Part shown: positions 1 to 64,000 of the stretch, in pieces
Layout of the letters: every line of letters starts with the position of its first letter
Position numbering within the stretch: the first letter of the stretch is position 1
Notes under the pieces: generated by a model
What the model was told of the DNA's origin: nothing
What the model saw: only the letters and a program-made list of their open reading frames with translations
The model's database searches: none
Translations under genes and position numbers: made by a program
Assembly (NCBI GenBank): GCA_021463485.1
Contig: JAJTYJ010000002.1
Coordinates: forward strand, 108,638 to 172,637
Direction: 5' to 3'
Length of the DNA stretch: 64,000 nt
Source of the DNA: a bacterium
Lineage (GTDB): Bacteria > Patescibacteriota > UBA1384 > 2-12-FULL-50-11

Positions 1-1209
1 TTCTACGCCCCAACTAAGCGAGACGCTGCCAAACAAGACAGCGTCAACGCCTACTTACTCGCGAAAGCCGGTTATATCAGCCAGGTTGCTGCCGGTGTCT
101 ACGCACTACTGCCGTTAGCGGTTCGATCACTTCAGAAGATCGAGCAAGTTGTACGCGAAGAAATGAACTCGATCGGTGGTAACGAAGTAGTTTTCTCCGC
201 CTTGCAGCCGAAGTCAACTTGGGAGAAATCCGGTCGTTGGGACGACGAGAACTTCCGTCAGATCGTCTACATCGATCAAGACGCTGATATGACGTTTGGT
301 GCAACCCACGAAGAGCCGATGAGTATTGCTGTGAAGGAGAAAGTTCAGTCGTATCGCGATCTACCGGTTATTCTTTATCAATTTCAAACTAAATTCCGCA
401 AAGAATTACGGGCAAAATCCGGGTTACTGCGTGGTCGTGAATTCCGAATGAAGGATCTCTACAGTTTTCATCCCGATAACGAATCGCATCACGAGTTTTA
501 CGAGTCAGCGGCTACAGCTTATTTAAGAGTTTTTAAGCGGCTCGGTCTGGACGCGTATCGAGTTAAGGCCAGCGGCGGTGTCTTTAGTAAAGAATATTCT
601 GACGAGTTTCAGGTTATCTGTCCGACCGGAGAGGATGAGATCCTTGTGAATCATAAGACGAAAACAGGTTTCAATAAGGAAGTCGAGGCCGATATCTCGG
701 TAGCAGAAAAAGATAAGCTCGAACGCGTTAAAGCGATCGAAGTCGGTAATATCTTTCATTTGGGTAGCAAATACTCTGACGCGTTCGATTTAAAGTACCT
801 AAATAAAGACGGAGTTCGGAAATCGATTGTTATGGGTAGCTATGGCATCGGTATCACGAGACTGCTTGGAACAATTTCCGAACTCTTTCACGATCAAAAC
901 GGACTAGTGCTACCAAAACAGGTGGCGCCGTTCCAGGTTTATCTTATCGATTTAACTAACTCGAAAGACGGGGTAGAGCTCTATAATACATTAGCTAAAG
1001 CCGGTTTTGAGGTCTTGTTTGACGATCGTGAGTTACCAGCCGGCGCAAAATTTGTTGAAGCTGATCTGATCGGTATTCCAGTTCGGTTAGTGCTTAGCCC
1101 GAAAACGAAGGCTAAAAACGCGGTTGAGCTTAAAGAGCGCTCAAGCGACACGAGTACAGTTGTTTCCCTGAACGAAGTTAGTAAAGCACTCGAGAAGATC
1201 TTCTCTTGA
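1..1209 (+). CDS. proS: Proline--tRNA ligase, 5'-truncated at window edge
   Basis: Frame 1 is open from nt 1. Class II aaRS motifs are present (…REFRMKDLYSFH…, GYGIGITRL), and the C-terminal anticodon-binding region is typical of bacterial ProRS. Confidence 0.85.
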   Translation, partial: FYAPTKRDAAKQDSVNAYLLAKAGYISQVAAGVYALLPLAVRSLQKIEQVVREEMNSIGGNEVVFSALQPKSTWEKSGRWDDENFRQIVYIDQDADMTFGATHEEPMSIAVKEKVQSYRDLPVILYQFQTKFRKELRAKSGLLRGREFRMKDLYSFHPDNESHHEFYESAATAYLRVFKRLGLDAYRVKASGGVFSKEYSDEFQVICPTGEDEILVNHKTKTGFNKEVEADISVAEKDKLERVKAIEVGNIFHLGSKYSDAFDLKYLNKDGVRKSIVMGSYGIGITRLLGTISELFHDQNGLVLPKQVAPFQVYLIDLTNSKDGVELYNTLAKAGFEVLFDDRELPAGAKFVEADLIGIPVRLVLSPKTKAKNAVELKERSSDTSTVVSLNEVSKALEKIFS

Positions 1210-1296
1210 CACCTATTATTTACGGCTGTTACCCTAGTGTAAATAAGCGTCCGCAAGGACAGGCAGTTTTTCTGCCTAAAGAATTGGAGGTCTGCT

Positions 1297-1449
1297 ATGG
1301 ATGACCAAATGATGGAGGGTATGGAAGAAGAGAAAAAAGAAGAAGGCATGATGCCAGGGGCAGAAGCTGCTGAGGGCGAAGAGAAACCAGAAGAGATGCC
1401 AATGGATGGTGAGAAAAAGCCAGAAGAGGGCGAAGAAGCCGCCATGTAA
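1297..1449 (+). CDS. Small acidic, Met/Glu-rich hypothetical protein (50 aa)
   Basis: ATG at 1297 has GGAGG about 8 nt upstream. The 50-codon ORF reads MDDQMMEGMEEEKKEEGMMPGAEAAEGEEKPEEMPMDGEKKPEEGEEAAM, and a hairpin plus T-run follows immediately. It is below the ORF-track size cutoff. Confidence 0.4.
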   Translation: MDDQMMEGMEEEKKEEGMMPGAEAAEGEEKPEEMPMDGEKKPEEGEEAAM

Positions 1450-1467
1450 ATCCCGTTTGGGATAATA

Positions 1468-1495
1468 AAAAGACCCCGAATGGGGTCTTTTTTGT
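1468..1495 (+). terminator. Rho-independent terminator
   Basis: Hairpin agacccc-gaa-tggggtct is followed by TTTTTTG. Confidence 0.6.
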
Positions 1496-1524
1496 TGGTG
1501 GAGTGCCTGGTACCGTAAATAGAG

Positions 1525-2304
1525 ATGCGGAAAATAATTGTTGGCAATTGGAAGATGTACCCGTCGCTATCCGATGCGGTGGTGTTAGCTGGTAGTTTAA
1601 GGCAGTCGTTAGAGAGTATTCACGGAGTAACGGCTGTTTTAGCGCCGCCTACCGCATGGCTTCTGCCAGTTATTGAGCACTGGAAGCACAAAATGCCGCA
1701 CGTGCACTTTGCCGCCCAAAACGTTTGGTCAGACGATCAAGGCGCGTATACCGGAGAGATATCGGCGTATTTGCTAAAAGATATCGTTTCGTACGCGATT
1801 GTTGGGCACTCAGAGCGTCGGCGATACCTAGGTGAAGATAACGAAACAATTAACGACAAACTACTATCGTGTTTACGCTGGCGGATTAAGCCGATACTTT
1901 GCGTCGGTGAGACAAAAAAAGCAGTCGACACAAACGGTAATTTGGCGCAGGTAGAGTGGGGGAAGATCGTAGAACAATTAGAGCAGGGTCTATCTGGAGT
2001 TAAAAGAGAGTATTTGGAAGACGTAACTATCGCATACGAACCGGTTTGGGCGATCGGTAACGGTAACGAAGCTACAGCTGATTACGCTGTTGCGATGGTC
2101 GAGCGATTACGCTCAGAACTGACGAAGCAATTCGGTACCGCTGCCGATACAGTGCATTTCCTCTACGGCGGTAGCGTCGACGCTACCAACGCTGGCGAAT
2201 ATTTGAGGCATAAAGAAATATCTGGTCTGCTAGTGGGCACTGCCTCGGTTAAGGCGAAAGAGTTTGCATCGATCTGCCGGATCGCGGCCGATCTGGCAAA
2301 GTAA
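1525..2304 (+). CDS. tpiA: Triosephosphate isomerase
   Basis: GNWKMY, HSERR, CVGET and YEPVWAIG signature blocks are present. Length is 259 aa. Confidence 0.9.
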   Translation: MRKIIVGNWKMYPSLSDAVVLAGSLRQSLESIHGVTAVLAPPTAWLLPVIEHWKHKMPHVHFAAQNVWSDDQGAYTGEISAYLLKDIVSYAIVGHSERRRYLGEDNETINDKLLSCLRWRIKPILCVGETKKAVDTNGNLAQVEWGKIVEQLEQGLSGVKREYLEDVTIAYEPVWAIGNGNEATADYAVAMVERLRSELTKQFGTAADTVHFLYGGSVDATNAGEYLRHKEISGLLVGTASVKAKEFASICRIAADLAK

Positions 2305-3269
2305 TGTCCAAACAGCTACACGTTGTGCTTATCGGTAAGTCGCCGCTTTCGCTTTTTATTGCACAAGAACTAGATAAATATCTTGGTCCGCTCGTTCAGT
2401 ATAAGTTAACTTGGTTGACCGAAGACAGCAAAATGGTGACCGATCTTCTATCTTTTGACCCAGTTGGGAAGATGAAGAGTGTTGATTTGAGTAAAAGATT
2501 TACTGATCTGCAGATGAGAGTCACGTCTATTAAGAGCGTTAATCTTCGTCGACAAGAAATTGTAACTGGACGCGCAACTGTTAATTACGATTTTCTAATC
2601 TTAGATCAGTTGCCATATTATACGACCAAGGAATTATCGGTAATTTATCAGCAGTTTACTACTTTAATTGGTGCGGTAGCGGCAGCAAAAAAAGGAGAAA
2701 AACCTATTTCTGCAGCTGTTAGTATTGGTGGGACAGCTGCTCATAGCGCCCAACTTGCACTAGCGCTTCGCTCTTTCCAGCTGCGTCATTACCCAAGCCT
2801 ACTTCGTAACATATCGCTTCATATTTCTACCCAACCAACGGTTGTCTGGCCGTATCTGTCTGAGCACTCAGTTGAAACGAAGAATAAAGCTAAAAATGGG
2901 GGTATGACGATCAGCTCCCCAGTGGCGATGGTCAACTCCAAGCAAATTAAAGGCGCAAAAGTTGATCGAAGTAACCATATCGTGGCAGACTCATTTATGA
3001 GAGTCAGTGGTTACGATAACGTGCTGTGTTTTGATAGCCCCGAGTGGCTACGTTCAAACATTCTTCGAACTTATAAGTCTTTTAGTAAATCGGTTATCGA
3101 ATTTCTTGAGAACTTCTTTGAGAATAAGGGTTTAAAGAAACTTCACATCCCAAAACATAGTTTGCTACTTCGCTCTGAAAAAGGGAACTTTGCGTTGATC
3201 GGCGAAATGAAAAGTAATAACTTCCGCGCTAAGTTAGTCGCTAAGCTTGAAGAGTCGCTACGTAGTTAG
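2304..3269 (+). CDS. Hypothetical protein
   Basis: 321-aa ORF, translationally coupled to tpiA (ATGA overlap). I recognise no family motif. Confidence 0.45.
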   Translation: MSKQLHVVLIGKSPLSLFIAQELDKYLGPLVQYKLTWLTEDSKMVTDLLSFDPVGKMKSVDLSKRFTDLQMRVTSIKSVNLRRQEIVTGRATVNYDFLILDQLPYYTTKELSVIYQQFTTLIGAVAAAKKGEKPISAAVSIGGTAAHSAQLALALRSFQLRHYPSLLRNISLHISTQPTVVWPYLSEHSVETKNKAKNGGMTISSPVAMVNSKQIKGAKVDRSNHIVADSFMRVSGYDNVLCFDSPEWLRSNILRTYKSFSKSVIEFLENFFENKGLKKLHIPKHSLLLRSEKGNFALIGEMKSNNFRAKLVAKLEESLRS

Positions 3270-4231
3270 ACTTTTTCTTGCTGGGGTTTGGGTCGGTGGA
3301 ACCAATGTACGATCGCTAAAACCAAAAACATTACACCGATTCCAAGGGTAACGATACTAATATTGCCTAATGTAGTTTTTAGAATTTCCAAAACTGTGGC
3401 AACTATATCTGTAATTATAGGAGCAATTGCTGCAGCGTCGGAACCGCCAAAGAATTCACCAACTGCCCTAGCAATCCAATCCCAGGCAATTAAGCTGAAT
3501 CCAATCTGGAGCAAGCCAACAATAATAAATGTAACGGCTAGCGGTCTAAACGCTTTGCCGCGTAGTAACAACAGCATTAATGCAACGATTAACGCTGTTA
3601 ATCCCCAAACAATCGTGACGATTTGGTTAACCATTATTACTGCTTTGCGGGTACTTTTTAAGCCTTCGCTTGGGTTAGTGACGGAAATATTTGCCGGTAG
3701 GGTGTTGATCCCTTCTGTGGCACTTTTCTGAAAAATCCGCTCAATTTCGTTGTCTTTTACGTTACCTTCGGGAAGCTTGCAAGTTGGAAACTCTTTTTCA
3801 GGGTCCCAGCTACTGAGGTCTTTTTGCTGACAAACAGGTAGCGCGGCGTACTTAGCTAGAGCTTTTTGGGTAATTTCTTCGACGGCATCTTGTTCAACTG
3901 TTGTTAGGTCGTAAGTAAAATTAAGTTCATCCGATTTACCAGTTACATAGCCAAGCGTTACGGTTAAGTACTGCTCAAGCACTTTATAAAAGGTTTCTGC
4001 GTCGATGACATTAATAATTATTTCGGTCATCTCTTCTTTACTAAGCTTGGTTCCGTCCTGCGTTTCCTTTGGTACCATCGACTGGATTTGTCCGGTGAGC
4101 CTGCCGTATAGATTAGTCTTGCGCGACTGCTCAATTAAGAACTCGGGGTTCTCTAAATTTTTGGCTGTGTAGCCTAACGTTGATAGAAATAAGAGGATGA
4201 TTAGTAAGAAGCTAAGAAAGCTTTTTAGCAT
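3266..4231 (-). CDS. Hypothetical membrane protein
   Basis: The most likely start is the internal ATG (MLKSFLSFLLIILLFL…), which gives an N-terminal signal/TM. There are multiple C-terminal TM helices. The longer ORF-track start would overlap pgk. Confidence 0.45.
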   Translation of the reverse strand: MLKSFLSFLLIILLFLSTLGYTAKNLENPEFLIEQSRKTNLYGRLTGQIQSMVPKETQDGTKLSKEEMTEIIINVIDAETFYKVLEQYLTVTLGYVTGKSDELNFTYDLTTVEQDAVEEITQKALAKYAALPVCQQKDLSSWDPEKEFPTCKLPEGNVKDNEIERIFQKSATEGINTLPANISVTNPSEGLKSTRKAVIMVNQIVTIVWGLTALIVALMLLLLRGKAFRPLAVTFIIVGLLQIGFSLIAWDWIARAVGEFFGGSDAAAIAPIITDIVATVLEILKTTLGNISIVTLGIGVMFLVLAIVHWFHRPKPQQEKV

Positions 4232-4286
4232 AACTGTATTGTAGCACTGTGGGCGTTTCTGCAGATGGTTGATACACTGGTTAAAG

Positions 4287-5399
4287 ATGAAATCGCTCGA
4301 AGAGGCAAATATTTTTGGCAAGACTGTTTTGGTGCGCATCGGTGCCGATGTCCCGCTATCAGATTCAAACCCACCAAAAATTACTGATGACTCTAGGTTA
4401 AGAGTTCTTTTACCGACGCTTCAGTATTTAATCAACCGAAAATGTCGTGTCGTATTATGTGCACACCTGGGGAGGCCGAGCGGTAAGATTGATAAAACTT
4501 ACAGTTTGCGTCCTGTCTATCTTCGACTCTCAGCCTTATTGAAGCGACCAATAGTATTTGCGCCGACAATTTTTTCCGAGAAGACGCGATCAGCTGTCGA
4601 GGGGCTCGGTGACGGCGAACTATTGGGATTAGAGAATCTTCGCTTTGAACCAGGTGAAGAACGAAATTCGCGAACCTTCGCTCGCAAACTGTCTGAGTAC
4701 GGCGAAGTGTTCGTCAATGAGGCGTTTAACGTCGCTCATCACGAGGGCGCATCATTTATCGCTATTACCGAATTTTTACCTAGTTTCGCGGGTCTACAGT
4801 TTGAGAAAGAGATCTCAATAATGCGCCAACTCGTTATGCATCCGGCGCGACCTTTCGTGGTGGTTGTGGGAGGGGTAAAAATTGCCGACAAACTTCCTGT
4901 TTTAAGGTATTTATCTCAACATGCCGATAAGGTTCTGGTTGGTGGCGGAGTCGCAAACACCTTTCTCGCTGCGCTAGGTAAGGACGTTGGTAAATCTGTT
5001 GTTGATTCGGATTATTTTGACCAAGCTCGTGCAATTATCAGACGATCCAGGGGAAAGATTGTGTTACCTACTGACTTCGTAACTCATGAGGGCGTAATTC
5101 TAGATATCGGACACGAAACCACAAAAAATTACTTGAAATACTTAAAGACTGCCCAAACTATTTTCTGGAACGGGTCGCTCGGTAAGGCAGAAGATGATGA
5201 TTACGCTGTTGGATCAGAAGTCTTGGCCCATTTTATCGCCGACTCACCAGCTACAACAATTATTGGTGGCGGTAATACGGTGGAGATTTTCTCGAGATTA
5301 AATCTTCTACATGGTTTAACATTTGTTTCGACTGGCGGCGGCGCTACTCTTGAGCTGTTGGCCGGTCATCGCTTACCAGGAATTGTTGCGCTGGCCTAA
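4287..5399 (+). CDS. pgk: Phosphoglycerate kinase
   Basis: PGK hallmark LENLRFEPGEE and an N-terminal substrate-binding region are present. The true start is taken as the ATG (MKSLEE…), not the upstream TTG. Confidence 0.9.
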   Translation: MKSLEEANIFGKTVLVRIGADVPLSDSNPPKITDDSRLRVLLPTLQYLINRKCRVVLCAHLGRPSGKIDKTYSLRPVYLRLSALLKRPIVFAPTIFSEKTRSAVEGLGDGELLGLENLRFEPGEERNSRTFARKLSEYGEVFVNEAFNVAHHEGASFIAITEFLPSFAGLQFEKEISIMRQLVMHPARPFVVVVGGVKIADKLPVLRYLSQHADKVLVGGGVANTFLAALGKDVGKSVVDSDYFDQARAIIRRSRGKIVLPTDFVTHEGVILDIGHETTKNYLKYLKTAQTIFWNGSLGKAEDDDYAVGSEVLAHFIADSPATTIIGGGNTVEIFSRLNLLHGLTFVSTGGGATLELLAGHRLPGIVALA

Positions 5400-5526
5400 T
5401 ATTAGTTTTTTGGTTTCTTTCCACCGAGAATTTTGCGGATATCCTTATCAATATCCTCTTCAGCTTTATCGATTTCTTCCTCAATGATCACATCGGGATC
5501 AGGCGTTTTAGGCGAGATCTTTTTTT

Positions 5527-5898
5527 CTAAATCGTGCTGCTTGAGGCGAGAATATCAACCATCCAGTGGAAGTTGTCATCGGCGAGTGTTCCTTTCCATG
5601 ACCCTGTATTAATACCTTCAGCGGATGCCGCAAGTAACGAGTTAGCGTTCAACTCCGTACCTGTCACTAGATTGCCAGCAGTCGGAACAAACTGGTATGT
5701 ATTGGCTTTTGCGGTCGAAATTTTGGTTGGGCTTGGCACTTCAGGGTTATAAAGCAAATTCAATGAGGCAGTTGTAGTAACGAGAGCGACCAACATTAAA
5801 ATTGGGATTCGGAACGGATTATTCTTCCAGGTATCTCGGATAAACTCCACAGTTTCTTGATAAACACCATCTAATTTACGAGGCATTTTTGAGTGCAT
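5527..5898 (-). CDS. Hypothetical small membrane protein
   Basis: 123-aa ORF with one TM helix (ILMLVALVTTTASL). Confidence 0.35.
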   Translation of the reverse strand: MHSKMPRKLDGVYQETVEFIRDTWKNNPFRIPILMLVALVTTTASLNLLYNPEVPSPTKISTAKANTYQFVPTAGNLVTGTELNANSLLAASAEGINTGSWKGTLADDNFHWMVDILASSSTI

Positions 5899-6000
5899 GA
5901 GCTAACAGATCCCCTTTCCCCATACTCGTAAATAGCGGTGAAAAAACTGCCCCTCCATGTATCTCTACACTGACTATTTCTCTCGAGAAAGTCAAATAAT

Positions 6001-7491
6001 TTAACCGGTGGTTACCGTCTGTATATTGGCTCGCTGTAAATTGAGCTGAACGTCCTCAGCCTCACCGATAATTCTCTTCTCGGCTGGTAGGTAGCCCGAC
6101 TTTGCCGCAATCACGGAGTGCTTGCCTGGTGGAACTAGGATAATAAATCGTCCGGCTTCGTCTGTTATTGTTGAGTGGATAAAATTCTGTTCGCCCTTGC
6201 TGTCACTTGTTACTTGAATAACTGCTTCACCAAGACCGATATCTACTGCTTGATCCTTTACTAAGCCGAACCGCCTGACTTTCGATGAGCCGAGAATCCG
6301 CATAACCCATAGCAAAGCGTACAGTGTTACTAATAAAATATTTTCCAATGTACGAGCTTGGTAAATCAAAATCAGCGATAAAAGGCTGCCAGCAATTAAA
6401 ACAATAAACTGAAATGTTGTAACTACAGAGACGAATTTAGTAAATTTGGCTACTTTTTTTAGCGAAGCAACCCGAACGTCTTCTCTGACAGCCAAGGCAA
6501 TATCAAAAGTTAGCGGTTCGGTGCGTTTGTCATCAATACTGATAAGTTGACTACGATAGGGGAGATAAAGCGGATTTACAACCTGAACCCAATACTGTCC
6601 CGGTTGGGGAGTTAGAAAGCCGAAACGACCAGTTTTATCAGTCATAATTCTTTTAATTTCCTTGCCTGATTGGAGGCTGAATAACGAAACAAAAACACCT
6701 GGAATCGGCACTTTCGTGACAGCGTCGCGAACCGTTCCCCATTTACGTGGCGGTTTGAAAAACGGAAACAAGCTGTAGAGCAGGTACTGTAAGCCCGGTA
6801 TTCCACCAAGTAGTGCGATCGAGATACTACTCGTAACGGGTGTTAGAATCGCCAATGACGGTACGATTGTTGCCAATCCAACAGCGCCAGGTAGTCCTTG
6901 GGGCACGGCATCAGCAATGTCTTGAATAACTTTATTAATTCGCTGGGGGATCGTCGGAGGCTCACTCGGCGGCTCAGTTGTTCCGCCACCGCCCGGCGGT
7001 GGGTCTTCGTCGTCAGGTGGGGGAGGCGGTGGGTCTTCTCCTCCACCGCCGACTGTTGTGAAGTTGACGGTTGGCTTATCTTTCAACGTTACCGTATCAA
7101 CTACAGCGGTGTAGGTTGAAAGGCCGATGGTGGTGGAACTAACGAAACAGGTGAGCCTACCGCTAGCGTTGGTCGTGCCGGTGTTCTGTTGAGTCGAAGT
7201 CTCGTTAGCAAGATCGCAGTCGATAAAATCGAGCAATCCGCGCGAGGAAGTAATGGTGACGAACTTATTCGGCAGCACTTGGTTAGCGGCGTTACGAGCA
7301 GTTACAACTAAGGTTGAGAGCGCGATGCCATCGGCAGGCACTGAAGTAGGGGCAGCGGTAAATGTTGACAGATCGTCGTCGACGTTTGGCAGCACGTTAG
7401 CGTTAACATCAATATTCGTTTGAGCTTGTACGCCGGAGCTAACAGCTAGCAGCAAGATTGAGGCAAGCGCTGCGCGCAGCACTTGTACCAT
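6001..7491 (-). CDS. Surface-cluster polytopic membrane protein: signal peptide, Ig-like (Big) domain, Pro/Gly-rich linker, two transthyretin/CarboxypepD_reg-like domains separated by TM helices
   Basis: N-terminal signal MVQVLRAALASILLLAVSSGVQA is followed by a PPPPPPDDEDPPPGGGG linker. The blocks GQYWVQVVNPLYLPYRS and GRFIILVPPGKHSVIAAKSGYLPAEKR resemble carboxypeptidase-regulatory/transthyretin folds. There are several hydrophobic helices. Its start overlaps the stop of the upstream gene (TAATG). Confidence 0.5.
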   Translation of the reverse strand: MVQVLRAALASILLLAVSSGVQAQTNIDVNANVLPNVDDDLSTFTAAPTSVPADGIALSTLVVTARNAANQVLPNKFVTITSSRGLLDFIDCDLANETSTQQNTGTTNASGRLTCFVSSTTIGLSTYTAVVDTVTLKDKPTVNFTTVGGGGEDPPPPPPDDEDPPPGGGGTTEPPSEPPTIPQRINKVIQDIADAVPQGLPGAVGLATIVPSLAILTPVTSSISIALLGGIPGLQYLLYSLFPFFKPPRKWGTVRDAVTKVPIPGVFVSLFSLQSGKEIKRIMTDKTGRFGFLTPQPGQYWVQVVNPLYLPYRSQLISIDDKRTEPLTFDIALAVREDVRVASLKKVAKFTKFVSVVTTFQFIVLIAGSLLSLILIYQARTLENILLVTLYALLWVMRILGSSKVRRFGLVKDQAVDIGLGEAVIQVTSDSKGEQNFIHSTITDEAGRFIILVPPGKHSVIAAKSGYLPAEKRIIGEAEDVQLNLQRANIQTVTTG

Positions 7492-8471
7492 TATTGAATA
7501 ATCCGTCGAGGCGGACGCGGCTGAACTTGTTGTGGCGGAATGGTATTGACGTACTCTTTAAGTTTGGCGCGTTTGCGACGTCGAGTAACGATGAGCGTGC
7601 TGATAATAAGAAGCAGCGCGATGATCGCGATAATCAGCCAAAGCGGAATAACTATAAAAGTTCGGTTAGCGACTAACTGCTGCTCTGGAAGCCCATAAGT
7701 TAACGCTAACGATGCGGTAAATTTACCCATTGTTTTCCAGTCGAACTCCCAAGTGTTGTTAAAGCGTCGCTTGCTCTCTGGTAGGACATTGCTGTTTCCC
7801 TCGTTAACTTTAAGCGTTTGAACGACGTTACCGGACCAGTTTCTTATCTTTATCTCGCCGACCGGCTTCGAGTGGATGTTGCCGACGTTATTAATGCGAG
7901 CTGAGAAATTCGCCGGCGGGCTAATCAGAAAGACCGGCGCGTCAAAATCTTCTAGTAATAGTTTTTCGGTAATATCGCCCGGAACTGTTACCAGCAGCAG
8001 TGTGCCGACCAAACCGACAACGCCAATTTGGCTTACGTCTTCGTCAAGTTTTGGCTCTTCGGTAGAAAAGAGGATTGCGCCGTAATGCCCGCCCGGTTCG
8101 GCGTTTGCTGGGGCGGTAATGGTAACCTCAAATTTTTCTTCTTCGTTTGGCTCGATCCGGAGGAACGGCTTTGAGAACGTTGCCCAACTCGAGAGTGCGT
8201 AGGTTGAGTATTTCTCTTCTTCAGTAAAAAAGACCGGTTTACCGCCGTCGTTATCGGTATGAAAATTCATAATCCGCGGATACAGCGTCATCGATCGAGT
8301 AATCGGATTAATCACCCGTACGGTTCTGGTGACTGACTGTCCGGGGCTAACGACAAACTCGTCTTTAACCGGAGTTACTGTAATACCCGCCGCTCCGTTT
8401 TGAGCAAATGTTGAGTTAGAAAACGTTGCTAGAGTTAACAGCAACAAGGTAGCTGCCAGGAATCTATGCAT
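7491..8471 (-). CDS. DUF916/DUF3324-like cell-surface protein with C-terminal membrane anchor (CscA-like topology)
   Basis: Signal peptide MHRFLAATLLLLTLATFSNSTFA, then a beta-rich ectodomain of about 270 aa, then a single C-terminal TM (IPLWLIIAIIALLLIISTLIV) followed by RRRKRAKLK and a Pro-rich tail. The family assignment is based on topology only. Confidence 0.4.
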   Translation of the reverse strand: MHRFLAATLLLLTLATFSNSTFAQNGAAGITVTPVKDEFVVSPGQSVTRTVRVINPITRSMTLYPRIMNFHTDNDGGKPVFFTEEEKYSTYALSSWATFSKPFLRIEPNEEEKFEVTITAPANAEPGGHYGAILFSTEEPKLDEDVSQIGVVGLVGTLLLVTVPGDITEKLLLEDFDAPVFLISPPANFSARINNVGNIHSKPVGEIKIRNWSGNVVQTLKVNEGNSNVLPESKRRFNNTWEFDWKTMGKFTASLALTYGLPEQQLVANRTFIVIPLWLIIAIIALLLIISTLIVTRRRKRAKLKEYVNTIPPQQVQPRPPRRIIQ

Positions 8472-9566
8472 TTAGAAAATCCCAGTACACACGTATGTAA
8501 TATTATCAGTGTAAGAACCAGCGTTTGCCAAACCGGAGACAGCCGCTTTATGCACAATCGTCAGCACTCGACTTGCCATCGGCCCGGATCCTGAAGCTAT
8601 CGGTGTCGCTGTTCGCAGCAGTCCACCTACCTGGTTACCAGACACATTATAGGGGCTTAAGGCAGAAAGAGCTGCACCTGAACCGCCAGATGTCGATCCT
8701 TGTATCCCGTAACCATCTACCCCGACAGAAAGTGTAGCGTCGGCTGATGCGATTAAGTACGTAGGTGACGAGCTTTTGTACAATCCAGGGTTAGTACCGC
8801 TACCTTCGTCGCGAACACTCACTGCCACCCCGCTCGCAGCGTTGGTGCTGATAGTTATTGTTGTGCTCGTGTCAGACGTAGAAATTGCACCAGTCGTCAG
8901 TGATGCAAAGGTTGTGGTTAGTCCAGTGAACGCGCAGGTAATTGACGGATCAACCGTAGCGTTAACTGTCACATCATTGTCAGCTACGATCTCGACAGCA
9001 ATCGAGCCAGAGTCGGCCATCGTACCGCCGATAAGAATCTTGGCGTCAGTAGCGTTTTGGGCAGCGGTTTGGTTGACGATCGTATTAGCTGCACCGCCAG
9101 CGTTGGTACCTGCTTCTAGTTGGATGCATCGTCCTGCCGCAACTGTGTCGGTGCCAGATGTAAATGTTACAACCTGTCCGGTAATGTCAAATCCCCAAGT
9201 AGTGCCTGAGGCTGTTAATGCGATAGTTTTATCGGAAAAACTCGCACATGACCCAGCAGCACTAACAGCGAAGTCCCAGTTAGAGGTGCTTTCTGCTGCA
9301 AGAGCAAATCCCGTAGGAAAGGTAATAGTAAAAGTCTGACCGGCTGTTATCCCAGTTGGTGTAATAAACTCGATTGTATGATCAGCATTCTGACTCTCTT
9401 TTAAGGTTGAGAGGGTGTCTTTGGCGCTGGTAACTTGTGCAGCGTATACGTACGATCTAACCGGAAAAAACGCAAGCAACAACGCCGCGATTAATAGGTA
9501 AGAAAACCTTCGATAATTCCCCTCGTTTCGGTTCATCTGAAATAAGTTTCTTTTTCCCTTGGGCAT
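8472..9566 (-). CDS. Secreted surface protein, paralog A of a 3-member family (conserved N-terminal and C-terminal domains, C-terminus …ITYVCTGIF)
   Basis: Signal peptide. It shares the N-terminal block (DTLSTLKES…H) and a roughly 180-aa C-terminal domain (…VDGYGIQGSTSGGSG…TIVHKAAVSGLA…YVCTGIF) with 9579-10688 and 10730-11818. Confidence 0.55.
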   Translation of the reverse strand: MPKGKRNLFQMNRNEGNYRRFSYLLIAALLLAFFPVRSYVYAAQVTSAKDTLSTLKESQNADHTIEFITPTGITAGQTFTITFPTGFALAAESTSNWDFAVSAAGSCASFSDKTIALTASGTTWGFDITGQVVTFTSGTDTVAAGRCIQLEAGTNAGGAANTIVNQTAAQNATDAKILIGGTMADSGSIAVEIVADNDVTVNATVDPSITCAFTGLTTTFASLTTGAISTSDTSTTITISTNAASGVAVSVRDEGSGTNPGLYKSSSPTYLIASADATLSVGVDGYGIQGSTSGGSGAALSALSPYNVSGNQVGGLLRTATPIASGSGPMASRVLTIVHKAAVSGLANAGSYTDNITYVCTGIF

Positions 9567-9578
9567 TTGTCAAGTTTA

Positions 9579-10688
9579 CTAAAAGATACCAGTACAAACG
9601 TACGTTAATGTATCTGTGTACGCGCCAGCGGCTGCCAAGCCAGAAACGGCTGCTTTATGAACAATTGTGACAACTCTACTGGCTACGGCACCAGTTGCGG
9701 AAGCTAAAGTTATTGGAGTTAATTCAAGGCCGCCAACATCATTACTTGTTTGATTATACCGAGCGGCAATAGCCACCGTTGCTCCTGAACCACCTGAGGT
9801 TGAGCCTTGAATCCCGAACCCATCTACGTCGTTTGTAAGTGTAGCAGTATCAGAGAATGTCGGACTCCCATCCGCTGAGCCAATCAAATACGTTGGTGAA
9901 CTACTCTTATATAATCCTGGATTACTGCCGTTACCAGCGTCACGCACAGATATGTTAAAGCCGTTCGCGGCATTAGTACTAACCGTTATAGTTGTATTTG
10001 TATCCGACGTTGCGACCGGTCCGGTCAGCGAAGCAAAAGTAGTTGTTAAACCGGTGAACGCGCAGGTAATTCTTGGATCAACCGTAGCGTTAACAGTTAC
10101 GTCGTTATCGGCAACAATCTCAACAGCGACGCTACCAGTGTCTGTATAGCCGCCACCTCCAGTTAGGGTAATAACACCGTCGGTACCGTTTTGAGCGGCC
10201 GTTTGGTTGGTAATTTGATCGTTGCCGGTTCCGCCAGTAGTGGCGTGTGTACCGATCTCAATTACTACTACGGATCCAGCTGCAATTGTTGCGTCACCAG
10301 TACAACGAGTAAAGGTGAAGCCGATCGGGTCGACGGTATCAACGGTTGTAATCGCGATTTCAAGTGTTGCACCGGTGCAACCGCCACTTGCTACAAGGTT
10401 TTGTTCCGCGCCGTCGTCGGTAATGTCAAAATCTTCTGGCTCCGTATTGGCAAAGCCTGAGTTACTAAACCCTGCCGGGAAATCTAACGTCAGTGTCTCG
10501 TCAGCCGCCCACCCGTCCGTGATAGTAAAAGTAAATGTATGATTAGCGACGACGCTTTCCTTAATGGTTGAGAGCGTGTCAGAAAATGACGTCACGTCAG
10601 CTGCCTGGGTTCTGGTAACAGGGAAACTGCTAACGAGCAGTATCGCGACAATAATTTTTCTTATGGAATTAAACGAAACCCCTCTCAT
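9579..10688 (-). CDS. Secreted surface protein, paralog B (C-terminus …LTYVCTGIF)
   Basis: Signal peptide MRGVSFNSIRKIIVAILLVSSFPVTRTQA. The N- and C-terminal domains align with paralogs A and C. The middle region is T/G/D-rich and variable. Confidence 0.55.
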   Translation of the reverse strand: MRGVSFNSIRKIIVAILLVSSFPVTRTQAADVTSFSDTLSTIKESVVANHTFTFTITDGWAADETLTLDFPAGFSNSGFANTEPEDFDITDDGAEQNLVASGGCTGATLEIAITTVDTVDPIGFTFTRCTGDATIAAGSVVVIEIGTHATTGGTGNDQITNQTAAQNGTDGVITLTGGGGYTDTGSVAVEIVADNDVTVNATVDPRITCAFTGLTTTFASLTGPVATSDTNTTITVSTNAANGFNISVRDAGNGSNPGLYKSSSPTYLIGSADGSPTFSDTATLTNDVDGFGIQGSTSGGSGATVAIAARYNQTSNDVGGLELTPITLASATGAVASRVVTIVHKAAVSGLAAAGAYTDTLTYVCTGIF

Positions 10689-10729
10689 CTACTTTCTAAC
10701 GTTATAACTAAATTACTCATATGTAAAGG

Positions 10730-11818
10730 CTAAAATATTCCGGTGCAAACGTATGTTACTGTATCGCTGTAGGCGCCTGACGGCGCGAGATTTGAAACAG
10801 CCATTTTATGTGTGACCGTAACGATGCCGTTATTGATCGGACCGGCAGTACTCGCTAACTGTTGGCTTGCTCCAGCGCCAACCTCTAACCCGCCGACGGT
10901 GTTGCCGGTTTGGTTGTAGCGCGTGGCGATAGAGAGAGTGGCGCTACCAGCGTCTCCTTGGGTAGCGGCGCCTTGAATGCCGAAGCCGTCAACGTTATTT
11001 GAGAGCGTAGCGGTGTCGGCAAACGACGAGTTGGCGGAGCCGATCAAATACGTCGGTGCGCTACCTTTATATAGTCCCGGACTAGTCCCGTTGCCGTTGT
11101 CGTAGACGCTAATACTCAGCCCATTTGGCGCGTTCGTACCAGCAGTAACGGTTGTATTAGTTGCAGCCGTAATTATTACGCCGGTAGCGTCGGGGAAAGT
11201 AACTGTTAGCCCGTTGAAGGCGCAGCTGATTCTTGGCAACACGGCAACGCTTACGGTTGCGTCGTTGTCAGCGACGATCTCAAGTGCTAACGTTCCCGAT
11301 CCGCCGAAGGTTCCGCCTAGCGTTACCGTTGGGTCGGTGTCGTTCTGAGCTGCGGTTTGGTTAATGATTTGGTCGTTTCCAGTAGCACTAAAGGTTGCGT
11401 GAGTACCGATTTCGATAACAATAGTTGAGGAGCTAGCGATGCTGGTACTGCCAGTACAGAGGGTAAATGTGAAAGCGCTGTTATTAATGGAGGTGATATC
11501 AATTTCGTTTGCGGAGCACAGCCCGTTTGCGGTTATAGCCTTATCGACGCCGTCGTCGGTAATGTCAAAATCTTCTGGCTCCGTATTGGCAAATCCGGTG
11601 GTATCGAAGCTATTCGGAAAGTCTATAACCAACGTCTCGCCCGCGTCCCAAGAGTCGTTAATCGTAAACGTTAACGTATGATTGGCAGCGGTACTTTCTT
11701 TGATTGTTGATAGCGTATCTGAGAAATTACTAACTGTCGCTGCAAGCGCAAATTGGTTCGTTGGAAATAGGGTAGTAACAACGAGCGAAGCAATACTGAA
11801 CGCTCGCAACCAACGCAT
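10730..11818 (-). CDS. Secreted surface protein, paralog C (C-terminus …VTYVCTGIF)
   Basis: Signal peptide. Its N-terminal block (VSNFSDTLSTIKESTAANHTLTFTINDSWDAGETL…FANTEPEDFDITDDG) is nearly identical to that of paralog B. The start overlaps the stop of the giant gene (TAATG). Confidence 0.55.
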   Translation of the reverse strand: MRWLRAFSIASLVVTTLFPTNQFALAATVSNFSDTLSTIKESTAANHTLTFTINDSWDAGETLVIDFPNSFDTTGFANTEPEDFDITDDGVDKAITANGLCSANEIDITSINNSAFTFTLCTGSTSIASSSTIVIEIGTHATFSATGNDQIINQTAAQNDTDPTVTLGGTFGGSGTLALEIVADNDATVSVAVLPRISCAFNGLTVTFPDATGVIITAATNTTVTAGTNAPNGLSISVYDNGNGTSPGLYKGSAPTYLIGSANSSFADTATLSNNVDGFGIQGAATQGDAGSATLSIATRYNQTGNTVGGLEVGAGASQQLASTAGPINNGIVTVTHKMAVSNLAPSGAYSDTVTYVCTGIF

Positions 11819-14800
11819 TAGAACGTTCCGGTAACGATATATAAGACTTCGGTCTGGTAATTTTTTGCAGCTTGCAAGGCATCAACAGCAACTTTGTGAG
11901 TGATGGTGAACACTTCGTTAGTAACTGGACCGGTCGCGCCAGTGACGGCGTCGGTGTGATCGGCGACGATATCGCCAAATGCTGCAGTAGCAAATGATGC
12001 ATACAGCGTGCCGCTACTGAATTTATTCGAGCCCTGAATTGTCGTGTCGTTACTTGTATAGCCGTAGCCGCAGTTCGAACCGCCCGTGCAGAATCCGCCC
12101 GGCCATGATCCAGGTGAAGCGTACGTACCACCCTGGAACATAGGGATAGTAAATGAACCGTTTGTTAGCAAGCCGGTGGCGTATTGCCTGATGACGTAAC
12201 CGCCGTAGGCGTTGGTACTGGTAGTTAGGTTGAGGGTTTTGCTATCAGTTCGATTATTTCCGTCGTTGAGGTTCGAGAACGTAACAGTGGTCGAACCAAG
12301 CGTTAAGCTGATAGTTGGCAAGACGTCCTGACCGTTGGAACTGTGAACGCTTGAGGTATTACTAGCGTTGTCGATTGCTCGAACGTTCACGTAGTAGCGC
12401 TGGTTTGTGTGTAGACTTAACCCCGCTTGTGTTGTGTCCTCGTTGGTTCCGTTATTTGTCCAAGTAAGTATATCGGTTCCGCCGGCTGTTGTACCGATCG
12501 ATACATCGTAACGCAGCAGTCCTGAGGCACCACAACTGAACGCATCCCAGTTGGCTGTTAATTCCTCGAGCGACCCGTCGTTAAACGCAGCGTCGACGTC
12601 TTCAACTAAGCCGTCGTATATTGTCCCAGCGTACGTGCAGGCAGTTGTATCTACGCCAAAGTCTCGAGCCGACTCAGCGTTACCGCCGTAGCTTACCCAA
12701 GATCCGTATACTCCGCCCTGATCTTTAACTCGTGCTTGCCAGTGGTACTCGCTCACGTCTGTTATTCCGCTAATCGTGACCGTAACGGTAACTGGTGTAC
12801 CGGAGTACGCAACGCCAGTTCCGCAAAGATCCTCGGTGTTACTGAAACCAGTGCCAAGTAAGTCTTTTTCAACGCATAGGTATAAAGTGTCGGAAGAATC
12901 AGTGTCTGAGGCTGTTGCTGTAAATTTAACACTCGTTTCATTGGTCCAACCTCCGGTTGCGATCACGGTATCGTTGGTTTTTTTCTGGGCTAAGTCGCTT
13001 GGCGCGTCCGGATTACTAAAGTTCCAATTTACGTTATTGCCACAATCAAAATTTGTTCCGTCGTTTGCCATGATCGTATTGCCGCTCGAGGCGTTCGATC
13101 GAGAGACGTTAACGTAACTAACCGCAGTTTGAGTGCCCGATACGTTCAAATTCCACGATCCGCTGACGGCGCTGTTGCGGAAGTATAGTCTGGTACCGAC
13201 GGCTTGACCGTTCCAGTTGATATTCGTCAGTGTGTACGTAGAACCGGAATTAAACTCTATGCGAGAGCTGGCAGTAGTGAAAACGGTGTTATTGGTTACT
13301 GTCGCTGAAGCAGCGAAGTCAATACCGGCGACAAATCCGGTTCTTTCGCAATCGGATGCGTTAGTGCCTGAGCTGTTAGTGATTGTAAGATTGTAAAATG
13401 AGCTGGACCCAGTCATTAACCCACTTAATGTTTGAGTACTCGTTCCGTTTAATACAACAGTTCCAGTATTAGCATTCAATACAGCATTATTGGTGTTAAC
13501 CCAGTTTCCGCCGACGTTTAGTGTTCCGGATCCGAGTGTCAGTATTGCTGTTGTTGTCCCAAAAGTTACATTACCAGTAACAGTTACCGTATAGCCGTTG
13601 ATATCTATCTCAGACGCGCGACTGCAACAACCAATTAGGAAGCTTGTGAATGAAGCGTTGCCCTGGAAAATTGTTTTAAAACCAGTGTTTTGCTCCGTTT
13701 GAAGACCAGAATTATATGTGAATGCGGGAATATTTTTATTGTTTGATCCGTATGGCGCATATGCGCCGTTACCAGTTCCCCAAGTTCCGGAAGGATTAAG
13801 GTTTAAGAAATTCGCGTTTGTACCAGAATTGTAGAGTAGTCTTGAGTTTAGATCGAATGTTCCCGTTCCTAGGTTGATTTGGTTTTCAACACCAAATGTT
13901 TGCATCATCCGTGTGGTGTTGCCCGATTGCCCAACTGTTAGGTTGTAAAATCGGTGCTGCCAGACGTTTGTTGATCCGGTAGTTATCGTTTTTGTCCCGG
14001 TACCGTTCATAACTACTGTCGACGTCCCTCGAACGAACGATGCGTCGTCAGCGCCAATAGCTGATGTATCCCAGTTACCAGAGACAGTAATGGTGGCGGC
14101 CCGTGCTTGGAACGTCCAGGTACCTGAAGTTCCTGTGAAGTTGTTATCGACCGTTAGGGAATAGTTTGATCCGTTAACAGTGTCATACACACCATTAGTG
14201 ATCGTAAAGTTGTTATTAACGTCTACGGCGGCAGTTGGGGTTAGAGTTCCGCCAGCGGCATTAAGAACCATATTATAAAGAGATTGTCCGTTGGGGGCAT
14301 AGCTAACGGTACCGGAAGTGTTTGTCCAAGTTAAGGTGGAGGTTCCTTCGGTTACCGTAAAAGTACCCGTGCCGTTAACGAATCTAACATTACCCTTAAT
14401 ATTGATATCCGCGCTTGACAAATTTAAAGAATGACTTCCACCGTTTGAAACTGGGAATAAAGCATTACTTGTTCCATTCTCAAGTGTAACGGTACTCGAA
14501 CCGAAGTTACTGGCGATAGCAGTCGTGTTAGAACTGTGACCGGTTGAAAATGATTTGGCTGTCAAGTTAAAGTTTTGTGTGTTGAAATTCGATCCAGCAC
14601 CGCCACTAGCCGCCCAAACAAGAACCGTCCCAGTTGTTGTTACGTTTCCCGAAAGGTTGAATGTAACCGTACTGGCCGTATCGGCACGTAGTAGGATATT
14701 CCAGGTGCCGTAGTTACCGCTGGCGATGGAGATGGTGCTGGCACTTTGCTTGCGCAAATGAAAGGTAGCATTTGAACCCGACAGAGTTGCTGAACCATCG

Positions 14801-17800
14801 ATAGATAGGTCGCTACCACTGGTTCTAAATAGCTCAAATTCGCAAGTTACAGAACAAGTCATAATCCCAGCATTAACGGTTAAGGTATTATAAACATCAG
14901 TTCGCGCAATTGTCATAGTTGTTGTTTGACTGGTCGAGGCAACACCAAGATTATGAAATTGAGTAAAGCCTCCTCCCGTTGATTTGATTTCACCTGTACC
15001 GGTAAGGTTAACTGTAGAGGCTCCCCGAGAAAAACTACTGGAATTACCCTTGTCCCAGTGTCGACCAACACTTATTGTTGAGCCATTTGCGGTAAAGGTT
15101 ACTGATGCGCTATTGGCTAAGGTAAAATCTCGCCCGACCGTGAGAGAATAGTTGGTTCCACTGGTGGAAAAGGTTCCCAAGCTGACAGTAAAATCGTTCT
15201 CTGTTTCAGTATTTGCTCCCAAAGTCCAGCCACCACCCGAACCGTTAAAAACTAAATGATTAAATTTGCCGGTTGAGCCGGATAGGGTGCCGCTGAGAGT
15301 CCTTCCGGTTGTGGTTGAGTTAAAGGTAGCTGTACTGGTGCCAGCGGTGAAAGTGCCGTCGTTCTGCCAGGAGCCGCTGACGTTGATAGCATTAGAATCG
15401 GCTATCCAAGTACCATCATTCTCGACGTGAACTGTAGTTACATCGGCTCCGCCGCCGGAGGCCGGGCGGAAAGTATTGCCGGTTACTATGTATAGCTCCT
15501 CGTCGGTATATGAGCCGAGCGAATCGACCGTTAAGTCGTCGCCGGCGGAGACATCGAAGAATATATCTTCATCGCTGGAAACGGAGTTGTCGTAAGAGCC
15601 AAGGTCAGTATTGCTCAACGTCTGGTTGTCGGCCGAACCAATCGTTAAATGGCGATGAAACAGAACCACGCCGGTAATATCACCGCTTCCGTCATATTTT
15701 GTGACGGCGACGGCCTCCTCGCTGTCGGTCGTTTCGCCGTTAATGAAAACTGTAATGATATCACCGCTATTGGGTTTATTAACACTAGAAATTTGCCAGG
15801 AACCATCGACGGTGGTGTCAACCTGCGCTTGGAGAGAGCCATTAACTGCAACAGCAATTTCATTAGCGCCGTCGTCGGTGCAGTCAGTAGTTTGATCGTA
15901 TTGGTCACAAGTACCGGAAATATTAATTGGAGGCGATACTGTGTAATCAATTAATAACCAAAGGGCTGTAACCCTAACGGTTCCACTTGAGCTAAGTACA
16001 TCTCGAACGCCAATTTGAGCAGAGTCTAATTGAGTATCAGTCCAAGCCGATGCCATTTCTGGCCTGGTGTAAGCGGTCAATGGATAAAGTTTTGGATCGG
16101 CGGTTCCATTAGTTGTCCAAGTAGTTGAGTCCGGTGAAAGGATAGTTGATTCAATAGCAATGCCCGACGACGATTCTTTCAGCCGGACTTTAAAGTCCTC
16201 CTGTGTGGCAGAACTTGTGCTAAATCTGACACCGACTGAAACTAAATTAACAGTATCGCTTGCCCCAATACTAGAATCAGTAATGTTGTATTCGTCGATA
16301 TCGTCGCTAGTTGTTTCCGATACGTAATTAGTGGCGTCATTGGGGGTTACCTCGTCAACACAAGCATAATTTCCGCCCGTACAGGTGCCGTTAGTTGTCC
16401 AGTTGGCAGCGGAACCGGCTGTGTTTGGCCGGAGATGAATAATTTTCCCGTCGCCTGGCCAAGTATTCTGATTTGTACCGATTCCCTTATTGACCGCAAT
16501 ATCATCCCAGATAAACCCTCCTTGATTGTTACTAACTTCTGAATTGTCACTTGCGTTGATCCCAATTCCCAAACGCGCAACCCCAGTTCCAATACTACGA
16601 GTTGTGGAGCTAGCAAAGGAAGTACCATCAATCCTTCCATCAACAATATGTGAACCCGACGAGCCAGTTGTATCTATCCGTAGTTCAATTCGGTACCAAG
16701 TGCCGGTTGATAGGGCCGATGAAGCCGAGCCAACCTGGCTATCTTCATCAAATAATTTCAGGGTATTGGACGAAGTGATTTTTATTGCTGCCCTTTGCAG
16801 GTTACTCGTATCCAAAAATGACATGATGGTGGCATCAAAAATATCCACAGCTGTAGATATCCGAAAGTAGGCACGACCATAGTAGTCCCCGTTCGTGTTG
16901 CTGGATTCAAAATAGTAGCGAACGTATTCCTGCCCGCCACCATTTTCAGTCTCAAGTGAGTATGCACCGGATCGAACTGTACTACTATTTATGGAGGGCG
17001 AGTTGGTAACGGCCGTTACTTCCACACCGGCAGTGGCCGAGTTGAGCTCTAACCCACTGGAGATTAATCTGCCACCGGTGAGAGAAACGTACTCTACTTG
17101 GAGCCAGATGGCCGTCATTTTAAAGCCGGTCCCGTTGGGATCATCGTTGCGAATACCAATTTGAGCAGAATCTAAATTGGTAGTAGTCCACTGGGTAGTG
17201 CTACTGCCCGGCAAGTCATAAATAGTAAGGGCGTTAAGACGAGCCGTATCGTCGTTGTTAGTCACATACCCGCCAATTAGATCATCAATTCCGGTGGAGG
17301 CACTCTCTTCAGTGGTACCGCTAGCGCTAGCTTTGATGCGAGTCTTGTAATTAACATCTCCATTGCCAATCGAGCAAGCCGGCTCTGGGATTACTGCTCC
17401 GCAGATTCCGAAACGAGCGCCGACAGAAACTAGTTTAATGTAATCCCCGGCAGAAATACCGGCGTTTGAGGACGACTCCAGGTTAACATCGTCAAGCTGG
17501 TTTTGGGTGGTACTGCGGATAAAGTCGGTGCTGTCGTTGGGGGTGACTTCATCGACGTCGTCGTAATCATTAGTATCACTGGGATAACCGCCCCAGGCGG
17601 TATTGTCTCCGTCGGCATCGGGTTGCATATGAACAATATTGCCTTCGCCCGGCCAGTTATCAGTTGAGCGGCCTGACGAATTGTTGACAGCAAGATCATC
17701 GAAAAATAAATCGGCCGTGGTCGAGTTTGCCACTCCCCATGTCCACCTATCCACGCCTGCTGCTAGATTCTCCGAAGACGATGTAGAGATTTGGGTACCG

Positions 17801-18423
17801 TCAAGCAACATCGTTGCAGTTGTCGTTGAAAGCGTAGTTGTATTAATATAGACCTCTAAGCGGTACCAGGTGTTTGTTGAAAGTGCTGAACTGGCGGAAC
17901 CAATGTTAGCATTATCCTCTTCATTTCTAAGCTGGAGAGTTGAGGAACTGCTCATGCGGACGCTGATTTTTCCGCTCGATCCATTACCAATTTGCATAAT
18001 ATAGGTGTCTGCACCAGGCGCGGTCGCAATTCTAATATATTGTCTAAACCAAAATTTGTTGCTTTGGGCGCTGTTAGCCCAAGTCTTGTAGATTGTTCCA
18101 GTTGAAGATGTGGGGTTTGCCCTAAATGCATAATCTCCGCTTCGCTTTGTTGAGCTAGAAACGGACACAGTTCCCGCTGATCCGGTAATCTCTACGTTGG
18201 CAGTAAGTGTGTTTAGTTCGGCGCCGCTCGACCAAAGCCGGGTAGCGCTAGCTGAACCAGCCTCACCGAGGATTGTTCGGGGAAAAACTCCATTAACAAT
18301 TAAACTGATGAGGAGCAAGAAAGTAATAGCTGCTGCACCCAAACGAGGCGCTTTTCTGACGATTTGGAGCCTGCGTAAATCCCGAAACAGGCCATCGAAG
18401 CGCTTTTTAGTTTTCCCCTCCAT
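11818..18423 (-). CDS. Giant (2201 aa) cell-surface protein: N-terminal signal anchor, two LamG/ConA-like jellyroll modules, long T/S/G/N-rich beta-repeat region, C-terminal domain shared with the three paralogs (…VLYIVTGTF)
   Basis: 6.6-kb uninterrupted ORF. There are internal duplicated modules (TWYRLEVYINTTT…FFDDLAVNN…NWPGEGNIVHMQP and TWYRIELRIDTTG…IWDDIAVNKG…TWPGDGKIIHLRP). The C-terminal ~170 aa match the paralog C-terminal domain (…ITHKVAVDALQAAKNYQTEVLYIVTGTF). Confidence 0.6.
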   Translation of the reverse strand: MEGKTKKRFDGLFRDLRRLQIVRKAPRLGAAAITFLLLISLIVNGVFPRTILGEAGSASATRLWSSGAELNTLTANVEITGSAGTVSVSSSTKRSGDYAFRANPTSSTGTIYKTWANSAQSNKFWFRQYIRIATAPGADTYIMQIGNGSSGKISVRMSSSSTLQLRNEEDNANIGSASSALSTNTWYRLEVYINTTTLSTTTATMLLDGTQISTSSSENLAAGVDRWTWGVANSTTADLFFDDLAVNNSSGRSTDNWPGEGNIVHMQPDADGDNTAWGGYPSDTNDYDDVDEVTPNDSTDFIRSTTQNQLDDVNLESSSNAGISAGDYIKLVSVGARFGICGAVIPEPACSIGNGDVNYKTRIKASASGTTEESASTGIDDLIGGYVTNNDDTARLNALTIYDLPGSSTTQWTTTNLDSAQIGIRNDDPNGTGFKMTAIWLQVEYVSLTGGRLISSGLELNSATAGVEVTAVTNSPSINSSTVRSGAYSLETENGGGQEYVRYYFESSNTNGDYYGRAYFRISTAVDIFDATIMSFLDTSNLQRAAIKITSSNTLKLFDEDSQVGSASSALSTGTWYRIELRIDTTGSSGSHIVDGRIDGTSFASSTTRSIGTGVARLGIGINASDNSEVSNNQGGFIWDDIAVNKGIGTNQNTWPGDGKIIHLRPNTAGSAANWTTNGTCTGGNYACVDEVTPNDATNYVSETTSDDIDEYNITDSSIGASDTVNLVSVGVRFSTSSATQEDFKVRLKESSSGIAIESTILSPDSTTWTTNGTADPKLYPLTAYTRPEMASAWTDTQLDSAQIGVRDVLSSSGTVRVTALWLLIDYTVSPPINISGTCDQYDQTTDCTDDGANEIAVAVNGSLQAQVDTTVDGSWQISSVNKPNSGDIITVFINGETTDSEEAVAVTKYDGSGDITGVVLFHRHLTIGSADNQTLSNTDLGSYDNSVSSDEDIFFDVSAGDDLTVDSLGSYTDEELYIVTGNTFRPASGGGADVTTVHVENDGTWIADSNAINVSGSWQNDGTFTAGTSTATFNSTTTGRTLSGTLSGSTGKFNHLVFNGSGGGWTLGANTETENDFTVSLGTFSTSGTNYSLTVGRDFTLANSASVTFTANGSTISVGRHWDKGNSSSFSRGASTVNLTGTGEIKSTGGGFTQFHNLGVASTSQTTTMTIARTDVYNTLTVNAGIMTCSVTCEFELFRTSGSDLSIDGSATLSGSNATFHLRKQSASTISIASGNYGTWNILLRADTASTVTFNLSGNVTTTGTVLVWAASGGAGSNFNTQNFNLTAKSFSTGHSSNTTAIASNFGSSTVTLENGTSNALFPVSNGGSHSLNLSSADINIKGNVRFVNGTGTFTVTEGTSTLTWTNTSGTVSYAPNGQSLYNMVLNAAGGTLTPTAAVDVNNNFTITNGVYDTVNGSNYSLTVDNNFTGTSGTWTFQARAATITVSGNWDTSAIGADDASFVRGTSTVVMNGTGTKTITTGSTNVWQHRFYNLTVGQSGNTTRMMQTFGVENQINLGTGTFDLNSRLLYNSGTNANFLNLNPSGTWGTGNGAYAPYGSNNKNIPAFTYNSGLQTEQNTGFKTIFQGNASFTSFLIGCCSRASEIDINGYTVTVTGNVTFGTTTAILTLGSGTLNVGGNWVNTNNAVLNANTGTVVLNGTSTQTLSGLMTGSSSFYNLTITNSSGTNASDCERTGFVAGIDFAASATVTNNTVFTTASSRIEFNSGSTYTLTNINWNGQAVGTRLYFRNSAVSGSWNLNVSGTQTAVSYVNVSRSNASSGNTIMANDGTNFDCGNNVNWNFSNPDAPSDLAQKKTNDTVIATGGWTNETSVKFTATASDTDSSDTLYLCVEKDLLGTGFSNTEDLCGTGVAYSGTPVTVTVTISGITDVSEYHWQARVKDQGGVYGSWVSYGGNAESARDFGVDTTACTYAGTIYDGLVEDVDAAFNDGSLEELTANWDAFSCGASGLLRYDVSIGTTAGGTDILTWTNNGTNEDTTQAGLSLHTNQRYYVNVRAIDNASNTSSVHSSNGQDVLPTISLTLGSTTVTFSNLNDGNNRTDSKTLNLTTSTNAYGGYVIRQYATGLLTNGSFTIPMFQGGTYASPGSWPGGFCTGGSNCGYGYTSNDTTIQGSNKFSSGTLYASFATAAFGDIVADHTDAVTGATGPVTNEVFTITHKVAVDALQAAKNYQTEVLYIVTGTF

Positions 18424-18517
18424 TAACCCTACTATCCATAATTTAAACTATATTTGCAAGAGTAAGTACGGACGGGGAGGGTTGGAATTATCAGGTTGAA
18501 ACGCTATACTTACGTCA

Positions 18518-19693
18518 ATGCAAATTTCGACAAAAAACATCTCCAAAACTCGTCTTCAAATAACCGCCGAATTTTCGGCAGACGATACTGCTCTACATTT
18601 TGATCGAGCAGTCACCAGACTAGGCCAGAATCTGAAGATTTCTGGGTTCCGCCCCGGAAAAGCCCCAAAAAACGTTATAAAAGATAACCTAGACTCTGAT
18701 TCCCTGCGCGAAGAGGCTTATAGCTTAGCCGTTCGCGATGCCTGGACAGATATCGTCAAAGAGCTAAAAGTTGTGCCAATTCAAGATCCGGAAGTTGAAA
18801 TTATTGAGTTCGATGAGGACAAACCATCGACGCTTCAATTTTCTTTCGATATTAGACCGGAAATTACAGTAAAAGGTTGGGAAAAAATTAAATTAGGCAA
18901 GGCGAAGCTCGAGCCGGTTACTGACGCGGACGTCGAAAAGGTTTTAGAGTCTTTATCTAAGGGGCACGCCCAAACAACTGTCACGCTTGAGAAGGCTGAA
19001 AAGGGCGATCGAATTGATGTTACTTTTGAAGGCTCAGTTGGTGGTGTTCGCAAAGATAAACTAACGGCGGCAAAATTTCCCGTGATGCTCGGCGAGGCCG
19101 GTGTCTTACCAGGATTTGAGAAAGAATTACCAGGCGTAAAAAAGGGCGATCATAAAAAATTTTCAGTGCCGTTTCCTAAAGATCATTACGATGAAGAGTT
19201 GGCAGGTAAGAGCGTTGATTTTTCGTTAACAGTAGATGAAGTTTATAAAATTGCGCTACCAAAACTCGATGACGAATTCGGTAAAAAATTTGGTCACGAT
19301 AGTCTCGAAGAATTGAAACAAGCGATTCGCGCTGAACTAGAAACTGAAAGACTGACCGAATACGAACAGTCGCGCCGTGCAGAGTGGCTGGCCGAGTTTG
19401 ATAAATGCATTAACGTTGAAGTGCCGGAAACCCTACTTCACTCAGAAGTTGAGCGCTCAAAAAGTGCTTGGCAGGCGTTCTTAGAAGAGCGGCATTTATC
19501 CTCGGAAGATTGGTTAAAGCGTCGGAAAGTTACGATGGAACAAATGGAGAAGGATTGGCGAACAGCCGCCGAAGCATCCGTTCGCGTTGGCTTGGGCTTA
19601 TCGCAGCTTGCTAAAGAACAGGGCAAAGAACTTTCAACCAACGACGATTTCCAAGAATATCTAAGCGAGTTGATCGAGAAAACTTTCAAGTAG
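18518..19693 (+). CDS. tig: Trigger factor
   Basis: N-terminal ribosome-binding region with GFRPGKAP motif; PPIase-like middle; length about 391 aa; sits upstream of clpP in the conserved tig-clpP arrangement. Confidence 0.8.
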   Translation: MQISTKNISKTRLQITAEFSADDTALHFDRAVTRLGQNLKISGFRPGKAPKNVIKDNLDSDSLREEAYSLAVRDAWTDIVKELKVVPIQDPEVEIIEFDEDKPSTLQFSFDIRPEITVKGWEKIKLGKAKLEPVTDADVEKVLESLSKGHAQTTVTLEKAEKGDRIDVTFEGSVGGVRKDKLTAAKFPVMLGEAGVLPGFEKELPGVKKGDHKKFSVPFPKDHYDEELAGKSVDFSLTVDEVYKIALPKLDDEFGKKFGHDSLEELKQAIRAELETERLTEYEQSRRAEWLAEFDKCINVEVPETLLHSEVERSKSAWQAFLEERHLSSEDWLKRRKVTMEQMEKDWRTAAEASVRVGLGLSQLAKEQGKELSTNDDFQEYLSELIEKTFK

Positions 19694-19719
19694 TACTAAC
19701 TTTTTGGAAACAAATTTGT

Positions 19720-19870
19720 GGAAACCAAGGGGCTTAATTGCGAAGCAGCCCCTATGGTTTCCACACCTTCCTTACCCTGCACGCTTTGGGAACACGTGGC
19801 CTGAAGCGTGCTTGGGGTGAGGGTGTCGGGAGAGGGGCAGCGCTTCGCAAGTAGCACCCCCTCTCCCGAC
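19720..19870. ncRNA. Candidate structured RNA: three consecutive perfect hairpins in a GC-rich intergenic block (identity unknown; SRP-RNA-like GAAGCAGC motif in hairpin 1)
   Basis: Hairpin 1 is ggaaaccaaggggc…gcccctatggtttcc (19720-19762). Hairpin 2 is gcacgctt…aagcgtgc (19779-19811). Hairpin 3 is gtcgggagagggg…cccctctcccgac (19826-19869). The region is conspicuously GC-rich compared with the flanking intergenic DNA. Confidence 0.3.
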
Positions 19871-19951
19871 AAATAAATATTGAATAATAACAACTTGATT
19901 GTTACTTAGATTATTGACTTTTTGTAAAGCAAACTTTACATTACCCATATA

Positions 19952-20545
19952 ATGAATAAAGAAGTACGTGGTAACTATTTGGTACCGATGGTGGTTGAGA
20001 AATCACAATTTGGTGAAAGAGCATTTGATATTTATTCTCGCCTACTACGCGATCGAATTATCTTTCTGGCCGGACCAATCGACGATAACGTTGCCAATTT
20101 AGTAATGGCCCAGCTACTTTTCCTGGAATCTGAGAACTCAAACCAAGATATCCAAATGTATATCAACAGCCCGGGCGGGTCGGTCTCGGCGGGCTTGGCT
20201 ATTTACGACACAATGAACCACATCAAGCCAGACGTTTCGACGATCTGCATGGGAATGGCTGCCTCAATGGGAGCGTTTTTACTCGCTGGCGGCACGAAGG
20301 GTAAGCGGTTCGCTCTGCCGAACGCGCGAATGATGATCCACCAAGTCATGGGCGGTGCCGAGGGTCAGGCGAGCGACATCGAAATCCAAGCGAAAGAAAT
20401 TCTCTATATCAAGCAGCGCCTTAATAAGATATTGGCTCAAAACACCGGGCAAAAGTTGGAACAAATCGAAAAAGATACCGACCGCAACTTTTGGATGGGG
20501 GGCGAAGAGGCCAAAGATTATGGTCTACTAGATAAAGTACTGTAG
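19952..20545 (+). CDS. clpP: ATP-dependent Clp protease proteolytic subunit
   Basis: The Ser active-site block [11 protein letters not shown] and the His/Asp region are present. Length is 197 aa. Confidence 0.92.
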
Positions 20546-20632
20546 CTGTCTGTAGTTTTCCGAAGTGTGTAAAGCATTTCAAGGATAACCCGCTTGTATT
20601 AATTGTCTAGTTAGTTTTTACTGTATTAAAGT

Positions 20633-20944
20633 ATGACCGTTTTCCTACTAAAACTTGGTCTTTGGAATCTAGGTGTTCTTGTTTTATATTTATTGATCAC
20701 GGGCCTTGGTAAATATGAGAACACATTCGCTGGTGGCTTCGTCATATTTGCGCTTTATCTGTTTTACTTCGTGCCAATAACTATATTCAGTTTGTTTGGC
20801 CATTTTTTTCTAAACCACTCGATAGACCCAGAAGTTAAGCGTTACCTACTGTATAACGTGTACTTTTGGGTGGGAGTATATGTTTTGATGTGGTTGGTAT
20901 CGATTATTACCGGGGTTAATAAATGGTTTGGCGGGTCTGGATAA
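20633..20944 (+). CDS. Hypothetical small membrane protein
   Basis: 103 aa, 3-4 predicted TM helices. Confidence 0.35.
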   Translation: MTVFLLKLGLWNLGVLVLYLLITGLGKYENTFAGGFVIFALYLFYFVPITIFSLFGHFFLNHSIDPEVKRYLLYNVYFWVGVYVLMWLVSIITGVNKWFGGSG

Positions 20945-20986
20945 TGCGCTTAATTGCCATCGAGCGATATATGGTGTACCCTTTCT

Positions 20987-21760
20987 ATGAGAATAATGGC
21001 TAAGAAATGGGTTGTGGTTGCTGTCGCGATTGCTTTTATAACAGGCGTAGCTGCTGGTACCCTTACCAGGGTTGCTGATTATCGCGCATTTGACGAAAGT
21101 GGCTCGGTTGATTTAGAGACGTATGTCGACCGTCTTGGCGAGAAGTTTCTTAGTGAGTATGTAAAAAGACAACTCCAAGAAAGTGTACCAGCTACTTCGT
21201 TGAATAAGTTGAATAACTTTAATCAACCCAAGTTTACTAATTTCTTTATTCCCCATGCGCGTGCCCAACTTGGCTCATCTTTGCCGCGGGTTGGAGAAAC
21301 ACTGCCGGCCTGCTACTTACCAGATGGAAGCGAGATTCTATCCCAGGTGCTAGAAGAGGAAGACGAGCAACTGGAGATGTTTTGTGTAAAATTTAAACTA
21401 AACGGCACGATTAACTCGGAGTTATATGATGCCAAACCGATTTATGATGAGCAATATTTTATAGATAACGGGTTTAATCACTTAATTGGTGCCACTGAAT
21501 TTTGGGTTGGTTCCTGGGATTTTACCGTTACCGTAGAGAGGTTCAACCCTGACGACGACTGCAATAGCACTGTTCGCTACTCCAAAAGTTTCAAGGGGAA
21601 CGGTATATTTATGTTCGGTAACGAAATCATTGAACGACTTGAGGAAAGTATCGACAAGATCAAGAGTTTATTCAACTTAGAGTTACACTGTCAATCAAAT
21701 AAAACATTAGACTCAAGTTCGGGACTTTTAATTAAAAACCGTTGTTCTTATTGCAATTAG
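20987..21760 (+). CDS. Hypothetical secreted/membrane-anchored protein (Cys-rich C-terminus …CSYCN)
   Basis: The ORF-track start is TTG. A likelier start is the ATG for MRIMAKKW… or MAKKW…. There is an N-terminal TM/signal, VVVAVAIAFITGVAAG. Confidence 0.4.
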   Translation: MRIMAKKWVVVAVAIAFITGVAAGTLTRVADYRAFDESGSVDLETYVDRLGEKFLSEYVKRQLQESVPATSLNKLNNFNQPKFTNFFIPHARAQLGSSLPRVGETLPACYLPDGSEILSQVLEEEDEQLEMFCVKFKLNGTINSELYDAKPIYDEQYFIDNGFNHLIGATEFWVGSWDFTVTVERFNPDDDCNSTVRYSKSFKGNGIFMFGNEIIERLEESIDKIKSLFNLELHCQSNKTLDSSSGLLIKNRCSYCN

Positions 21761-21804
21761 TTTATATCGATATCTAGGAACTGTATACCAGTATAGAATT
21801 GCCT

Positions 21805-22233
21805 CTATATTATTTCTATAATATAGGGTTGGCTTTCTATAATAACTAAGGGGTCTATGTCAAAAAAGCGCCCGGGTGCGACAGAAATCAAATCCGGTAC
21901 GTTTGTCGGCTCGCCCTGACCAGCACCACCACCTTCGTCATAAGCAAAATAGAGAAAGCCCTTTGTGGACATCATGTTTACTCCGTATTGGAGTTTGAGC
22001 TGTTGCCCGTCGTGTCGAGTGTCGAGCGTCACCGCTCGAATCTTCCCAGCCGGGATGATTTGGATAATGTCGCCAAGGGTGAAAGGCAGAGCGCCTTCCG
22101 AGAACCTGAGATCGCAGTCGCTGTCATATGTCTCGAGCTTTGCTCCGAGACGGTTGGCGAGCTCGTTGGCGAGTCTCTTGCATTCGTCGTGGGTAGATGA
22201 ATTGGCGAAAACGATTGACCACTGTTTTGTCAT
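21805..22233 (-). CDS. Hypothetical protein (GC-rich islet)
   Basis: 142-aa ORF with GC content higher than the flanks. The N-terminus is weakly flavodoxin-like. I could not confirm it. Confidence 0.3.
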   Translation of the reverse strand: MTKQWSIVFANSSTHDECKRLANELANRLGAKLETYDSDCDLRFSEGALPFTLGDIIQIIPAGKIRAVTLDTRHDGQQLKLQYGVNMMSTKGFLYFAYDEGGGAGQGEPTNVPDLISVAPGRFFDIDPLVIIESQPYIIEII

Positions 22234-22340
22234 AAAGGTGCTCCTTGAGTCGGGAGAATTGTATCGAAGATTCCTCGGTAAGTCGAGAGATTTGACAGAA
22301 GAAAAAAATCAGCAACGATCGCTCTGACGGAGGAATACCG

Positions 22341-22874
22341 ATGCACGTTACAACAGTTTGTTCTCTGGTCTATCTTTTCAGTGGCAACGTCGTCTGTCTG
22401 CCGAAATCGTTATCGGGCCCAACGAAGGGTAGGCGGAGCGGTTACGGCGGCAAGCAAGAGTCGGGCGAGACAATTCGCGAGTGCGCAATCCGAGAAACGA
22501 AAGAAGAGTCGGGTGGGATTCGAGTGTTGGAACTCGAGAAGCGAGGGGTGGTTACCTTCCACTGGGGCAGCAAGCAGGATGTTCCGGGTCTTAGCGTCGA
22601 GCGCTGTACGGACGTGGAAGTCCACGTCTACCGCTCTGATCTTTGGGAAGGAATCCCGATCGCCACAGATGCTTTTAGTGATCCGACTTTCTTTCCGATT
22701 GGCGAGATTCCGTATCACGAAATGATGCCGTGCGAAGAGCTGTGGTTCGCTCAGTTGCTGGCTGGAAATGAGTTCACGGCCGAGATGCACTTTCGCAAAT
22801 GCGACGGCAAGATTTTCTGTCGAGAAGGGCACTTGCACAAACGAGCCCGCCACGACCTACTCGCCAAGCCCTAG
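22341..22874 (+). CDS. NUDIX hydrolase
   Basis: The Nudix box GGKQESGETIRECAIRETKEESGG fits GX5EX7REUXEEXGU. GGAGG lies upstream of the ATG. A terminator follows. Confidence 0.7.
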   Translation: MHVTTVCSLVYLFSGNVVCLPKSLSGPTKGRRSGYGGKQESGETIRECAIRETKEESGGIRVLELEKRGVVTFHWGSKQDVPGLSVERCTDVEVHVYRSDLWEGIPIATDAFSDPTFFPIGEIPYHEMMPCEELWFAQLLAGNEFTAEMHFRKCDGKIFCREGHLHKRARHDLLAKP

Positions 22875-22893
22875 GAGACTAGGGCTTTTTTTG
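22868..22893 (+). terminator. Rho-independent terminator
   Basis: ccctaggagactaggg hairpin followed by a T8 run. Confidence 0.6.
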
Positions 22894-23076
22894 ATGCAGT
22901 TCTCGGCGCAATCGAAGCCAACTAATAACAACCGTAACGAAAAGAAGTGCAACAATTAAAATTGTCGCAAACAGATTTTTACTTACAGTTAAGTTTTTCG
23001 TCAGCTGTATCTCGTTGTCTTTCAGCTCGAATCCGGTACCATCCGTCTCTGTTTCAGTTTGACCGGTCTGGTTCGG

Positions 23077-24615
23077 CTAATCATTCGTCCTACCGGAATT
23101 CTTGGTAGTAGATTGCTTGGTTGTTGAGTTGGTAGTGGAGTTCGAAGTTGTATTGGAGCTTGAACCACTTGTCGACTCGATAGGATCGCTAATTCTCAGT
23201 AACGTTATTTTATCTGGTGCAGAGATTGAGAGTGTCGTAGTGCTGCTCTCAATTTTATATGCGACCGTATTAGCTGGTGAGTAATACTCAACGTTCTTTG
23301 GAGAAGCGAAGGTAATAGTTGCCGCAGTTGTGGCGTCAGCGTCAGTTGTGTTGCTTTTGTCGTATTGGAGAGCCAGCCAGTGGCTGCCGTCGCTTTTTTG
23401 AAGCAGGGTGTGACGCAAGCCATTGCCGTTAATTTGCATCGATAACGCCTTTAAGCCAACGCTACCACCATCTTTCAGTAATGCGATCGTGTTTTTAAGC
23501 CACACATACGCCGGTTTCTCGCGACCATCCTCATTAATTAACCCGAAGTTTTGTTCTTTAAGCGTTGCTGCCGATGGCTCGTCAAGAAAAGCGTAAATGT
23601 ACGTTCGCGGAATTCCGCGCTCAAAAAAATCGAAAAGGATACGAAGAAGATACTTTGCTTGCTGAGTTTCTGAATATTCATGAGTTGAATGTCCGGTTTC
23701 GGTAACGAAAACCGGCTTAGGTGCGTAGCGATTGACGGCGTGTTGAACGGTGTTAGCAAAACAAGTTGAAACAGAGTTAAGGCCGCAATAGGGGTGTGAA
23801 TTCCCGTACGAGATATTAGCGTTAATGGGGTTGAGGTACGTCCGTAAGTTTGTGCCGTTGTACGTCTCATTTTGGTGATACTGTAACCAAACGAACGACG
23901 GTGCCACGGTGATGATATTGGCAGTTGCCGGATCTGAGAGCAGCTTACTTTTAGCGTTTGAAGCCGCACCGAGCACGTCGTCTGGCCAATCGGAGTTTTG
24001 CTGTAGTGAGTACTTGTACCAGTTGGATGGCGACGGCGAGTAGTTACAGACGAAACTGAAGCAGTGATCGGGCTCATTTGGGTTTTCAATATTTGAGAGT
24101 TTCACGGACACACTCACTGGTTGTCCGACCTCGTTACCACAAGGAACGACCCCTGGAACTAGGTGCAATTTAACTTTCGGCAAAAAACAGGTGTTCATCG
24201 GGCTGGTCGAGTCGGTAGGATTAATCGTGGCGCTAAGCGAGAACTGAATTGGTGGGTAATTACTCGGAGGGTTACTCAGCTCGTGTAATTTCTGCAAATA
24301 GCTAACAAACCCAGCACCGCCGTGAGCGAGATTTTGTCGGACGTGGTGAACGCCGAGCTCGCGAATTTTCGGCTTAACTAGACTATTATAGACGTCGGCA
24401 AAGTGGGCGTTAGATTTGTAGTCGTTATAGGTTAAGTGGGTTACAACCCCGATACTCTCAACAAAGCTCTGAGCGGTTTTGGGCTGGTATTGTGTGAAGT
24501 CATTTTCGGCCTGAAATTCAGCGTTATTACTGTATGTTGCTACGTAGAACGCCGCGGAAAGCACAAGAAATCCAAGGAGTAAGAACGCTTGTCGAGGGTT
24601 CTCAAAGAGTTTCAT
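23077..24615 (-). CDS. Secreted TIM-barrel glycoside-hydrolase-like protein with C-terminal Ser/Thr-rich tail
   Basis: N-terminal signal/TM. The motif VFVTETGHS resembles the xTExG nucleophile block of clan GH-A enzymes. The C-terminus STSGSSSNTTSNSTTNSTTK is low-complexity. The GH family is not determinable by eye. Confidence 0.35.
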   Translation of the reverse strand: MKLFENPRQAFLLLGFLVLSAAFYVATYSNNAEFQAENDFTQYQPKTAQSFVESIGVVTHLTYNDYKSNAHFADVYNSLVKPKIRELGVHHVRQNLAHGGAGFVSYLQKLHELSNPPSNYPPIQFSLSATINPTDSTSPMNTCFLPKVKLHLVPGVVPCGNEVGQPVSVSVKLSNIENPNEPDHCFSFVCNYSPSPSNWYKYSLQQNSDWPDDVLGAASNAKSKLLSDPATANIITVAPSFVWLQYHQNETYNGTNLRTYLNPINANISYGNSHPYCGLNSVSTCFANTVQHAVNRYAPKPVFVTETGHSTHEYSETQQAKYLLRILFDFFERGIPRTYIYAFLDEPSAATLKEQNFGLINEDGREKPAYVWLKNTIALLKDGGSVGLKALSMQINGNGLRHTLLQKSDGSHWLALQYDKSNTTDADATTAATITFASPKNVEYYSPANTVAYKIESSTTTLSISAPDKITLLRISDPIESTSGSSSNTTSNSTTNSTTKQSTTKNSGRTND

Positions 24616-24647
24616 AATCTTCTTCTAGCCTACCCGCTGGGCAGCCG

Positions 24648-24676
24648 TTGACGCAAGGAAACCTAATAGGTACAAT
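24648..24676 (+). promoter_or_regulatory. Sigma-70-type promoter for 16S rRNA (TTGACG-N17-TACAAT)
   Basis: Near-consensus -35 TTGACG (24648-24653) and -10 TACAAT (24671-24676) with a 17-nt spacer, about 380 nt upstream of the 16S 5' end. Confidence 0.55.
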
Positions 24677-25056
24677 TACAGACGTACTTTGCTGCTTTAA
24701 CAAGCGGGACCTTTGTTTTACCTACCACGGGAACAAAGGAGCGTAATCGCGAACATTTCGCGGTTACAAGAACAAACCAGCCGATGGACTGGCAAATTTC
24801 CATCCCTTTCTCGGTAAAACGAGAGAGTGCCAAACAATTCCAAAAAAACAAAACAGTATGTCAGCTGAAATGATTTATCATTTCGCTCGTAAGGTTCAGT
24901 AGGCTTTTATGTGAGTTAAATCTCAAAGAGTTTGACGAAGACGGTTTCGGCCGTCGGACACAAATTTCTTACCAAAAGGTAAGAGTTTGATCTGAGCACA
25001 ATTCTTCTGAAGAGTGCGAAGACAAACTCTCATAAAAATCCCTACAGGAATTTTTA

Positions 25057-26505
<1,449 letters not shown>

Positions 26506-26596
26506 AGAGGAATCTAGATGTCGACTCCGATCTATATCGGAGAGATGCTACCAATATAGGTAGCGAAAACGTTCTTGTAACCGCAAAGTGTTTGAA

Positions 26597-26627
26597 AACA
26601 AAAAAGAGGCTAAAGCCTCTTTTTTGT
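26597..26627. terminator. Bidirectional intrinsic terminator between the convergent 16S and tRNA genes
   Basis: A-run, hairpin agaggc-taa-gcctct, T-run. Confidence 0.55.
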
Positions 26628-26637
26628 TGCATATTCG

Positions 26638-26836
26638 TGGGCGATACTGGACTCGAACCAGTGACCTCGTCATTATACGCTGAGCGAACCGTTCAAATTT
26701 TGTCTGTGCGCGTACCTGGACTCGAACCAGGGACCTCGTCATTATCAGTGACGCGCTCTAACCAGCTGAGCTATACGCGCAAGGACAAAATTTGAATGTA
26801 TCAGTGACGCGCTCTAACCAGCTGAGCTAATCGCCC
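26638..26836 (-). tRNA. Split/intron-containing tRNA-Ile(GAU)-like gene: 5' exon 26798-26836, 125-nt insertion 26673-26797 at position 37/38, 3' exon 26638-26672
   Basis: 5' part is GGGCGAT-T-AGCTCAGCTGGTTAGAGC-G-CGTCA-CTGATA. 3' part is A-TGACG-AGGTC-ACTGG-TTCGAGT-CCAGT-ATCGCCC-A. The acceptor pair (GGGCGAT/ATCGCCC) and the T-stem pair (ACTGG/CCAGT) are perfectly complementary to each other and differ from those of the nested gene. The insertion holds the complete tRNA-Ile above, bracketed by the inverted repeat TTCAAATTTTGTC / GACAAAATTTGAA. Confidence 0.5.
26707..26780 (-). tRNA. tRNA-Ile (anticodon GAU), complete 74 nt, nested inside the interruption of a second tRNA-Ile gene
   Basis: Minus-strand cloverleaf: acceptor GCGCGTA/TACGCGC, D-arm TAGCTCAGCTGGTTAGAGC, anticodon stem-loop CGTCA-CTGATAA-TGACG, T-arm CCTGG-TTCGAGT-CCAGG. 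No encoded CCA. Confidence 0.85.
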
Positions 26837-27001
26837 TCGTTTCACTCGGGCGTTGCTTCGCAATCGCCCAATGGGCCGTTACTTTCGTAATCGCCTAAAC
26901 TATTAACCTGCCTGCTGGTGGCAAGTTACCAAACAATTGTACCGAATAATTGTCGTTCTATCCAGGTTCAGTTGGGGTAAATAATATGGCATACTACCGA
27001 T

Positions 27002-27583
27002 ATGGTTGCCGAAGACGCCAAGAAAAAATTTTCACATAAACAGGCGCTACAGTTGGTCGGATTTATTCTGTTGTTTGGTCTTTTTGTTGGTGGAATCTCG
27101 GCAATTATGAATAAGTTTCTTGCGCCACACATCGAACCGTTAACCGATATTATTTCGTACCATCCGTTCCGAGCGTTGGCCGGATACTTTCTATTTGTCA
27201 TGATCGCCTCGGTGTTTGTACCGATTCCAACACTGCCGGTAGATTTGTTGTTTTTTGAATACGTTGACCCGACAAGCGTTATTGTCGCTCGAGTTCTCGG
27301 TGGGGTGGCTGGAGGGAGTATTAGCTATTATTTGGCCTATAACTACGGCCGACCGCTATTAAAGCGATGGCTATCGAGAAAAAATTACGATTTTGTCGAG
27401 GGTGTCTCGAACGCCGTGAGCTGGAAACAATTTTTCATTATCACTATGATTCCGATCATCAACGCAGAACTAATGGCGTTCGTTGGAGGTGTTGGGAAAA
27501 TTGGCTATCGAAAAACTATCGGAACGTTGCTACTTGCGATCGCGTACCGAGTCCTGTTCGTTTACGCTGTCATCCAACGTTAG
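27002..27583 (+). CDS. DedA/TVP38 (VTT-domain) family membrane protein
   Basis: 193 aa, multi-TM, with a conserved PIPTLPVDLL…G VTT-like core. Confidence 0.55.
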   Translation: MVAEDAKKKFSHKQALQLVGFILLFGLFVGGISAIMNKFLAPHIEPLTDIISYHPFRALAGYFLFVMIASVFVPIPTLPVDLLFFEYVDPTSVIVARVLGGVAGGSISYYLAYNYGRPLLKRWLSRKNYDFVEGVSNAVSWKQFFIITMIPIINAELMAFVGGVGKIGYRKTIGTLLLAIAYRVLFVYAVIQR

Positions 27584-28995
27584 CGGCGTTTAATAATAAT
27601 GGCGTTAGGCAGGCTCCGGCCCGGGCCAATTTTGTAACTACTATTAAACATCATCGCACTCGATCCGCCGCCGTCGACGTTGAGCGCGTAATCGACGTCG
27701 AGCGCGTCCATTACTGCGGACAAATCCGGAACTGTGGCGCTGGTTGCAATTACTAAGTAGAGCGTTTGGCCCTTTAGCCCGATCGCGCCTCGATTCGATT
27801 TTGTTGTGCGTTGCTTGTCATCGAGCGAGCCTTCGTCGAGAATATTATTGCCGTTACTAATTAATGCTGGTTTGCAGTTGATACCGGCGACTCCAGCAAA
27901 CCCCGAACCGGCGTAGCTGCTCCAGGATGAAAAATATCTAGCGGTACCGGCGGAGTTAAAAGCGATAAACGGGTCGTTTTCGCCTAAGCCGTTGTTAGCG
28001 TTAATCATTTTACTGAGACGAGTATTGAGCACTTTCCAGAAGAACGAGCCGACTTGGCCGGCGCACGCTGAGTAATCGGCGGGGCAAAAATAGGTACCGT
28101 TCATGCCGGCAAAGCCGCCGTTACCACTGACGTAACTACTTAAGCTTTTGGTCGGGCAGTTATCGGTGCAATCGTTGTCGTTAGCGGTATCGGTGCTAAC
28201 AGCAAACTGACCGCTAGCTAAGTTAAAGGTTGAGAGATGGATACTGAAGCTACCGCGACTGGTTGCGATCGATATTTTCTCATACTTACTGTCGCCGTTA
28301 GTGGTGGAGGTCGTGGTGGTCGTACTGGTTTTTGCTTGCGTCTTTGTAAGTGCCAAATTAAGCGTTGTTGTTTGCTGAGCTGTAATACTAACGCCGGTTT
28401 TTTTAACCGAATTGTAACCGCTCTTTGATGCTGTGAGTGTGTATGTCCCGGCCGTAATCGTAAAAGTATAAGCGCCGTCGGCGGCGCTTGTTGTGGTAGT
28501 CGTTGTTGTGCCGTCTGTAAGTGTTAGCGACACTCCTGAGAGAAGTTGTTCGCCTTCTTTCACTACACCAACAAGTATTCCGGATTGGCGCTGTAACTCA
28601 GCGACTCGATTTATCTCCGTTTGAGTGGCAATTAGTGTTTCAACCACGGCGACTTGATCGCGAATAGTGTTAAAATTTTCAATCGTTTTAGTCGGATCAG
28701 AAATCCGTGATTTAATTTCAACAATTACTTTCTCAAGCGCCGCGGTGTCAGCTCCGATTGCCTTAGCAGCGTCAACTTTTTCCTGAAGTGTCTTGATTGC
28801 GGCGACTAATTGTAATTGTGAGTTATGCTCCAGCTCAACAGCCAACTGCTGATCGAGGCGATCGCTTTGCTGTTTCTGCAGCACGCTCTGAGCTTGCAGC
28901 GAAGCGATAATTATCAGAAACGTTACGATCAGTGACAAGCCGCGCCACTTATGGCTATGAAGCTCGTTCGAAATTGGTTGGAATAACCGATGCAT
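27580..28995 (-). CDS. Membrane-anchored extracellular protein: coiled-coil, CarboxypepD_reg-like beta domain, C-terminal phosphodiester-glycosidase (DUF2233/NAGPA-like) domain
   Basis: N-terminal TM. The segment at ~40-130 is heptad-rich. The run TTTTTTTSAADGAYTFTITAGTYTLTASKSGYNSVKKTGV resembles a CarboxypepD_reg-like fold. Near the C-terminus, ALNVDGGGSSAMMF matches the DGGGSS hallmark of the phosphodiester glycosidase family. Confidence 0.45.
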   Translation of the reverse strand: MHRLFQPISNELHSHKWRGLSLIVTFLIIIASLQAQSVLQKQQSDRLDQQLAVELEHNSQLQLVAAIKTLQEKVDAAKAIGADTAALEKVIVEIKSRISDPTKTIENFNTIRDQVAVVETLIATQTEINRVAELQRQSGILVGVVKEGEQLLSGVSLTLTDGTTTTTTTSAADGAYTFTITAGTYTLTASKSGYNSVKKTGVSITAQQTTTLNLALTKTQAKTSTTTTTSTTNGDSKYEKISIATSRGSFSIHLSTFNLASGQFAVSTDTANDNDCTDNCPTKSLSSYVSGNGGFAGMNGTYFCPADYSACAGQVGSFFWKVLNTRLSKMINANNGLGENDPFIAFNSAGTARYFSSWSSYAGSGFAGVAGINCKPALISNGNNILDEGSLDDKQRTTKSNRGAIGLKGQTLYLVIATSATVPDLSAVMDALDVDYALNVDGGGSSAMMFNSSYKIGPGRSLPNAIIIKRR

Positions 28996-29038
28996 GATCG
29001 TATTGTAACCGAAACGATGCGTTGCTACGGTTGGTCTG

Positions 29039-29974
29039 ATGAATATTCAGGAGAACGTCTCACTTGCTAACTACACAACGTTTAAAGTGGGTGGTCCGGC
29101 AAGGTATTTCTGCAACGTCGAAACGATCGAAGAGTTGCGTATGGCGCGTGATTTTGCCAATTCTAAAAACTGCCCGATCTTTGTTCTTGGCGCCGGGAGT
29201 AACGTGATTGCCTCGACAGCTGGTTTCGATGGGCTTGTTATTCACATCGATTTCAACTCAATTGAAGTAGACGGCAGGGTTATCCGCGCTGGTTCTGGAA
29301 GCCAGATGTACGATTTAGTTGACACGGCAGTTACGGCTGGGTTAGTTGGCCTGGAATGGGCGGGAGGACTGCCCGGAACGTTTGGCGGAGCGATTCGCGG
29401 TAACGCCGGCGCATTTAAGGGTGAAATTAAGGATACTATCCAATTCGTAACAGCGTTCTCTACTGCAACTGGCGAGATAAAGATTTTCGATAACCCCACG
29501 TGCGAGTTTGAGTATCGGGAAAGTTACTTTAAACGTCATCCGGTATGGGTGATTCTTAACGCAGAGTTATTGTTGAGTTCTGGTAACACTGAACAACTAC
29601 GATCGATCGCTGACGAACATATCGAGTTTCGTAAAACCAGACACCCACTCGAATATCCTAACGCTGGGTCGATGTTTAAAAATGTTCCGATCCAGACGAT
29701 CCCAACAGCAACGATGGAATTATTCAAAGACTTTGTAAAAATCGATCCGTTTCCAGTAGTCCCGACGGGCAAGATTATTCAAGACGCGGGGCTGAAAGGC
29801 TACCAAGTTGGGGGAGCGCAAGTTTCAGAAAAACACTGTAATTACATCGTTAACCGCGGTAACGCCAGTGGAGAGGATATACACCAGTTGGTGCTTGAGA
29901 TTAAAAAACAAGTACACGATAAATTTGGGATAAAGCTCGAGACTGAGCCGGAATTTCTCGGGTTTGACACTTGA
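29039..29974 (+). CDS. murB: UDP-N-acetylenolpyruvoylglucosamine reductase
   Basis: FAD-binding PCMH domain (GAGSNV). Catalytic blocks GGAIRGNAGAFKGEI and NAGSMFKN are present. Length is 311 aa. Confidence 0.88.
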   Translation: MNIQENVSLANYTTFKVGGPARYFCNVETIEELRMARDFANSKNCPIFVLGAGSNVIASTAGFDGLVIHIDFNSIEVDGRVIRAGSGSQMYDLVDTAVTAGLVGLEWAGGLPGTFGGAIRGNAGAFKGEIKDTIQFVTAFSTATGEIKIFDNPTCEFEYRESYFKRHPVWVILNAELLLSSGNTEQLRSIADEHIEFRKTRHPLEYPNAGSMFKNVPIQTIPTATMELFKDFVKIDPFPVVPTGKIIQDAGLKGYQVGGAQVSEKHCNYIVNRGNASGEDIHQLVLEIKKQVHDKFGIKLETEPEFLGFDT

Positions 29975-30030
29975 TTCTTAGGTTTATCTGTGATAGTATT
30001 GCTCTCGTTTCGCACATCAAGGAAGAAAGT

Positions 30031-30495
30031 ATGAACACAGCATTTTTGCTTCTCGCGTTGCTTGGCGTTGGCCAACCCCAACCCGTCTCTGCGCCGGTTT
30101 ACCAGAAACGAATTCTGGTGATCCTCGACCTCCAGAAGGTCTACGCCTTTGAAGGCGACAAGCTTGTCTTCGAGTTAAAGTGTTCAACGGGCCGCAAGGG
30201 TCTTGAGACGCCGTTCTCCACAGGCGAGCCATACAAGATCACCGCGAAAATTCCGGTCGGCAAAGCCTTGCCGGAGCTCGGCGGCGCCACGCTGCACTGG
30301 CAGATGAGGGTGCCGATGTACGACCCTAAACAAAAACGGGTCCGTCGGATCGGCTTTCACGCCTATCACGACGTGCCGGACTTTCCGGCATCGAGCGGAT
30401 GCATCAGGCTCAAAAAGCCTGATGCAAAGAAGCTGTTTGATTGGGCAGAGGTCGGCGTACCCGTCTGGGTGCACGAGACAGTGCCCATCTGCTAA
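30031..30495 (+). CDS. L,D-transpeptidase (YkuD domain), secreted, GC-rich
   Basis: Start taken at MNTAFLLLALLG, with AGGAAG upstream. Catalytic signature FHAYHDVPDFPASSGCIRL (H…SxGC[IV]R). GC is clearly above the genome background. Confidence 0.75.
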   Translation: MNTAFLLLALLGVGQPQPVSAPVYQKRILVILDLQKVYAFEGDKLVFELKCSTGRKGLETPFSTGEPYKITAKIPVGKALPELGGATLHWQMRVPMYDPKQKRVRRIGFHAYHDVPDFPASSGCIRLKKPDAKKLFDWAEVGVPVWVHETVPIC

Positions 30496-30522
30496 CGCTT
30501 TCCGTCCTCCGTTCCACCTCCA

Positions 30523-30551
30523 CCCGGGCTTCGGCCCGGGCTTTTTTATTG
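30523..30551 (+). terminator. Rho-independent terminator
   Basis: cccgggcttcggcccggg hairpin plus TTTTTTATT. Confidence 0.65.
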
Positions 30552-30555
30552 CCAA

Positions 30556-31017
30556 TACTTGACGAGAGGGTGTATTATTTTCTCACGGTTCACGACATGA
30601 ACTGTGTTCTTTCGACTGTGTGGGAGTTGAGGGTATGATAGCGACTTTAACTGTTGCAGTGGCGATTCAGTTCGCCGTACCGGCAGCATTGCCGAATCTC
30701 ATCACTTCCGCACCTCGCCGAGTGATCGTAACCAGAAACAGTACGGAGGCTGTTCTACCAAGCGGCTCGAGTGCACTTTCGAGCGACCGGCGTCCACAAA
30801 ACGCCGCCGTTATCGGACCTCGCCGCCAGACCCGTGCTTTGACTACTCCCAGGACGAGACCGTCTCAGGGAAGAGTGATCACCTACGAGGTGCCCGGCAC
30901 TTGACGGTGCCCCCAGAAGTCCAGGAATGGGCACGCTGGGGGCACCCCTTCCAAAGCTTGAACCTCCTTGTGGAGCCGAGCTCCCCCCGAACCATCCGGT
31001 CTCGGGGGATTTTTTAT
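30556..31017 (+). other. GC-rich promoter-to-terminator unit of unknown function (candidate leader RNA, ncRNA, or 94-aa secreted peptide gene 30620-30904)
   Basis: TTGACG at 30559. A strong intrinsic terminator (ccccccgaaccatccggtctcggggg plus T-run) sits at 30983-31017, immediately before the start codon of the next gene. There is an internal perfect 11-bp inverted repeat, ggtgcccccag…ctgggggcacc (30906-30945). The best ORF has an RBS but encodes a low-complexity basic peptide. Confidence 0.3.
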
Positions 31018-31031
31018 AGTAAGATACGGAC

Positions 31032-31544
31032 ATGCTTACCGTTCCCCATGCGCTTACTGGTGTTGCAATCGGCGTACTAGTAAAAGACGCTACAGCTGCA
31101 CCGCTTGTTGCCTTTGGTCTGGGCTGGGCGTCGCATTATGTGCTCGATACAATCCCGCACTGGGAGCGTTTGTACCGACCGCACGACGAAATTAAATTTG
31201 ATACGGATCAATCGGCGCGCGATTGGCCAAAGCACATCTTTGTCCAAGCAGTCTTAGACGTACTGATAGCTACTGGGCTGATTTTGTGGATCTATCAAAG
31301 CAGAGCTGAAGTTGGGAGCGTGATGCTTTGGGGCGCGTTAGGTGCCGTGTTACCGGATTTGCTCGATAACGTGCCGTTTTGGAATAGAACGCTTCGCCGT
31401 TTACCGTTCTTCTCGCAAGAACAGAAATTTCACGACTCAATTCATATTAACGAAGAAACGCAGCGACAAGTGCCAAAAATCTTAGGGCTTCTAACGCAAG
31501 TAACCGTTGTTGCTATTAGTCTGTTTATTATTTTCGCCGCGTAA
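31032..31544 (+). CDS. Membrane-bound metal-dependent hydrolase-like protein (YdjM/DUF457-like), tentative
   Basis: 170 aa with 4 TM helices and a His-rich N-terminal block HYVLDTIPHWERLYRPHDE. Confidence 0.3.
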   Translation: MLTVPHALTGVAIGVLVKDATAAPLVAFGLGWASHYVLDTIPHWERLYRPHDEIKFDTDQSARDWPKHIFVQAVLDVLIATGLILWIYQSRAEVGSVMLWGALGAVLPDLLDNVPFWNRTLRRLPFFSQEQKFHDSIHINEETQRQVPKILGLLTQVTVVAISLFIIFAA

Positions 31545-31569
31545 TCGGTGCTTCTGCTAGACTTACGAT

Positions 31570-31770
31570 ATGGGGATAATTCTCAAAATAATTGTACTGA
31601 TTGTCGGGCTGGCAGCGGGAGTAGCGATGCTGACACATAGTTATCAGTTAACACATCTATTCGGTTATAACTCGCTCGCTGAACGCTACCTTGGTACGGA
31701 TGGAACATACTCGATGTGGAAGATCCTCGGCGCGCTGACGATCATCGGAGCCGTTTTATATGTTTTTTAG
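31570..31770 (+). CDS. Hypothetical small membrane protein
   Basis: 66 aa with two TM helices. The 3' end overlaps the next ORF. Confidence 0.3.
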   Translation: MGIILKIIVLIVGLAAGVAMLTHSYQLTHLFGYNSLAERYLGTDGTYSMWKILGALTIIGAVLYVF

Positions 31771-32122
31771 AAAAGTACTGACTTGGATAGTATTTGTAGC
31801 GTTCTTTACGTTCGTCTTATTGATGTTTGTGACTCCCATTTTCCCAATTTTTAGCTGGGCACTGCCGTTAACAGCTGGGGATGGACAGTACATTATTTTC
31901 TTCGTCCTTGTATTGTTAATCTCGTTGCTCTCGCTTGCTCAAAAAATTGATTTTTGGCACGAAGCAAAGACCCCAAAGATTTGGGACGGTACAGAGGTTC
32001 CAAACAGCGCTAAGCCTATGATGTCCAAAATAATTTCGGCTGCAATTTGGTACAACATTGGTGTATCGGTGCTTTTTATACTAATCGCCATTGTTGGATT
32101 AGGTATCGTAATTACTCGATAA
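31760..32122 (+). CDS. Hypothetical membrane protein
   Basis: 120 aa with 3 TM helices. Confidence 0.3.
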   Translation: MFFRKVLTWIVFVAFFTFVLLMFVTPIFPIFSWALPLTAGDGQYIIFFVLVLLISLLSLAQKIDFWHEAKTPKIWDGTEVPNSAKPMMSKIISAAIWYNIGVSVLFILIAIVGLGIVITR

Positions 32123-32157
32123 TCTCCTTCGGATTAGATATAATACATAAGACTTTT

Positions 32158-32219
32158 GGGCCGTTAGCTCATCGCGAGCATAAGCGAGCGAGAGTAACGG
32201 CCCGAGTGCTAGCTCGGGA
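32158..32219 (+). repeat. Hairpin pair carrying a 15-nt duplicate of the tRNA-Ala 5' end (GGGCCGTTAGCTCAT)
   Basis: GGGCCGTTA…TAACGGCCC forms a 9-bp stem (32158-32204). It is followed by the palindrome cccgagtgctagctcggg. The first 15 nt are identical to nt 1-15 of tRNA-Ala, which lies 116 nt downstream. Confidence 0.4.
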
Positions 32220-32273
32220 GTTAGCTCATATTGAAACTTTATGTTGAGATAGGGCAAGGCACGAACGAAGTAA

Positions 32274-32346
32274 GGGCCGTTAGCTCATTTGGTAGAGCGC
32301 CGCATTTGCACTGCGGAGGTGTGGGGTTCGAATCCCCAACGGTCCA
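32274..32346 (+). tRNA. tRNA-Ala (anticodon UGC)
   Basis: Cloverleaf: acceptor GGGCCGT/ACGGTCC with the G3:U70 Ala identity pair, anticodon loop TTTGCAC, T-arm TGGGG-TTCGAAT-CCCCA. 73 nt, no encoded CCA. Confidence 0.9.
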
Positions 32347-32354
32347 CAACAAAA

Positions 32355-32382
32355 TTAAAGAAAAGCCCCTTGCGGGGCGGAT
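32355..32382 (-). terminator. Rho-independent terminator for the minus-strand dcd-like gene
   Basis: On the minus strand, gccccgcaaggggc is followed by TTTTCTTT. Confidence 0.55.
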
Positions 32383-32383
32383 G

Positions 32384-33388
32384 TTATGACTCCCATGGTC
32401 GGAACTGCTTGGCAAGCGTAATGCCTTGCTGCCCTTGGTAGTGTGACTTACTGCGATTTGCAGAGTTCTCGCCGTAAACTTGGTCTGGTACGTCATCGAG
32501 GCGTTCGAAACGCAGGATACTTATGCGTCGTCCATTCGCCAGCTGTGCGGCACCAGCACCAACGTTGGTGATCTCACAGACTATTGTTGAGCCGTTGAGC
32601 TCGCCATGTCGTCCGTGCCCGAAGCCAGGATCTATGAAGCCGGCATCGTGATAGCGGATTTCGCCATGAGCGGGATTGAACGGCATCATTTCAGCGCAGT
32701 AGCCCGGTGGAATCCGAACGTGTTCACGCGTTCTTGCCAATGCGAATTGCCTTGGTTCGAGATGGATAATGCCGCGGGCATCAAGTCCCTTGTCGTAAAA
32801 GTATTGTCCCGGATACTGAGAACGTCTTTCCCAAAGGGGGAGAGTTCTGCGAGTGTCGTGAGCGACCAAGATCGCCGGTTCTCCGGTCAAATCCAAATGG
32901 AGCATCATTCCCTCGTCGCAGAAAACCGGCTCGCAGTCAGTATTTCCGATTAGAGGCGACTGTCTATGAAGGTGTTCAAGCTCCCAACCCTGGAGAAATC
33001 GTCGCTTGCCACTGACAATCCTCAGTTGAGCCAGCGTCTCCGTTTGGCGGATATTGACCGGGAAAATGCGCGGCGTAATAAGCAAGTACAACTTGCCTCT
33101 ATAGCCGGCTGGAACTGCGTCAAATTCCTTACCGTTCTCGCAGATGAGCTTGCAGTGGATCGCGTTGCGGCCCGTTGAACTTTTCGGATTGGCGAAAGCT
33201 GAAAGCGTCGAAGGCAGGTGGCACTCCATATCTAGTTGCGCTAGGTATGTCTGGCCTGGTGAAAGCGTCAGCGACTTCCCATCGAAGTTGTTGAGATCAA
33301 ACTTCGTTTGTTGGTAATGCTTGATGAAGAACTTTTCGATAGTGACGTTTGCACTGAGGTCTGGTTCTCCGGCGACTAGACGGATCAC
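32384..33388 (-). CDS. dCTP deaminase/dUTPase-superfamily protein, long (334 aa) form, GC-rich
   Basis: The C-terminal block YHDAGFIDPGFGHGRHGELNGSTIVCEITNVGAGAAQLANGRRISILRF matches the Dcd/dUTPase beta-barrel motif (GxIDPGF…E…N…QL). GC is high. Confidence 0.5.
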   Translation of the reverse strand: MIRLVAGEPDLSANVTIEKFFIKHYQQTKFDLNNFDGKSLTLSPGQTYLAQLDMECHLPSTLSAFANPKSSTGRNAIHCKLICENGKEFDAVPAGYRGKLYLLITPRIFPVNIRQTETLAQLRIVSGKRRFLQGWELEHLHRQSPLIGNTDCEPVFCDEGMMLHLDLTGEPAILVAHDTRRTLPLWERRSQYPGQYFYDKGLDARGIIHLEPRQFALARTREHVRIPPGYCAEMMPFNPAHGEIRYHDAGFIDPGFGHGRHGELNGSTIVCEITNVGAGAAQLANGRRISILRFERLDDVPDQVYGENSANRSKSHYQGQQGITLAKQFRPWES

Positions 33389-33574
33389 GTTCGTGATCGG
33401 CAGATCGATTGATGCGGCCTGGATGTATTGGGGGCGACAACCAAAGACGGTCGGCTGCCCTCGGTAAGACTACGAATTTGTTTGTCGACTAAGACTCCCA
33501 TAGTTGCTCCTGATTGTGATGTGCGACTGCACTGCCGACAGTATATCCGTTAGTGGCTGAATATCAATGAGTAT

Positions 33575-33603
33575 AAAAGAAACCGCCCTTACGGGCGGTG
33601 GGT
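33575..33603 (-). terminator. Rho-independent terminator (minus strand)
   Basis: ccgcccgtaagggcgg hairpin followed by TTTCTTTT on the minus strand. Confidence 0.55.
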
Positions 33604-34038
33604 CTGGTCTGGCACGTTTGTGAGATCTTGAATCTCACGGACGTACCAGAGATGGTCGTCGTTGGGAGGCTTGACCTCCGATGCCGCGTAAACGAGGCGG
33701 TAGTCGTTCAGCATTGCTCTGATCTCGGCCTGCTCGCTGAAGCTAATTTCGCGACAGCCCGAACTTAAGATTGAGTAGAGCCTTGTCAGCTGCGCGTCAA
33801 TCAGTTTCAGGAAATTGAAGAGGATGACCACGTCTTGGCCTCTTAACCCCTTGCCTCGCTGTTCGAGCTCGGTGCGCATATTGATGAGCGCGTGGCAGGC
33901 GCCGCACAGGTGTTGCCCGAGTTTGTCAGTTCGAGTCAGTTCACGCACGAGGACGTCGCCGTGATTAGTTGAATCCGCCGCTTGTTGGGGCACTGCGGCG
34001 AACAAGTTCTGAATGAATCGCCAGATGGAAAGGAACAT
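33589..34038 (-). CDS. Hypothetical protein (GC-rich island)
   Basis: 149-aa ORF with high GC. I recognise no family. Confidence 0.35.
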   Translation of the reverse strand: MFLSIWRFIQNLFAAVPQQAADSTNHGDVLVRELTRTDKLGQHLCGACHALINMRTELEQRGKGLRGQDVVILFNFLKLIDAQLTRLYSILSSGCREISFSEQAEIRAMLNDYRLVYAASEVKPPNDDHLWYVREIQDLTNVPDQTHRP

Positions 34039-34170
34039 TTTTCACCTCACGCCGAACCGTTGTGCATAGTTTACCTAATTTTAGTTGGTATGTCACCGGT
34101 TTTACACTAAATACTCTGGATTTTCTTATTAGTTCTCGCTAGAATGCCCTAGCACATTAATAGGAGTGGA

Positions 34171-35007
34171 ATGAACAGTCTCACGCTAACGCATTCAGTA
34201 ACCATCAAGGGTCGAAACTTATTTGGCCTGCCGTCAAGCATTACCTTTCATCCGGGACCGCTCGATAACCCGGGTTGGTATTGGCTAGATCGCGGTCGAC
34301 TTGTACCGATCACTAGCGTCATGGCAACGACGAAAAAACGCCGGATCGTGTTGGAGATGAGCTTCACCAAGCAGCTCCAAGTGTTCGAGCATATCGGATT
34401 TCTGCGCTGGATGGGGTTTAGTAACCTCGTGATTGAAGCCAATGGTTGGCCGCCGTTTTGCGGCGGGGCGCTGTTCTACTACGAACGTCTGCGAGGAGTA
34501 GCGGTTGTAAGATCCGAGAAAGTCTCGCACCGCACGGTTACCGGTCTTTGTGACTGGATTTACCCTCAAAAAAGGCAAGAGCGATGGGGGGTCGAGATCT
34601 GGCCCGGGAATAGCCCGACGCTGCAGATCAACATCGAGTGCGACTTTCCTGGGGAACTCGGCAAGTTCAGTAAAGAGCTCTCACTGCCAAACGACGATTT
34701 ACTAATGGAAATCCTTCAGGCGAACACTGTCGGGTTACCCCACTGGCTCTACTGGCCAGCACGAGCTCTGCTGCCAAGAAAGTCTCGATCAATCGGCTGG
34801 GTTAAACAACTCGGCGTTGAGCAATTCCGAGAACGAATGCTGCTGCATCGAGCGCAAGATCTGCTAGGTGCACTGAGTTTTCTCTGCGACGGCAACCATC
34901 TATTCGCCGGTAGCGTTAAATCTCGGTGCGCTGGTCATGAGGCAGATATCTACGCTGTTCGCGACGCTTCGACGAAGCTCCGTTCGCTTTCCGTTCAGTT
35001 GCGCTAG
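34171..35007 (+). CDS. LpxC-family (UDP-3-O-acyl-GlcNAc deacetylase-like) zinc amidase, GC-rich
   Basis: It aligns block by block with LpxC. The N-terminal stretch TLTHSVTIKGRNLFGLPSSITFHPGPLDNPGWYWLDRGRL corresponds to LpxC TLKRIVQATGVGLHTG…RRTDL. VFEHIGFL…NLVIEANG…PPFCGG covers the EH and DGSA blocks. LLHRAQDLLGAL corresponds to HKMLDAIGDL (the HxxxD zinc site). CAGHEAD carries the second His. GGAGTGG lies upstream of the ATG. Confidence 0.6.
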   Translation: MNSLTLTHSVTIKGRNLFGLPSSITFHPGPLDNPGWYWLDRGRLVPITSVMATTKKRRIVLEMSFTKQLQVFEHIGFLRWMGFSNLVIEANGWPPFCGGALFYYERLRGVAVVRSEKVSHRTVTGLCDWIYPQKRQERWGVEIWPGNSPTLQINIECDFPGELGKFSKELSLPNDDLLMEILQANTVGLPHWLYWPARALLPRKSRSIGWVKQLGVEQFRERMLLHRAQDLLGALSFLCDGNHLFAGSVKSRCAGHEADIYAVRDASTKLRSLSVQLR

Positions 35008-35014
35008 GCACCGC

Positions 35015-35878
35015 CTAGCGCTTTTTTTGACAGTCTGGGCAAAAATGACTTGATCGGCCGGCGATTTTAATCCGTTCGATCGGTGTACCACAGACGGTGC
35101 AAGGCATCCCTTCTCTTTTATAAACGTTGGCGACGGCTAGATAGGTTCCCATTCTGCCGTCCGCTTGTCGGTAGCTCTGGCTGCTGGTACCGCCGTGCTT
35201 TAAGGCTTTATTAAGTACTGTTGGGATATTTTTGAAAATTGTTTGGATTTCGTTCGGTTCTAATTCATTTACTCTAGTTTGAGGATGAATTCTCGATAAA
35301 AATAGCGTTTCGTCGGCGTATATATTTCCGATCCCAGCCACAATTGTTTGATCTAGGAGTAATTGTTTGACGGTAATTGTTTTTTTACGAGCCAGTTTTT
35401 TCGTAAAATACTCAAGTGAAAATTCAGGCCAGTCGTATTCTGGTCCTAGCGTATGAACGTGCGGCTCAATTTGTTCGGCAGAATCCACCACTTTAATCCA
35501 ACCGAACTTGCGAAGATCGTTGAAATAAAGTTTACCGTGATCTAACTCAAAAATTACATGAGTGTGTTTATGTGGTAGAGAAAACGAGTACGCCGGGTCT
35601 GGGTGACCGCCGACTACCATATCTTGTTCGGTTGCGCCATTGGGAACAAATATCAGCTGTCCAGTCATTTTTAAATGTATAAGCAAGAAACTGCGTTCAA
35701 GTTTGATAATTAATATTTTGGCCCGTCGAGCGATTTCGACAACTGCTTGGTTGGTAATAGTTTCGGGATTGCCAAAGAACAGTTTTTTACCCCGAACATC
35801 GACCGAACGAATTCGATGTCCAACCAACATTTTTTCTAATCCGACCCGGATGGTTTCAACCTCTGGTAGTTCTGGCAT
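35015..35878 (-). CDS. fpg: Formamidopyrimidine-DNA glycosylase
   Basis: N-terminal MPELPEVE with catalytic Pro2, an H2TH region, and a C-terminal zinc finger CTVCGTPIERIKIAGRSSHFCPDCQ. The true start is taken at the second Met. Confidence 0.9.
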   Translation of the reverse strand: MPELPEVETIRVGLEKMLVGHRIRSVDVRGKKLFFGNPETITNQAVVEIARRAKILIIKLERSFLLIHLKMTGQLIFVPNGATEQDMVVGGHPDPAYSFSLPHKHTHVIFELDHGKLYFNDLRKFGWIKVVDSAEQIEPHVHTLGPEYDWPEFSLEYFTKKLARKKTITVKQLLLDQTIVAGIGNIYADETLFLSRIHPQTRVNELEPNEIQTIFKNIPTVLNKALKHGGTSSQSYRQADGRMGTYLAVANVYKREGMPCTVCGTPIERIKIAGRSSHFCPDCQKKR

Positions 35879-35960
35879 TTGAGGGGATTGTGGCAAAAAC
35901 GAGGGTAAAAAAATAGGGCGGCTCCGCAGTTGTCTGCGTGCCGCCCGGTGAGCCGAAGCT

Positions 35961-37136
35961 CTAGTTGATGGTGATCTCGACCTTGACGGTGTGGGGCCAG
36001 TGGTCCGCGATCGCCGACCAAACGTCGTAGCCGGCGAACGCCCAGTTGTAGAAACCAGGTTCGAGCGTCATCGTCTCGTTGTTGGCGAAGGTCAGTGTGA
36101 TGTTGGTCTCGTGCCACCCCGGGTTGCCGTTGTCGAACATCAACTGCGCCACGCTTTCGAGCCCGTTGGCTACGAATAGCGATTGGAAGTTCATGTCGTC
36201 GAGACGACAAACACGGTGAGTTGTCGAGCGCCCGTTGGCGTTGACGACGAGGTTGATCCACTGCGTCTCGCGAGTTCGTTCGACGAGGATGCCCGTGTTT
36301 CGATCTTGAGCGATACCACCCTGGAATTCTCCGGCCGGGACTGCCAACTTGAAGCTACCCCAGAAGGGATCTCTGACAAAGGCAACCACTCGGGCTGGTG
36401 AAACCGGCATACCGTTGAACGGTGAGCCGTCCCAGTTGAGTGGATGACCAAAGCCAACTGACTCGTTCTTGTTGAGATCGTGCGTCAGTGTTCCGATCGC
36501 GAACATCTTCACTAGCGGGCCGTCGAACGGCACAACTGCCATTGACTTGCCGGCGATCAGCTCAAAACCCGGTCCGCCACGAGTGGCTGCGTGGGCTTGA
36601 CTGGTCGGACCAGCGTCGATGAAGTGGATGTTGCTCTCCTTGAACTTGTTGACTGCGCGATCCGACACCCCAACGCCGAACCATGCCAACTTTGTCTGGA
36701 ATGACTGGTTCGAAGCGCTGGCTTGACGGCCGACTGCACTGAGCATCTTGTCTACCGGCGTAATGAGGACGTTGTCCCCACCGTAGGAGCCGGAGAGGGC
36801 TCCGATAGTGTGGCCGTCTGGTGTCAGGATCGGAGATCCCGAATCGCCGAAGCCGAATTTGGCGTCTGAGTCCTTGAAGGTCAGATAGTCGTTGGCGCCC
36901 GCAGTGTAGCGGTTGCCGAGCGTGATAGGAACGAAGACGATCCCACTCTCACGTTCGACCATGGCGAACGCGCGGTCACCGGCCTTGAGGGCGTTGATTT
37001 GGGTAGTGGTGAGGGGGACATCGCGAAAGGCGATGTTGGTGTTGGAACCGCTTCCGGTACCAGCACCGTTGCCTCCGCAGCCGACGAGGAGGAGGGCAAT
37101 CAGGATTGCCACGATGGATTGCGTAACTTTCTTCAT
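35961..37136 (-). CDS. Lipoprotein of unknown function carrying a GDSGSP motif (not a canonical chymotrypsin-fold protease)
   Basis: Lipobox MKKVTQSIVAILIALLLVGC. GDSGSPILT occurs only about 70 residues after the signal peptide. No His precedes it. GC is high. Confidence 0.45.
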   Translation of the reverse strand: MKKVTQSIVAILIALLLVGCGGNGAGTGSGSNTNIAFRDVPLTTTQINALKAGDRAFAMVERESGIVFVPITLGNRYTAGANDYLTFKDSDAKFGFGDSGSPILTPDGHTIGALSGSYGGDNVLITPVDKMLSAVGRQASASNQSFQTKLAWFGVGVSDRAVNKFKESNIHFIDAGPTSQAHAATRGGPGFELIAGKSMAVVPFDGPLVKMFAIGTLTHDLNKNESVGFGHPLNWDGSPFNGMPVSPARVVAFVRDPFWGSFKLAVPAGEFQGGIAQDRNTGILVERTRETQWINLVVNANGRSTTHRVCRLDDMNFQSLFVANGLESVAQLMFDNGNPGWHETNITLTFANNETMTLEPGFYNWAFAGYDVWSAIADHWPHTVKVEITIN

Positions 37137-37263
37137 GTTCAGGTTCGATCCTCCCGATGGTTCGGGTAACTCCGTTGAGTCGCGAGGAATAGTACCTGAA
37201 ACTACTTAAAAAGTCAATCAGTTAGGACGATATTTTACGTGTAAAAAAATACCCCCGAAGGGG

Positions 37264-38088
37264 TTAGTTGATCCGAGTCATGAGAACGGTCGCTTTCTGC
37301 GGCCGCTTTTCGTCTGGGTCGGTGGTGTTGTACTCGTAGCGAGCGTCATCCGAGCGTAGCTCTTTGCAATCGGCGCTCAATGTGAACGTGCCAAGGATTT
37401 GGGCAAACGACGGTTTACTACCGTACTTGAGCAGGAATTTGAATTTCCCGTCTTTGCTGGCGTTACCGTGAACTTTGCCTTTGCGCCAATCGCCGTCGTC
37501 GTAGGTGCCAAGTATCCGATAATTGTCGCTGATCGTGAACTCGATCGGGTGATCGGTGCCTGTTAATACGTACTTACCTTTCCAGTCAGCGATAAGCGAC
37601 GGCTGAGCCAAAAATTTATCTTTGGCAGTAGTGCGATCCCCGACACAGTCGAGATTGGCTTGATACTGGTTTGAACCGTGCACGAACACCATCGTGCAGG
37701 CTGGCCAGCCGCTGTCGTCTCGAACAACTTCGCCGGTTGCCTTAATCTCGCCGTCAGCGAACTTTAGAACTGGTTGGAGTGTAGATCCGACCGATCTTCC
37801 ACTAATCGTAAACGGTTTTAAGCCGTCTTTTGTCCAAAGCGCCCCGCGACCGTCTAACCGATACACGATCTTGCCGTTTTCACGTCCAGACTCCTGCGTA
37901 AATCGCAGATCGTCGAACTGCCCGGCGAAGCCGTTAGTGACCCAGTGCCCGTTGATCGGACTAAAGGCGACCAACTGCTTGATCAGCGCGTCGTCAGACG
38001 ACGCCGAACTGGTCTTTGGAGTGGCGCATCCGCAAAGAAGGAGAAGGAGCGCAAAGCGCGCGGTTGTTGCTAATACTGAGAAGTGCAT
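37264..38088 (-). CDS. Hypothetical lipoprotein
   Basis: Signal plus lipobox …LLLLCGCATP. 274 aa, no recognised domain, high GC. Confidence 0.4.
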   Translation of the reverse strand: MHFSVLATTARFALLLLLCGCATPKTSSASSDDALIKQLVAFSPINGHWVTNGFAGQFDDLRFTQESGRENGKIVYRLDGRGALWTKDGLKPFTISGRSVGSTLQPVLKFADGEIKATGEVVRDDSGWPACTMVFVHGSNQYQANLDCVGDRTTAKDKFLAQPSLIADWKGKYVLTGTDHPIEFTISDNYRILGTYDDGDWRKGKVHGNASKDGKFKFLLKYGSKPSFAQILGTFTLSADCKELRSDDARYEYNTTDPDEKRPQKATVLMTRIN

Positions 38089-38168
38089 ACTGTCACCTCG
38101 CCCAATTGGGCGTTGCTCTATTCAAGCATTCTTGAACAAAACGAGCAAATACTTCTATATAGAACGAT

Positions 38169-38604
38169 GGAAATAAAAATTGCTCGAATTCGTGATAGTG
38201 TCGAAGTACCGAAGTACGTTCCCGAGTCTGCGGCTTGTTTCGATCTTCAAGCAGCCGAGTCGGTCACGGTAAAACCAAACGAAGTAGTAAAAGTTCCTTC
38301 GGGGTTAATTGTTCATGTGCCACCAGGTTACTTATTGGCGATCGCGCCACGCTCAAGCGCTCCAAAATACGGTATTAGTATGCCGCACTCGTTTGGAATT
38401 ATCGATCCGACGTACTGCGGCCCAGAAGACGAAATATTAATTCAGATTCAAAATCGAACCGAGAAACCGATCGAAATTGAGCAGGGACAGAGGATCGCGC
38501 AAGGATTCTTTGTGGAGGTTCCAAGGGTAATTTGGAAAGAGGTTACTAAAGATGAGCTAGCGCCAAATTCGCGCGGCGGTTTCGGCTCAACTGGTGCCGT
38601 TTAA
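38169..38604 (+). CDS. dut: dUTP diphosphatase
   Basis: Start taken at MEIKIARI. The dUTPase motif-3 block is GIIDPTYCGPEDEILIQIQN. A terminator hairpin follows. Confidence 0.8.
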
Positions 38605-38889
38605 TTACAGCTACCGTTCCTAACGCAGAGTCTTGACGCAATATGCGCAAATATGGGACAATCACCAGGTACATGTTAGGAAAAACACAAGGAGGCGTCG
38701 GTTTATAAGAGACCACTATTTTGGGGTCACCTTAGAAGCCGCTCGCCAAAGCGGTTTTTTCTTACCTCTGATGAATACTTAACAACTAGGTTTCCAAGCT
38801 GAAGTCGAAGACAATTCGACGACAGCACAACTTCAGATATGGTTCCATAATCATATTTGAAGCAAGTAACAGCAACGCGAAAGCGTTAG

Positions 38890-41838
<2,949 letters not shown>

Positions 41839-41945
41839 TTTTCTGCGCGTAATTTCTACGCAGGAAAGAAGGAACGTCGCCTGAATTGTCTTCGACTTTG
41901 GTTTGGAAACCACAACAATATAACGTTCTCGGATGGAGGTGAGCT

Positions 41946-42188
41946 ATGGCGAAGTATATCGTGAAATGCTCAGCATTAGACAACCAACACAAATCCAAGC
42001 GGGTGAACAGCCCGGAATTCGACGCGAAAAACGATGCCGATGCGATCAAGCTCGCCGGCGGTCATGTTGACGCATTAATCTCCGAACACTCACTCACCGA
42101 TGGTCAGTACAAGGTCTATCGCTGTAAGCGACTGTTCTCATCGGAGAAATGTATTGCCGAGGGTCCGATCACCCCTCAGCGCTACTAG
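41946..42188 (+). CDS. Hypothetical small protein (80 aa) encoded in the 23S-5S spacer
   Basis: Strong SD GGAGGTG lies 5 nt before the ATG. The ORF ends 85 nt before 5S. There is no TM helix. Sequence is MAKYIVKCSALDNQHKSKRVNSPEFDAKNDADAIKLAGGHVD…. Confidence 0.4.
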   Translation: MAKYIVKCSALDNQHKSKRVNSPEFDAKNDADAIKLAGGHVDALISEHSLTDGQYKVYRCKRLFSSEKCIAEGPITPQRY

Positions 42189-42272
42189 ACCTACCTCGGC
42201 GAGCTCGCTCGCCACTCTATCCGAGCACGTTATAGTGAGATCTGTAATTGAAGTTAAGCGTTTGAACTTTTT

Positions 42273-42391
42273 ATCTTGGTGTCTCGAGCGACAGGGGTAC
42301 ACCTCTTCCCATTTCGAACAGAGAAGTTAAGCCTGCCAGCGCCGATGATACTCAGGGCTAACAGCCCTCGGGAAAGTAGGCCGACGCCAAG
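42273..42391 (+). rRNA. rrf: 5S ribosomal RNA
   Basis: The terminal helix pairs tcttggtgtc with gacgccaaga. Internal blocks cccatttcgaacagagaagttaagcc and cgccgatgatact match the 5S consensus. Length is about 119 nt. Confidence 0.85.
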
Positions 42392-42404
42392 ATAAAGAGT
42401 TTAA

Positions 42405-42434
42405 ATAAAAAAAGACCCACATGGGTCTTTTTTG
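42405..42434 (+). terminator. Rho-independent terminator of the 23S-5S transcript
   Basis: agacccacatgggtct hairpin preceded by an A-run and followed by TTTTTTG. Confidence 0.7.
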
Positions 42435-42462
42435 TTTGCGGCAATTTTGAGATATTCAAATT

Positions 42463-42669
42463 ATGAACAAACGCACACGGGTAATTAGCGCTACCGCGTT
42501 TATGGTACTAGGAGGATTTCTGATGATTACTTCCTTTATGGGCGGTACCGACCTTAAAGCTGGTGGCGTCGCAGAAGCGGGTTTTGACGTTAGTAAATTT
42601 TTAATCTGGAGCGGTGTCGGCGCGCTCGTTGTTAGCGCCTTTTTGTTTATCTCTGCTAGCGCAGAGTAG
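42463..42669 (+). CDS. Hypothetical small membrane protein
   Basis: 68 aa with two TM helices. Its 3' end is duplicated downstream as a direct repeat. Confidence 0.35.
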   Translation: MNKRTRVISATAFMVLGGFLMITSFMGGTDLKAGGVAEAGFDVSKFLIWSGVGALVVSAFLFISASAE

Positions 42670-42756
42670 TAGAGAAGTTGGGAATTCCCAACTATTAGTG
42701 CGTCAGCGGAGTAGCACTAAACGAACGTAATGAGTATCTCTGCTAGCGCAGAGTAG

Positions 42757-43407
42757 TTATCGACCAAGCCTGCCAGTTACTAAATAGTTAACGTCTGCGG
42801 CGATATCGCCGCCGTAGTTGTCGACTGCGGTGTAGTACGCACCAAGAAACGTTCGGTTACCGATAATGAGCGGATTGTCTTGGGGTAAGATTTGATCGGC
42901 TGTAGTCGGACGCTCGAGGTGTGCCATCAATGCAAAGGCAGTCGCTGGCCGTTTCGGCCCCGTTGTCTCAGACGGGCCGCTTAAGTAGTAATAGCGATCA
43001 GTTTGGCTTTCGAGAAATTCAACGTCACAAGGATGGGTTCGAAAGTTGATGGGCTGACGCATGTCCTCGGGTATCTTCTCGAGATACGTCGGGGTTAAAC
43101 GTCGGGCTAAATCAGAATTGGTGTGCTGGCACGAACCGGCCTGAGCGCTCGCGCTAAGTTGCCAAACAGCGCTGTACATCCTGGTGCCGGCACTGCCGCC
43201 GTAGACATAATCGAAGTTCGGATACTGTCGGTTGTCGACGTAGTATTGTTGCAGTGCGTTGCTGATCCGGGCGAGATCGGTTTTGCGGGTGTTATCTCGC
43301 GATTTGGCGCCAGCAGCGCCGAAGGTGTATGTTCCAATTCCGGCTAATATGCCTAATATAGCGATGACGACTAAAAGTTCTATCAACGAATATCCAGCGC
43401 GACGCAT
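42757..43407 (-). CDS. Type IV pilin/pseudopilin (prepilin-type N-terminal cleavage/methylation domain)
   Basis: N-terminus MRRAGYSLIELLVVIAILGILAGIG fits the class III signal G|(F/Y)xLIE consensus. Confidence 0.8.
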   Translation of the reverse strand: MRRAGYSLIELLVVIAILGILAGIGTYTFGAAGAKSRDNTRKTDLARISNALQQYYVDNRQYPNFDYVYGGSAGTRMYSAVWQLSASAQAGSCQHTNSDLARRLTPTYLEKIPEDMRQPINFRTHPCDVEFLESQTDRYYYLSGPSETTGPKRPATAFALMAHLERPTTADQILPQDNPLIIGNRTFLGAYYTAVDNYGGDIAADVNYLVTGRLGR

Positions 43408-43448
43408 TATAAGTAAAATACTAAAGTAACTATGAATTCTAGCAAGTA

Positions 43449-44171
43449 ATGATTAAGACGCTTGGCTTAATTTTAAAAAAACAGAGCATCGGTGAAACCG
43501 ATCGTATTATTACGATCCTTAGCCCGAGCTTGGGGAAAAAACGAGTAGTGGCTCGAGCAGTTAGAAAGCCGCTCTCGAAACTATCGGGTCATCTCGATAC
43601 GTTTATGATTTCTCAATTAATACTCACCGACGAGAACGAGCTGCCGAAGGTAACAAGTGCGGTACTAGTCGAGTCGTTTGAGTCGCTTCGCGCCTCGTTG
43701 CCGCTAGTTGAGCAGGCGTACGCAATTTCTAAGATTACCGAGCGCGTCATCCTCGAAGATGTGCCGCAGCAAACGATGTTTCGTATTACTGTTGATGCGT
43801 TATCGCGTATCGACGAAGGTGTGGCGTGGCCAAACGTTTGGCTTCGTTACCTCGGTGAGGTTACGAAGCAGCTGGGTTTACAGTTAGGCGATTTTACGTG
43901 TCGAATCTGTGGCAATAAAATTACTGACACGGCCTATTGGGATCAGCTAGAGCGAGGCTTCACCTGCACGAGTTGCCCGGCAAAGATCGGGCGGCAGCTG
44001 AGTGTCCAGGCTATTAAGTTGCTGTTTCTACTTTCAAAGCAGCAGTACGCGGTTGTTCAGCGAGCAAAACTAAGTCAGCAAGTCGCAAGCGAAGTTGAAG
44101 AAGTGCTTTTAAGAGAAATCACGGAATGGTTTAATCGTCCCTGGACAAGCTACCGAGGACTCGGTAATTAA
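43449..44171 (+). CDS. recO: DNA repair protein RecO
   Basis: N-terminal OB fold (GETDRIITIL) and a C-terminal Cys4 zinc motif, CRICGN…CTSC. Length is 240 aa. Confidence 0.75.
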   Translation: MIKTLGLILKKQSIGETDRIITILSPSLGKKRVVARAVRKPLSKLSGHLDTFMISQLILTDENELPKVTSAVLVESFESLRASLPLVEQAYAISKITERVILEDVPQQTMFRITVDALSRIDEGVAWPNVWLRYLGEVTKQLGLQLGDFTCRICGNKITDTAYWDQLERGFTCTSCPAKIGRQLSVQAIKLLFLLSKQQYAVVQRAKLSQQVASEVEEVLLREITEWFNRPWTSYRGLGN

Positions 44172-44176
44172 AACTA

Positions 44177-45271
44177 ATGCAAGCATGGATTGAAGTAGAT
44201 TTGGGCGCGATCAGCCGTAACGTCGATCGCGTTAAACAAAAGATCGGCAAAACCGTTGGAGTGATTGCCGTGGTAAAAAGCAACGCATACGGACATGGTT
44301 TAGAAAAAGTAGTCGAGACGCTCGATAAGAAAGATGTTGAGATGTTTGCGGTGATATCCATTGAAGAAGCCGATCGCGTCCGTCGAGTTTCGAAAAAGCC
44401 GATCTTAATTTTGGGCTATCTCGATACGAAAGAATTAATCGACGCGATCGAAGAAGGTTACCGAGTTAGTCTATACGACGTTGAACAGATTGCGCTCTAC
44501 CAGCGCGCAGCGGAACGTCTCGGTAAAACAATCTCAGTTCATTTAAAAGTGGAGACTGGTTTAAATCGGCTGGGTTTTAGTGCTGAACAAACCGTCGATT
44601 TTCTTCTTGGCCAGCGGCGGTATCCGAATATCCGGGTTGAGGCGCTTTTTTCGCATTTGGCGGACGCATCGAGCGCCGAGAAGAACGAGCAGCAACTGCG
44701 GGTTATTCAAGATATCTTGATCGATATCGAAGGCAAGGTCCCGCTTCTGCCGATTCATTTTGATAGTAGTTACGCGCTGACAAACTTCCCGCAAGGCTAT
44801 TTAGATGCCGTTCGGATTGGCTTAGCGCTGTACGGTATCGACGAAGTTCTGCCTGGTTTAGAAAGTTCGTTTACGTGTAAGTCGGTGGTGATGCAAATTA
44901 AAGATGTGGCAGCTGGTGAAGGTGTAAGTTACGGCCATCTATATAAGACGAAACGCGACACAAAAATTGCGGTGGTAGCGATCGGGTACGCAGACGGCTT
45001 GTCTCAAGTGATGCGCGATAAACTGACGGTTTTAATTCAGGGCAGCGAGGTACCGGTGATCGGTCAGATCTGCATGAATATGATAATCGCTGATGTTACT
45101 GACATTACGGCAAAACGCGGCGACGAAGTCGTAATTATCGGTTCACAAAAAAACAGCGCCGGTGAAACTAAAACAATTAAAATTACCGATATCGCTAAGC
45201 GCTGTGCGTTACGACATCACGAGATTATTACTCGGTTGGGTACGGCTCTACCGAAGCGCTATTATGGGTAA
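44177..45271 (+). CDS. alr: Alanine racemase
   Basis: PLP-binding motif VVKSNAYGHG near the N-terminus. Length is 364 aa. Confidence 0.9.
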   Translation: MQAWIEVDLGAISRNVDRVKQKIGKTVGVIAVVKSNAYGHGLEKVVETLDKKDVEMFAVISIEEADRVRRVSKKPILILGYLDTKELIDAIEEGYRVSLYDVEQIALYQRAAERLGKTISVHLKVETGLNRLGFSAEQTVDFLLGQRRYPNIRVEALFSHLADASSAEKNEQQLRVIQDILIDIEGKVPLLPIHFDSSYALTNFPQGYLDAVRIGLALYGIDEVLPGLESSFTCKSVVMQIKDVAAGEGVSYGHLYKTKRDTKIAVVAIGYADGLSQVMRDKLTVLIQGSEVPVIGQICMNMIIADVTDITAKRGDEVVIIGSQKNSAGETKTIKITDIAKRCALRHHEIITRLGTALPKRYYG

Positions 45272-45332
45272 TAAATCGCGATATTAAAGCGATATTTTGG
45301 GTGAAATTAGACTTTTTGTTACACTGAATAAA

Positions 45333-46322
45333 ATGGCAGACGATACAAAAACACCAGTAGAAGCAACCAACAACAAAACAGCCTCACCGACAGAAGTTAA
45401 TCAAACAGATAAAACAGACGCAATGTCGGTTGCAGTTAAAACCGATCAAAAGCCAGCTGCTGATCCTGCAACGCTTGAGACGACAACGGCAAACGACGGC
45501 AATATTTCCATTAATAAACCGGCAGAACAAGTTGATGCGCCGACAGTCGAAGAGAGCGTTAAGCCAGATGTATCCGCAGTATCCGCGTCTGAAACTCCTG
45601 CCGGATCTCCGAGCGAACCAGTAGTGATCAAGCCAGAAGACGTACAGACAGCTGCACCAGACACAGATCGTCTGCAGGAACAGATCGAGTCACTGACAGG
45701 CGAGATTCAGGCACTGGAAGCAAAAATAGAACGACTAACTAGCGGCTCAAGCGCAGCGTCTAACGAACAGGCTCAACTAACGCCTACTCCAGATAAGCCA
45801 GCCGAGCCAGAGATCCAGAAAGCAACAGAAATAACAAAACCAGAAGAAAAACCCGCACCAAAGGTCGAACCAGCCACTTTTACACCAACACCGATTCCTT
45901 CGACGCCCACGCCCGCGAGTCCAGTAACGGATATCTATAGCTCGATTGGCAAACCGCGCCCGCCGATGGATCCGGCTGTCCAAGAGCAAGCGCCGCATCC
46001 GTCTGCCGTAGCAGTAATTAGCGAAGTTTTGGTTATTCTAGGCACAATTTTATTCGTAATTCTAGCTAGTACGCCGCTATTTAGAGAAATGATCGGCGAA
46101 GATCTATACCAAGTAATTCGCTCGGTCGGTTGGTTAACAACTGCTGCCACATTACTACTTGGAACGCTAATGGCGATATTTGGTAAAGCCAAGAGTGCGA
46201 TTACTTTGATTGGTTTTGTATTTCTGCTCTTATCCGCGTTTATGTATGTTGGCATGAATTATTCGAGTTTGCTCGGACCGCTCGAGAGCAGCCTCTCAAC
46301 AGTATTCGATTTCTATCGTTGA
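45333..46322 (+). CDS. Hypothetical Pro/Thr/Ala-rich membrane protein with coiled-coil
   Basis: Low-complexity N-terminal region, a heptad segment LQEQIESLTGEIQALEAKIERL, and C-terminal TM helices. Start taken at MADDTK. Confidence 0.4.
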   Translation: MADDTKTPVEATNNKTASPTEVNQTDKTDAMSVAVKTDQKPAADPATLETTTANDGNISINKPAEQVDAPTVEESVKPDVSAVSASETPAGSPSEPVVIKPEDVQTAAPDTDRLQEQIESLTGEIQALEAKIERLTSGSSAASNEQAQLTPTPDKPAEPEIQKATEITKPEEKPAPKVEPATFTPTPIPSTPTPASPVTDIYSSIGKPRPPMDPAVQEQAPHPSAVAVISEVLVILGTILFVILASTPLFREMIGEDLYQVIRSVGWLTTAATLLLGTLMAIFGKAKSAITLIGFVFLLLSAFMYVGMNYSSLLGPLESSLSTVFDFYR

Positions 46323-46368
46323 GTAGGGCTTTGATACAGACTCTTTGAGCTGTATCATGTAACAGAGT

Positions 46369-47679
46369 ATGTCAGACAAATCGGCGGTTAAATCTATGGA
46401 GGAATTTGTTGCTTGGGCGAAACGCCGAGGAGTTATTTGGCAATCCAGTGAGATATACGGAGGATTAGGTTCTAGCTACGATTACGGTCCGGTTGGAGTG
46501 GAAATGAAAAACCGGCTCAAAGCGGCGTGGTGGAAGACGATGGTGCAGGAGCGCGACGATATCGTTGGACTCGACTCAGCTATTATTTTAAATCCAAAAG
46601 TTTGGGAAGCATCAGGACACACCGATAGTTTTACCGATCCGCTCGTTGAAGACCTTGTTACCCACAAGCGCTACCGTCTTGACCAACTTAAAGATCAAAC
46701 GAAAAGTCCTGATGGCAATCCGCTCAGCGAACCGAAAAGTTTCAACTTACTTTTTAAAACGTTTATCGGTCCAGTCGAAGACTCGCAATCGGTTGCGTAT
46801 CTGCGCGGCGAGACGTGCCAAGGAATTTTCGTTAACTTTAAGCAGATTTACGAAGTCTCACGCCAAAAAATTCCGTTCGGTATCGCTCAAATCGGTAAAA
46901 GCTTCCGTAACGAAATAACCCCAGGTAACTTCACCTATCGAACACGCGAGTTTGAGCAAATGGAGATGGAATTTTTTGTTAAGCCGGACGAGGCGGATGA
47001 GTGGTACCAAAAATGGATCGACGCTCGATTGGAGTGGTACGTTAGTTTGGGTGTTAAGAGAGAGAATCTGCGTCTCTATAAACATCCAAAGGCTGATTTA
47101 GCTCATTATTCAAAAGGAACCACCGATATCGAGTACAAATTTCCGTGGGGGTGGGGCGAGCTCGAAGGTATCGCTAATCGCGGCGACTTTGATCTCGCCG
47201 CTCATCAAAAACACTCCGGCAAAGATATGTCGGTATTTGATGAGGAAACAAAAACAAAATTTATTCCATGGGTGATTGAGCCGGCAGGTGGCGTCGATCG
47301 AGCGTTGTTGGCGATCTTACTCGATTCGTGGCAGCACTTTGAGAAAGGTCGCAAAGCCGATGGTGAGGCGGAGACGTTACTATCGATTACTCCTAAGTTG
47401 GCCGCTTACGACGCGGCGGTTTTACCGTTAGTTAAAAAAGAGCCGCTCGTAAAGGTTGCTAAAGAGTTAGTACAGAAACTGCGAAGTCAGGGTAAGAATG
47501 TCTTTTACGACGAATCGGGATCGATCGGCCGTCGTTACCGTCGACAAGACGAGATCGGGACGCCGTTTTGCTACACGGTGGACTTTGAAACGGTTGAAGC
47601 CGGCGACAATAAAAGCACCGTTACCGTCAGACACCGCGACACTATGGAACAAGAGCGAGTAGCACTCGAATCGTTGTAA
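46369..47679 (+). CDS. glyQS: Glycine--tRNA ligase (dimeric alpha2 type)
   Basis: N-terminal FVAWAKRRGVIWQSSEIYGGLGSSYDYGP and class II motifs. Length is 436 aa. An alternative start exists at MEEFV. Confidence 0.9.
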   Translation: MSDKSAVKSMEEFVAWAKRRGVIWQSSEIYGGLGSSYDYGPVGVEMKNRLKAAWWKTMVQERDDIVGLDSAIILNPKVWEASGHTDSFTDPLVEDLVTHKRYRLDQLKDQTKSPDGNPLSEPKSFNLLFKTFIGPVEDSQSVAYLRGETCQGIFVNFKQIYEVSRQKIPFGIAQIGKSFRNEITPGNFTYRTREFEQMEMEFFVKPDEADEWYQKWIDARLEWYVSLGVKRENLRLYKHPKADLAHYSKGTTDIEYKFPWGWGELEGIANRGDFDLAAHQKHSGKDMSVFDEETKTKFIPWVIEPAGGVDRALLAILLDSWQHFEKGRKADGEAETLLSITPKLAAYDAAVLPLVKKEPLVKVAKELVQKLRSQGKNVFYDESGSIGRRYRRQDEIGTPFCYTVDFETVEAGDNKSTVTVRHRDTMEQERVALESL

Positions 47680-47751
47680 TATCTCGGTTGGTTTCCGGCT
47701 AATCCCCAAACGGGGATTATAAAAAAATGCGCGGCAGTGCCGCGCGGGTCG

Positions 47752-47976
47752 TTAGAGCGCCATCCGTTGGAGAAGCGCAGTGGTTTGTTTGGAGCCAACG
47801 GCGAGCGCGACGATGAATTTTCTCTTGTGCGCCGGAATGGCTGCAAGTTCAGCTCGCAGCTCACCGCTAGCTTGCGAGAAGTCAGCGTCGTCGTGGCTCT
47901 GGATGATGTGACGTACTAGCGATTCGATTCTTTCGAGGCCAGCAACGATGCTAGCGCCCGCAGACTTCATTGTCAT
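47752..47976 (-). CDS. Hypothetical small protein (74 aa)
   Basis: GGAGG lies 6 nt upstream of the ATG. A minus-strand terminator hairpin (gcgcggcactgccgcgc plus T-run) follows. No TM helix. GC is high. Confidence 0.4.
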   Translation of the reverse strand: MTMKSAGASIVAGLERIESLVRHIIQSHDDADFSQASGELRAELAAIPAHKRKFIVALAVGSKQTTALLQRMAL

Positions 47977-48083
47977 ACGAGGTCCTCCATACCTGTATAT
48001 TATCCCATATTTTTCGGTCTTTATCGACAGATTTTAATGGGGCTTGACAACGCTCATGGCTAGCCGTAGTGTAATTCCAGTCC

Positions 48084-48130
48084 GTGGAGAAAAGTGGGGG
48101 AAAGTGGGGAAAAGTGGAAAACCCCTGTGG
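48084..48130 (+). promoter_or_regulatory. MraZ operator: four GTGG(G) direct repeats at exact 10-bp spacing (plus a fifth), upstream of mraZ
   Basis: GTGG occurs at 48084, 48094, 48104 and 48114, and again at 48127. This matches the known MraZ binding architecture of spaced GTGGG repeats in the dcw promoter. Confidence 0.55.
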
Positions 48131-48185
48131 AAACTTCACGGCAACATGAATACACAACTTACTTTCATAAACAAACAGAAACAGA

Positions 48186-48617
48186 ATGTTTATCGGCGAA
48201 TATCATCACAATTTGGACCAAAAAGGTCGGATTGCTGTGCCGGTGAAATTCCGCGCGGAACTGGGCTCTTCGGCGATTATTACCAAGGGTCTGGATCCGT
48301 GTCTGTTTGTTTATCCGAAGGAAGAGTGGATTAAGATGACCGATAAATTAGCAAATTTGCCGGTCTCCAGTTCCAGCGCTCGAGCATTTAGTCGTTTAAT
48401 GCTTTCGGGAGCGATGGAGGTGGAGATCGACAAGCAGGGACGAGCGTTACTACCCGGGTATCTTCGGGAATACGCTGGACTGAAAGACGCCGTTGTAATG
48501 ACCGGTGTCTTGAATCGTGTCGAGATCTGGGACAAACAAGGCTGGGCGCGTTACAGCAAGGATGCTGAAGCGAACGCGTCCGATAACGCCGAAAAACTCA
48601 CAGAATGGGAGATCTGA
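48186..48617 (+). CDS. mraZ: Transcriptional regulator MraZ
   Basis: Duplicated DxxxR-containing MraZ domains (…NLDQKGRIAVP… and …IDKQGRALLP…). Length is 143 aa. Confidence 0.9.
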   Translation: MFIGEYHHNLDQKGRIAVPVKFRAELGSSAIITKGLDPCLFVYPKEEWIKMTDKLANLPVSSSSARAFSRLMLSGAMEVEIDKQGRALLPGYLREYAGLKDAVVMTGVLNRVEIWDKQGWARYSKDAEANASDNAEKLTEWEI

Positions 48618-48893
48618 TGTCGAGTTTGTTTCAAAATCAATTTTGTGTGACCAGATGCGGGGGAAATCGTGATTGGGTTGCCCGCCAGGTTAAGTTTATT
48701 AACAAGGTATTGGGGCCCTAAACTTCGGTTTTAGGGAGGGATGTTGGGTTTTTGTCCTACTCTTCTTTTTAAGAGGGGACGCGTTGCCCGGCAGACGAGC
48801 CGTATTACGGTCCCCTGCATCTCGGCCAAAAAATGTACCTAACAACTTATTTCGACCACAAACAAATCGTAAGAGTGTAAACAATCTAAAGCT

Positions 48894-49757
48894 ATGGAAA
48901 ATCTGTCAAAGCACATACCAGTACTTGTCAACGAAGTGATCGCAGCGCTCCAGCCAGTAACCGGCAAAACGTATCTAGACGGAACGTTCGGCGGCGGCGG
49001 GCATACGCGAGCGATTCTCGATGCATCGGCGCCCAACGGGAGGGTGGTGGCGGTGGATCGCGACGAAAATGTAACGGTTTTTGCTGAAGCAGTTGCGAAG
49101 CAATACGGCGATCGGTTTGAGTTTCACGTTTTAAAATACGCCGATTGCGATCAATTGGAACGCGAATTCGATGGTGCAGTGTTGGATCTTGGTATGTCGA
49201 CAGATCAGCTAACTGGCTCGTGGCGGGGGTTTAGCTTTCAGCGCAGCGAACCATTAGACCTTCGGTTTGAAACTACCGGTCAGACTGCCGCTCAGTTTCT
49301 TCAACAAAGCAGCGCTTCAGCGATTGAACAGGTGTTTCGCGAGTACGCTCAAGATCGGTACGCTAAAAAACTTGCGGCTAAGATCGTCAACGAACGACGT
49401 ATCCGACCGATTAGAACCACGACAGATTTCGTTGAATACGTCGGGACTAACAATCCGAAAGTACTAGCACCGTTGTTTCAGGCATTGCGTATCCACATCA
49501 ACGACGAGTTGGTTAACATCAAGCGCGGACTCGAAGTCGTGTCATCGGTATTGCGACCAGGTTCGGTGCTGGCTGTCATTAGTTTCCATTCGCTCGAAGA
49601 TAAGATTGTCAAAGAATTCTTTCGTAGCAACAATTACGAATTGTTAACCAAAAAGCCGGTCGAACCGACTCAGGAAGAGATTAGAAATAACCCAAGCTCG
49701 CGAAGCGCAAAGTTACGCACGGGGCGCAAAAGGCTGACAGACACGAGTATCGAATAA
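48894..49757 (+). CDS. rsmH: 16S rRNA (cytosine1402-N4)-methyltransferase RsmH (MraW)
   Basis: SAM-binding block DGTFGGGGHTRAIL. Second gene of the dcw cluster. Confidence 0.9.
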   Translation: MENLSKHIPVLVNEVIAALQPVTGKTYLDGTFGGGGHTRAILDASAPNGRVVAVDRDENVTVFAEAVAKQYGDRFEFHVLKYADCDQLEREFDGAVLDLGMSTDQLTGSWRGFSFQRSEPLDLRFETTGQTAAQFLQQSSASAIEQVFREYAQDRYAKKLAAKIVNERRIRPIRTTTDFVEYVGTNNPKVLAPLFQALRIHINDELVNIKRGLEVVSSVLRPGSVLAVISFHSLEDKIVKEFFRSNNYELLTKKPVEPTQEEIRNNPSSRSAKLRTGRKRLTDTSIE

Positions 49758-49799
49758 TCGATATTGGTGCCTGGCAATCAGGGAAATCCAAGGAGGGAA

Positions 49800-50129
49800 A
49801 TGCAACATAACCGAATTCAGCGCAGACAAGTCTACAAATCAGGAGGAGTTTTTAGTATTGGCCCAACAGCGGCTCGGTATTTTATTTTAACGCTCCTGGC
49901 AGTTTTTTCGTTATTTTACTTAATCCAATCCGCTCAGGGATCAGACGGCTTAATTGAGCTTCGCAAGCTTGAAGACACGAAGGACTCGCTAACAAAAGAA
50001 ATGACGACGTTGAAGGTTAACGATAGTCGTATTCGTTCGTTGCAGAATCTTCAGCAGTCTGCATCATCGCAAGGGTTGGTGCCGATTTCTGGCGCTACTG
50101 AATCAATTACAGTGACACCGACACCGTGA
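49800..50129 (+). CDS. ftsL: Cell division protein FtsL-like (single TM plus coiled-coil)
   Basis: GGAGGGAA lies upstream of the ATG (MQHNRIQ…). One TM helix and a heptad region. The position is between rsmH and ftsI. Confidence 0.5.
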   Translation: MQHNRIQRRQVYKSGGVFSIGPTAARYFILTLLAVFSLFYLIQSAQGSDGLIELRKLEDTKDSLTKEMTTLKVNDSRIRSLQNLQQSASSQGLVPISGATESITVTPTP

Positions 50130-51829
50130 CGCAGATGGGCGATCGGGTTCTGTATATCCGAACAACGCTTCTACTGTTATTAGCGGCGTTTGCAGGTGGA
50201 TATTTTTTATTCAAATTATTCAATTATCAAGTTCTCGACCACGAGCAGTACGTTGAAGCGGCGGAGCTTCAGTCGACCAGTACCGCAACCGAACAAGCTC
50301 AGCGAGGCGTTATTTTAGCTAAGGATAGAGACGGGAAACTCTATACTCTTGCTGCCAGTGAAGAGCGCTACCAATTATTTATTGCACCTCGCCAAGTTAA
50401 GAATAAACAAAAACTAGCCGAGTTAATTGCAGAAGAAAAAATCGGGCTAAAAAAGGAAGAGATTTTTGAAAAAATTAATAACGACAAAGTGTATATTCCC
50501 GCGCTCGCACGCAATCTCACCCCGGCTCAAGCGGACGCATTACTTAAAAAGAACTACGTCGGCGTGTACGTCCGCCCAGAATTCGTTCGAGTGTACCCGG
50601 AAGGATCGGCGATCGCGCCGCAACTTTTGGGATTCGTTGGTTCAGATGGGCAAGGTAAATACGGCGTTGAAGCAACAAACGATCAGGTGTTGCGTGGCGT
50701 CTCCGGATCGGAAAAAGCTAAAAAGGATTCGCTCGGACGACTGATTGATATTTTAGGCGCAAAGCGCGCTGAGCCCGGTGCCGACATTGTGTTAACGATC
50801 GATTACAATTTACAATTTACAGTTGAAGCCAAACTAAAAGAGGCGACCGAACGATTTCAAGCCGAAGGCGGCTCGATCGTTATTCTCGATCCTAAAACCG
50901 GCGCAATTCTGGCAATGGCCGGCTACCCGACGTTTGATCCAAACATCTTCAACGAGGTTACCGGCGAGGCTCAGCGTAATTTCTTACCAGCCGGCGCTAG
51001 CTTGCCGTACGAACCGGGTAGCGTAATGAAACCAATTACTATGGCGATGGCGATCGAGATGGGTCTAGTACAACCAGACACTACGGAAATCTTTGGCGGA
51101 TCGGTAAAAGTCGGTGGGTTTGAGATTCGTAATGCGGAGGATAAGGTATACGGGAGAGAGACGATGACCCAAGTACTGGAAAACTCCGATAACGTTGCGA
51201 TGGTCTGGCTCTCGCAAAAAATCGGCAAAGAAAAACAGCGTGAATTCTTGGAAAAATTTGGTTACGGCGCCAAAACCGGTGTCGAATTAGTGGGCGAACA
51301 GCCAGGAGTGCTTCGTGATGCAAAAGAATGGAACGACACGCTGAGCGCAACTGCTGCGTACGGCCAGGGCGTCTCGGTAACGCCGTTGCAATTGGCTACG
51401 GCGTACGCAGTTATCGCCAATAACGGAGTGACAGTCTCGCCGCATTTAGTAGCGCAAACGATTCGTGGCACAGCTGTAACGCCGTACAGTGCGAAAGCGG
51501 GCACTCGGGTAATTAGCGAGGAAACGGCTAAAAAAATTAGGGAGATGTTAGTCTCGGTAGTTGAGCTTGGGCACGGCAAGAGAGCGAAAGTCGAGGGTAT
51601 TAGAGTTGGAGGTAAGACCGGTACGGCCCAAGTGGCCGACCCACAAGGCGGTTACGCTGAAGATAGACATATCGGTAACTTCGCTGGACTATTCCCGGCG
51701 GACGACCCAAAGTTCGTTATGGTCGTACGTCTCGACAACCCAAAGACTGTAAAGTTCGCCGAATCTTCAGCCGCTCCGATCTTCGGTGAGCTAGCTAACT
51801 GGATGACGAACTACTACAAACTGCGATAA
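50126..51829 (+). CDS. ftsI: Penicillin-binding protein 2x/FtsI-type transpeptidase
   Basis: N-terminal TM, SxxK (GSVMKP), SxN (NSDN) and KTG (KTGTA) motifs in order. Confidence 0.85.
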   Translation: MTQMGDRVLYIRTTLLLLLAAFAGGYFLFKLFNYQVLDHEQYVEAAELQSTSTATEQAQRGVILAKDRDGKLYTLAASEERYQLFIAPRQVKNKQKLAELIAEEKIGLKKEEIFEKINNDKVYIPALARNLTPAQADALLKKNYVGVYVRPEFVRVYPEGSAIAPQLLGFVGSDGQGKYGVEATNDQVLRGVSGSEKAKKDSLGRLIDILGAKRAEPGADIVLTIDYNLQFTVEAKLKEATERFQAEGGSIVILDPKTGAILAMAGYPTFDPNIFNEVTGEAQRNFLPAGASLPYEPGSVMKPITMAMAIEMGLVQPDTTEIFGGSVKVGGFEIRNAEDKVYGRETMTQVLENSDNVAMVWLSQKIGKEKQREFLEKFGYGAKTGVELVGEQPGVLRDAKEWNDTLSATAAYGQGVSVTPLQLATAYAVIANNGVTVSPHLVAQTIRGTAVTPYSAKAGTRVISEETAKKIREMLVSVVELGHGKRAKVEGIRVGGKTGTAQVADPQGGYAEDRHIGNFAGLFPADDPKFVMVVRLDNPKTVKFAESSAAPIFGELANWMTNYYKLR

Positions 51830-51839
51830 CTGATACACT

Positions 51840-52910
51840 ATGCCCATGAAAGCTTGGAGAGACGAATTTCTGTGGCGCTGCGCTCTGCGTCGAGTGAAGA
51901 ATGCGGATACGACCGTTATTGCTATCGGCGGTGGGATCGCTAAGACCTCGACCAAGTATGCTGTCGGAGCGGTGCTGTCGGATTTTTTCAAAGGTAATGT
52001 ATTTGTTGGCTTTGGAAACTTGAATACGTACCTCGGCGTGCCACTTTCGATTCTGGAATTCAAGATAGATTTTCACCACCAATCAATTAGTTGGCAGTGG
52101 CCGATTATTCTTATACAAGCTTGGGTACGCTCATTTGCGCCCCTGCCAAAGTACGTCGTGTTGGAGTACGGTACCGATCAGCCAGGAGATATAAGAAAAC
52201 TTACCAGCAAGCTGCCGCCACAGATTGCGGTTCTAACAACCGTTGCGCCAGCGCATGTGGTTAATTACGGCTCACTCGATGCGGTAGCTGAAGATGAAGG
52301 GGCGCTTGTCGCAGCCGTACCCAAAGACGGAGTGGTATTTTTGAACAAGCGAGATCCGTATTACTCCCAACATAAAAATCGTATCGTTGCTCAAACAGTC
52401 ATCGAAGCTGACTTACCAAATGAGGAGCTTTCTGTTGGTTTCGCTCGATTGGTTGGAGAATATCTCGATATTCCAGGCGAGAAAATCGAGGACTCACTCA
52501 AGCATATGGAATTGCCGCCACAGCGATTTTCTGAGCGACGGATAGGCGATTGGCTAGTATTAGACGATACGTATAACGCGAACCCTGCTTCAATGGAAGC
52601 GGCGCTTAGTCGATTAAAAAAGATGCCGGGTCGTAAAGTGGCGATACTCGGGACGATGCGCGAGCTCGGCGAGGCCGAGAAAATTCTTCACAAGCATATT
52701 GGGGATTTGGCTCAAACTGTTGCAGACGTTGTGATCGGTGTCGGTGAGCACACCGATCAATACCAACCAGTCGTGCGATTTGAAACCAGTGATCAGGCCG
52801 CTAAAGAGATCTTTTCTTATCTGAAAAAAGGAGATAGTATCTTGGTGAAGGGGTCACGATCAATTCATATGGAAAAGATAATCTCAGCTTTGGAACATGT
52901 CTCTGCTTGA
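51840..52910 (+). CDS. murF: UDP-MurNAc-tripeptide--D-Ala-D-Ala ligase MurF, short form lacking the N-terminal domain
   Basis: C-terminal signature LDDTYNANPASMEAAL. The P-loop region reads IAIGGGIAKTSTK, with Ala in place of the canonical Gly before Lys. 356 aa, versus about 450 for canonical MurF. Confidence 0.65.
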   Translation: MPMKAWRDEFLWRCALRRVKNADTTVIAIGGGIAKTSTKYAVGAVLSDFFKGNVFVGFGNLNTYLGVPLSILEFKIDFHHQSISWQWPIILIQAWVRSFAPLPKYVVLEYGTDQPGDIRKLTSKLPPQIAVLTTVAPAHVVNYGSLDAVAEDEGALVAAVPKDGVVFLNKRDPYYSQHKNRIVAQTVIEADLPNEELSVGFARLVGEYLDIPGEKIEDSLKHMELPPQRFSERRIGDWLVLDDTYNANPASMEAALSRLKKMPGRKVAILGTMRELGEAEKILHKHIGDLAQTVADVVIGVGEHTDQYQPVVRFETSDQAAKEIFSYLKKGDSILVKGSRSIHMEKIISALEHVSA

Positions 52911-53919
52911 AGCCTCGCATTTTGCGTTAGCGAAAACTTTCTGGCTGGCAAGTCTATCGTTTTTGGTCGCGTTTCTTTGGACGCCGTTATTTACTGATTT
53001 CTTATACAAAAACCGTTTAGGTAAAAAAATTAGACAAACAGGTTTTGACGAGAAGAAAGCACCAATTTTCTATGCTCTGCATAAGCACAAGGAAAACACT
53101 CCAACGATGGGAGGGCTGTTAATTTGGATAACGACCGCAGTAGTAACATTATTAATGAACTTATCGCGCGCTCAAACTTGGTTACCGCTCTTTGCTCTAG
53201 TCGCCACCGGTATTGTTGGGGCAATTGACGATATTATGAATATTAACGGCATCGGGCCGAATCGCGGCGGGCTGAGGTTTCGTTGGAAGTTGATTATTTA
53301 CGCGTTAATCGCGATGGTTGGTGCTTGGTGGTTTTATTACAAGCTTGGTTGGAACGTGCTGTCTATCCCCGGAATCGGACCGGTCGAGATCGGAGCCTGG
53401 TATATTCCGTTATTTATTCTGGTAATTGTCTTTACAACCTTTAGCGCCAACGAAGCAGACGGTCTGGACGGGCTGCTTGCTGGAATGATGGCGAGCTCGT
53501 TTGCGGCGTTCGGGATGATCGCGCTTATACAAGGTAAAACAGAATTAGCAGCCTTTTGTGGAACGATTCTCGGATCGTTACTGGCGTTTTTGTGGTTCAA
53601 TATTTATCCGGCCCGGTTCTTTATGGGGGATACCGGTGCGATGGCGCTCGGCATGACGCTTGGAATTTTAGCATTTCTTACTGATACAGTTTTGATCTTG
53701 CCGATTATCGCGCTGATGTTGTACGTCGAAGGTTTCTCAGCCGTTATCCAAATCGCTTCCAAGAAGCTGCGAAACGGTAAAAAAGTATTTTTGTCTGCCC
53801 CGATCCATCACCACTATCAGGCAATCGGTTGGGAAGAGCCGAAAATCACAATGCGTTTTTGGGTTGTCTCGGCGGTAGCGGCGATGCTCGGACTGTTTGT
53901 CTATCTTGTGAGCCGCTAG
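52897..53919 (+). CDS. mraY: Phospho-N-acetylmuramoyl-pentapeptide transferase
   Basis: 10-TM profile, DD/DG motifs (ANEADGLDGL) and HHH (APIHHHYQ). Confidence 0.9.
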   Translation: MSLLEASHFALAKTFWLASLSFLVAFLWTPLFTDFLYKNRLGKKIRQTGFDEKKAPIFYALHKHKENTPTMGGLLIWITTAVVTLLMNLSRAQTWLPLFALVATGIVGAIDDIMNINGIGPNRGGLRFRWKLIIYALIAMVGAWWFYYKLGWNVLSIPGIGPVEIGAWYIPLFILVIVFTTFSANEADGLDGLLAGMMASSFAAFGMIALIQGKTELAAFCGTILGSLLAFLWFNIYPARFFMGDTGAMALGMTLGILAFLTDTVLILPIIALMLYVEGFSAVIQIASKKLRNGKKVFLSAPIHHHYQAIGWEEPKITMRFWVVSAVAAMLGLFVYLVSR

Positions 53920-53951
53920 AAAATCTCCAGGTGTTACGGCATACTTAAGGT

Positions 53952-55343
53952 ATGTCGCGGATTGATTGGGAGAAATTTCGCTCGAAAAAAATTGGCTTAC
54001 TCGGTGCCGGTAAAGAGAACCTGAGTCTTATTCCATTTTTTGTGAAACACGGTGTCGATGTGGTGATTTGCGAGCAAAATAGTGAGCCGTCGAATATCGA
54101 GCGACTTGAGCGGATAGACGGGGTCGGATTGCAGATCGGCGAGGATGCATTAAGCGAGCTATCTCAATTTGATTACGTCTTTAGGACGCCAGGTATGCCA
54201 GTAGTTGAGGTCGAGCGCGCGATCAGTTCGTCGCAACCATCTCCAATTAGATCGTCAGCCGTCGATCTGTTTCTAGAATATTACGGAAAGCAGGTAATCG
54301 GCGTCACCGGAACCAAAGGCAAAGGTACGACCTCCACGATGATTTATTCGATACTCAAAGCCGGTTCAAAAAAGGTACAACTGGCGGGTAATATCGGCAA
54401 TTCAATTTTTGAGAGCATCGATCAGATCGACGACGAGACGTGGGTAGTTATGGAATTATCCAGCTTTCAGCTCGAAGATATCTCACACAGTCCGCACATC
54501 GCTGTTTTACTGCCGGTGACGTCTGAACATTTGCAGCCGCTCTCGGCCCGTAGTCCTAACTACCACCGATCGCTAGATGATTATATCGAAGCTAAAAGAC
54601 AGCTAGTGGCATTTCAGGCTACTGACGATGTTGTTGTGTACGCCGCTGATAGTCCGACTTCAACAAAGATGGCGGAGAGCTCAAAAGCCACACAATACGG
54701 CGTTGGAAGGTCGGCCGAATCTGCAGTTCTTACGGGTGATGAACTTGTGTTTCAGGGCCGGAAAATCTCATTAGCTAAAGCCGGAATTAAAGGGGATCAC
54801 TTACTTCTCGATGCGGCACTTGCAGCAGTGACAGCCGTACAGTGCGGTGTTAAGTCGGAAGATGTTATTCCCGGCCTAAAAACCTTCAAGCCGCTGCCGC
54901 ACCGAATGGAAAATATCGGAGTCTTTAACGGTATAACAGTTATCGACGACAGCTACGCAACCGCACCCGACGCGACAATTGCGGCGCTCTCCGCTTTCGA
55001 TCAGCCGACAATCCTACTAGCAGGGGGATCGTCTAAGGGTATGGATTTTACCGAACTCGCTCAAGCGATTATCCGTCGGAAAGTAAAGGCCGTGCTGTTA
55101 ATTGGTCAAGAAGCGCCGCGGATTGAGAAATCGTTGCAAGAAGTAGACTATCCGGGAATCGTCGAGAAATTGGACACCTTGGAGCAAGCAGTTAATCGAG
55201 CTATTGAGATTGCTGCCTCAGGCGACACTATTTTACTTTCGCCGGCCTGTGCGAGTAAGGATATGTTCATTGATGCCGCCGACCGTGGGACGCAATTCAC
55301 CCTATTAACTAGAAGTCTCCTTAAAGATGTCGCAAAGCGGTAA
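53952..55343 (+). CDS. murD: UDP-N-acetylmuramoylalanine--D-glutamate ligase
   Basis: Mur ligase P-loop GVTGTKGKGTTSTMI, in the MurD position of the dcw cluster. Confidence 0.85.
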   Translation: MSRIDWEKFRSKKIGLLGAGKENLSLIPFFVKHGVDVVICEQNSEPSNIERLERIDGVGLQIGEDALSELSQFDYVFRTPGMPVVEVERAISSSQPSPIRSSAVDLFLEYYGKQVIGVTGTKGKGTTSTMIYSILKAGSKKVQLAGNIGNSIFESIDQIDDETWVVMELSSFQLEDISHSPHIAVLLPVTSEHLQPLSARSPNYHRSLDDYIEAKRQLVAFQATDDVVVYAADSPTSTKMAESSKATQYGVGRSAESAVLTGDELVFQGRKISLAKAGIKGDHLLLDAALAAVTAVQCGVKSEDVIPGLKTFKPLPHRMENIGVFNGITVIDDSYATAPDATIAALSAFDQPTILLAGGSSKGMDFTELAQAIIRRKVKAVLLIGQEAPRIEKSLQEVDYPGIVEKLDTLEQAVNRAIEIAASGDTILLSPACASKDMFIDAADRGTQFTLLTRSLLKDVAKR

Positions 55344-56457
55344 CTACAAACTTCGAAAAAAGATTGATCCGATTATTCCGATCATCGGTTTCGGCCTCTC
55401 AGTTCTCGGGTTAGTAATGGTTCTTTCTGCCTCACAGATAACCGCTGCTGACAAATACGCCGATGCGTATCATTTTTTCGTTCGGCAGTTGATCGCATTC
55501 GGAATTGGTCTGGTCGGGTTCTTTTACTTTTTACGATTACCGCTAGAGCGACTTTACGAACGGCGCACCTCTTTTTTATGGGCAACATTAATACTACTCA
55601 TTCTGGTTTTCTTGCCGGGTATCGGCGGCGAAACGGCTGGCGTATACCGATGGGTTGGGTTCGGTGGTTTTTCATTCCAACCGTCTGAAGTTGCTAAGCT
55701 TTTTCTTGTTATTTATTTTTCGGCTTGGTTTGCCTCGAAAGGCGACGCCGTTAGCAGTGTCCAGAAAGGATTCATCCCCTTTCTGCTACTGCTGGCCATG
55801 ATCGCGTTACTAGTTGGAGCGCTCGGCCGAGATCTTGATACGGCTGTAGTATTACTTGTTAGTGCCGTAGTCATTTTCTTTGTCGCCAAAGCCAAAGTCT
55901 GGCAGGTTGGGGCGATTACATTACTGGCGATTGGGGCGGTGCTGCTGCTAATTTTTGCCACACCGTACCGACTAAACCGATTACAGTCGTATCAGGATCA
56001 ACGACAAAATAACGCCGAGTTTGATTCGCAGAATCGAGGCTATCACAGTCAACAAGCCTTGATCGCGGTAGGAAGCGGCGGCTTGTGGGGTGTGGGTTTC
56101 GGCCAAGGAACTAGTAAATATTCGTATTTACCCGAGGCGCACACCGATTCTATTTTCGCAGTTATCGCTGAGGAGCTCGGCTTTATCCGCGCAGCGGCGC
56201 TATTGCTTGCGTACGTGTTGTTGGCTTGGCGAGGTTTAGTAATCGCTCAAAGGGCCAATAGTCGGTTCGTTTGTTACTTGGCGGTAGGTATTTCTACCTT
56301 GATTATTCTTCAGACCCTGATAAATATAGGAGGGATGCTCGCGCTGTTACCGCTCGCCGGAATTCCGCTTCCGTTTGTAAGTTACGGCGGCACTTCGTTA
56401 ATTGTGAGCTTAGCAATGTTGGGTGTTTTAACTAATGCTTCAAGAGAAACAAAATAA
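55327..56457 (+). CDS. ftsW: Peptidoglycan glycosyltransferase FtsW (SEDS family)
   Basis: 10-TM SEDS profile with conserved …GGTS… C-terminal blocks. Confidence 0.85.
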   Translation: MSQSGNYKLRKKIDPIIPIIGFGLSVLGLVMVLSASQITAADKYADAYHFFVRQLIAFGIGLVGFFYFLRLPLERLYERRTSFLWATLILLILVFLPGIGGETAGVYRWVGFGGFSFQPSEVAKLFLVIYFSAWFASKGDAVSSVQKGFIPFLLLLAMIALLVGALGRDLDTAVVLLVSAVVIFFVAKAKVWQVGAITLLAIGAVLLLIFATPYRLNRLQSYQDQRQNNAEFDSQNRGYHSQQALIAVGSGGLWGVGFGQGTSKYSYLPEAHTDSIFAVIAEELGFIRAAALLLAYVLLAWRGLVIAQRANSRFVCYLAVGISTLIILQTLINIGGMLALLPLAGIPLPFVSYGGTSLIVSLAMLGVLTNASRETK

Positions 56458-57547
56458 TAATGTAATAGCGCTGGTCGGTGGTGGCACAGGTGGTCACGTT
56501 TTTCCGCTTGTTGCTGTCGCTGAGGAGTTGGCTCAACAGAAACGAGAGTTTTTATTCATCGGTTCTGCCGAGAGTCTCGAAGAACGGGTAGTTACTAATT
56601 TGGGATGGAAACTAGAAACGATCCAGGCAGGAAAATGGAGACGATACTCAACGCTTAAATCGTTCTTCTTAAATATCGTTGATGCGTTTAAGGTTGTGAT
56701 CGGTTTTTTTCAGTCAATCAAAGTTATTCGGCGTAATAAAGTTGGGACAGTATTTAGTAAGGGCGGTTACGTTGCCCTTCCGGTTGTCTTCGCTGCGAAA
56801 TTACTGGGTTGTCGAATTATTGTTCACGAATCCGACGCAGTTATGGGAATGACGAATCGTTTAAGTGCCGCAGTTGCCGATCGGGTATTGACTGCGTTTG
56901 GGCTCGAGAGTTACCCAAATAGAAATGATCGTTATCGTCAGGTCGGTATTCCAGTTCGTGCCGTTTTACGACGGGCAGCCACGCTAAAGGCGCCGAAAAA
57001 ATCACGGCCACTACTGCTCGTGTTGCCCGGAAGTCAAGGATCCGCGGCTATAAATTCGTTTATTCGAAGCTCTCTACCTAAATTATTAGAAACACTGGAT
57101 GTGGTGCACTTAACTGGAGAGCGCGAGTATCAAGAATTTATAAAGATTAAAGAGTCCCTAAACTCCTCACAACGTTCGCATTATAAGCCGTATAGTTTTA
57201 TCGATAGAGAATTGCCGTTGTATTTCCAGAGCGCCGACTTGGTTATTGCGAGATCTAGTGCCACGACTATCGCTGAGGCGGCATTATTTGCAAAAGCGAT
57301 GTATCTCGTGCCGCTACCAACTGCAGCGGCTAATCACCAGTACGAAAACGCGCTGAGGTTAGACTCGGCTAACGCGGCAATTGTGAGACAAGAGTATCAA
57401 CTCTCGACGGAAGTTTTTGTTCAAGACATACTCAAATTAATTTCAGACCCAGAGAAACTCCAGGAAATCGGCAATCGACTAAAGGAGTACTTCAAAACGC
57501 AAGCAACAATTTCAGAAATTATTAAGGAGATCGATGGCAAAAACTAA
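56435..57547 (+). CDS. murG: UDP-GlcNAc:undecaprenyl-PP-MurNAc-pentapeptide GlcNAc transferase
   Basis: N-terminal GGTGGHVFP motif and a GT-B fold. Confidence 0.85.
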   Translation: MLQEKQNNNVIALVGGGTGGHVFPLVAVAEELAQQKREFLFIGSAESLEERVVTNLGWKLETIQAGKWRRYSTLKSFFLNIVDAFKVVIGFFQSIKVIRRNKVGTVFSKGGYVALPVVFAAKLLGCRIIVHESDAVMGMTNRLSAAVADRVLTAFGLESYPNRNDRYRQVGIPVRAVLRRAATLKAPKKSRPLLLVLPGSQGSAAINSFIRSSLPKLLETLDVVHLTGEREYQEFIKIKESLNSSQRSHYKPYSFIDRELPLYFQSADLVIARSSATTIAEAALFAKAMYLVPLPTAAANHQYENALRLDSANAAIVRQEYQLSTEVFVQDILKLISDPEKLQEIGNRLKEYFKTQATISEIIKEIDGKN

Positions 57548-58943
57548 AGGCGAGCCGAAGTCGTTGTATTTTATCGGTATTAAAGGTGTGGCGATGACTG
57601 GGTTGGCGGTGATCGCAAAGCAATTAGGGTACGAGGTGACTGGCAGTGACGTTGAAGAAGTCTTTATCACGGACTCGCTTTTAGCCGAACACGGTATCAA
57701 ATATTTCTCAGGCTTTGACGCGAGTCATATCGCTCAAACCAAGCCAGAGATGGTGATCGTTAGTGCGGCGTACGGGTTACAGAACCCAGAAGTAAAAGCC
57801 GCCAAATCTGCTCGAATCTCGACGATCCCACAATCTGAAATGCTGGGTAAAATTATTAGCCGCTACGAGGGCGTTGGAGTGGCGGGCGTTCACGGTAAAA
57901 CAACCACTACCTCGATGCTGGCGTTCGTATTAAAAGAAGCCGGATTCTCACCGAGCTACGCGATCGGCACAAGCGATATTCCTGGTCTTGAGGGTAGCTC
58001 GCATCTTGGCGACGGCAGTCATTTCATCGTTGAGGCCGACGAGTATAAAAAGTCGGATACCGAACTCCAGCCAAAATTCTTAGATTATCCTCTCCAGCAC
58101 GTTATTATTACTAGTATTGAGCTGGATCATCCCGATGTGTTTCAAAGCGCCACCCAAGTCTACGACGCCTTCTACAAACTAACTACCAAATTGCCACGCA
58201 ACGGAACGATCGTTGCTTGCGTCGACTGGCCGCTTGTTCGTCGGTTGGTCGGGCGTTTAGTCGACCGGGGGTGTGAAACCTACGGATTTATGCCAGGAGC
58301 TAGCTATCAGGTAATCGATTACTCTGAGACAGATACTCATTCGGAGTTCTGGCTCAAAACCGAAGATCACAAGATCGGGCCGTTTCATTGTAAGATGCCC
58401 GGCAAACATAACGCCCTCAATACAACTGCGGCGTTCGTTATGGCGGTAAAACTTGGCGTCTCAGAAAAAATCGCAATTAAGGCGCTTGGTAAGTTTTCCG
58501 GACCGAAACGTCGGTTTGAATTGCTTGGAACCTTCAACGGCGCTCAGATTTTCGACGATTACGCGCATCACCCAAGCGCGCTCGAGTACTTATTTGAAGC
58601 GACACGAGCACGGTTTCCTGGAAAACGCTTAGTGGCAGTCTTTCAGCCGCATACCTACAGTCGAACCGGAAAGTTACTGCACGAGTTTGCAAAGAGCTTA
58701 CAATCACCCGATAAACTAATTCTCCTGAATATTTGGGCGTCTGCTCGCGAGAAGAGCGGCTACGTTACGATTAAGGATTTAATCGACGCAGTAAAAAAGA
58801 GTAAGCCAGACGTCGAGTACCGCTCCTCACTAGACGAAGCAGCGACGTTCCTGCGAAGCTTGATAACGCCGGACGATGTTGTACTACTAGTTGGAGCTGG
58901 GGATGTCTACAAAATTTACGACAAACTCACTAGCGACAGCTGA
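57534..58943 (+). CDS. murC: UDP-N-acetylmuramate--L-alanine ligase
   Basis: GVAGVHGKTTTTSM P-loop and the DDYAHHP signature. Confidence 0.9.
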   Translation: MAKTKGEPKSLYFIGIKGVAMTGLAVIAKQLGYEVTGSDVEEVFITDSLLAEHGIKYFSGFDASHIAQTKPEMVIVSAAYGLQNPEVKAAKSARISTIPQSEMLGKIISRYEGVGVAGVHGKTTTTSMLAFVLKEAGFSPSYAIGTSDIPGLEGSSHLGDGSHFIVEADEYKKSDTELQPKFLDYPLQHVIITSIELDHPDVFQSATQVYDAFYKLTTKLPRNGTIVACVDWPLVRRLVGRLVDRGCETYGFMPGASYQVIDYSETDTHSEFWLKTEDHKIGPFHCKMPGKHNALNTTAAFVMAVKLGVSEKIAIKALGKFSGPKRRFELLGTFNGAQIFDDYAHHPSALEYLFEATRARFPGKRLVAVFQPHTYSRTGKLLHEFAKSLQSPDKLILLNIWASAREKSGYVTIKDLIDAVKKSKPDVEYRSSLDEAATFLRSLITPDDVVLLVGAGDVYKIYDKLTSDS

Positions 58944-59886
58944 GCATCGACGGCGATTTTCTGAGATCGTCGGTGATCAACATGTGGCAGTGAACCGCTC
59001 GTTAGCAGAACTTTTACCTATCGGATTTGGGGGAGTGGTTGAATACTTCGTGACAGCTACTACGAGTCAGCAACTCGTCGACGTTGCAAGATTGGCGATC
59101 GAACTAAAAATGCCGTACCAGGTGGTTGCCGGCACTACAGCTTGCTTGCCGAGCGACGTCGGGTTCCCAGGGCTGATTATCAACAATCAAGCCGACTCGA
59201 TGTTTTTTGCGGAGGAGTCGCGACAAGTTGTTGTTGATAGCGGTGTTAGTAACTCGACGTTGGTAATGTCGGCGGCGAACCGCTCGTACGGTGGGATCGA
59301 ATTTCTAACAGCAATTCCAGGCTCAATCGGAGGTGCACTAGCAACTAACGCAGCGTACGATGGTAAGACACTTCGCAACCAGTGCCTAAAGGAAGTCGTG
59401 GTGTTTATTCCTGATATTGACGGCGGCAAAACTATGACCGTACCAATTACCGAACTACCCGATACACCGTATCAACGTATTTTTACCTCTGAAGCAGGTT
59501 TCCAGCCGATCATCCTAACCGCTCGGTTACAACTAGCCCAGCTATCTCAATACGAGATAGTTCAACGTCTCAAACAGCTTCGATCGGTAGTTAATGCTAA
59601 TCGCGGGGTGACATTTTCGAATTTTATTTCTGACATTCCTCCATTTGAACCCAGAGACTTGCGCTTACCTAAGCCGCCGGACGGCGTTAGGTATTCGCTG
59701 AAAAACCCAAATACTCTCACAATTCAACGAAAGAAAGATGTTAGCGGCTCGGCGATAAGGAGTTTTATCGAACAAGTTTCTATAGCGTTCAATAACGGAA
59801 CAAGCGCGCTTGATGTTCGGCTAACCTATCTGGGATACTGGCCTGAGGATGATGAGAAACACAGCACCAACGCCGAAAGTCTTTAA
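58891..59886 (+). CDS. Divergent MurB-like (FAD-binding PCMH-type) paralog at the canonical murB position of the dcw cluster
   Basis: PCMH-like N-terminal half. GGALATNAA replaces the canonical GGxxRGNAG block. A GVTFSNF block parallels the MurB catalytic-Ser region. A canonical murB exists separately at 29039-29974. Confidence 0.45.
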   Translation: MELGMSTKFTTNSLATAEHRRRFSEIVGDQHVAVNRSLAELLPIGFGGVVEYFVTATTSQQLVDVARLAIELKMPYQVVAGTTACLPSDVGFPGLIINNQADSMFFAEESRQVVVDSGVSNSTLVMSAANRSYGGIEFLTAIPGSIGGALATNAAYDGKTLRNQCLKEVVVFIPDIDGGKTMTVPITELPDTPYQRIFTSEAGFQPIILTARLQLAQLSQYEIVQRLKQLRSVVNANRGVTFSNFISDIPPFEPRDLRLPKPPDGVRYSLKNPNTLTIQRKKDVSGSAIRSFIEQVSIAFNNGTSALDVRLTYLGYWPEDDEKHSTNAESL

Positions 59887-60634
59887 CGCAACCTATAAAC
59901 CGCCGAAAGCCTCTCAATCGAACGGCAGCAATCGGTCGATTCGACCGTTATTATTTGTAGGTGTTGTGCTCGTTGGAGGACTACTTATCAGTCGTTTACC
60001 TTTTTTCCAGATTAAACACGTTGACGTACGCAACAGTCCATCTATTGCAGTGACGGAGCTAGCACAGTCATTAATTGGTCAATCAATTTTTTCAAATAAA
60101 ATACAAATGGTAGCTCAGCAGGCACTCGAGGAATATCCAGTACTCGAGTCGTTTAACTGTACCCGCGGGTTACCCGCTACGGTACGGTGTGAAGCAAAGG
60201 CTCGTGAGGCTCGGTTCATCTGGAAATCTGGCGATAAATCGTATTTATTAGATAGATCTGGTTACGTCTTTACTGAACTTACGAATGAAACTCTGCCGAT
60301 ACTGGAAGACCGAGCGAGTAAGCCGGTTTCGATCGGCGAAGAAGTTACGAGCGAGGAGACGGTTGCAGTCTACGATCAGCTGGTAACATTACTACTGAAA
60401 GACGGTTTAACCGTTTCCCAGCTTTTTATTTCAGAGTCGTTTTATCAATTCGGCGCTGTAATTAGTGCTCGTGCTAATAAAACGTTCCCAGGAAATCCGA
60501 TATCTGTATTATTTACCACGAGCTATCCGGTTGAATCCCAGGTGACTATTCTAAGTAAAGTCCTTGATGAACGGTCAGCACAGATAAAAGAGCGAATTGA
60601 TCTAAGGGTTCCGGGCAATGTCTATTTCTACTAG
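59849..60634 (+). CDS. ftsQ: Cell division protein FtsQ/DivIB-like (TM plus POTRA)
   Basis: The N-terminal TM is followed directly by a POTRA-like segment (QIKHVDVRN…). Position is after murB in the cluster. Confidence 0.5.
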   Translation: MMRNTAPTPKVFNATYKPPKASQSNGSNRSIRPLLFVGVVLVGGLLISRLPFFQIKHVDVRNSPSIAVTELAQSLIGQSIFSNKIQMVAQQALEEYPVLESFNCTRGLPATVRCEAKAREARFIWKSGDKSYLLDRSGYVFTELTNETLPILEDRASKPVSIGEEVTSEETVAVYDQLVTLLLKDGLTVSQLFISESFYQFGAVISARANKTFPGNPISVLFTTSYPVESQVTILSKVLDERSAQIKERIDLRVPGNVYFY

Positions 60635-62318
60635 CTCACGCCCGCGTTGGCAGGTGCGGAAACGTGAGAGTAATGATATTGTCGAGCATTTATGTGCCAT
60701 TAGATCAATTCGCCCCGAAGAATTATCGCCCGATTTTGAGAGTCATCTTCACGATCCGTTACTATTACCTGATATGGAAAAAGCTTGTCGGGTCTTCTCT
60801 GAGGCAGTACGAGCAAAAAAACACGTTACAATATTTGGCGATTACGACGCCGACGGAACACCGGCAGCGGCGCTCCTCTCACTCTCATTCGACCGACTCG
60901 GTGTACCGCACACTGTCGTGCTGCCGACGCGTGAGACCGGTTACGGTCTAAGGCTCGAAGATGTTGAACAGGCAGCAAAGCACTCAGACGTACTCATAAC
61001 TGTTGATACCGGCATCACGTCAACAAAAGAAGTTTCAAGAGCAAAAGAGTTAGGTTTGCAAGTAATAATTCTTGACCATCACTTGCCGGGTGATGAGATT
61101 CCACCGGCCGATGCGGTCGTTGACCCGTTCGTACCGACATCGAAATACCCGTTCCCACATATTTGCGGCTGCGCCGTTGCGTATAAATTTATCCAAGCAC
61201 TCTCGAAGGAGTTTCCAGACAAGCTCCCAGAATCGTTTCGTAAGTGGTTACTCGATATCGTTGCCATCTCGACGGTAGCCGACATGATGGTAATGCGAGA
61301 CGAAAATCGAACACTGGTTCATTACGGCCTGATTGTGTTGCAAAAGAATCGGCGAGTTGGGTTAAAGGCATTGTTAGAAGTAGCGGGGATCGAACCCAAA
61401 AACGTCGATGCGTCATCGATAGGGTACGCGATCGGTCCTAGATTTAACGCTGGCGGCAGGCTTAGTGATAACCGGATTGTCTACGACTTACTCAGGACCG
61501 AGGATCCACGCGAAGCGCTTAAGCTTGCTCAAACAATCGAACGCTTTAATAAAGAGCGTCAAGACCTAGTTAACGAACTATATCTTCTAGTTGAGAAGGA
61601 GTTATTCCTTCAAAACGACCCAAGCGATAAATTTTTTGTCGTAAGCGGTAAATCTTGGCCTACTGGACTACTTGGTCTGACCGCTGGTAAAATCTGCCAA
61701 CAACACAACCGTCCAGTGGTTGTACTGAGCTATAGTGACGGAAAGTATTCTGGTAGCGGCCGCTCAGGCGATAATTATTCCTTGATCGATGGCCTAACTT
61801 CACATGCGTCGCTACTTGAACGCTTCGGCGGTCATCGGACTGCAGCGGGGCTTGCGTTAAAAAAGGAGAACTACACGAAGTTTGTTAATGGGATCAAAGA
61901 ACACGCAAACCAACAGCTTCCCGAGCAAGACTTATTGGCGAGTTTTAACGCCGATGCGATCTTGCAGCTTGATGAAGTAACATTAGAAACGGCGCGTCGT
62001 ATTAAACAACTTGAGCCGTTTGGCTTGCAGAACCCACAGCCGTTGTTCATTATCCAGAATGTGCAGATAGAGCCTCTCAAAAAACTCGGTCGTAAACAAA
62101 ACCATATTAAAACGATCGGAAAGATCGGCGAGGTGAGTTTTGATATTATCGGTTTTAACATGATCAACACTCATGAGCTTTTTGGTGACGTATCCGCAAT
62201 CGATTGTCTTGGGTCTTTAGAAGAGAACGTTTGGAATAACCGGCGTTCTTTGCAGGTGCGGTTAGTCGACTATCATCCAGCCGGCAAAGAAGTAATTGAA
62301 TTCCATGGCAAGAAGTAA
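60618..62318 (+). CDS. recJ: Single-stranded-DNA-specific exonuclease RecJ
   Basis: DHH motifs (DYDADGT, ILDHHLP) and DHHA1 GGHRTAAG. Length is 566 aa. Confidence 0.85.
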   Translation: MSISTSSRPRWQVRKRESNDIVEHLCAIRSIRPEELSPDFESHLHDPLLLPDMEKACRVFSEAVRAKKHVTIFGDYDADGTPAAALLSLSFDRLGVPHTVVLPTRETGYGLRLEDVEQAAKHSDVLITVDTGITSTKEVSRAKELGLQVIILDHHLPGDEIPPADAVVDPFVPTSKYPFPHICGCAVAYKFIQALSKEFPDKLPESFRKWLLDIVAISTVADMMVMRDENRTLVHYGLIVLQKNRRVGLKALLEVAGIEPKNVDASSIGYAIGPRFNAGGRLSDNRIVYDLLRTEDPREALKLAQTIERFNKERQDLVNELYLLVEKELFLQNDPSDKFFVVSGKSWPTGLLGLTAGKICQQHNRPVVVLSYSDGKYSGSGRSGDNYSLIDGLTSHASLLERFGGHRTAAGLALKKENYTKFVNGIKEHANQQLPEQDLLASFNADAILQLDEVTLETARRIKQLEPFGLQNPQPLFIIQNVQIEPLKKLGRKQNHIKTIGKIGEVSFDIIGFNMINTHELFGDVSAIDCLGSLEENVWNNRRSLQVRLVDYHPAGKEVIEFHGKK

Positions 62319-63600
62319 AGTCACATACTCTTGCTCTAATTGCGGCGCAAAGTTTACCAACTGGTCGGGCCGATGCAGTACATGTGGTGAGTGGAATACG
62401 ATAACTGAAGAACATGACGCTGTTGTGCTAAATGAGAAGAGCGCCGAATCGGTAGAGTTGTCTCCAATCGCATCACTTGCAACCTCAAAGCAAGAGCGAA
62501 TCCTCTCAAAATTAGCTGAGTTTGATCGTGTTCTCGGCGGTGACGACCCAGGGATCGTACCAGGTTCGGTACTGCTGTTGGCTGGCACGCCGGGGGTTGG
62601 TAAGAGCACGCTGCTACTACAGGTTGCTAGCTCAATTAAAGGAACACTCTATTTTTCGGCCGAAGAATCAACGAATCAAATTTATCTTCGTGCGTCTCGC
62701 TTAGGATTAACGAAGAGTCAGTTATCGATCGCAGCTGAACGCGATATTAATCGGATTATCGCGACGATTAAACAACACCGACCGCCTTTAGTGGTTATCG
62801 ACTCGATTCAAACCGTGTTTGATGATACGGTCGCTGGTACTCCCGGCTCGCTAGTGCAGGTTCGCGAGAACACGTGGCGACTCCAGCAGTTAGCTAAGCA
62901 GCTCGGCACTGCGATCTTGGTAGTCGGTCACGTTACTAAAGAGGGCGTAGTTGCGGGTCCGAAAGTCTTAGAGCACCTCGTCGACGTCGTTCTCTACCTA
63001 GAAGGCGATAAACAAACCGGATTGAGGGTGCTTCGCGCAGAAAAAAATCGATACGGATCGACCGATGAAGTCGGTATCTGGCAGATTACTCAAAGCGGTC
63101 TCGATCCGGTTAAAGACCCTGGGGCGCTATTTGAGCAGTTGATCGGTGAGGAGATTCCAGGTCGCTCGTTAACCATTACCCAAGAAGGTAGTCGCGCTTT
63201 CGTTGTTGAGATTCAAGCCTTACTTACTAAAACAAGCTACGGTTATCCAAAGCGAACAGCGCAAGGAATCGAAGCTAACCGCTTAACGGTGCTATTAGCA
63301 GTACTGGAGAACCGCCTAGAGCTGCCACTCTCACAGTACGATGTTTATTTAAATGTAGTCGGGGGATTTAGCTTGAAAGACCCGGGAATCGATTTGGCTA
63401 TCGCGGCAGCGATTATCTCTGGATTAACTAAAAAAGTTCTCCAGCCTAAGATGGTTTTCTTGGGTGAGATCGGTCTGCTCGGTGAGGTTAGACCGCCGTT
63501 TGATAGTGAACGTCGCATCAAAGAAGCGAAACGTCTTGGCTATACTGTCAACCCAAAACTTCGCTCAGTCCGAGCCATACCAGTACTGATTGAGAAGTAA
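62296..63600 (+). CDS. radA: DNA repair protein RadA/Sms
   Basis: N-terminal C4 zinc finger CSNCGAKFTNWSGRCSTCGEW, Walker A GTPGVGKST, KNRFG-type motif EKNRYGSTDE, and a Lon-like C-terminus. Confidence 0.9.
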   Translation: MNSMARSKVTYSCSNCGAKFTNWSGRCSTCGEWNTITEEHDAVVLNEKSAESVELSPIASLATSKQERILSKLAEFDRVLGGDDPGIVPGSVLLLAGTPGVGKSTLLLQVASSIKGTLYFSAEESTNQIYLRASRLGLTKSQLSIAAERDINRIIATIKQHRPPLVVIDSIQTVFDDTVAGTPGSLVQVRENTWRLQQLAKQLGTAILVVGHVTKEGVVAGPKVLEHLVDVVLYLEGDKQTGLRVLRAEKNRYGSTDEVGIWQITQSGLDPVKDPGALFEQLIGEEIPGRSLTITQEGSRAFVVEIQALLTKTSYGYPKRTAQGIEANRLTVLLAVLENRLELPLSQYDVYLNVVGGFSLKDPGIDLAIAAAIISGLTKKVLQPKMVFLGEIGLLGEVRPPFDSERRIKEAKRLGYTVNPKLRSVRAIPVLIEK

Positions 63601-63603
63601 TCT

Positions 63604-64000
63604 TAAGGCGGAGTGATTACAACGTACGGATTGTTGGTGTTGTTCTCGTTACCTATTTCGTCAACGGTTTTAGCAACGAATCGGTGAGCGATTAGACTCG
63701 TTAGCCCGCTAATAACTACCGATTTATTTGGTTTATTAACTTCAATAGTTCGAAGTAAGGTGTTACTCGCGTCAAGGTATACGTAAATCCTAACTAGTTT
63801 GAAGTCGCTTTGCGGCGGATTTGATGCCCAGAGGAGCGAGACTTTCCCGGAGCCCGGCCCGGGTGAGCCGGTAAAGCCAGAAACGTTGTCTGGTGGCGTC
63901 GTGTCGTTAGTTACAGTAACCGTAACTTGGGTCGAGGCAGTCGCGCCGTTATTACTTGTTACGATCGCGCCGATCGTATGAGAACCGTTTGATAAATTGG
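63604..64000 (-). CDS. C-terminal fragment of a surface/secreted protein (5' end beyond the window)
   Basis: The minus-strand frame is open from the window edge to TAA at 63604-63606. The sequence …VTVTVTNDTTPPDNVSGFTGSPGPGSGKVSLLWASNPPQSDFKLVRIYVYLD… is beta-rich, possibly an FN3/Ig-like fold. It is absent from the ORF track because no Met lies within the window. Confidence 0.4.

Follow-up and report, generated by a model that had tools for sequence, protein, structure and literature searches.

A tRNA-Ile(GAU) gene nested in an interrupted tRNA-Ile(GAU) gene: a probable DNA insertion allele of a cassette family that recurs in CPR bacteria

Introduction

On the minus strand of the window (the whole 64-kb stretch of DNA analysed here), at 26836..26638, a tRNA-Ile(GAU) gene reads as a 5' part of 38 nt, an insertion of 125 nt and a 3' part of 36 nt, and within the insertion lies a second, complete tRNA-Ile(GAU) gene. 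We consider it probable that this nest is a DNA insertion allele and not an intron, that the inner gene is the working one and the outer halves a relic, and that the cassette belongs to a family recurring in ultra-small (CPR) bacteria. No description of a tRNA nested within a tRNA in bacteria was found in the searchable literature.

We propose that in the host, which would be a Saccharibacteria-like CPR bacterium, a break was made in the anticodon-loop DNA of the resident tRNA-Ile(GAU) gene, which received a 122-bp cassette, the triplet ATA (positions 35-37) being duplicated during insertion. The cassette would consist of; 1) 15-bp inverted repeats around a second complete tRNA-Ile(GAU); and, 2) a small 3' hairpin. 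The whole unit would be transcribed from the old promoter through to the old terminator, and the inner tRNA would be freed by ordinary end processing (RNase P, 3' trimming and CCA addition) to act as the cell's working tRNA-Ile, with the outer halves left as leader and trailer, a fresh relic. Members of the cassette family in several CPR lineages would enter the same anticodon-loop site in the same orientation and, as each cassette supplies a new copy of its own target, later cassettes would enter the inner gene and so give Russian-doll nests, the outer shells of which would decay.

Results

The features of the locus are collected in Table 1. Since both the 5' part and the insertion end in ATA, the split point can be fixed only to within 3 nt. 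An initial annotation of this DNA had described a tRNA-Ile(GAU) nested within an interrupted tRNA-Ile(GAU), which our reading of the sequence confirms, as it does the 125-nt length of the interruption, although the halves are of 38 and 36 nt and not, as given there, of 39 and 35 nt. The joined halves were said to make a 74-nt tRNA-Ile(GAU) and ARAGORN accepts the joined sequence as such, with an acceptor stem that in RNA form is GGGCGAU.../...AUCGCCCA. The stem differences between the two copies had been called compensated and indeed the inner and outer sequences differ at 8 positions, all of which fall in four compensated pairs (2:71, 6:67, 7:66 and 49:65). The 13-bp inverted repeat noted around the inner gene (P1) is likewise real and perfect, and it extends to 15 bp with one A.C mismatch, or to 23 nt if the acceptor stem is included. 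The two ends of the unit as a whole are not inverted copies of each other.

Of the 125-nt insertion 74 nt are the inner gene, which leaves 51 nt that are not tRNA. By sequence prediction this inner copy has what a functional gene would have, namely a cloverleaf, a GAU anticodon, A73 and pairing in all stems. In the genomic sequence neither ARAGORN nor Rfam calls the outer tRNA, and the intron mode of ARAGORN again reports the inner gene only. The precursor transcript is presumed to start from the candidate promoter in Table 1. The leader region that follows is highly variable among strains, and its hairpins may be relics of earlier rearrangements.

Table 1. Features of the nested tRNA-Ile(GAU) locus, in window coordinates.
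Feature	Coordinates	Strand	Sequence or basis
Outer (resident) tRNA-Ile(GAU), 5' part, positions 1-37	26799..26836	-	GGGCGATTAGCTCAGCTGGTTAGAGCGCGTCACTGATA, 38 nt, terminates CTGATA
Insertion	26798..26674	-	125 nt
Outer tRNA-Ile(GAU), 3' part, positions 38-73	26638..26673	-	ATGACGAGGTCACTGGTTCGAGTCCAGTATCGCCCA, 36 nt
Left copy of duplicated target triplet ATA (anticodon-loop positions 35-37)	26799..26801	-	Sequence; same duplication in other cassette families
Right copy of duplicated ATA triplet	26674..26676	-	Sequence
Left inverted-repeat arm of cassette (P1 5' arm)	26784..26798	-	CATTCAAATTTTGTC
Inner complete tRNA-Ile(GAU), acceptor GCGCGTA/TACGCGC, no encoded CCA; presumed working gene	26707..26780	-	Found by ARAGORN; Rfam 73.6 bits
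Right inverted-repeat arm of cassette (P1 3' arm)	26690..26704	-	GACAAAATTTGAACG
Short 3' cassette hairpin (P2), counterpart of larger P2 palindromes in other cassettes	26677..26689	-	GTTCGCTCAGCGT
Candidate sigma-70-like promoter upstream of outer tRNA	26936..26964	-	TGGATA-17-TACAAT, 9/12 matches, consensus match only
Leader region with two hairpins, each opening with a copy of the tRNA 5' end	26837..26935	-	GGCGATTAC..., GGGCGATTGC...CGCCC
Bidirectional terminator between convergent 16S rRNA and tRNA-Ile transcripts	26597..26628	.	Perfect 15-bp hairpin, A/T runs on both sides

The site exists in an empty form within the species. Three sister strains (L002, GCA_016861245.1; L006; L008), with 95-97.5% DNA identity to the window in the flanks, carry an uninterrupted tRNA that is 74/74 identical to the joined outer halves, its 5' part thus matching the outer 5' part exactly; among the sister alleles compared the 16S genes are 99.6-99.9% identical. 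The sister strains carry the uninterrupted gene and therefore the insertion is a recent presence/absence polymorphism. The initial annotation had taken compensated pairing in both copies as an argument against a pseudogene, and this argument fails, as the outer halves do no more than match the intact allele and thus have had no time yet to decay. Its option of a recent duplication-insertion was essentially right, given the empty-site allele and the 3-bp target duplication. Its forecast of what might overturn the nest, an ordinary tandem pair or an assembly chimera in relatives, did not come true.

Three independent assemblies of the same species (L003-L005) contain a homologous cassette with compensatory changes in its arms, both sides being changed in 4 of the 15 arm pairs relative to the window. 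The flanks of this cassette are 74.5% identical to those of the window, against a background of 95-97%, and it sits in a shell whose 3' part is the 3' half of the window's inner tRNA followed by the 8 nt with which the right flank in the window begins. Read from these junctions, the allele is a serial insertion within one species. A route to further alleles through the NUDIX gene gave matching contigs that stop before 16S.

The same assemblies bear on whether the nest could have been made by joining reads from two tRNA-Ile variants, an artefact which we regard as scarcely credible. The two copies do have a 31-nt exact repeat in common, and short-read contigs of the same strain break exactly at this repeat, L009 ending in ...CACTGAT. 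However, the inner tRNA is flanked by 18 nt and 33 nt of unique sequence that forms a coherent inverted repeat, and independent assemblies recover the homologous cassette in L003, L004 and L005 and other, different nests in L001 and about 15 further contigs. On this reading of the sequence the nest is neither chance nor an assembly chimera.

A survey of 185,579 species genomes and of JGI metagenomes gave 2 CPR matches among the former and 16 relevant contigs from the latter. Beyond the window there are about 15 nests at the same site, spread over at least seven deeply divergent CPR lineages with 16S identities of 71-80%, most of them just downstream of 16S. Site and orientation are constant across the nests, three-layered nests occur in L026, L027 and L028, and one cassette interrupts a gene resembling tRNA-Phe(GAA), at a distance of one to two bases from the Ile site. 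The only artefact-like matches were L011, a Pseudomonas scaffold containing an N gap, and L029, a tandem arrangement.

The insertion is flanked by ATA, or at least TA, in the window and in L001, L003, L015, L018, L020, L024, L026, L027, L028 and L031, and by the same duplication with one changed base in L012 and L030. Several loci parse as CTG-ATA-[tRNA cassette]-ATA-[small palindrome]-ATA-ATG. Cassette families whose arms are unrelated (CATTCAAA, TTTAACA, TCAGC, TAACAAG and GCGGAG) all have this short duplication, and their arms start directly after it in L020, L024, L026-28 and L031; in the window and L003 a 13-nt hairpin intervenes between the right arm and the duplication. A parse in the style of IS200/IS605, with insertion 3' of CTGATA and the right end in CTGATA, was rejected as it leaves two bases unexplained, whereas the ATA/TA duplication fits every junction.

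In every nest the innermost tRNA is intact and is the sole copy called by tRNA finding, while the outer shells are defective in 9 of about 15 loci, being chimeric, mismatched, truncated or further interrupted. Chimeric shells are found in L003, L026 and L031 and mismatched ones in L012, L015 and L027, the shell of L013 is without its 3' half, and extra hairpins lie in the D, V or T loops of shells in L018, L019, L023, L024, L027 and L031. Selection that keeps exons functional is not what this pattern looks like. Five shells are fully intact (the window, L001, L020, L028 and L030), which would also be the expected look of a functional outer tRNA.

We therefore weighed a reading in which the outer tRNA is functional and the 125 nt an intervening sequence, the inner tRNA being freed by RNase P and RNase Z while the arms hold the halves for an endonuclease and a ligase such as RtcB, or the outer tRNA working as a split tRNA. 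An interruption in the canonical 37/38 region, the five intact shells, and a three-way junction of anticodon stem, P1 and P2 conserved in most copies could be consistent with this, as could extra shell insertions that fall in loops like those of multi-intron archaeal tRNAs and a precursor fold with z = -5.65. However, folds of 14 junctions contain no bulge-helix-bulge (BHB) motif, nor a relaxed hBH or HBh' form, and no 3-nt bulges 4 bp apart; instead they give the three-way junction, with the 5' junction within helix P1 and the 3' junction in a single-stranded linker after P2. Rfam scans of the flanks, at the gathering threshold and at E<=10, return only tRNA and rRNA and hence no ribozyme, and the helices have equal fold energy in sense and antisense and few G.U pairs on both strands, that is, neither a sense-strand preference nor G.U enrichment. 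The 3-bp duplication marks insertion into DNA, chimeric, mismatched or missing halves leave many shells unable to fold, and the same species has the empty-site allele. A complete tRNA with the same anticodon is always present, so the outer tRNA would be redundant. Neither EndA nor RtcB is found among the 30 ORFs scanned against Pfam in the window, which covers about 6% of the genome. Splicing or splitting, with RNase P/Z excision and ligation, had been the other option of the initial annotation, and with no BHB or ribozyme, no sense-strand bias in the helices and defective shells elsewhere we find a functional outer tRNA very improbable. A group I intron was rejected, since there is no catalytic core in the Rfam scans and only the 51 nt outside the tRNA to hold one, as was a hammerhead-like reading of CUGAUA and the three-way junction, which has no GAAA linker and a motif that is partly paired.

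Preferring a DNA insertion, we asked how the inner and outer copies are related. They could be products of local rearrangement of the host tRNA-Ile with no mobile element, by a replication or repair error such as template switching or fold-back synthesis; the inner gene would then have been copied from the outer and have changed its acceptor stem afterwards. In the window the two tRNA bodies are identical except for the four compensated pairs, the inner copy equals the outer part exactly in L001, L016, L021, L022 and L025, and the near-perfect Watson-Crick arms fit synthesis by copying. However, in L013/L018, L015, L020, L027 and L030 the anticodon stem and D loop of the inner tRNA are not those of its shell, all differences being fully compensated, and inner and shell were therefore two distinct functional tRNAs. 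Moreover, homologous cassettes are found in host tRNA genes of differing background, the resident gene's own leader is not the source of the arms, and divergence in the cassette flanks of L003 is five times that of the genome background. We thus hold local rearrangement to be improbable, although for the window itself the identity of the inner tRNA body with that of the host could point to a local origin or gene conversion rather than import.

Discussion

If the nests are insertions of a recurrent cassette, it can be asked what inserts it. Pfam scans find no transposase, integrase or endonuclease gene among 30 ORFs across the 64-kb window, which are housekeeping, among sister-contig ORFs near the locus, or among seven ORFs beside other copies, and an all-against-all comparison of ORFs around 16 loci gives only syntenic housekeeping and membrane proteins. 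With regard to a vehicle, searches for nested and cassette-arm patterns in IMG/VR gave nothing relevant, and blastn against phage and plasmid collections matched single tRNAs only. There is no second copy of the cassette arms in the window or in sister loci, and a test for arms and TA-flanked palindromes gave no further arm copies. The arms of different cassette families have little sequence in common, so one dedicated enzyme is hard to picture.

Alternatively, the allele could have arisen by one or a few insertions and then spread passively by DNA uptake and homologous recombination. The highly conserved tRNA halves would act as homology arms, joined by more distant flanking DNA when donor and recipient are of one species, and nests would form when a nested allele recombines into the inner copy of an existing nest. 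No mobility machinery would be needed for this, and none lies beside any copy. Neither site nor orientation varies among the nests, the arms are present only once, genes for RecO, RecJ and RadA-like recombination functions and for a pilin-like protein lie in the window, and the chimeric shells of L003, L026 and L031 show that recombination between copies occurs. However, families with unrelated arms but the same duplication point to several independent insertion events, one cassette is in the tRNA-Phe(GAA)-like gene slightly off the Ile site, homology arms of 36-38 bp would recombine poorly across lineages at 71-80% 16S identity, and three or four events in one species would be a high rate for an allele spread passively. 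Passive spread is therefore, in our opinion, unlikely.

Returning to active insertion of the cassette, we infer a trans-acting, transposase-like enzyme that makes a staggered cut of 2-3 nt. The common orientation of the cassettes probably reflects selection for expression, and the inverted repeat would serve either the chemistry of insertion or the insulation of inner-tRNA folding and processing. More tentatively, the cassettes may form an undescribed class of minimal selfish element, a "carry-your-own-target" cassette of ~120 bp that homes by a dedicated site-specific mechanism into an essential single-copy tRNA gene at the DNA of its anticodon loop, averts lethality through its replacement tRNA, and drives serial replacement and nests across CPR, including the related tRNA-Phe-like anticodon arm. 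If this is true, a reduced genome could have an essential tRNA gene, present in a single copy, replaced repeatedly and horizontally without ever losing it, the cassette would be the smallest conceivable "addictive" mobile cassette, with its own target as cargo, and the activity behind the insertions would be highly specific for its DNA site. Odd tRNA half-fragments near CPR rRNA operons would also be explained. For annotation it is a caution that tRNA finders give the inner gene only, and the nests offer, as a natural set, tRNA-Ile variants in which acceptor and anticodon stems have been exchanged, which would be useful for the study of identity rules.

The cassette may be compared with several known systems. 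Integrative elements that target tRNA genes and bring a replacement piece include P4-type tyrosine-integrase islands, with an anticodon-loop sublocation, archaeal elements of the pNOB8/SSV type and the Caldiarchaeum tRNA-Thr case (PMC3293823). Like the cassette, these insert in a tRNA gene, often in anticodon-loop DNA, bring tRNA sequence that keeps the host alive, leave tRNA fragments and are polymorphic in populations. They are, however, kilobases long, encode a recombinase, carry a partial tRNA and have direct repeats at the element ends, whereas the cassette is of 122 bp, has a whole tRNA as its sole gene and is nested between halves with a 3-bp duplication. A tyrosine- or serine-integrase element was rejected for the window, as the 125 nt contain no ORF and the architecture is nested and not attL/attR. 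Bacterial MITEs with short target duplications, such as the Correia elements of Neisseria and RUP of Streptococcus pneumoniae, have a TA duplication and IS630-type mobilisation. The cassette resembles them in its length (~100-150 bp), its inverted-repeat arms, its 2-3-bp TA-containing duplication, its small palindromes inserted side by side and in having no transposase of its own. The short duplication typical of MITEs is thus present at the anticodon-loop cassette junctions (ATA/TA, with one base changed in L012 and L030), but MITEs are multi-copy, dispersed and without a gene, whereas the cassette is single-copy in 64 kb, with no dispersed copies in the window or sister loci, is specific in site and orientation, and bears a tRNA; in the window, moreover, the outermost ends of the unit do not form inverted repeats.

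Archaeal BHB tRNA introns, split tRNAs and mobile tRNA introns, as in Nanoarchaeum and the Thermoproteales, have been reviewed (PMC4033280; PMC4390854). They share with the nest an interruption at or near 37/38, a flanking helix that would bring the halves together and evidence of movement from gene to gene, and with some shells multiple interruptions in the D, V and T loops. The nest differs in its bacterial host, the lack of a BHB, the whole tRNA inside, the duplication of target DNA and the decay of outer genes. Group I introns occur in the anticodon loops of bacterial tRNAs, including those of Patescibacteria (PMC13011429). These are in the same phylum and the same tRNA loop as the nest, but are ribozymes of ~200 nt or longer that covariance models can detect, and the 125-nt insertion has no such core. 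The cassette also recalls the intervening sequence (IVS) of bacterial rRNA genes, which is removed by RNase III without ligation. The IVS is likewise a helix-forming insertion, sporadic in distribution, that interrupts a loop in a structured RNA encoded by the rRNA operon. There, however, a working fragmented rRNA is left, whereas in the nest it is the cargo that would replace the interrupted gene.

A tRNA-Ile gene nested within a tRNA-Ile gene

On the minus strand of the window, a resident tRNA-Ile(GAU) gene (the outer tRNA, or shell) is interrupted by 125 nt that hold a cassette of a left arm, a complete tRNA-Ile(GAU) (the inner tRNA), a right arm and a small hairpin. The initial annotation had divided the outer gene into 39 and 35 nt, whereas reading of the minus strand gives 38 and 36 nt. 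ARAGORN and Rfam report the inner tRNA as the sole tRNA of the locus. The triplet ATA ends both the outer 5' part and the insertion, thus the junction is ambiguous over 3 nt and a 3-bp direct repeat lies at the site. The inverted repeat noticed around the inner tRNA is present and somewhat longer, at 15 bp with one mismatch, and the inner and outer tRNAs were confirmed to differ in a compensated manner, with all 8 differing positions lying in compensated pairs. A candidate promoter-like site is found ~100 nt upstream of the locus and a perfect bidirectional terminator hairpin directly downstream of the nest.

The leader of the outer tRNA, which varies among strains (L002 and L003, two sister-strain loci), contains two hairpins that open with copies of the tRNA 5' end (GGCGATTACGAAAGTAACGGCCC and GGGCGATTGCGAAGCAACGCCC), which could be left over from earlier rearrangements or could form a structure for regulation or processing. 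Upstream of tRNA-Ala lies a motif resembling them (AACGGCCCGAGTG).

Positions of features in the window and of the Phe-like outermost shells in three comparison loci
Feature	Position	Strand	Sequence, basis or content
Outer tRNA-Ile(GAU), 5' part, first 38 nt	26836..26799	-	GGGCGATTAGCTCAGCTGGTTAGAGCGCGTCACTGATA; read from sequence
Inserted sequence, 125 nt	26798..26674	-	read from sequence
Insertion left flank, 18 nt		-	CATTCAAATTTTGTC-CTT
Inner complete tRNA-Ile(GAU), 74 nt	26780..26707	-	acceptor GCGCGTA/TACGCGC; ARAGORN, Rfam
Insertion right flank, 33 nt		-	CA-GACAAAATTTGAACG-GTTCGCTCAGCGT-ATA
Outer tRNA-Ile(GAU), 3' part, last 36 nt	26673..26638	-	ATGACGAGGTCACTGGTTCGAGTCCAGTATCGCCCA; read from sequence
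Terminator hairpin	26597-26628		bidirectional
Leader of outer tRNA	26837-26935	-	two hairpins
16S	25052-26503	+	
tRNA-Ile	after 16S	-	opposite strand to 16S
Protein genes, ~5.4 kb	between tRNA-Ile and tRNA-Ala		VTT-domain protein, NAGPA-domain protein, MurB, YkuD and others
Leader-like motif	32195-32210		
tRNA-Ala	32274	+	
Strain-variable island	32350-34100		
Protein genes, 6.5 kb	between tRNA-Ala and 23S-5S		dCTP deaminase, Fpg, dUTPase and others
23S-5S	38898-42392	+	
2201-aa ORF	11818-18423	-	
Phe-like outermost shell, L026	~2085-2140	-	
Phe-like outermost shell, L028	~688-1022	-	
Phe-like outermost shell, L027	2627-3075		

Alleles of the locus within one species

Using contigs that encode an identical neighbouring protein, we gathered four alleles of the locus in one species (16S 99.6-99.9% identical, flanking DNA 95-97.5%). 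In L002, L006 and L008 the tRNA-Ile is uninterrupted and matches the joined outer halves of the window at 74/74 positions, which makes the insertion a presence/absence polymorphism of recent origin. These empty-site alleles bear out in substance the option of a recent duplication-insertion. Moreover, the compensated pairing that had been taken as an argument against a pseudogene loses its force, as the outer halves of the window are intact because there has been too little time for decay and not because of selection. The L009 contig shares its source sample with L035, a further contig of the window strain. It stops precisely at ...CACTGAT, where a 31-nt repeat common to inner and outer tRNAs comes to an end, and this is consistent with the nested allele.

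In L001 and L007 the nest is on the 16S strand in wholly different intergenic DNA, with arms (TTTAACATCTGGGG/CCCGGGATGTTAAA) unrelated to those of the window and an inner tRNA identical to the outer; the insertion again follows CTGATA and ends in ATA before ATGACG. The cassette of L003-L005, three assemblies of one allele, is homologous to that of the window yet clearly different. The L003 and window cassettes align without gaps, but their flanks are only 74.5% identical (13/51 differ) against a background divergence of ~5%. Substitutions on both sides of 4/15 arm pairs and of one acceptor pair preserve the helix. Instead of the resident 3' half, the 3' shell of L003 consists of an inner 3' half of the window type, altered by two substitutions, and, after it, the 8 nt with which the right flank of the window insertion begins (CAGACAAA). 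In the simplest history, a second cassette, related to the first, would have entered the inner tRNA of a window-type allele, and the resulting nest would then have been shortened, in part by recombination of its repeated 5' halves with each other and in part by a deletion downstream.

Two further differences between alleles were seen. In L001 (9333-10000) the entire 16S-to-VTT intergenic region is replaced, the nest being co-oriented with 16S and followed by another tRNA 3'-end relic (TTCGAGTATCGCCCA), with a possible 35-codon membrane-peptide ORF. In L003 (4530-4890; also L004 and L005) ~360 nt of unique, GC-richer DNA, absent from the window, L001 and L002 and containing no ORF or Rfam match, separates the nest from the 16S downstream spacer.

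Insertion at the DNA level

It had also been suggested that the outer tRNA is spliced. Reduced folds of 14 junctions share a conserved three-way junction of the anticodon stem, the paired arms (P1) with the inner tRNA, and the small 3' hairpin (P2), with the 5' junction usually 3 bp within P1. None of these folds contains a bulge-helix-bulge, and the cassette does not qualify as an archaeal-type intron or as part of a split tRNA. Nor does it belong to the group I introns, which are the tRNA introns known from this phylum (PMC13011429), as the insertion flanks have no Rfam match even at E<=10. Summed fold energies of the arms and P2 are similar for sense and antisense (-495 vs -503 kcal/mol) and G.U pairs are scarce on both strands (20 vs 16), giving no sign of transcript-specific selection; the arms and P2 are Watson-Crick DNA palindromes. 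Every junction shows the short duplication that marks a staggered DNA cut, and neither reverse splicing nor homologous exchange would create one. Taken together, the duplication, the strand-neutral helices and the lack of a bulge-helix-bulge or Rfam match place the event at the DNA level and, with the decay of shells described below, leave splicing unsupported.

Recurrence in other lineages

We scanned 185,579 species genomes with a degenerate pattern, in which a tRNA-Ile 5' half with CTGATA at its end precedes the 5' half of a second tRNA-Ile at a distance of 21-51 nt. It gave three matches: a Pseudomonas scaffold, which is an artefact with an N gap, a Paceibacterota MAG (L012) and a Saccharibacteria MAG (L013). 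The same pattern matched 18 contigs in JGI metagenomes and none in IMG/VR. With L029, a tandem artefact, and a contig that duplicates L012 left out, the remaining loci split into two classes.

Class A contains ~15 loci (the window, L001, L003-5, L012, L013, L014/19/27, L015, L018, L020, L023, L024, L026, L028, L030 and L031), where the inserted sequence comes after CTGATA and finishes with ATA (GTA in L012, ATG in L030) before ATG..., with the layout left arm, tRNA-Ile(GAU), right arm, second small palindrome and 3' half. L020, L024, L026, L027, L028 and L031 parse exactly as CTG-ATA-[arm-tRNA-arm]-ATA-[palindrome]-ATA-ATG, which indicates two adjoining insertions, each duplicating the triplet. 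In class B (L016, L021, L022 and L025) the outer 5' part reaches positions 38-48, some of the outer gene is missing and the inner copy is the same as the outer 5' part, and these we read as probable older or rearranged nests. Most nests lie directly downstream of 16S, and the 16S sequences on their contigs are 71-80% identical to that of the window and to one another, which amounts to at least seven deep lineages of the CPR, the ultra-small bacteria that include Saccharibacteria and Paceibacterota.

L012 also carries several short palindrome copies (TTCTGCGATAGCAGAA or TTCTGCTATCGCAGAA; 665-1650 and 5780-5830), some TA-flanked, that could be either a set of terminators or copies of a small repeated hairpin. 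A chance match on a 490-kb viral contig (L040, IMGVR_UViG_2974583807_000001, 7100-7270) is a phage tRNA gene with an apparent ~60-nt anticodon-loop intervening sequence.

Multiple layers and decay of shells

Every class A locus has an intact innermost tRNA, and ARAGORN and Rfam report no other. The first shell is fully intact and uninterrupted in the window, L001, L020, L028 and L030, has one mismatch in L027 and two in L012 and L015, is chimeric (5' and 3' halves from different tRNAs) in L003-5, L026 and L031, lacks its 3' half in L013, and carries extra structured insertions in L024 and L031 (V loop), L018 and L023 (T loop) and L023 (D arm). Such a pattern is what would be expected for relics.

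L026, L027 and L028 have three layers. Around an intact tRNA-Ile lies a middle shell, also tRNA-Ile, and around this an outermost shell that is not Ile (GGGTCCGTGGCTCAGTGGTAGAGTGTCACACTGA and AAATGTGAAGGTCGGAGGTTCGATCCCTCCCGGACCCA). The outermost shell takes the fold of a tRNA-Phe(GAA)-like gene. The anticodon arm of this gene is one base off the local tRNA-Ile arm, and a cassette with arms AAAATATTTCG/CGAAATATTT splits the gene after A35. L026 lacks the 3' half of the outermost shell, and in L027 this shell has a T-arm hairpin insertion and acceptor mismatches; the outermost shells of L027 and L019 moreover have differing hairpin insertions in the D loop (the 16S of L014 is 99.8% identical to that of L027). 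If this split gene were the sole tRNA-Phe of its genome, repair at the RNA level would be required.

The extra hairpins of outer shells all lie in loop-coding DNA (T, L018 and L023; variable, L024 and L031; D, L019 and L027) and show compensatory changes between related loci, e.g., CATTAATTGCC.GGCAATTAATG in L024 against CGTAAATTGCT.AGCAATTTACG in L031. Either they are a small palindromic element that targets loops, or they hint at constraint on the RNA.

A proposed family of replacement cassettes

We propose that the window cassette belongs to a family, apparently not yet described, of tRNA-Ile replacement cassettes that are self-targeting and occur in CPR bacteria. No description of a bacterial tRNA gene nested in a tRNA gene was found in the full-text literature searched, although this does not prove absence. 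The closest known kind is a mobile element that integrates in a tRNA gene with replacement tRNA sequence, such as P4-type islands, archaeal pNOB8/SSV-type elements and a population-level case in Caldiarchaeum (PMC3293823). However, those elements span kilobases, encode a recombinase and leave attL/attR repeats, whereas the cassette leaves a nest. MITEs such as Correia and RUP are small, with arms and a duplication. The cassette resembles them in these respects but not in copy number, specificity or cargo, and a classical MITE is further disfavoured by arms that are single-copy in available sequence and vary between families, and by the lack of an enzyme gene among the ORFs examined near the copies.

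Insertion occurs with a 2-3-bp duplication at one anticodon-loop site, is co-oriented and repeated within one species, is spread over deep lineages and is followed by shell decay, and from its sequence the cargo would restore the function that is disrupted. A trans-acting, transposase-like activity may cut the target, and co-oriented insertions alone would survive if the cargo relies on the host promoter. The arms could serve insertion chemistry, or clean folding and processing of the inner tRNA amid near-identical outer halves. One cassette family and the small palindromes end ...CTGA beside the duplication, and as the native target is CTGA-TA these ends may explain site choice. Within a species, one old insertion allele may spread passively, through uptake of DNA followed by homologous recombination at the conserved tRNA halves, but this leaves unexplained both the several unrelated cassette families with the same duplication and the insertion in the Phe-like gene.

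Genomic surroundings

No enzyme gene was found among the ORFs examined around the copies and in the window. The 30 window ORFs compared with Pfam are housekeeping (including aminoacyl-tRNA synthetases, glycolysis, a mur/dcw cluster, RecO, RecJ and a RadA-like protein) or without a match. The ORFs adjoining the tRNA locus (VTT-domain, NAGPA-domain, MurB, YkuD, Fpg), judged from precomputed Pfam domains on sister contigs, include no mobility gene, and neither set contains a transposase, integrase, homing endonuclease, EndA or RtcB.

The source of the window is a Saccharibacteria-like CPR bacterium. The neighbouring protein of the locus has an identical copy in GCA_016861245.1 and in many metagenomes, one related nested locus is labelled Candidatus Saccharibacteria, and the rRNA operon of the window is dispersed over 25052-42392.

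Directly downstream of tRNA-Ala, the strain-variable island (window compared with L001-L010) holds a dCTP deaminase (DCD) gene in the window, L007 and L008, and dCMP deaminase, DHFR and thymidylate synthase, sometimes together with a His_Phos_1 phosphatase and a CTP-transferase-like gene, in L001-L006 and L010; these appear to be alternative dTMP-synthesis gene sets exchanged beside a tRNA gene. Elsewhere in the window, the 2201-aa ORF stands beside several ORFs of 320-370 aa without a Pfam match, a cluster that may represent surface/adhesion genes typical of episymbiotic CPR bacteria.

Follow-up and report, generated by a model that had tools for sequence, protein, structure and literature searches.

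[quoted passage not shown] The window analyzed, a stretch of 64,000 nucleotides, is ~96% identical to the Patescibacteria (CPR) genome BroJett034 and matches, at 100% identity, a 12.7-kb contig that was assembled independently and covers the whole spacer. The initial annotation had ascribed the GC-rich genes to horizontal acquisition, possibly from a high-GC Gram-negative donor, but the patterns detected here suggest that they are probably accessory genes, variable from genome to genome, that occupy a Patescibacteria rRNA locus split long ago and are drawn from the clade's own gene pool. The 16S-to-23S gap is 12.4 kb, and a skeleton in the order 16S, tRNA-Ile, VTT, MurB, m170, m66, tRNA-Ala, fpg, dut, and 23S (Table 1) recurs in related loci read from short contigs (L020/L021, with 16S 94.5%; L035, L030, L028, L038, and L039; and L041, with 16S 88%); judged from these comparisons, the split is ancient within the lineage. 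We propose that a skeleton of native composition (VTT, MurB, m170, m66, tRNA-Ala, fpg, and dut) alternates with three slots, the first after MurB, the second from tRNA-Ala to fpg, and the third from fpg to dut, to which YkuD, DCD, h149, h278, lipo391, and lipo274 would be confined as members of the clade gene pool. The order 16S, tRNA-Ile, tRNA-Ala, 23S, 5S would have been kept, with protein genes long lodged between. Brewer et al. (bioRxiv 10.1101/705046) have reported unlinked 16S-23S rRNA genes as frequent in Patescibacteria/CPR and conserved along phylogenetic lines there, and the present locus is similar in having a gap far beyond the 1500-bp criterion and a split state kept across related genomes. 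It differs in that canonical order and orientation (16S, tRNA-Ala, 23S, 5S) are retained, the gap is filled by a defined set of protein genes, itself conserved and interrupted by variable slots, and in part of the clade the tRNA-Ile gene is both inverted and nested.

Table 1. Features of the split rRNA locus, in window coordinates.
Feature	Position	Strand	Evidence and remarks
16S rRNA gene	25052..26503	+	Rfam RF00177, 1450 bits; left border of split rRNA locus
Nested tRNA-Ile	26637..26836	-	Resident tRNA-Ile(GAU) halves: 5' 26836-26799, 3' 26676-26637
VTT/DedA-family membrane protein	27002..27583	+	Pfam PF09335; core, native GC3 0.49; syntenic in L020, L039, L041
Secreted NAGPA/carboxypeptidase-regulatory-domain protein	27580..28995	-	Pfam PF09992, PF13620; present in L020, missing from L039 and L041
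MurB	29039..29974	+	Pfam PF02873, PF01565; core gene, native GC3 0.48; in all related loci covering its position; deleted in one strain B contig (L022)
Secreted YkuD L,D-transpeptidase	30031..30495	+	Pfam PF03734, E = 9e-15; SxGCIR motif intact; GC3 0.70
GC-rich (57%) transcription-unit-like segment	30585..31016	+	Promoter-like site 30549-30578; own terminator ~30984-31016
m170 membrane protein	31032..31544	+	Weak YdjM/PLC-like match; core-like, native GC3; orthologues directly 3' of MurB or YkuD in L038, L039, L041
m66 small membrane protein	31570..31770	+	Conserved core gene; tblastn matches in L020, L035, L038, L041
tRNA-Ala(UGC)	32274..32347	+	3' end is exact left breakpoint of cassette swap (junction alignment)
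Long-form dCTP deaminase (DCD_N/DCD/DCD_C)	32384..33501	-	Pfam 1e-25 to 4e-33; GC3 0.57
Promoter/RBS segment common to both alternative cassettes, and h149 terminator	33502..33588	-	Junction alignment; right swap breakpoint
h149, species-specific orphan protein	33589..34038	-	GC3 0.69
h278, predicted divergent LpxC-fold zinc deacetylase	34171..35007	+	GC3 0.59
fpg (MutM)	35015..35896	-	Pfam; core gene; in L020, L028, L030, L035
lipo391 cassette: terminator, lipoprotein gene 35961-37136, upstream region	35916..37241	-	GC3 0.73
lipo274 lipoprotein	37264..38088	-	Lipobox in translation; GC3 0.62
dut (dUTPase)	38167..38604	+	Pfam PF00692; core, native GC3; adjoins 23S in all relatives
23S rRNA (38898-41835) and 5S rRNA (42275-42392)	38898..42392	+	Rfam; right border

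The compositional anomaly is genuine but had been overstated. In 300-bp windows GC was 54–60% over 30000-31200 and was also raised over 32250-35100 (~47–55%) and 35850-38100 (~49–60%), so that the excess itself stands, while the reported 58–60% against 45% measured as 53–58% against 47–48%. The stretch 32384-38100 had been taken as GC-rich throughout and is indeed raised, but not uniformly, as fpg within it is native (43% GC, GC3 0.39). The six GC-rich genes exceeded the 38 genes outside the spacer in GC3 (mean of the latter 0.475, sd 0.056, maximum 0.629; Mann-Whitney p = 1e-6), and by codon position the excess was +0.175 at GC3, +0.049 at GC1, and +0.007 at GC2. GC3 above 0.55 was found in 6 of 8 variable genes and 0 of 7 core genes (Fisher p = 0.007); variable genes that were not GC-rich included m120 (0.43), NAGPA (0.51), and the L030 beta-lactamase (0.49). 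Orthologues had similar values (lipo391 0.73/0.73/0.76, lipo274 0.62/0.61, YkuD 0.70/0.61; fpg 0.39–0.52), and high GC3 was retained even at 45% protein identity, which argues against recent un-ameliorated import and indicates a standing feature of the genes rather than the fading signature of a recent arrival. Polarized changes from GC to AT versus the opposite in three strains, a comparison confounded by recombination, were 23:7 in h149, 55:29 in h278, 15:19 in YkuD, and 42:62 in fpg; the GC-to-AT excess in the first two is what amelioration predicts, and YkuD and fpg deviate from it.

Species differed in what their slots held, and so did conspecific strains; genes had been gained, lost, or replaced. 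For the first slot, the third-best match of YkuD, P0136 (54%), which was the only match with readable genomic context, lay in the arrangement MurB-YkuD-m170 in L041, and YkuD was missing from L038, L039, and L020, with m170 directly after MurB in L038 and L039. The stretch 29971-31030 singled out previously coincides nearly base for base with a real unit, which follows the stop codon of MurB (29974), ends ahead of the start codon of m170 (31032), and is missing in L038 and L039. The small GC-rich ORFs reported there (30620-31033) lack the behavior expected of coding sequence. The segment 30585-31016 was called as an ORF of 89–94 aa, but among four strains its last ~175 nt were invariant and variable sites were distributed 2/8/3 by codon position; its fold z was -4.5 for the plus strand and -1.4 for the minus strand, with neighboring coding windows folding equally well, and there was no Rfam match. 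More likely it is non-coding or a relic, and it is only a candidate for an ncRNA.

In the second slot, BroJett034 has a 4.4-kb ThyA/DHFR/HIT/dCMP-deaminase cassette in place of the DCD gene, and this swap has one breakpoint at the final base of tRNA-Ala and the other at the start codon, which follows a promoter and RBS common to both cassettes (promoter-like site 33567-33540; h149 terminator 33599-33582). The dCTP deaminase described earlier is present over the span in Table 1 but not as an intact gene: frameshift alignment places a 1-bp deletion in the homopolymer run 33430-33434, by which this allele is inactivated or phase-shifted. An intact 372-aa allele, P0001, is 98% identical, and the nearest homologues, in L020 (73%) and L035 (51%), both lie in a DCD-Tmk-ThyX operon at the same locus, with homologues outside the clade 33–40% identical and scattered over many phyla. 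No thymidylate synthase was found within the 64-kb window. ThyA within the cassette shows xenologue replacement (95% versus 35% identity), the 35%-identical xenologue being that of L028. The two classical routes to dUMP, as given in PMC10733785, are dCTP deaminase with dUTPase and dCMP deaminase, the dCTP-deaminase route being typical of Gram-negatives. The second slot would carry such routes to dUMP/dTMP interchangeably, either DCD with the adjacent dUTPase, which is the state of the window, strain B, L020, and L035, or dCMP deaminase with ThyA and DHFR, as in BroJett034, L028, L030, and L041. Unlike the classical picture, the routes here alternate between strains ~94–96% identical, on the same promoter, and the DCD allele of the window carries a frameshift. 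The neighboring h149 was seen in strains A, B, and C only, with no Pfam, NCBIfam, PHROG, or PADLOC match and no homologue outside the species, and it shows no similarity to what L030 and L028 encode in its place.

Classically, both LpxC and dCTP deaminase are functions of Gram-negative bacteria. An LpxC-like deacetylase had been proposed for h278, and this holds by way of a family profile with catalytic residues kept, though h278 itself has no direct Pfam match. Its homologues P0130–P0133 carry PF03331, the family profile matches LpxC in the PDB over its full length (E = 4.6e-11; PDB 1p42, 6ih0, and others), and the zinc ligands and catalytic residues E73, H74, H226, D230, and H256 are invariant, with the same numbering in alignment as in Aquifex LpxC. 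It differs from the LpxC of lipid A synthesis (UDP-3-O-acyl-GlcNAc deacetylase; PF03331) in falling below Pfam detection and in its tiny clade, which appears to be CPR-borne. A word-indexed search of 5.8 billion proteins detected just 6 relatives; one relative lies in a CPR-like contig, and the orthologue in L030 is 78% identical. Because CPR genomes are described as being without lipid A genes, lpxC included (PMC5220378), the substrate of h278 is probably other than that of LpxC. A CPR-specific LpxC-like clade is a side finding of this work. DCD or LpxC may have a deep origin outside the CPR.

In the third slot, copies of the direct repeat TAAAAAAATA flank the lipo391 cassette, which strain B lacks, leaving a 1327-bp indel between the TAAAAAAATA repeats among conspecific strains. 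The same word-indexed search of 5.8 billion proteins found just 7 homologues of lipo391, and all those examined, including the ones in L028 (70%) and L030 (45%), lay between dut and fpg; a GDSGSP motif was invariant in the alignment, and the structure model was of low confidence (pLDDT 55). Flanks of the L030 allele are at 72–85%, and this allele could be a separate import instead of a product of fast evolution. The adjacent lipo274 has an orthologue in L030 (72% identical), no match in L028, L020, or L035 (tblastn, E <= 1e-2 or 1e-3), and no protein family match.

Strain divergence was block-wise, with 0–0.3% beside 5–14%, and branches were mosaic from gene to gene. The breakpoints point to slot turnover by homologous recombination in the conserved flanks and by loss of sequence between short repeats, and not to site-specific integration of a foreign island. 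Flexible islands are hotspots between core genes, often beside a tRNA, with strain-variable contents exchanged by homologous recombination of the flanks, and their accessory genes are usually AT-richer than the core. The present locus is like these flexible or replacement islands in its conserved flanks, strain-specific presence and absence, tRNA at one border, non-homologous alternative cassettes at one site, and mosaic divergence, but here the accessory genes exceed the core in GC, what is swapped belongs to central nucleotide metabolism instead of surface or defense functions, and the hotspot lies within the rRNA locus of a ~0.7 Mb genome.

If the slot genes are long-standing members of the clade pool, their GC3 would be at equilibrium, and it could be kept high by GC-biased gene conversion at a hotspot of recombination, by selection acting on mRNA structure, or by repeated supply from GC-richer relatives. 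It is possible, albeit tentatively, that the genes are simply native and that a local force lifts their synonymous GC, either GC-biased gene conversion or selection for sense-strand mRNA structure in genes mostly encoding exported proteins. The concentration of the excess at third positions, its maintenance in diverged orthologues, and the visibly recombinogenic locus are consistent with this, as are strongly negative sense-strand fold z values in YkuD (-6.7 plus versus -2.8 minus), lipo391 (-5.0 minus versus -0.7 plus), and lipo274 (-3.3 minus versus -0.2 plus), although such shuffle-based scores are inflated in windows of heterogeneous composition. It would not account for h278 and h149, which have no excess mRNA structure, nor for fpg, whose GC3 is the lowest despite its own mosaicism and the recombining slots on either side of it. 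Trigger factor and PGK, housekeeping genes expected to be highly expressed, are not GC3-rich, which accords with a local force and makes general translational selection an unlikely cause of the high GC3.

An ancient or repeated import from some GC-richer pool that has escaped sampling (such as relatives within the Patescibacteria, mobile elements of these, or a host of high GC), with incomplete amelioration or continual resupply via the slots, appears unlikely. Horizontal transfer in Patescibacteria is reported to be mostly among Patescibacteria themselves (PMC12455944), which would suit such a pool. Also compatible are the fact that the GC-rich genes are exactly those prone to gain and loss, the GC-to-AT excess in h149 and h278, the 52–53% GC reached by the spacers of L028 and L035, the L030 lipo391 allele far more diverged than its flanks, and the replaced ThyA of L028. 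No donor was found, however, and the few detectable homologues of lipo391 and h278 were, in all cases examined, in CPR-like contexts. In the Lawrence and Ochman model GC3 is expected to decay first during amelioration, and because of this a strongly raised GC3 with near-native GC1 and GC2 is unlike genes part-way through that process.

Far less probable is that one or more islands arrived recently from a high-GC Gram-negative donor and integrated at or near tRNA-Ala, an explanation largely refuted by the gene comparisons. The excess in GC and GC3 and the deviant codon usage are real, LpxC and dCTP deaminase would fit such a donor, and, as in tRNA-targeted integrative islands and prophages, composition deviates and a variable segment begins exactly at the tRNA-Ala 3' end. 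Those elements have a tyrosine integrase and attL/attR duplicating the tRNA 3' end, whereas here no integrase or remnant, att repeat, phage, plasmid, or defense signal was detected at the locus, the only repeat of tRNA-Ala, lying upstream, duplicated 15 nt of its 5' end, and a promoter and start codon common to both cassettes form the other border, as allelic replacement by homologous recombination predicts. Closest relatives all fell in the same CPR clade: homologues of five of the six GC-rich genes (DCD, YkuD, h278, lipo391, and lipo274, but not h149) were at the same locus in related Patescibacteria, with high GC3 kept in orthologues at 45–78% identity. As for the remainder of the initial annotation, the locus does contain the secreted YkuD, fpg, the long dCTP deaminase, intrinsic terminators, and two proteins with a lipobox, but the functions, described there as atypical of a reduced genome, are not atypical for this lineage, as relatives carry YkuD, DCD, fpg, and dut at the same locus. 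What survives of horizontal acquisition is that the history of the GC-rich genes differs from that of their neighbors, and not the donor, recency, or mechanism. Finally, a chimera of GC-rich contigs from another organism misjoined between rRNA genes has almost no probability, for although rRNA-flanked regions are error-prone in metagenome assemblies and Logan contigs end precisely at the repeated rRNA and tRNA sequences, native and GC-rich genes alternate on single contigs in at least 8 samples independently, as well as in an NCBI genome where the contig measures 685 kb, and the same mosaic is found in several related species.

A minor observation concerns tRNA-Ile, where the halves of the resident gene are separated by a 122-bp insert holding a complete second tRNA-Ile (26780-26706, minus strand) flanked by a 13-nt inverted repeat. 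The element has a fold z of -5.0; the gene is uninterrupted in BroJett034, and the sister species L020 has the same nesting.

[quoted passage not shown] The GC-rich genes of this spacer occupy three slots of varying content, after MurB, between tRNA-Ala and fpg, and between fpg and dut, set in a skeleton of core genes (VTT, MurB, m170, m66, tRNA-Ala, fpg and dut). The contigs on which the flagged proteins have homologues proved to hold the same locus in related Patescibacteria, and since both the split locus and its skeleton recur in these relatives (see table), both are old. Comparison of slot contents across 8 related loci found core flanks that are conserved and contents that vary between strains and are partly non-homologous. 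The locus is a further instance of what is already known, unlinked rRNA genes whose spacer is also a hotspot for flexible genes, and it shares with flexible or replacement genomic islands the conserved core flanks, the variable and partly non-homologous content and the mosaic divergence. Its unusual details are accessory genes that are GC-rich rather than AT-rich, strain-level swaps of dTMP-precursor genes, an apparently CPR-specific LpxC-like enzyme and a nested tRNA-Ile. The best match in a MurB search was Patescibacteria group bacterium BroJett034 (BOKZ01000001.1, a 685-kb contig; 99% protein and about 96% DNA identity), with identities of at most 34% in all other genomes of the species-level collection. 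An independently assembled 12,705-bp contig of SRR17318679 is 100% identical to window 26800-39500, and since it carries native and GC-rich genes together, the mosaic is not an assembly artefact.

Features of the rRNA locus, third-codon-position GC (GC3) of its genes, and gene order at the same locus in relatives (L-numbers; percentages in brackets are identities)
Feature or locus	Coordinates	GC3 in window	GC3 in relatives	Remark or gene order
16S rRNA	25052-26503			
tRNA-Ile(GAU)	26706-26780			strand opposite to 16S
tRNA-Ala(UGC)	32274-32347			
23S rRNA	38898-41835			
5S rRNA	42275-42392			
YkuD		0.70	0.61 (L041)	
DCD		0.57		
h149		0.69		
h278		0.59	0.53 (L030)	
lipo391		0.73	0.73 (L028); 0.76 (L030)	
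lipo274		0.62	0.61 (L030)	
fpg		0.39	0.47-0.52	
38 genes outside spacer		mean 0.475, sd 0.056, max 0.629		
L020/L021 (16S 94.5%)				16S, tRNA-Ile(-), VTT, NAGPA, MurB, ..., m66, tRNA-Ala, Ndk, ThyX, Tmk, DCD (73%), fpg, four small ORFs, 23S
L035				23S, dut, fpg, ..., YkuD, DCD (51%), Tmk, ThyX, ..., Ndk, tRNA-Ala, m66, MurB
L030				23S, dut, lipo274 (72%), lipo391-like (45%), fpg (82%), h278 (78%), beta-lactamase, ThyA, DHFR, dCMP deaminase
L028				23S, dut, lipo391 (70%), fpg (72%), ThyA, DHFR, dCMP deaminase
L041 (16S 88%)				16S, tRNA-Ile(+), VTT, MurB (55%), YkuD (54%), m170, m66, tRNA-Ala, ..., dCMP deaminase, DHFR, ThyA
L038 and L039				m170 directly after MurB

The composition anomaly is real and sharply localised. 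Overall GC of the window is 48.1%, and sliding windows are elevated at 30000-31200 (54-60%), 32250-35100 (about 47-55%) and 35850-38100 (about 49-60%), with a trough of 39-43% at fpg. GC3 of the six GC-rich genes (YkuD, the dCTP deaminase DCD, h149, the LpxC-like h278, and the lipoproteins lipo391 and lipo274) differs from that of 38 genes outside the spacer (Mann-Whitney p = 1e-6), and that of VTT, MurB, m170, m66, fpg and dut is background-like (p = 0.63). GC3 exceeds 0.55 in 6/8 slot genes and 0/7 skeleton genes (Fisher p = 0.007), and the excess by codon position is +0.175 at GC3, +0.049 at GC1 and +0.007 at GC2. The initial annotation had put the flagged stretches at about 58-60% GC against about 45% elsewhere; the elevation stands, but its magnitude is lower, 53-58% against 47-48%, and the second stretch is not unbroken as described, being interrupted by fpg with its native composition.

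From this composition the initial annotation had suggested horizontal acquisition, possibly from a high-GC Gram-negative donor. A separate history and a proneness to gain and loss are borne out, but donor, recency and mechanism were wrong. The best matches of these proteins are syntenic homologues in related Patescibacteria, the lineage of the housekeeping genes themselves, and with the nearest homologues in the host's own lineage the suggestion fails on its own terms. No homologues closer outside that lineage or in mobile elements were found, and matches to plasmid or phage DNA comprised only a short stretch over tRNA-Ala and one weak plasmid match (97 bp, 75.5% identity) inside the DCD gene. 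The tRNA-Ala had been singled out as a classic integration target; when the main ORFs of the spacer were searched against Pfam, NCBIfam, PHROGs and PADLOC, neither an integrase or recombinase gene nor a remnant of one turned up, and a repeat search gave no att-type direct repeat of the tRNA's 3' end, only a 15-nt copy of its 5' end, upstream. Partial copies of this 5' end lie at 32158-32229. One is GGGCCGTTAGCTCAT, exact, at 32158, which pairs with TAACGGCCC (32196-32204) to form a hairpin; at 32220 GTTAGCTCAT occurs again. As for a phage origin, PHROGs returned only a generic dCTP-deaminase match. Deaminases of this kind can act in defence, and PADLOC found no defence-system match for any of ten proteins. 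The main value of these results is corrective: a tRNA-adjacent compositional island in a reduced genome resembles a classic foreign import, and comparison with relatives identifies it as a set of flexible genes belonging to the lineage itself, housed in a split rRNA locus of long standing. From GC deviation alone, donor and timing would have been mis-assigned.

A single recent transfer does not account for the high GC3. Synonymous sites are saturated at 45% protein identity, so the shared GC3 of 0.73-0.76 has either been maintained or been supplied repeatedly from a single pool. A local force on synonymous sites is consistent with an excess that lies mostly at GC3, with orthologues that keep high GC3, with a locus that recombines, and with strongly negative sense-strand folding z-scores in YkuD, lipo391 and lipo274; the accessory genes at the locus, which may be lineage-restricted, may be held GC3-rich by such a force, for instance GC-biased gene conversion. 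An old import undergoing amelioration could explain why recent changes, polarised among three strains, run in excess from GC to AT in h149 (23:7) and h278 (55:29), but YkuD (15:19) and fpg (42:62) lack this excess, and the outcome of a polarisation that recombination confounds is mixed. General translational selection is unlikely given the GC3 of trigger factor and PGK (0.41-0.42), inside the background range. Accessory genes are usually not GC-richer than the core; here the reverse has held over long divergence, and these genes could serve to test GC-biased gene conversion against selection.

Turnover could be followed between three conspecific strain types: A, the window; B, contigs L022-L027 from several runs, with mutual identity of at least 99.95%; and C, BroJett034. 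Public runs that contain the species number at least 8. Compared in 300-bp blocks, A and C diverge by 0-0.3% in some and by 5-14% in those next to them, and gene by gene the substitutions cluster on different strain branches. Homologous recombination acting on conserved flanks is the probable source of these differences. Type B is without window 35916-37241, comprising the lipo391 gene, its terminator and the upstream region, and the direct repeat TAAAAAAATA brackets this segment; because L028 and L030 carry the gene at the same site, loss by deletion between the repeats would be the simpler reading. In one B contig, L022, window 27585-30370 is also missing, that is NAGPA (a secreted NAGPA-domain protein outside the core), MurB and the first two-thirds of YkuD, and at the junction (7799-7812) VTT is fused to the 3' end of YkuD via a 13-nt filler. 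Other B contigs (L023) keep MurB and YkuD, and the L022 deletion either reflects a variant assembly or is real, a subpopulation having lost a peptidoglycan gene. Synteny with BroJett034 stops near 22150, and upstream of this point window 18885-22150 and the BroJett034 locus (L003 1-3300) are unalignable, with about 50% mismatch. A NUDIX gene (22341-22874) with GC3 of 0.63 lies at the breakpoint, and NUDIX genes also occur in the L035 spacer.

Replacement by unrelated content is seen in the slot between tRNA-Ala and fpg, where strain C has a 4.4-kb cassette in place of the 1.16-kb DCD segment (window 32348-33588, L003 13314-17757). Its six genes encode a histidine phosphatase, a cytidylyltransferase, dCMP deaminase, a HIT protein, DHFR and ThyA. 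The left breakpoint is the last base of tRNA-Ala and the right one is the start codon behind a promoter-like and AGGAG (RBS) segment; as homology resumes at the start codon, DCD and ThyA share this one upstream segment. Within the cassette, ThyA of strain C is 95% identical to that of L030 and 35% to that of L028, with DHFR about 80% identical to the DHFR of both, and judging from these identities ThyA of one relative has evidently been replaced by a 35%-identical xenologue. The contents of the slot correspond to the two classical routes to dUMP outlined in PMC10733785, dCTP deaminase followed by dUTPase (DCD with the adjacent dut) versus dCMP deaminase (with ThyA and DHFR). DCD is the first gene of a DCD-Tmk-ThyX operon in L020 and L035, and strains A and B keep it alone; no ThyA, ThyX, Tmk, Ndk, DHFR or dCMP deaminase was found in the 64-kb window.

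The long dCTP-deaminase-like protein called initially does have all three domains in the window by Pfam (DCD_N/DCD/DCD_C; PF06559/PF22769/PF22569), but its frame is broken. Compared with P0001, a 98%-identical intact allele of 372 aa, one base is missing in a homopolymer run (33430-33434), and because of this 1-bp deletion the ATG at 33501 and the 23 opening codons lie in a different frame from the 334 codons that follow. The three domains stand in one intact frame not in the window but in the 372-aa allele of strain B; with 217.6 bits, this intact allele stays below the 283-bit cut-off of the NCBIfam equivalog (PRK07559). The split rRNA locus may be a dedicated recombination hotspot at which conspecific strains exchange non-homologous thymidylate-precursor pathways on one promoter. 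That strains swap central dTMP-precursor metabolism at a hotspot kept in a roughly 0.7-Mb episymbiont-type genome bears on the balance of salvage versus synthesis in CPR.

Pfam confirms YkuD, Fpg, dUTPase, MurB, the NAGPA-domain protein and the VTT-family protein. Several initial assignments hold: the L,D-transpeptidase, with PF03734 at 56 bits (cut-off 23.4) and the catalytic His/Cys motif HxnSxGCIR present (H...ASSGCIRL); the two lipoproteins, with lipoboxes in the translations of both lipo391 and lipo274 and no family assigned; and the intrinsic terminators, a terminator-like hairpin belonging to each GC-rich gene. The GDSGSP motif of lipo391, invariant in the alignment, by itself hints at a serine-protease-like barrel. 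A fold model of lipo391 (pLDDT 55, pTM 0.42) gave untrustworthy Foldseek matches (HtrA/DegP, elastase, superantigen-like) with TM of at most 0.5, mostly at most 0.35. No similarity was seen between h149 and the genes that occupy its position in L030 and L028.

The LpxC-like call for h278 is supported by a family profile and by catalytic residues, but direct Pfam support is missing, the single sequence giving no match at E < 0.01. PF03331 is found on 4/6 detectable relatives, and a profile of h278 with six relatives matches LpxC in the PDB (Aquifex and others) at E = 4.6e-11 over residues 8-271, its full length. E73, H74, H226, D230 and H256 do not vary across the alignment and line up with the EH, HxxxD and GH motifs of Aquifex LpxC, so that h278 keeps the catalytic Glu/His and the Zn-binding His/His/Asp. 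A word-indexed search of 5.8 billion sequences detected only 6 homologues of h278 and only 7 of lipo391. One distant h278 relative examined sits on a CPR-like contig (DUF5671, LAGLIDADG, small genes; 36% GC), and h278, the homologous proteins P0130-P0133 and L032 8001-8822 apparently form a small CPR-specific clade of LpxC-fold deacetylases. No companion lpx genes (lpxA/lpxD etc.) were seen within the 64-kb window. CPR genomes are described as without lpxC and lipid A synthesis (PMC5220378), a group in which an enzyme predicted to be catalytically intact is unexpected and makes a concrete lead.

Small GC-rich ORFs with terminators had also been proposed, and for segment 30585-31016 the composition (57% GC) and the terminators on both sides are confirmed, together with a promoter-like site, but coding is not, the variable sites of the ORF called there being distributed 2/8/3 by codon position. 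Folding against shuffles gave z of -4.5 on the plus strand and -1.4 on the minus strand; neighbouring coding windows (YkuD mRNA) have equally negative z-scores, so this value is not decisive. Rfam gave no match at gathering score, only weak ones (E 0.05 or worse) over the terminator hairpin, and the 430-nt unit had no match in viral contigs. The last ~175 nt are invariant in four strains (four near-identical copies). A decayed C-terminal domain of a longer YkuD was considered and rejected, there being no similarity to a 288-aa relative. On these sequence features a protein gene is less likely here than a non-coding transcript or a relic.

At 26637-26836 (minus strand) the resident tRNA-Ile(GAU) is split in the anticodon loop after CTGATA by a 122-bp insert, the junctions overlapping by 3 nt (ATA); within this insert a complete second tRNA-Ile lies between the 13-nt inverted repeats TTCAAATTTTGTC and GACAAAATTTGAA. 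The BroJett034 gene is uninterrupted, L041 and L038 have a single tRNA-Ile co-oriented with 16S, and the sister species L020 (14210-14480) has the same nesting with different inverted repeats, at least two levels against one in the window. Folding of the whole nested region gives z = -5.0. A group I intron would need a longer insert, and the nesting matches none of the intron types in a survey of Patescibacteria tRNA introns, which found none at 37/38 (PMC13011429). The tRNA-Ile may have been the repeated target of a unit of roughly 120 bp that carries a complete replacement tRNA-Ile, framed by short inverted repeats, and inserts in the anticodon loop; if so, this type of tRNA-targeting mini-element would not have been described before. 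The nested genes are a concrete lead. A joint reading, in which the locus is a recombination hotspot with both pathway exchange and a local force on GC3 and in addition hosts a tRNA-Ile-targeting mini-element of previously undescribed kind, is taken as a whole unlikely.

Insertions are known in CPR rRNA genes, and the 16S gene of the 88%-identical relative L041 has one of ~830 bp near its 3' end (2962-3793); the window 16S is without it. Elsewhere in the window, 11818-18423 (minus strand) and 6001-11818 hold a 2201-aa ORF, then four ORFs of 326-369 aa without Pfam match and a Big_1/CarboxypepD_reg surface protein, and 6001-18423 is probably a cell-surface gene cluster.

What the first reader, a model, noticed from the sequence alone, without database searches (positions are those of the whole stretch)
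34171..35007. LpxC-family deacetylase in a genome window with no other lipid A genes
The protein aligns block by block with LpxC, including the zinc-ligand EH, HxxxD and second-His positions. LpxC is the committed step of lipid A synthesis. In a Gram-positive-like or CPR-like organism it would need a different substrate, for example a deacetylase acting on a GlcNAc-containing glycolipid or polysaccharide. Otherwise it is a recently acquired passenger gene. It is also short (278 aa) compared with canonical LpxC.
Basis: partly seen in the sequence, partly recalled or inferred. Interest (0 to 1): 0.55.

Follow-up and report, generated by a model that had tools for sequence, protein, structure and literature searches.

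The report
Divergent LpxC-like deacetylase in Patescibacteria
A tiny-genome CPR/Patescibacteria bacterium, a group not known to make lipopolysaccharide, keeps a strongly conserved enzyme with the fold and metal-binding catalytic residues of the lipid A enzyme LpxC but with the fatty-acyl and nucleotide-binding residues replaced, so it most likely removes an acetyl (amide) group from some other, still unknown, substrate.

Summary

The organism is a close relative of Patescibacteria bacterium BroJett034. The scanned ORFs of the 64-kb window include a full peptidoglycan cluster and no Raetz-pathway gene.

The protein belongs to a discrete family: about 200-300 clusters at 50% identity, and all four named genomes are Patescibacteria. 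Members are unnamed or "hypothetical". The family keeps the Zn triad, the general base and the general acid in at least 135 of 138 sequences. At positions that an E. coli mutational scan shows are nearly immutable, it carries residues that scan did not recover (D246 to Ala, G210 to Trp/Pro, F192 to Gln/Val, R190 variable). It also lacks the UDP-phosphate lysines.

Best reading: an active cytoplasmic Zn amidohydrolase, repurposed from LpxC, with a non-lipid-A substrate. This is a new variant of a known kind. The substrate is unknown, and whole-genome absence of lpxA/D/B was not tested.

The parts
34171..35007 (+). LpxC-like (LpxC-fold) putative Zn-dependent amidohydrolase, 278 aa. Catalytic set: E73, H74, H226, R227, D230, H256. 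Family-specific: D259, W210, P95.
34162..34166 (+). Shine-Dalgarno AGGAG, 4 nt upstream of the ATG
   Evidence: Read directly from the sequence.
35001..35021 (+). Intrinsic-terminator-like hairpin (GCGCTAGGC-ACC-GCCTAGCGC) followed by T7. It overlaps the stop codon and lies between the convergent LpxC-like and fpg genes.
   Evidence: Consensus scan. The scan is not proof of function.
35015..35896 (-). Fpg/MutM DNA glycosylase, the convergent neighbour. It is conserved next to the LpxC-like gene in BroJett034 and in the 77%-identical relative. It is a positional marker, with no functional link implied.
   Evidence: Pfam. Synteny.
33589..34038 (-). Divergently oriented 149-aa ORF with no Pfam hit, conserved in BroJett034 at 92% aa. 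Its relation to the LpxC-like gene is unknown.

Best explanation
The gene encodes a cytoplasmic, metal (Zn2+)-dependent amidohydrolase. It descends from LpxC and uses the LpxC catalytic machinery. In that mechanism a metal-bound water is activated by Glu73 as general base. The metal is held by His74, His226 and Asp230. His256 acts as general acid, and Arg227 takes the place of Lys239. The enzyme no longer acts on UDP-3-O-(3-hydroxyacyl)-GlcNAc.

It belongs to a discrete sister family of LpxC found so far only in Patescibacteria/CPR, organisms that are described as monoderm and as lacking lipid A synthesis. The acyl-chain groove is closed or remodelled: the Gly lining the groove is replaced by Trp, or by Pro in this protein. 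The UDP-phosphate-binding lysines are gone. The Asp that orients the catalytic His has apparently moved from the Ec D246 position (Ala here) to D259. The pocket has gained conserved Trp, Arg and His residues. The most likely substrate is therefore a polar, probably sugar-type, N-acetylated (or otherwise amide-containing) cytoplasmic metabolite or cell-envelope precursor.

Shown: homology, fold, conservation of the catalytic residues, loss of the substrate-binding residues, purifying selection, and taxonomic setting.
Inferred: catalytic activity, metal identity, cytoplasmic location (no N-terminal extension before strand 1 of the fold), relocation of the Asp, and the class of substrate.
For: Homology and fold.

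Catalytic residues conserved in 138 family sequences: E73 135, H74 137, H226 137, R227 136, D230 137, H256 137.

Substrate-site changes:
- Ec D246 -> Ala in 95/138 (Asp in only 6)
- Ec G210 -> Trp in 118/138 (Pro in the window protein)
- Ec F192 -> Gln in 84/138 (Val in the window protein)
- Ec R190 variable (Asn in the window protein)
- Ec K262 -> Cys in 82/138
- Ec K143 -> Ala/Arg/Gly (Trp in the window protein)
- New near-invariant D259 (136/138) at Ec N268, and invariant W210

Experimental benchmark: in the E. coli deep mutational scan, the only residues recovered at these positions were D at D246, A/G at G210 (which lines the acyl groove), F/I/M/W/Y at F192 and K/R at R190 (PMC9842644). 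[quoted passage not shown]

Working gene: dN/dS 0.075 and 0.074, SD and terminator.

Setting: Patescibacteria. No Raetz gene in the scanned ORFs of the window or in the neighbour annotations of relatives that were shown (first 25 of 46 families). CPR genomes are reported to lack lpxC/kdsA (PMC5220378) and described CPR organisms are monoderm (PMC8871954).
Against: - No biochemical data exist, and the substrate is unknown.
- No conserved operon partner gives a hint.
- Alignment in Insert II is the least certain region, although HMMER and HH-suite agree on it.
- The window protein's own subclade differs from the family majority in Insert II: P-R-K instead of W-P-H, with a 4-residue deletion.
- The rest of the roughly 0.7-Mb genome could not be searched for lpxA/lpxD/lpxB.
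- The DMS tolerances come from E. coli and need not transfer to a protein that is 15-19% identical.
- The roles of Ec K143 and K262 in UDP-phosphate binding rest on my recollection of the LpxC literature and were not checked here.
Confidence: 0.7

Rival explanations
1. It is a genuine, merely fast-evolving LpxC (EC 3.5.1.108). It would work in a cryptic or reduced lipid A-like pathway in this bacterium, for example on UDP-3-O-acyl-GlcNAc made by a divergent LpxA, or on acyl-GlcNAc intermediates scavenged from a host.
For: Full-length collinear homology with an intact Zn triad, general base and general acid. T186 and G188 of the GlcN-binding loop are kept in the window protein. Insert II keeps a vestigial beta-alpha-beta topology in the model. 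Many ORFs in the window have no recognisable family, so divergent partners could hide there.
Against: It carries residues that the E. coli scan did not recover at D246, G210, F192 and R190, and it lacks both UDP-phosphate lysines. There is no hit to the curated LpxC models, and relatives reach at best E 1.7e-7 on the equivalog TIGR00325. No Raetz genes appear in the scanned ORFs of the 64 kb or around relatives. CPR genomes are reported to lack the pathway and fatty-acid synthesis (PMC5220378).
Confidence: 0.12
2. It is a catalytically dead LpxC-fold protein (a pseudoenzyme) retained for a structural, binding or regulatory role.
For: The Asp that orients the catalytic His (Ec D246, where the E. 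coli scan recovered only Asp) is Ala. The oxyanion Thr is not universal in the family: T/S in 95, A in 23, P in 15 of 138.
Against: Six catalytic or metal positions are each conserved in at least 135 of 138 very divergent sequences (mean column identity 23%). This is hard to explain without catalysis or at least metal binding. A compensating near-invariant Asp (D259) appears three residues after the catalytic His.
Confidence: 0.1
3. It is a recently acquired passenger gene, obtained by horizontal transfer from a Gram-negative donor and decaying, with no role in the host.
For: It lies about 0.7 kb from a strain-variable segment next to tRNA-Ala. GC is slightly above the window mean (z = +1.4).
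Against: dN/dS is 0.07 at both 96% and 77% amino-acid identity. The gene lies outside the swapped segment and keeps its fpg and 149-aa neighbours in three genomes. Codon-usage distance ranks 24 of 44. About 207 clusters score E<=1e-30 and form a family distinct from canonical LpxC. All named genomes are Patescibacteria. None was found on viral contigs.
Confidence: 0.03

Closest known systems
LpxC, UDP-3-O-acyl-N-acetylglucosamine deacetylase (EC 3.5.1.108; Pfam PF03331; NCBIfam TIGR00325; CAZy CE11)
   Same: - Collinear over Ec residues 2-277.
- Same metal triad (H79/H238/D242), general base (E78) and general acid (H265).
- G264 and G193 are kept.
- Same size as Aquifex LpxC.
   Different: - 15-19% identity.
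- The window protein is invisible to PF03331 and TIGR00325.
- D246 -> Ala, with a new Asp at the N268 position.
- K239 -> Arg.
- Groove-lining G210 -> Trp/Pro; A215 -> His/Lys/Arg/Asn in most members.
- F192 -> Gln/Val.
- K143 and K262 are lost.
- The PIMDGS motif is replaced by (W)PP(Y/F)xG.
- Insert II is about 7 residues shorter.
- There is no Ec-type C-terminal tail.
- It is found in monoderm, LPS-less Patescibacteria with no Raetz-pathway neighbours.
LpxC-FabZ fusion proteins (NCBIfam NF009667 / PRK13188)
   Same: The LpxC domain gives weak hits with 11 of 29 family members, best E 1.5e-5.
   Different: The family has no dehydratase domain. Members are single-domain-pair proteins of 260-300 aa.
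Functional analogues with unrelated folds: LmbE/PIG-L-type de-N-acetylases (MshB, BshB), NagA, and CE4 peptidoglycan deacetylases (own knowledge, not tested here)
   Same: They are metal-dependent removal of N-acetyl groups from GlcNAc-type substrates in monoderm bacteria. This is the kind of chemistry proposed here.

Membership tests
LpxC (PF03331 / TIGR00325, EC 3.5.1.108) | Scores above the curated family-model thresholds | tested here: not met
   The window protein has no hit at E<=1 in Pfam or NCBIfam. Ten relatives score 21.6-54 bits against the 27-bit Pfam cut-off. The best TIGR00325 E-value among 29 members is 1.7e-7.
LpxC (PF03331 / TIGR00325, EC 3.5.1.108) | Two-domain LpxC fold | tested here: met
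   [not shown]
LpxC (PF03331 / TIGR00325, EC 3.5.1.108) | Zn ligands His79, His238, Asp242 (E. coli numbering) | tested here: met
   H74, H226 and D230 are each conserved in 137 of 138 family members. The same columns align in HMMER and hhalign. Metal binding itself was not tested.
LpxC (PF03331 / TIGR00325, EC 3.5.1.108) | General base Glu78 and general acid His265 | tested here: met
   E73 in 135/138 and H256 in 137/138.
LpxC (PF03331 / TIGR00325, EC 3.5.1.108) | Asp246 orienting His265 (only Asp recovered in the E. coli DMS) | tested here: not met
   A234 in the window protein. The family has Ala 95, Thr 11, Gly 10 and Asp 6 of 138. DMS: PMC9842644.
LpxC (PF03331 / TIGR00325, EC 3.5.1.108) | Small residues lining the acyl-chain groove / hydrophobic passage (Gly210, Ala215) | tested here: not met
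   Gly210 -> Pro202 in the window protein and Trp in 118/138. Ala215 -> Ser207 in the window protein (tolerated in E. coli) but His/Lys/Arg/Asn in most of the family. The shape of the passage itself could not be measured because no coordinates were available.
LpxC (PF03331 / TIGR00325, EC 3.5.1.108) | GlcN-binding loop Arg190-Thr191-Phe192-Gly193 | tested here: inconclusive
   The window protein has N185-T186-V187-G188: Thr and Gly are kept, Arg and Phe are replaced. In the family, Thr/Ser occurs in 95/138, Gln at the Phe position in 84/138, and Gly in 131/138.
LpxC (PF03331 / TIGR00325, EC 3.5.1.108) | Basic residues binding the UDP diphosphate (Lys143, Lys262; roles from my knowledge of the LpxC literature) | tested here: not met
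   Lys143 -> Trp139 (family Ala/Arg/Gly). Lys262 -> Cys253 (Cys in 82/138).
LpxC (PF03331 / TIGR00325, EC 3.5.1.108) | Genome also encodes the rest of the Raetz pathway (lpxA, lpxD, lpxH/I, lpxB, lpxK, waaA) | not testable with these tools
   None was found in the scanned ORFs of the 64-kb window, nor in the neighbour annotations of relatives that were shown. The remaining ~0.6 Mb of the genome could not be retrieved. The literature says CPR genomes lack the pathway (PMC5220378).
LpxC (PF03331 / TIGR00325, EC 3.5.1.108) | Deacetylates UDP-3-O-acyl-GlcNAc | not testable with these tools
   Needs biochemistry or complementation.

The most novel reading that the evidence does not exclude
The family is a vertically inherited relic of the Raetz pathway. 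Under this reading, an LpxC that survived the loss of the outer membrane in the ancestor of Patescibacteria was recruited to a new cytoplasmic de-N-acetylation step.

One attractive candidate substrate is a MurNAc- or GlcNAc-type cell-wall precursor or salvage intermediate. MurNAc carries a small anionic 3-O-lactyl group at the same sugar position where LpxC's substrate carries the 3-O-acyl chain. That would fit a closed acyl groove and the newly conserved Arg and His residues.

If true, it would be a molecular fossil supporting a diderm ancestry of CPR, and it would define the first non-lipid-A activity of the LpxC fold.
Probability: 0.15. Interest if true: 0.8.

Novelty: new variant of a known kind. 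Interest (0 to 1): 0.55.

Why it matters
LpxC is treated as a single-function enzyme: the committed step of lipid A synthesis, a marker gene for LPS-bearing outer membranes, and an antibiotic target. A conserved, apparently catalytic LpxC-fold family in bacteria regarded as monoderm and LPS-less matters in three ways.

- It would be, as far as I know, the first indication of a second substrate specificity for this fold (CAZy CE11).
- It is a caveat for using weak PF03331 hits as evidence of LPS synthesis or diderm status in genome surveys. Several members sit just above the Pfam threshold.
- It could bear on whether CPR descend from diderm ancestors.

It also gives a tractable target: a small soluble protein for which a substrate screen and a crystal structure are feasible, in organisms whose envelope biochemistry is largely unknown.

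Tried and rejected
- **Single-sequence searches.** Pfam, NCBIfam and PDB gave nothing. Only profiles and structure revealed the relationship.
- **Operon and context inference.** I called ORFs in 19 loci and clustered neighbours within +/-5 genes. I read precomputed annotations for four contigs. I ran a bulk Pfam census of 54 neighbours. No recurrent partner appeared. Impressions of peptidoglycan or nucleotide-metabolism neighbours were not reproducible across loci, so I dropped them.
- **Widening the family with the word-indexed search.** Using the 138-sequence profile added only two members.
- **Metagenome scan with the broad alignment.** It failed for lack of a conserved stretch. A 29-sequence subset then gave 13 loci.
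- **Viral contigs.** No member was found.
- **AFDB Foldseek.** This would have given organism names and database descriptions, but the library was unavailable.
- **Model coordinates.** They are not exposed, so I could not measure the tunnel or pocket or check the D259-H256 geometry.
- **Literature.** Searches for LpxC with Patescibacteria, CPR or Saccharibacteria, for 'LpxC-like' and for 'BroJett' found no description of this family.
- **Phylogenetic placement.** I did not attempt to place the family against canonical LpxC clades. The tools returned only the best 150 representatives, all from the family itself, and give no taxonomy for canonical sequences.

Full report
**1. The observation**

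An AGGAG Shine-Dalgarno lies at 34162-34166. A strong hairpin followed by seven T's at 35001-35021 overlaps the stop codon. The gene is therefore a self-contained unit, convergent with fpg (35015-35896, -).

On its own the protein is not recognisable as LpxC by standard tools. It has no Pfam or NCBIfam hit at E<=1, and only noise in PDB sequences.

**2. Homology and fold**

A word-indexed search of 5.8 billion proteins found only six relatives. A profile of these (A1) aligns end to end with Aquifex aeolicus LpxC: query 8-271 against chain 9-266, E = 4.6e-11.

An exhaustive HMMER search of 1.84 billion cluster representatives found 207 clusters at E<=1e-30, 319 at E<=1e-10 and only 828 at E<=1e-3. 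The best 150 are nearly all 250-300 aa, apart from a few shorter fragments and a few of up to 346 aa. Aquifex LpxC scores only about 45 bits against this profile. The family is therefore discrete and well separated from canonical LpxC.

hhalign of the 138-sequence family alignment (A2) against E. coli LpxC gives 98.3% probability, E = 1.5e-14, over 259 columns.

**3. Organism and setting**

The genome-collection scan returned four loci, all from Patescibacteria. The best is BOKZ01000001.1, 'Patescibacteria group bacterium BroJett034' (685-kb contig), at 96% amino-acid identity. The others are a Saccharibacteria MAG, a Parcubacteria MAG and an unclassified Patescibacteria MAG. The window is collinear with BroJett034 at 94-99% DNA identity.

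The window carries:
- housekeeping genes;
- a full dcw/peptidoglycan cluster (mraW, ftsI, a Mur ligase, mraY, murD, ftsW, murG, murC, a murB-like gene, ftsQ);
- alanine racemase;
- a second murB;
- an L,D-transpeptidase.

It carries no Raetz-pathway gene among the 43 ORFs I scanned of the 49 ORFs of >=150 aa. This holds even when the unannotated ORFs are rescanned at E<=0.1. The six ORFs left unscanned overlap a larger ORF or the 23S rRNA gene.

Published CPR analyses state that lpxC and kdsA are absent (PMC5220378). Described CPR organisms are monoderm (PMC8871954). Public sources give the family no name, or call it 'hypothetical protein'. I found no paper describing it.

**4. A working resident gene, not a passenger**

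dN/dS is 0.074 against the BroJett034 orthologue and 0.075 against the 77%-identical P0002 gene. GC and GC3 are within 1.5 sd of the window's genes, and codon-usage distance ranks 24 of 44.

The gene, the divergent 149-aa ORF and the convergent fpg are conserved in BroJett034. The gene and fpg are also conserved in the P0002 contig. An adjacent segment next to tRNA-Ala has been swapped between strains, but the gene lies outside it. No member was found on viral contigs.

**5. What is kept and what is lost**

I aligned 138 family sequences with E. coli and Aquifex LpxC. The Insert II correspondences were confirmed independently by hhalign.

Kept in the family:

| Window residue | E. coli equivalent | Role | Conserved in |
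|---|---|---|---|
| E73 | E78 | general base | 135/138 |
| H74 | H79 | Zn ligand | 137/138 |
| H226 | H238 | Zn ligand | 137/138 |
| D230 | D242 | Zn ligand | 137/138 |
| H256 | H265 | general acid | 137/138 |
| G255 | G264 | next to H265 and the pyrophosphate | 133/138 |
| G188 | G193 | GlcN-binding loop | 131/138 |

Changed in the family:

| E. coli residue | Family | Window protein |
|---|---|---|
| K239 | Arg 136/138 | R227 |
| D246 | Ala 95/138, Asp only 6 | A234 |
| N268 | Asp 136/138 | D259 |
| G210-S211-F212 | Trp 118 / Pro 96 / His 111 | P-R-K, after a 4-residue deletion |
| A215 | His/Lys/Arg/Asn in most | S207 |
| F192 | Gln 84/138 | V187 |
| R190 | variable | N185 |
| T191 | Thr/Ser 95/138 | T186 |
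| K143 | Ala/Arg/Gly | W139 |
| K262 | Cys 82/138 | C253 |

The family also has its own conserved residues: W36, W38, W93-P94-P95, and an invariant W210.

An E. coli deep mutational scan gives an experimental yardstick (PMC9842644). At its least-tolerant positions the only residues recovered were:
- D at D246;
- A or G at G210, which together with A215 'lines the acyl-binding groove';
- F, I, M, W or Y at F192;
- K or R at R190.

[quoted passage not shown] By these criteria the family keeps the chemistry of LpxC but not its substrate site.

The roles of K143 and K262 in UDP-phosphate binding come from my own knowledge of the LpxC literature, not from a source read here.

**6. Context**

Neighbour clustering in 19 loci found no recurrent partner beyond close relatives. 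The same is true of the precomputed annotations of four contigs and of the Pfam census of 54 neighbours. The neighbours are scattered housekeeping genes such as tRNA synthetases, NusA, Obg, SSB, type IV pilus parts and RNase J. Context therefore gives no clue to the substrate.

**7. Interpretation**

The best explanation is an active, cytoplasmic, metal-dependent amidohydrolase. It derives from LpxC, uses the same acid-base and metal mechanism, and acts on a substrate other than UDP-3-O-acyl-GlcNAc (confidence about 0.7).

The gain of conserved Trp, Arg and His residues around a closed acyl groove suggests a polar, sugar-type and possibly anionic N-acetylated substrate. That step is inference.

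The rivals are:
- a fast-evolving true LpxC in a cryptic pathway (about 0.12);
- a pseudoenzyme (about 0.10);
- a recent passenger gene (about 0.03).

**8. Membership, novelty and what could not be done**

Formally the window protein fails the curated LpxC models. Its relatives straddle the Pfam threshold at 21.6-54 bits against a 27-bit cut-off. They reach at best E = 1.7e-7 on TIGR00325.

I file it as a new variant of a known kind: a sister family of LpxC with altered specificity. It is not a member of the LpxC equivalog.

Three things could not be done:
- **Pocket measurement.** The passage could not be measured because coordinates are not exposed.
- **Phylogeny.** The family could not be placed in a taxonomically annotated LpxC tree.

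Noticed in passing
window 25052-42392: The rRNA genes are unlinked. 16S is at 25052-26503 (+) and 23S-5S at 38898-42392 (+), separated by about 12.4 kb of protein-coding genes that include the LpxC-like gene. tRNA-Ile (26706-26780) is on the opposite strand to the 16S, and tRNA-Ala (32274-32347) lies 5.8 kb downstream.
   Followed up: no
window 32348-33506 vs L003 4892-9337 and L021 916-4326: There is a strain-level module swap next to tRNA-Ala. The window strain has a single dCTP deaminase (32384-33388, -). BroJett034, otherwise 94-99% identical, and the P0002 contig carry instead a block of CTP-transferase-like, dCMP deaminase, a 175-aa ORF, DHFR and ThyA. These are two alternative pyrimidine/dTMP modules at one locus.
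   Followed up: partly
window ~40261-40276; L003 16092-16429: The BroJett034 23S rRNA gene is 3260 nt against 2938 nt in the window. The roughly 320-nt insertion matches no Rfam intron family at gathering thresholds.
   Followed up: partly
window 29039-29974 and 58891-59886: There are two MurB-like genes. One has FAD_binding_4 plus MurB_C and sits next to an L,D-transpeptidase. The other has only the FAD_binding_4 hit and sits inside the dcw cluster.
   Followed up: no
window 6001-18423 (-): A block of probable surface proteins: a Big_1/CarboxypepD_reg protein, four consecutive ORFs of 326-369 aa with no Pfam hit, and a 2201-aa giant protein with only faint hits.
   Followed up: no
window 35961-37136 (-) and 33589-34038 (-): Two neighbours of the gene are compositional outliers with no Pfam family. 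One is a 391-aa protein with a lipoprotein-like N-terminus (…LLVGCGG…), GC3 0.73, z = +2.9. The other is the divergent 149-aa ORF, GC3 z = +2.5. Both are conserved in BroJett034.
   Followed up: partly
L001 4520-5161: The contig carrying relative P0004 has a LAGLIDADG_2 homing-endonuclease ORF and a DUF5671 protein. I took these as CPR-like features from my own knowledge. Whether the endonuclease sits in an rRNA intron was not checked.
   Followed up: no
family-wide (P0003-P0011, P0042): Many members of this non-canonical family score just above Pfam's LpxC gathering threshold (28.6-54 bits against 27). Automated surveys could therefore count them as evidence of lipid A synthesis in Patescibacteria.
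   Followed up: partly

Follow-up and report, generated by a model that had tools for sequence, protein, structure and literature searches.

An 80-residue protein gene in the 23S-5S rRNA spacer of a Patescibacteria group bacterium, bracketed by a conserved helix that includes its Shine-Dalgarno sequence

In an uncultured Patescibacteria group bacterium, the 23S-5S rRNA spacer contains an open reading frame (ORF) of 80 amino acids, and the pattern of substitutions among its orthologues shows it to be a genuine gene under strong purifying selection on the protein. Two features of the locus had been missed in a preliminary description. The Shine-Dalgarno (SD) sequence of the ORF is, as judged by RNA pairing analysis, not free but base-paired, being engaged in a conserved helix of 27 bp around the ORF. 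In addition, the corresponding spacer of relatives is, from the comparison of their sequences, a slot for different and unrelated small ORFs, or for none.

The window, that is, the whole stretch of 64,000 nucleotides that was analysed, was tied to 'Patescibacteria group bacterium BroJett034' (BOKZ01000001.1) by a RecO gene located 1.3 kb downstream of the locus. RecO is 98% identical between the two, and the 23S end and 5S are 100% identical; no mention of BroJett was found in the literature. The features of the locus are collected in Table 1. The 23S rRNA of the window is uninterrupted, with the RF02541 match running from end to end and with no introns and no IVS. It lies 12.4 kb from the 16S rRNA, and the genes found between them encode a NAGPA-domain protein, MurB, YkuD, dCTP deaminase and Fpg. 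Since housekeeping genes occupy this distance, the 16S rRNA is regarded as unlinked, and the 23S rRNA, the ORF and the 5S rRNA as a unit of their own. A further ORF of 68 amino acids with two predicted hydrophobic segments was observed immediately after the 5S terminator (42463-42669, plus strand); it is conserved in the relatives' loci L001 and L027 (71 aa) and has no family assignment.

Table 1. Positions of the features discussed in the text; those with an L prefix refer to loci of relatives, all others to the window
Feature	Position	Strand	Remarks
16S rRNA	25052-26503
tRNA-Ile(GAT)	26706-26780	minus	just after 16S
tRNA-Ala(TGC)	32274-32347
Promoter-like site TTGACG-18-GACAAT with TG extension	38633-38662	+	consensus scan only; upstream of 23S
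23S processing stem, 5' strand	38788-38823	+	pairs with 41876-41912 (RNAduplex), about 30 contiguous bp
23S rRNA	38898-41835	+	Rfam RF02541, 2453.8 bits, model positions 1-2925
13-bp hairpin directly after 23S 3' end	41835-41871	+	inverted repeat I4
23S processing stem, 3' strand	41876-41912	+	partner of 38788-38823
Bracket helix, 5' arm	41915-41945	+	contains the whole SD; reaches the base before ATG; inverted repeat I1
80-aa ORF	41946-42188 including stop	+	ATG start, TAG stop; orphan small protein
Local hairpin GGCGAGC-tc-GCTCGCC after stop	42199-42214	+	without U tract
Bracket helix, 3' arm (anti-SD side)	42206-42238	+	starts 18 nt past the stop codon
5S precursor helix	42259-42290 with 42379-42407	+	27 bp; inverted repeat I2; RNAduplex -34.0 kcal/mol
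5S rRNA	42275-42392	+	Rfam RF00001, 80.5 bits
Intrinsic terminator after 5S	42408-42436	+	12-bp perfect hairpin and U run; inverted repeat I5, MFE fold
Structured spacer RNA element	L056:140-335; L034:202-406; L036:3348-3541; L014:7847-8040; L030:2902-3085; L018:8831-9010		also in L020 and L021

By the Rfam coordinates the spacer measures 439 nt, and these coordinates bear out the placement of the ORF in this spacer that had been given. It had also been reported that the motif GGAGGTG stands 5 nt before the ATG. As an SD the motif (41935-41941) stands, being the perfect complement of CACCUCC in the 3' tail of the window's own 16S rRNA, whereas its spacing from the ATG has to be corrected to 4 nt (AGCT). 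The length of the ORF by itself is not beyond chance, and an ORF of at least 80 aa is present in 20% of dinucleotide-preserving shuffles of the spacer. The case against chance is made by the perfect SD, by the reading frame being kept in three other lineages and by the distribution of substitutions over codon positions.

In the protein database, the near-identical cluster (99%) is spread over 71 contigs of many samples in the form of 7 sequence variants; SRR10579385, SRR25621605, SRR35340108 and DRR335824 are among the data sets that contain contigs with the gene. Among the contigs listed, 24 of which were read, the ORF was intact on 10 of 10 strain contigs. The gene is carried by four lineages and lies in all four in the spacer that separates the 23S 3' end from the 5S rRNA. 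The orthologues are P0001, P0002, P0097 and P0091; P0002 (locus L001, 80 aa) is 76% identical to the window protein, P0097 (locus L057, 79 aa) is 67% identical, and P0091 (locus L027, 80 aa), which was added by exhaustive HMMER search, is 42% identical. When the ORF of the window was compared with that of L001, 58 of 243 nt were found to differ (10/10/38 by codon position, no indel), corresponding to a dN of 0.13, a dS of 1.8 and a dN/dS of 0.073 (NG86). The comparison with L057 gave 20/14/43 substitutions by codon position and a dN/dS of 0.086, and the value was 0.078 in the third of the three NG86 comparisons. In the two other reading frames dN is greater than dS. Between the window and L001, indels are present in the downstream spacer and none occur within the ORF. 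The check that had been proposed for this ORF, namely the conservation of its frame and the balance of synonymous and non-synonymous change in relatives' spacers, was thus carried out and favours a gene; the protein-coding assignment itself is supported by orthologues in the 23S-5S spacers of three other lineages, by dN/dS values of 0.07-0.09 and by the lack of indels. As a structured non-coding RNA would be unable to yield this codon pattern, it is concluded that the protein is made and is selected.

The opposite reading, according to which there is no protein and the frame is open only as a side effect of conserved RNA structure in the spacer, draws on the frequency of ORFs of this length in shuffled spacers and on the richness of the spacer in conserved RNA structure. 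It is effectively refuted by the codon-position analysis, as the third-position excess and the low dN/dS are confined to this frame. Frame and length are moreover preserved at 42-76% identity, and a permissive Rfam scan of 41800-42480 returned the 5S rRNA and a chance sRNA match only, no family covering the ORF or the spacer. A strand bias adds to this; in 10.4 kb of spacers, the ORFs that follow an SD and have at least 55 aa number 18 in the rRNA-sense orientation and 0 in antisense.

The RNA of the unit is predicted to form three helices in series, which enclose the 23S rRNA, the ORF and the 5S rRNA. The helix around the ORF begins 3 nt after the 23S stem and ends 20 nt before the 5S stem. 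The window and L001 differ at 5 of the 110 nt of the leader, which is near-invariant because the 23S processing stem has its 3' strand there; the motif TCTTC[GA]ACTTTGGTTTGGAA of this strand is kept across the clade. The hairpin directly after the 23S 3' end keeps its structure with a different sequence in L027 and L057, and may be a 3'-end maturation signal. In the bracket helix, the 31 nt preceding the ATG pair with 33 nt downstream of the stop codon to give 27 bp (-39.8 kcal/mol, RNAduplex). An unconstrained MFE fold of 41912-42440 contains the same helix, and the z value of the helix against shuffled 3' flanks is -5.7. The 3' half of the local hairpin after the stop codon overlaps the inner 7 bp of the bracket helix, and the two are alternative structures. 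A post-stop hairpin of other sequence is found at the same place in L027 (GGGCAAC/GTTGCCC) and L057 (GTGGCGATT/AATCGCCAC); since its position is conserved while its sequence differs, this hairpin could modulate access to the SD.

The bracket helix is shown by covariation of its arms to be conserved and under selection. In L001, a compensatory double change has taken place in the arms (G41931 to U with C42222 to A), and the arms of L057 and L027 have a quite different sequence with complementarity kept at the same position. A 5' arm with the SD at its end and a 3' arm that opens with a CCUCC-like anti-SD were found in 17 cassettes; the helices are 17-27 bp long, a length that fits substrates of RNase III, and 4-5 of the 5 nt of the SD core are paired in 17 of 17. 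The RNAduplex energy has a z value of -3.4 to -7.6 in most cassettes (300 shuffles of the 3' flank), with p at or below 0.003 in 14 of 18 shuffle tests. RNAalifold predicted 16 pairs on the alignment of the arms, and 14 of these show compensatory changes. The arms were located by a complementarity (duplex) search, which biases the paired percentage upward, so that the 95.6% of paired cells has to be read beside the 39-50% in controls with the partner slid by 1-3 columns and beside the shuffles and the unconstrained fold. On any of five measures, 0 of 500 column shuffles reached the observed value. The alignment contains 21 G-U cells as against 8 A-C cells, and the excess of G-U argues for pairing at the RNA level on the sense strand and not for a DNA palindrome.

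From the position of the ORF, we infer that it is co-transcribed with the rRNA. Neither a promoter-like nor a terminator-like site was found in the 23S-to-ORF interval by consensus scan and inverted-repeat search. The promoter-like site upstream of the 23S rRNA might, tentatively, be a candidate start of the 23S-ORF-5S transcript; the number of promoter-like sites in the region was not above the shuffled expectation in the consensus scan. We regard it as very improbable that an ordinary gene, independent of the rRNA and driven by a promoter of its own, lies here by chance between the 23S rRNA and a separately promoted 5S rRNA. This explanation could appeal to a promoter-like sequence between the ORF and the 5S rRNA (TCGCCA-16-TATAGT, 42209-42236), but that sequence lies inside the 3' arm of the bracket, which explains its conservation, and promoter-like sites are not enriched over shuffles; on these two grounds a promoter between the ORF and the 5S rRNA was rejected. 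The 110 nt upstream of the ORF, for their part, are taken up by the 23S 3' hairpin, the processing stem and the 5' arm of the bracket, and contain no promoter-like match.

We consider it probable that the locus is a helix-bracketed gene that is transcribed within the pre-rRNA, that RNase III acts at the helix to excise or gate it, and that the pairing of the SD controls translation. In such a mechanism, the rRNA promoter would drive transcription of the cassette within the pre-rRNA, and the bracket helix would be cut by RNase III in the manner of the flanking rRNA stems, by which a mini-mRNA of about 300 nt would be freed. Pairing of the SD would keep ribosomes off the nascent precursor and would gate or throttle translation, and the output of protein would thereby be tied to the synthesis and processing of rRNA. 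The gene for RNase III, rnc, was not found within the 64-kb window, and its presence in the genome rests on a report that rnc is retained in CPR (PMC12641178). The SD and the start codon are placed at the inner end of the stable helix, and the inner half-helix would still cover the SD after a central cut. Because the SD is inside a stable helix, the access of ribosomes is not obvious.

The main rival, which we hold to be unlikely, takes the helix as purely architectural. In this case, the helix would loop out the insert and keep the spacing of the 23S and 5S stems without being an RNase III site, the ORF would be poorly translated from the precursor or from decay intermediates, and the masking of the SD would only silence an over-transcribed gene. 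A short hairpin occurs at the same position in ORF-less relatives and fits an ancestral spacer hairpin with an expanded loop; likewise in agreement with this rival, the helix abuts the 23S stem and the pairing of the SD is universal among the cassettes. Against it stand the resemblance of the 17-27 bp helix to the flanking rRNA stems, the retention of rnc reported for CPR (PMC12641178), and the strong purifying selection on the protein, which must accordingly be translated at a useful level.

With RecO as synteny anchor, 18 distinct complete 23S-5S spacers were recovered from GTDB genomes and metagenomes, the relatives being MAGs labelled Berkelbacteria or Saccharimonadales. Three of the 18 spacers are short (83-227 nt) and ORF-less, with a hairpin of 6-9 bp at the corresponding place. 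Most other spacers are 430-1286 nt long and contain one to three ORFs of 56-117 aa preceded by GAGGAGG-type SDs. The ORFs of L027 and L043 stand in tandem cassettes with a bracket each, and L014 and L022 have two ORFs inside one bracket. By BLASTP and hhalign, the cargo is unrelated except for the family of the window and a pair from L022 and L043 (93% identical, dN/dS about 0.27). The idea that the spacer ORFs are diverged homologues, based on a shared pattern of N-terminal β-strand and helix, found no support in BLASTP or hhalign and was dropped. No match to the cargo ORFs was obtained in Pfam, NCBIfam or PADLOC. Their pI ranges from 4.6 to 10.8, and on account of this range and of the non-homology across relatives, a core ribosomal-protein role was rejected as a general explanation.

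Some further observations concern the spacers of relatives. An additional bracket helix in L050 (3570-3880; ATTTAGCTAGGAGGC / GCTTCCTAGCTGAAT) surrounds only a possible TTG-initiated ORF of ~46 aa and may represent a shorter or decaying cassette. Partial copies of the 5S rRNA were seen near the genuine 5S in L017 (1884-2001), L024 (2378-2415), L018 (9592-9634), L034 (899-1016 and 1174-1291) and L051 (~1170-1225), and none in the window; such duplicates suggest repeated rearrangement or insertion at the site. In many relatives, a structured RNA element of ~150-190 nt that is absent from the window directly follows the 23S processing stem in the 23S-5S spacer (Table 1). RNAalifold gave 43 pairs for this element, 10 of them with compensatory changes; it has no Rfam match, and an insertion of ~177 nt interrupts it in L021.

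On a wider reading, to which we would give slightly less than an even chance, the 23S-5S spacer would be a clade-wide cassette platform that holds one to three SD/anti-SD-bracketed orphan mini-cistrons, driven by the rRNA promoter and separated by RNase III in the same way as the rRNAs, in which the cargo turns over and the bracket is conserved. The turnover of cargo could also be ascribed to a selfish or mobile IVS-like insertion, the ORFs serving the element or being passengers and being exchanged by recombination at conserved arms. This appears distinctly improbable, even if several observations would suit it. Unrelated ORFs occupy the same slot despite similar 23S 3' ends, as illustrated by L024, which is 93.9% identical there and carries other cargo, and L027, which is 91.5% identical and carries the family of the window; two recurrent types of arm sequence are common to loci with different cargo; tandem cassettes are each bracketed; and partial 5S duplications lie nearby. 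Against a selfish element, no integrase, endonuclease or ribozyme is associated with the cassette, and no member of the family was found outside the spacer, in phages (tblastn) or in IMG/VR viral contigs. The dN/dS of 0.07 over deep divergence argues, furthermore, that a function has been kept by vertical descent.

The protein was described earlier as soluble and Lys-rich with two Cys. Its soluble and Lys-rich character is in line with the present results (9 Lys, 4 Arg, GRAVY -0.62, pI 8.8, no hydrophobic segment), but the number of Cys is three (C8, C60 and C69). C8 alone is invariant within the family, and for this reason a metal-binding Cys pair was rejected. Its tryptic peptides would include VNSPEFDAK, LAGGHVDALISEHSLTDGQYK and a YIVK-containing peptide. 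AlphaFold2, for which the input alignment consisted of five sequences only, gave concordant structures in 4 of 5 models with a pLDDT of 81-84. A soluble α/β domain is predicted, with the topology β1(2-12) β2(17-21) β3(25-27) α(30-48) β4(50-60) β5(68-75), and this β-β-β-α-β-β fold has no significant match. Among the conserved basic and polar residues are K3, K16, R19, K28, R59, D42 and H48; it may be speculated that these positions are compatible with a binding surface. It is our guess, offered with low confidence, that the protein is a small binding or modulator protein and not an enzyme or a core ribosomal protein.

Homologues outside the four spacer-resident lineages were found neither in two word-indexed searches nor in an exhaustive HMMER profile search, which covered 1.84 billion representative proteins. 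Pfam gave no match save a sub-threshold one to CDCA, no match to the protein was obtained in NCBIfam, PHROGs, PADLOC or the PDB sequences, and a metagenome scan with the ORF profile found nothing.

Among known systems, the ORF-bearing intervening sequences (IVSs) of 23S rRNA come closest. These are inserted in helix 9, 25 or 45 of the 23S rRNA, and the ORFs that they contain belong to the S23p or 23S-rRNA-IVS protein family (PF05635). Like an IVS, the cassette is extra RNA in an rRNA precursor, with a long stem formed by its own ends (27 bp, covarying) and an ORF in the loop. Unlike an IVS, which sits within the 23S rRNA and fragments it, it is situated in the 23S-5S spacer after 41835 and leaves the 23S rRNA intact, and the ORF is not S23p, having no Pfam or NCBIfam match. 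Coxiella burnetii has a helix-45 IVS with an S23p ORF, and the stem of this IVS is cut by RNase III; the ORF is without a functional ribosome-binding site (RBS), is decaying and is apparently not translated (PMC4990558). The present ORF differs from the Coxiella ORF in its perfect SD, its dN/dS of about 0.07, the participation of the SD in the stem, the tandem cassettes and the varied cargo.

The bracket also resembles the RNase III processing stems of rRNA, in which the two flanks of a unit in the primary transcript pair into a helix of 25-30 bp. The middle helix of the present locus, unlike these stems, encloses an mRNA under purifying selection, and one of its arms is the ribosome-binding site. 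RNase III is known to punctuate or activate mRNAs, as in the early transcript of phage T7 and in the unmasking of the E. coli adhE RBS. Here as there, cistrons are separated by double-stranded processing signals, putative ones in the cassette, and cleavage could change the accessibility of the RBS; those systems are mRNA operons and not rRNA operons. A comparison can also be drawn with the mRNAs of hok-type type I toxins, in which a fold-back between the 5' and 3' regions masks the initiation of translation until processing. Long-range pairing between the immediate flanks of a small ORF is shared with hok mRNA, whereas the product is a hydrophilic 80-aa protein and not a short hydrophobic membrane toxin. 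A consensus-only scan for an antisense RNA gene found no promoter-like site on the minus strand within 41836-42274.

The rRNA genes of CPR are known to contain group I and group II introns with ORFs for homing endonucleases of the LAGLIDADG or GIY-YIG type, and the most comprehensive survey of rRNA insertions in CPR covers the rRNA genes only, with spacers unmentioned (PMC11270868). The cassette has in common with these introns that protein-coding DNA lies inside a Patescibacteria rRNA transcription unit; it differs in being intergenic and in having no ribozyme core (Rfam, 41800-42480). No LAGLIDADG, GIY-YIG or HNH domain was found in the ORF with Pfam, PHROGs and NCBIfam, and at 80 aa it is too small for one. 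In the 3' part of the 23S rRNA of relatives, group I introns and a LAGLIDADG gene were observed (L027:3468-4031, L014:5279-5489 and L024:1033-1254), and the 23S and 16S rRNA of the window are free of introns.

To our knowledge, protein genes are usually held to be absent from bacterial rRNA operons, apart from the ORFs of selfish introns and IVSs, which encode endonucleases or are in decay. Literature searches on ORFs of 23S-5S spacers and of the rRNA operons of CPR found no description of this arrangement. The conserved cassette architecture therefore appears to be previously undescribed, and is related to IVS-like, RNase III-punctuated elements of rRNA operons. What distinguishes it is a protein gene, under selection and equipped with an SD, that would form part of the pre-rRNA together with a processing-type helix of its own, and the recurrence of this design with different cargo across the clade. 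Annotation and rRNA-insertion surveys that are restricted to the interiors of rRNA genes overlook these cassettes. If the proposed mechanism is true, the output of protein would be coupled directly to the synthesis and maturation of rRNA, and the cell's most heavily transcribed unit would offer a natural case of RBS masking by 5'-3' bracket pairing. The orphan small proteins of the reduced genomes of episymbiotic CPR may then have a defined place of origin. If the platform reading is true as well, the cassettes would represent a new mode of gene expression, in which mRNAs are matured from pre-rRNA, and the spacer might be a place where small proteins specific to a lineage originate or are exchanged.
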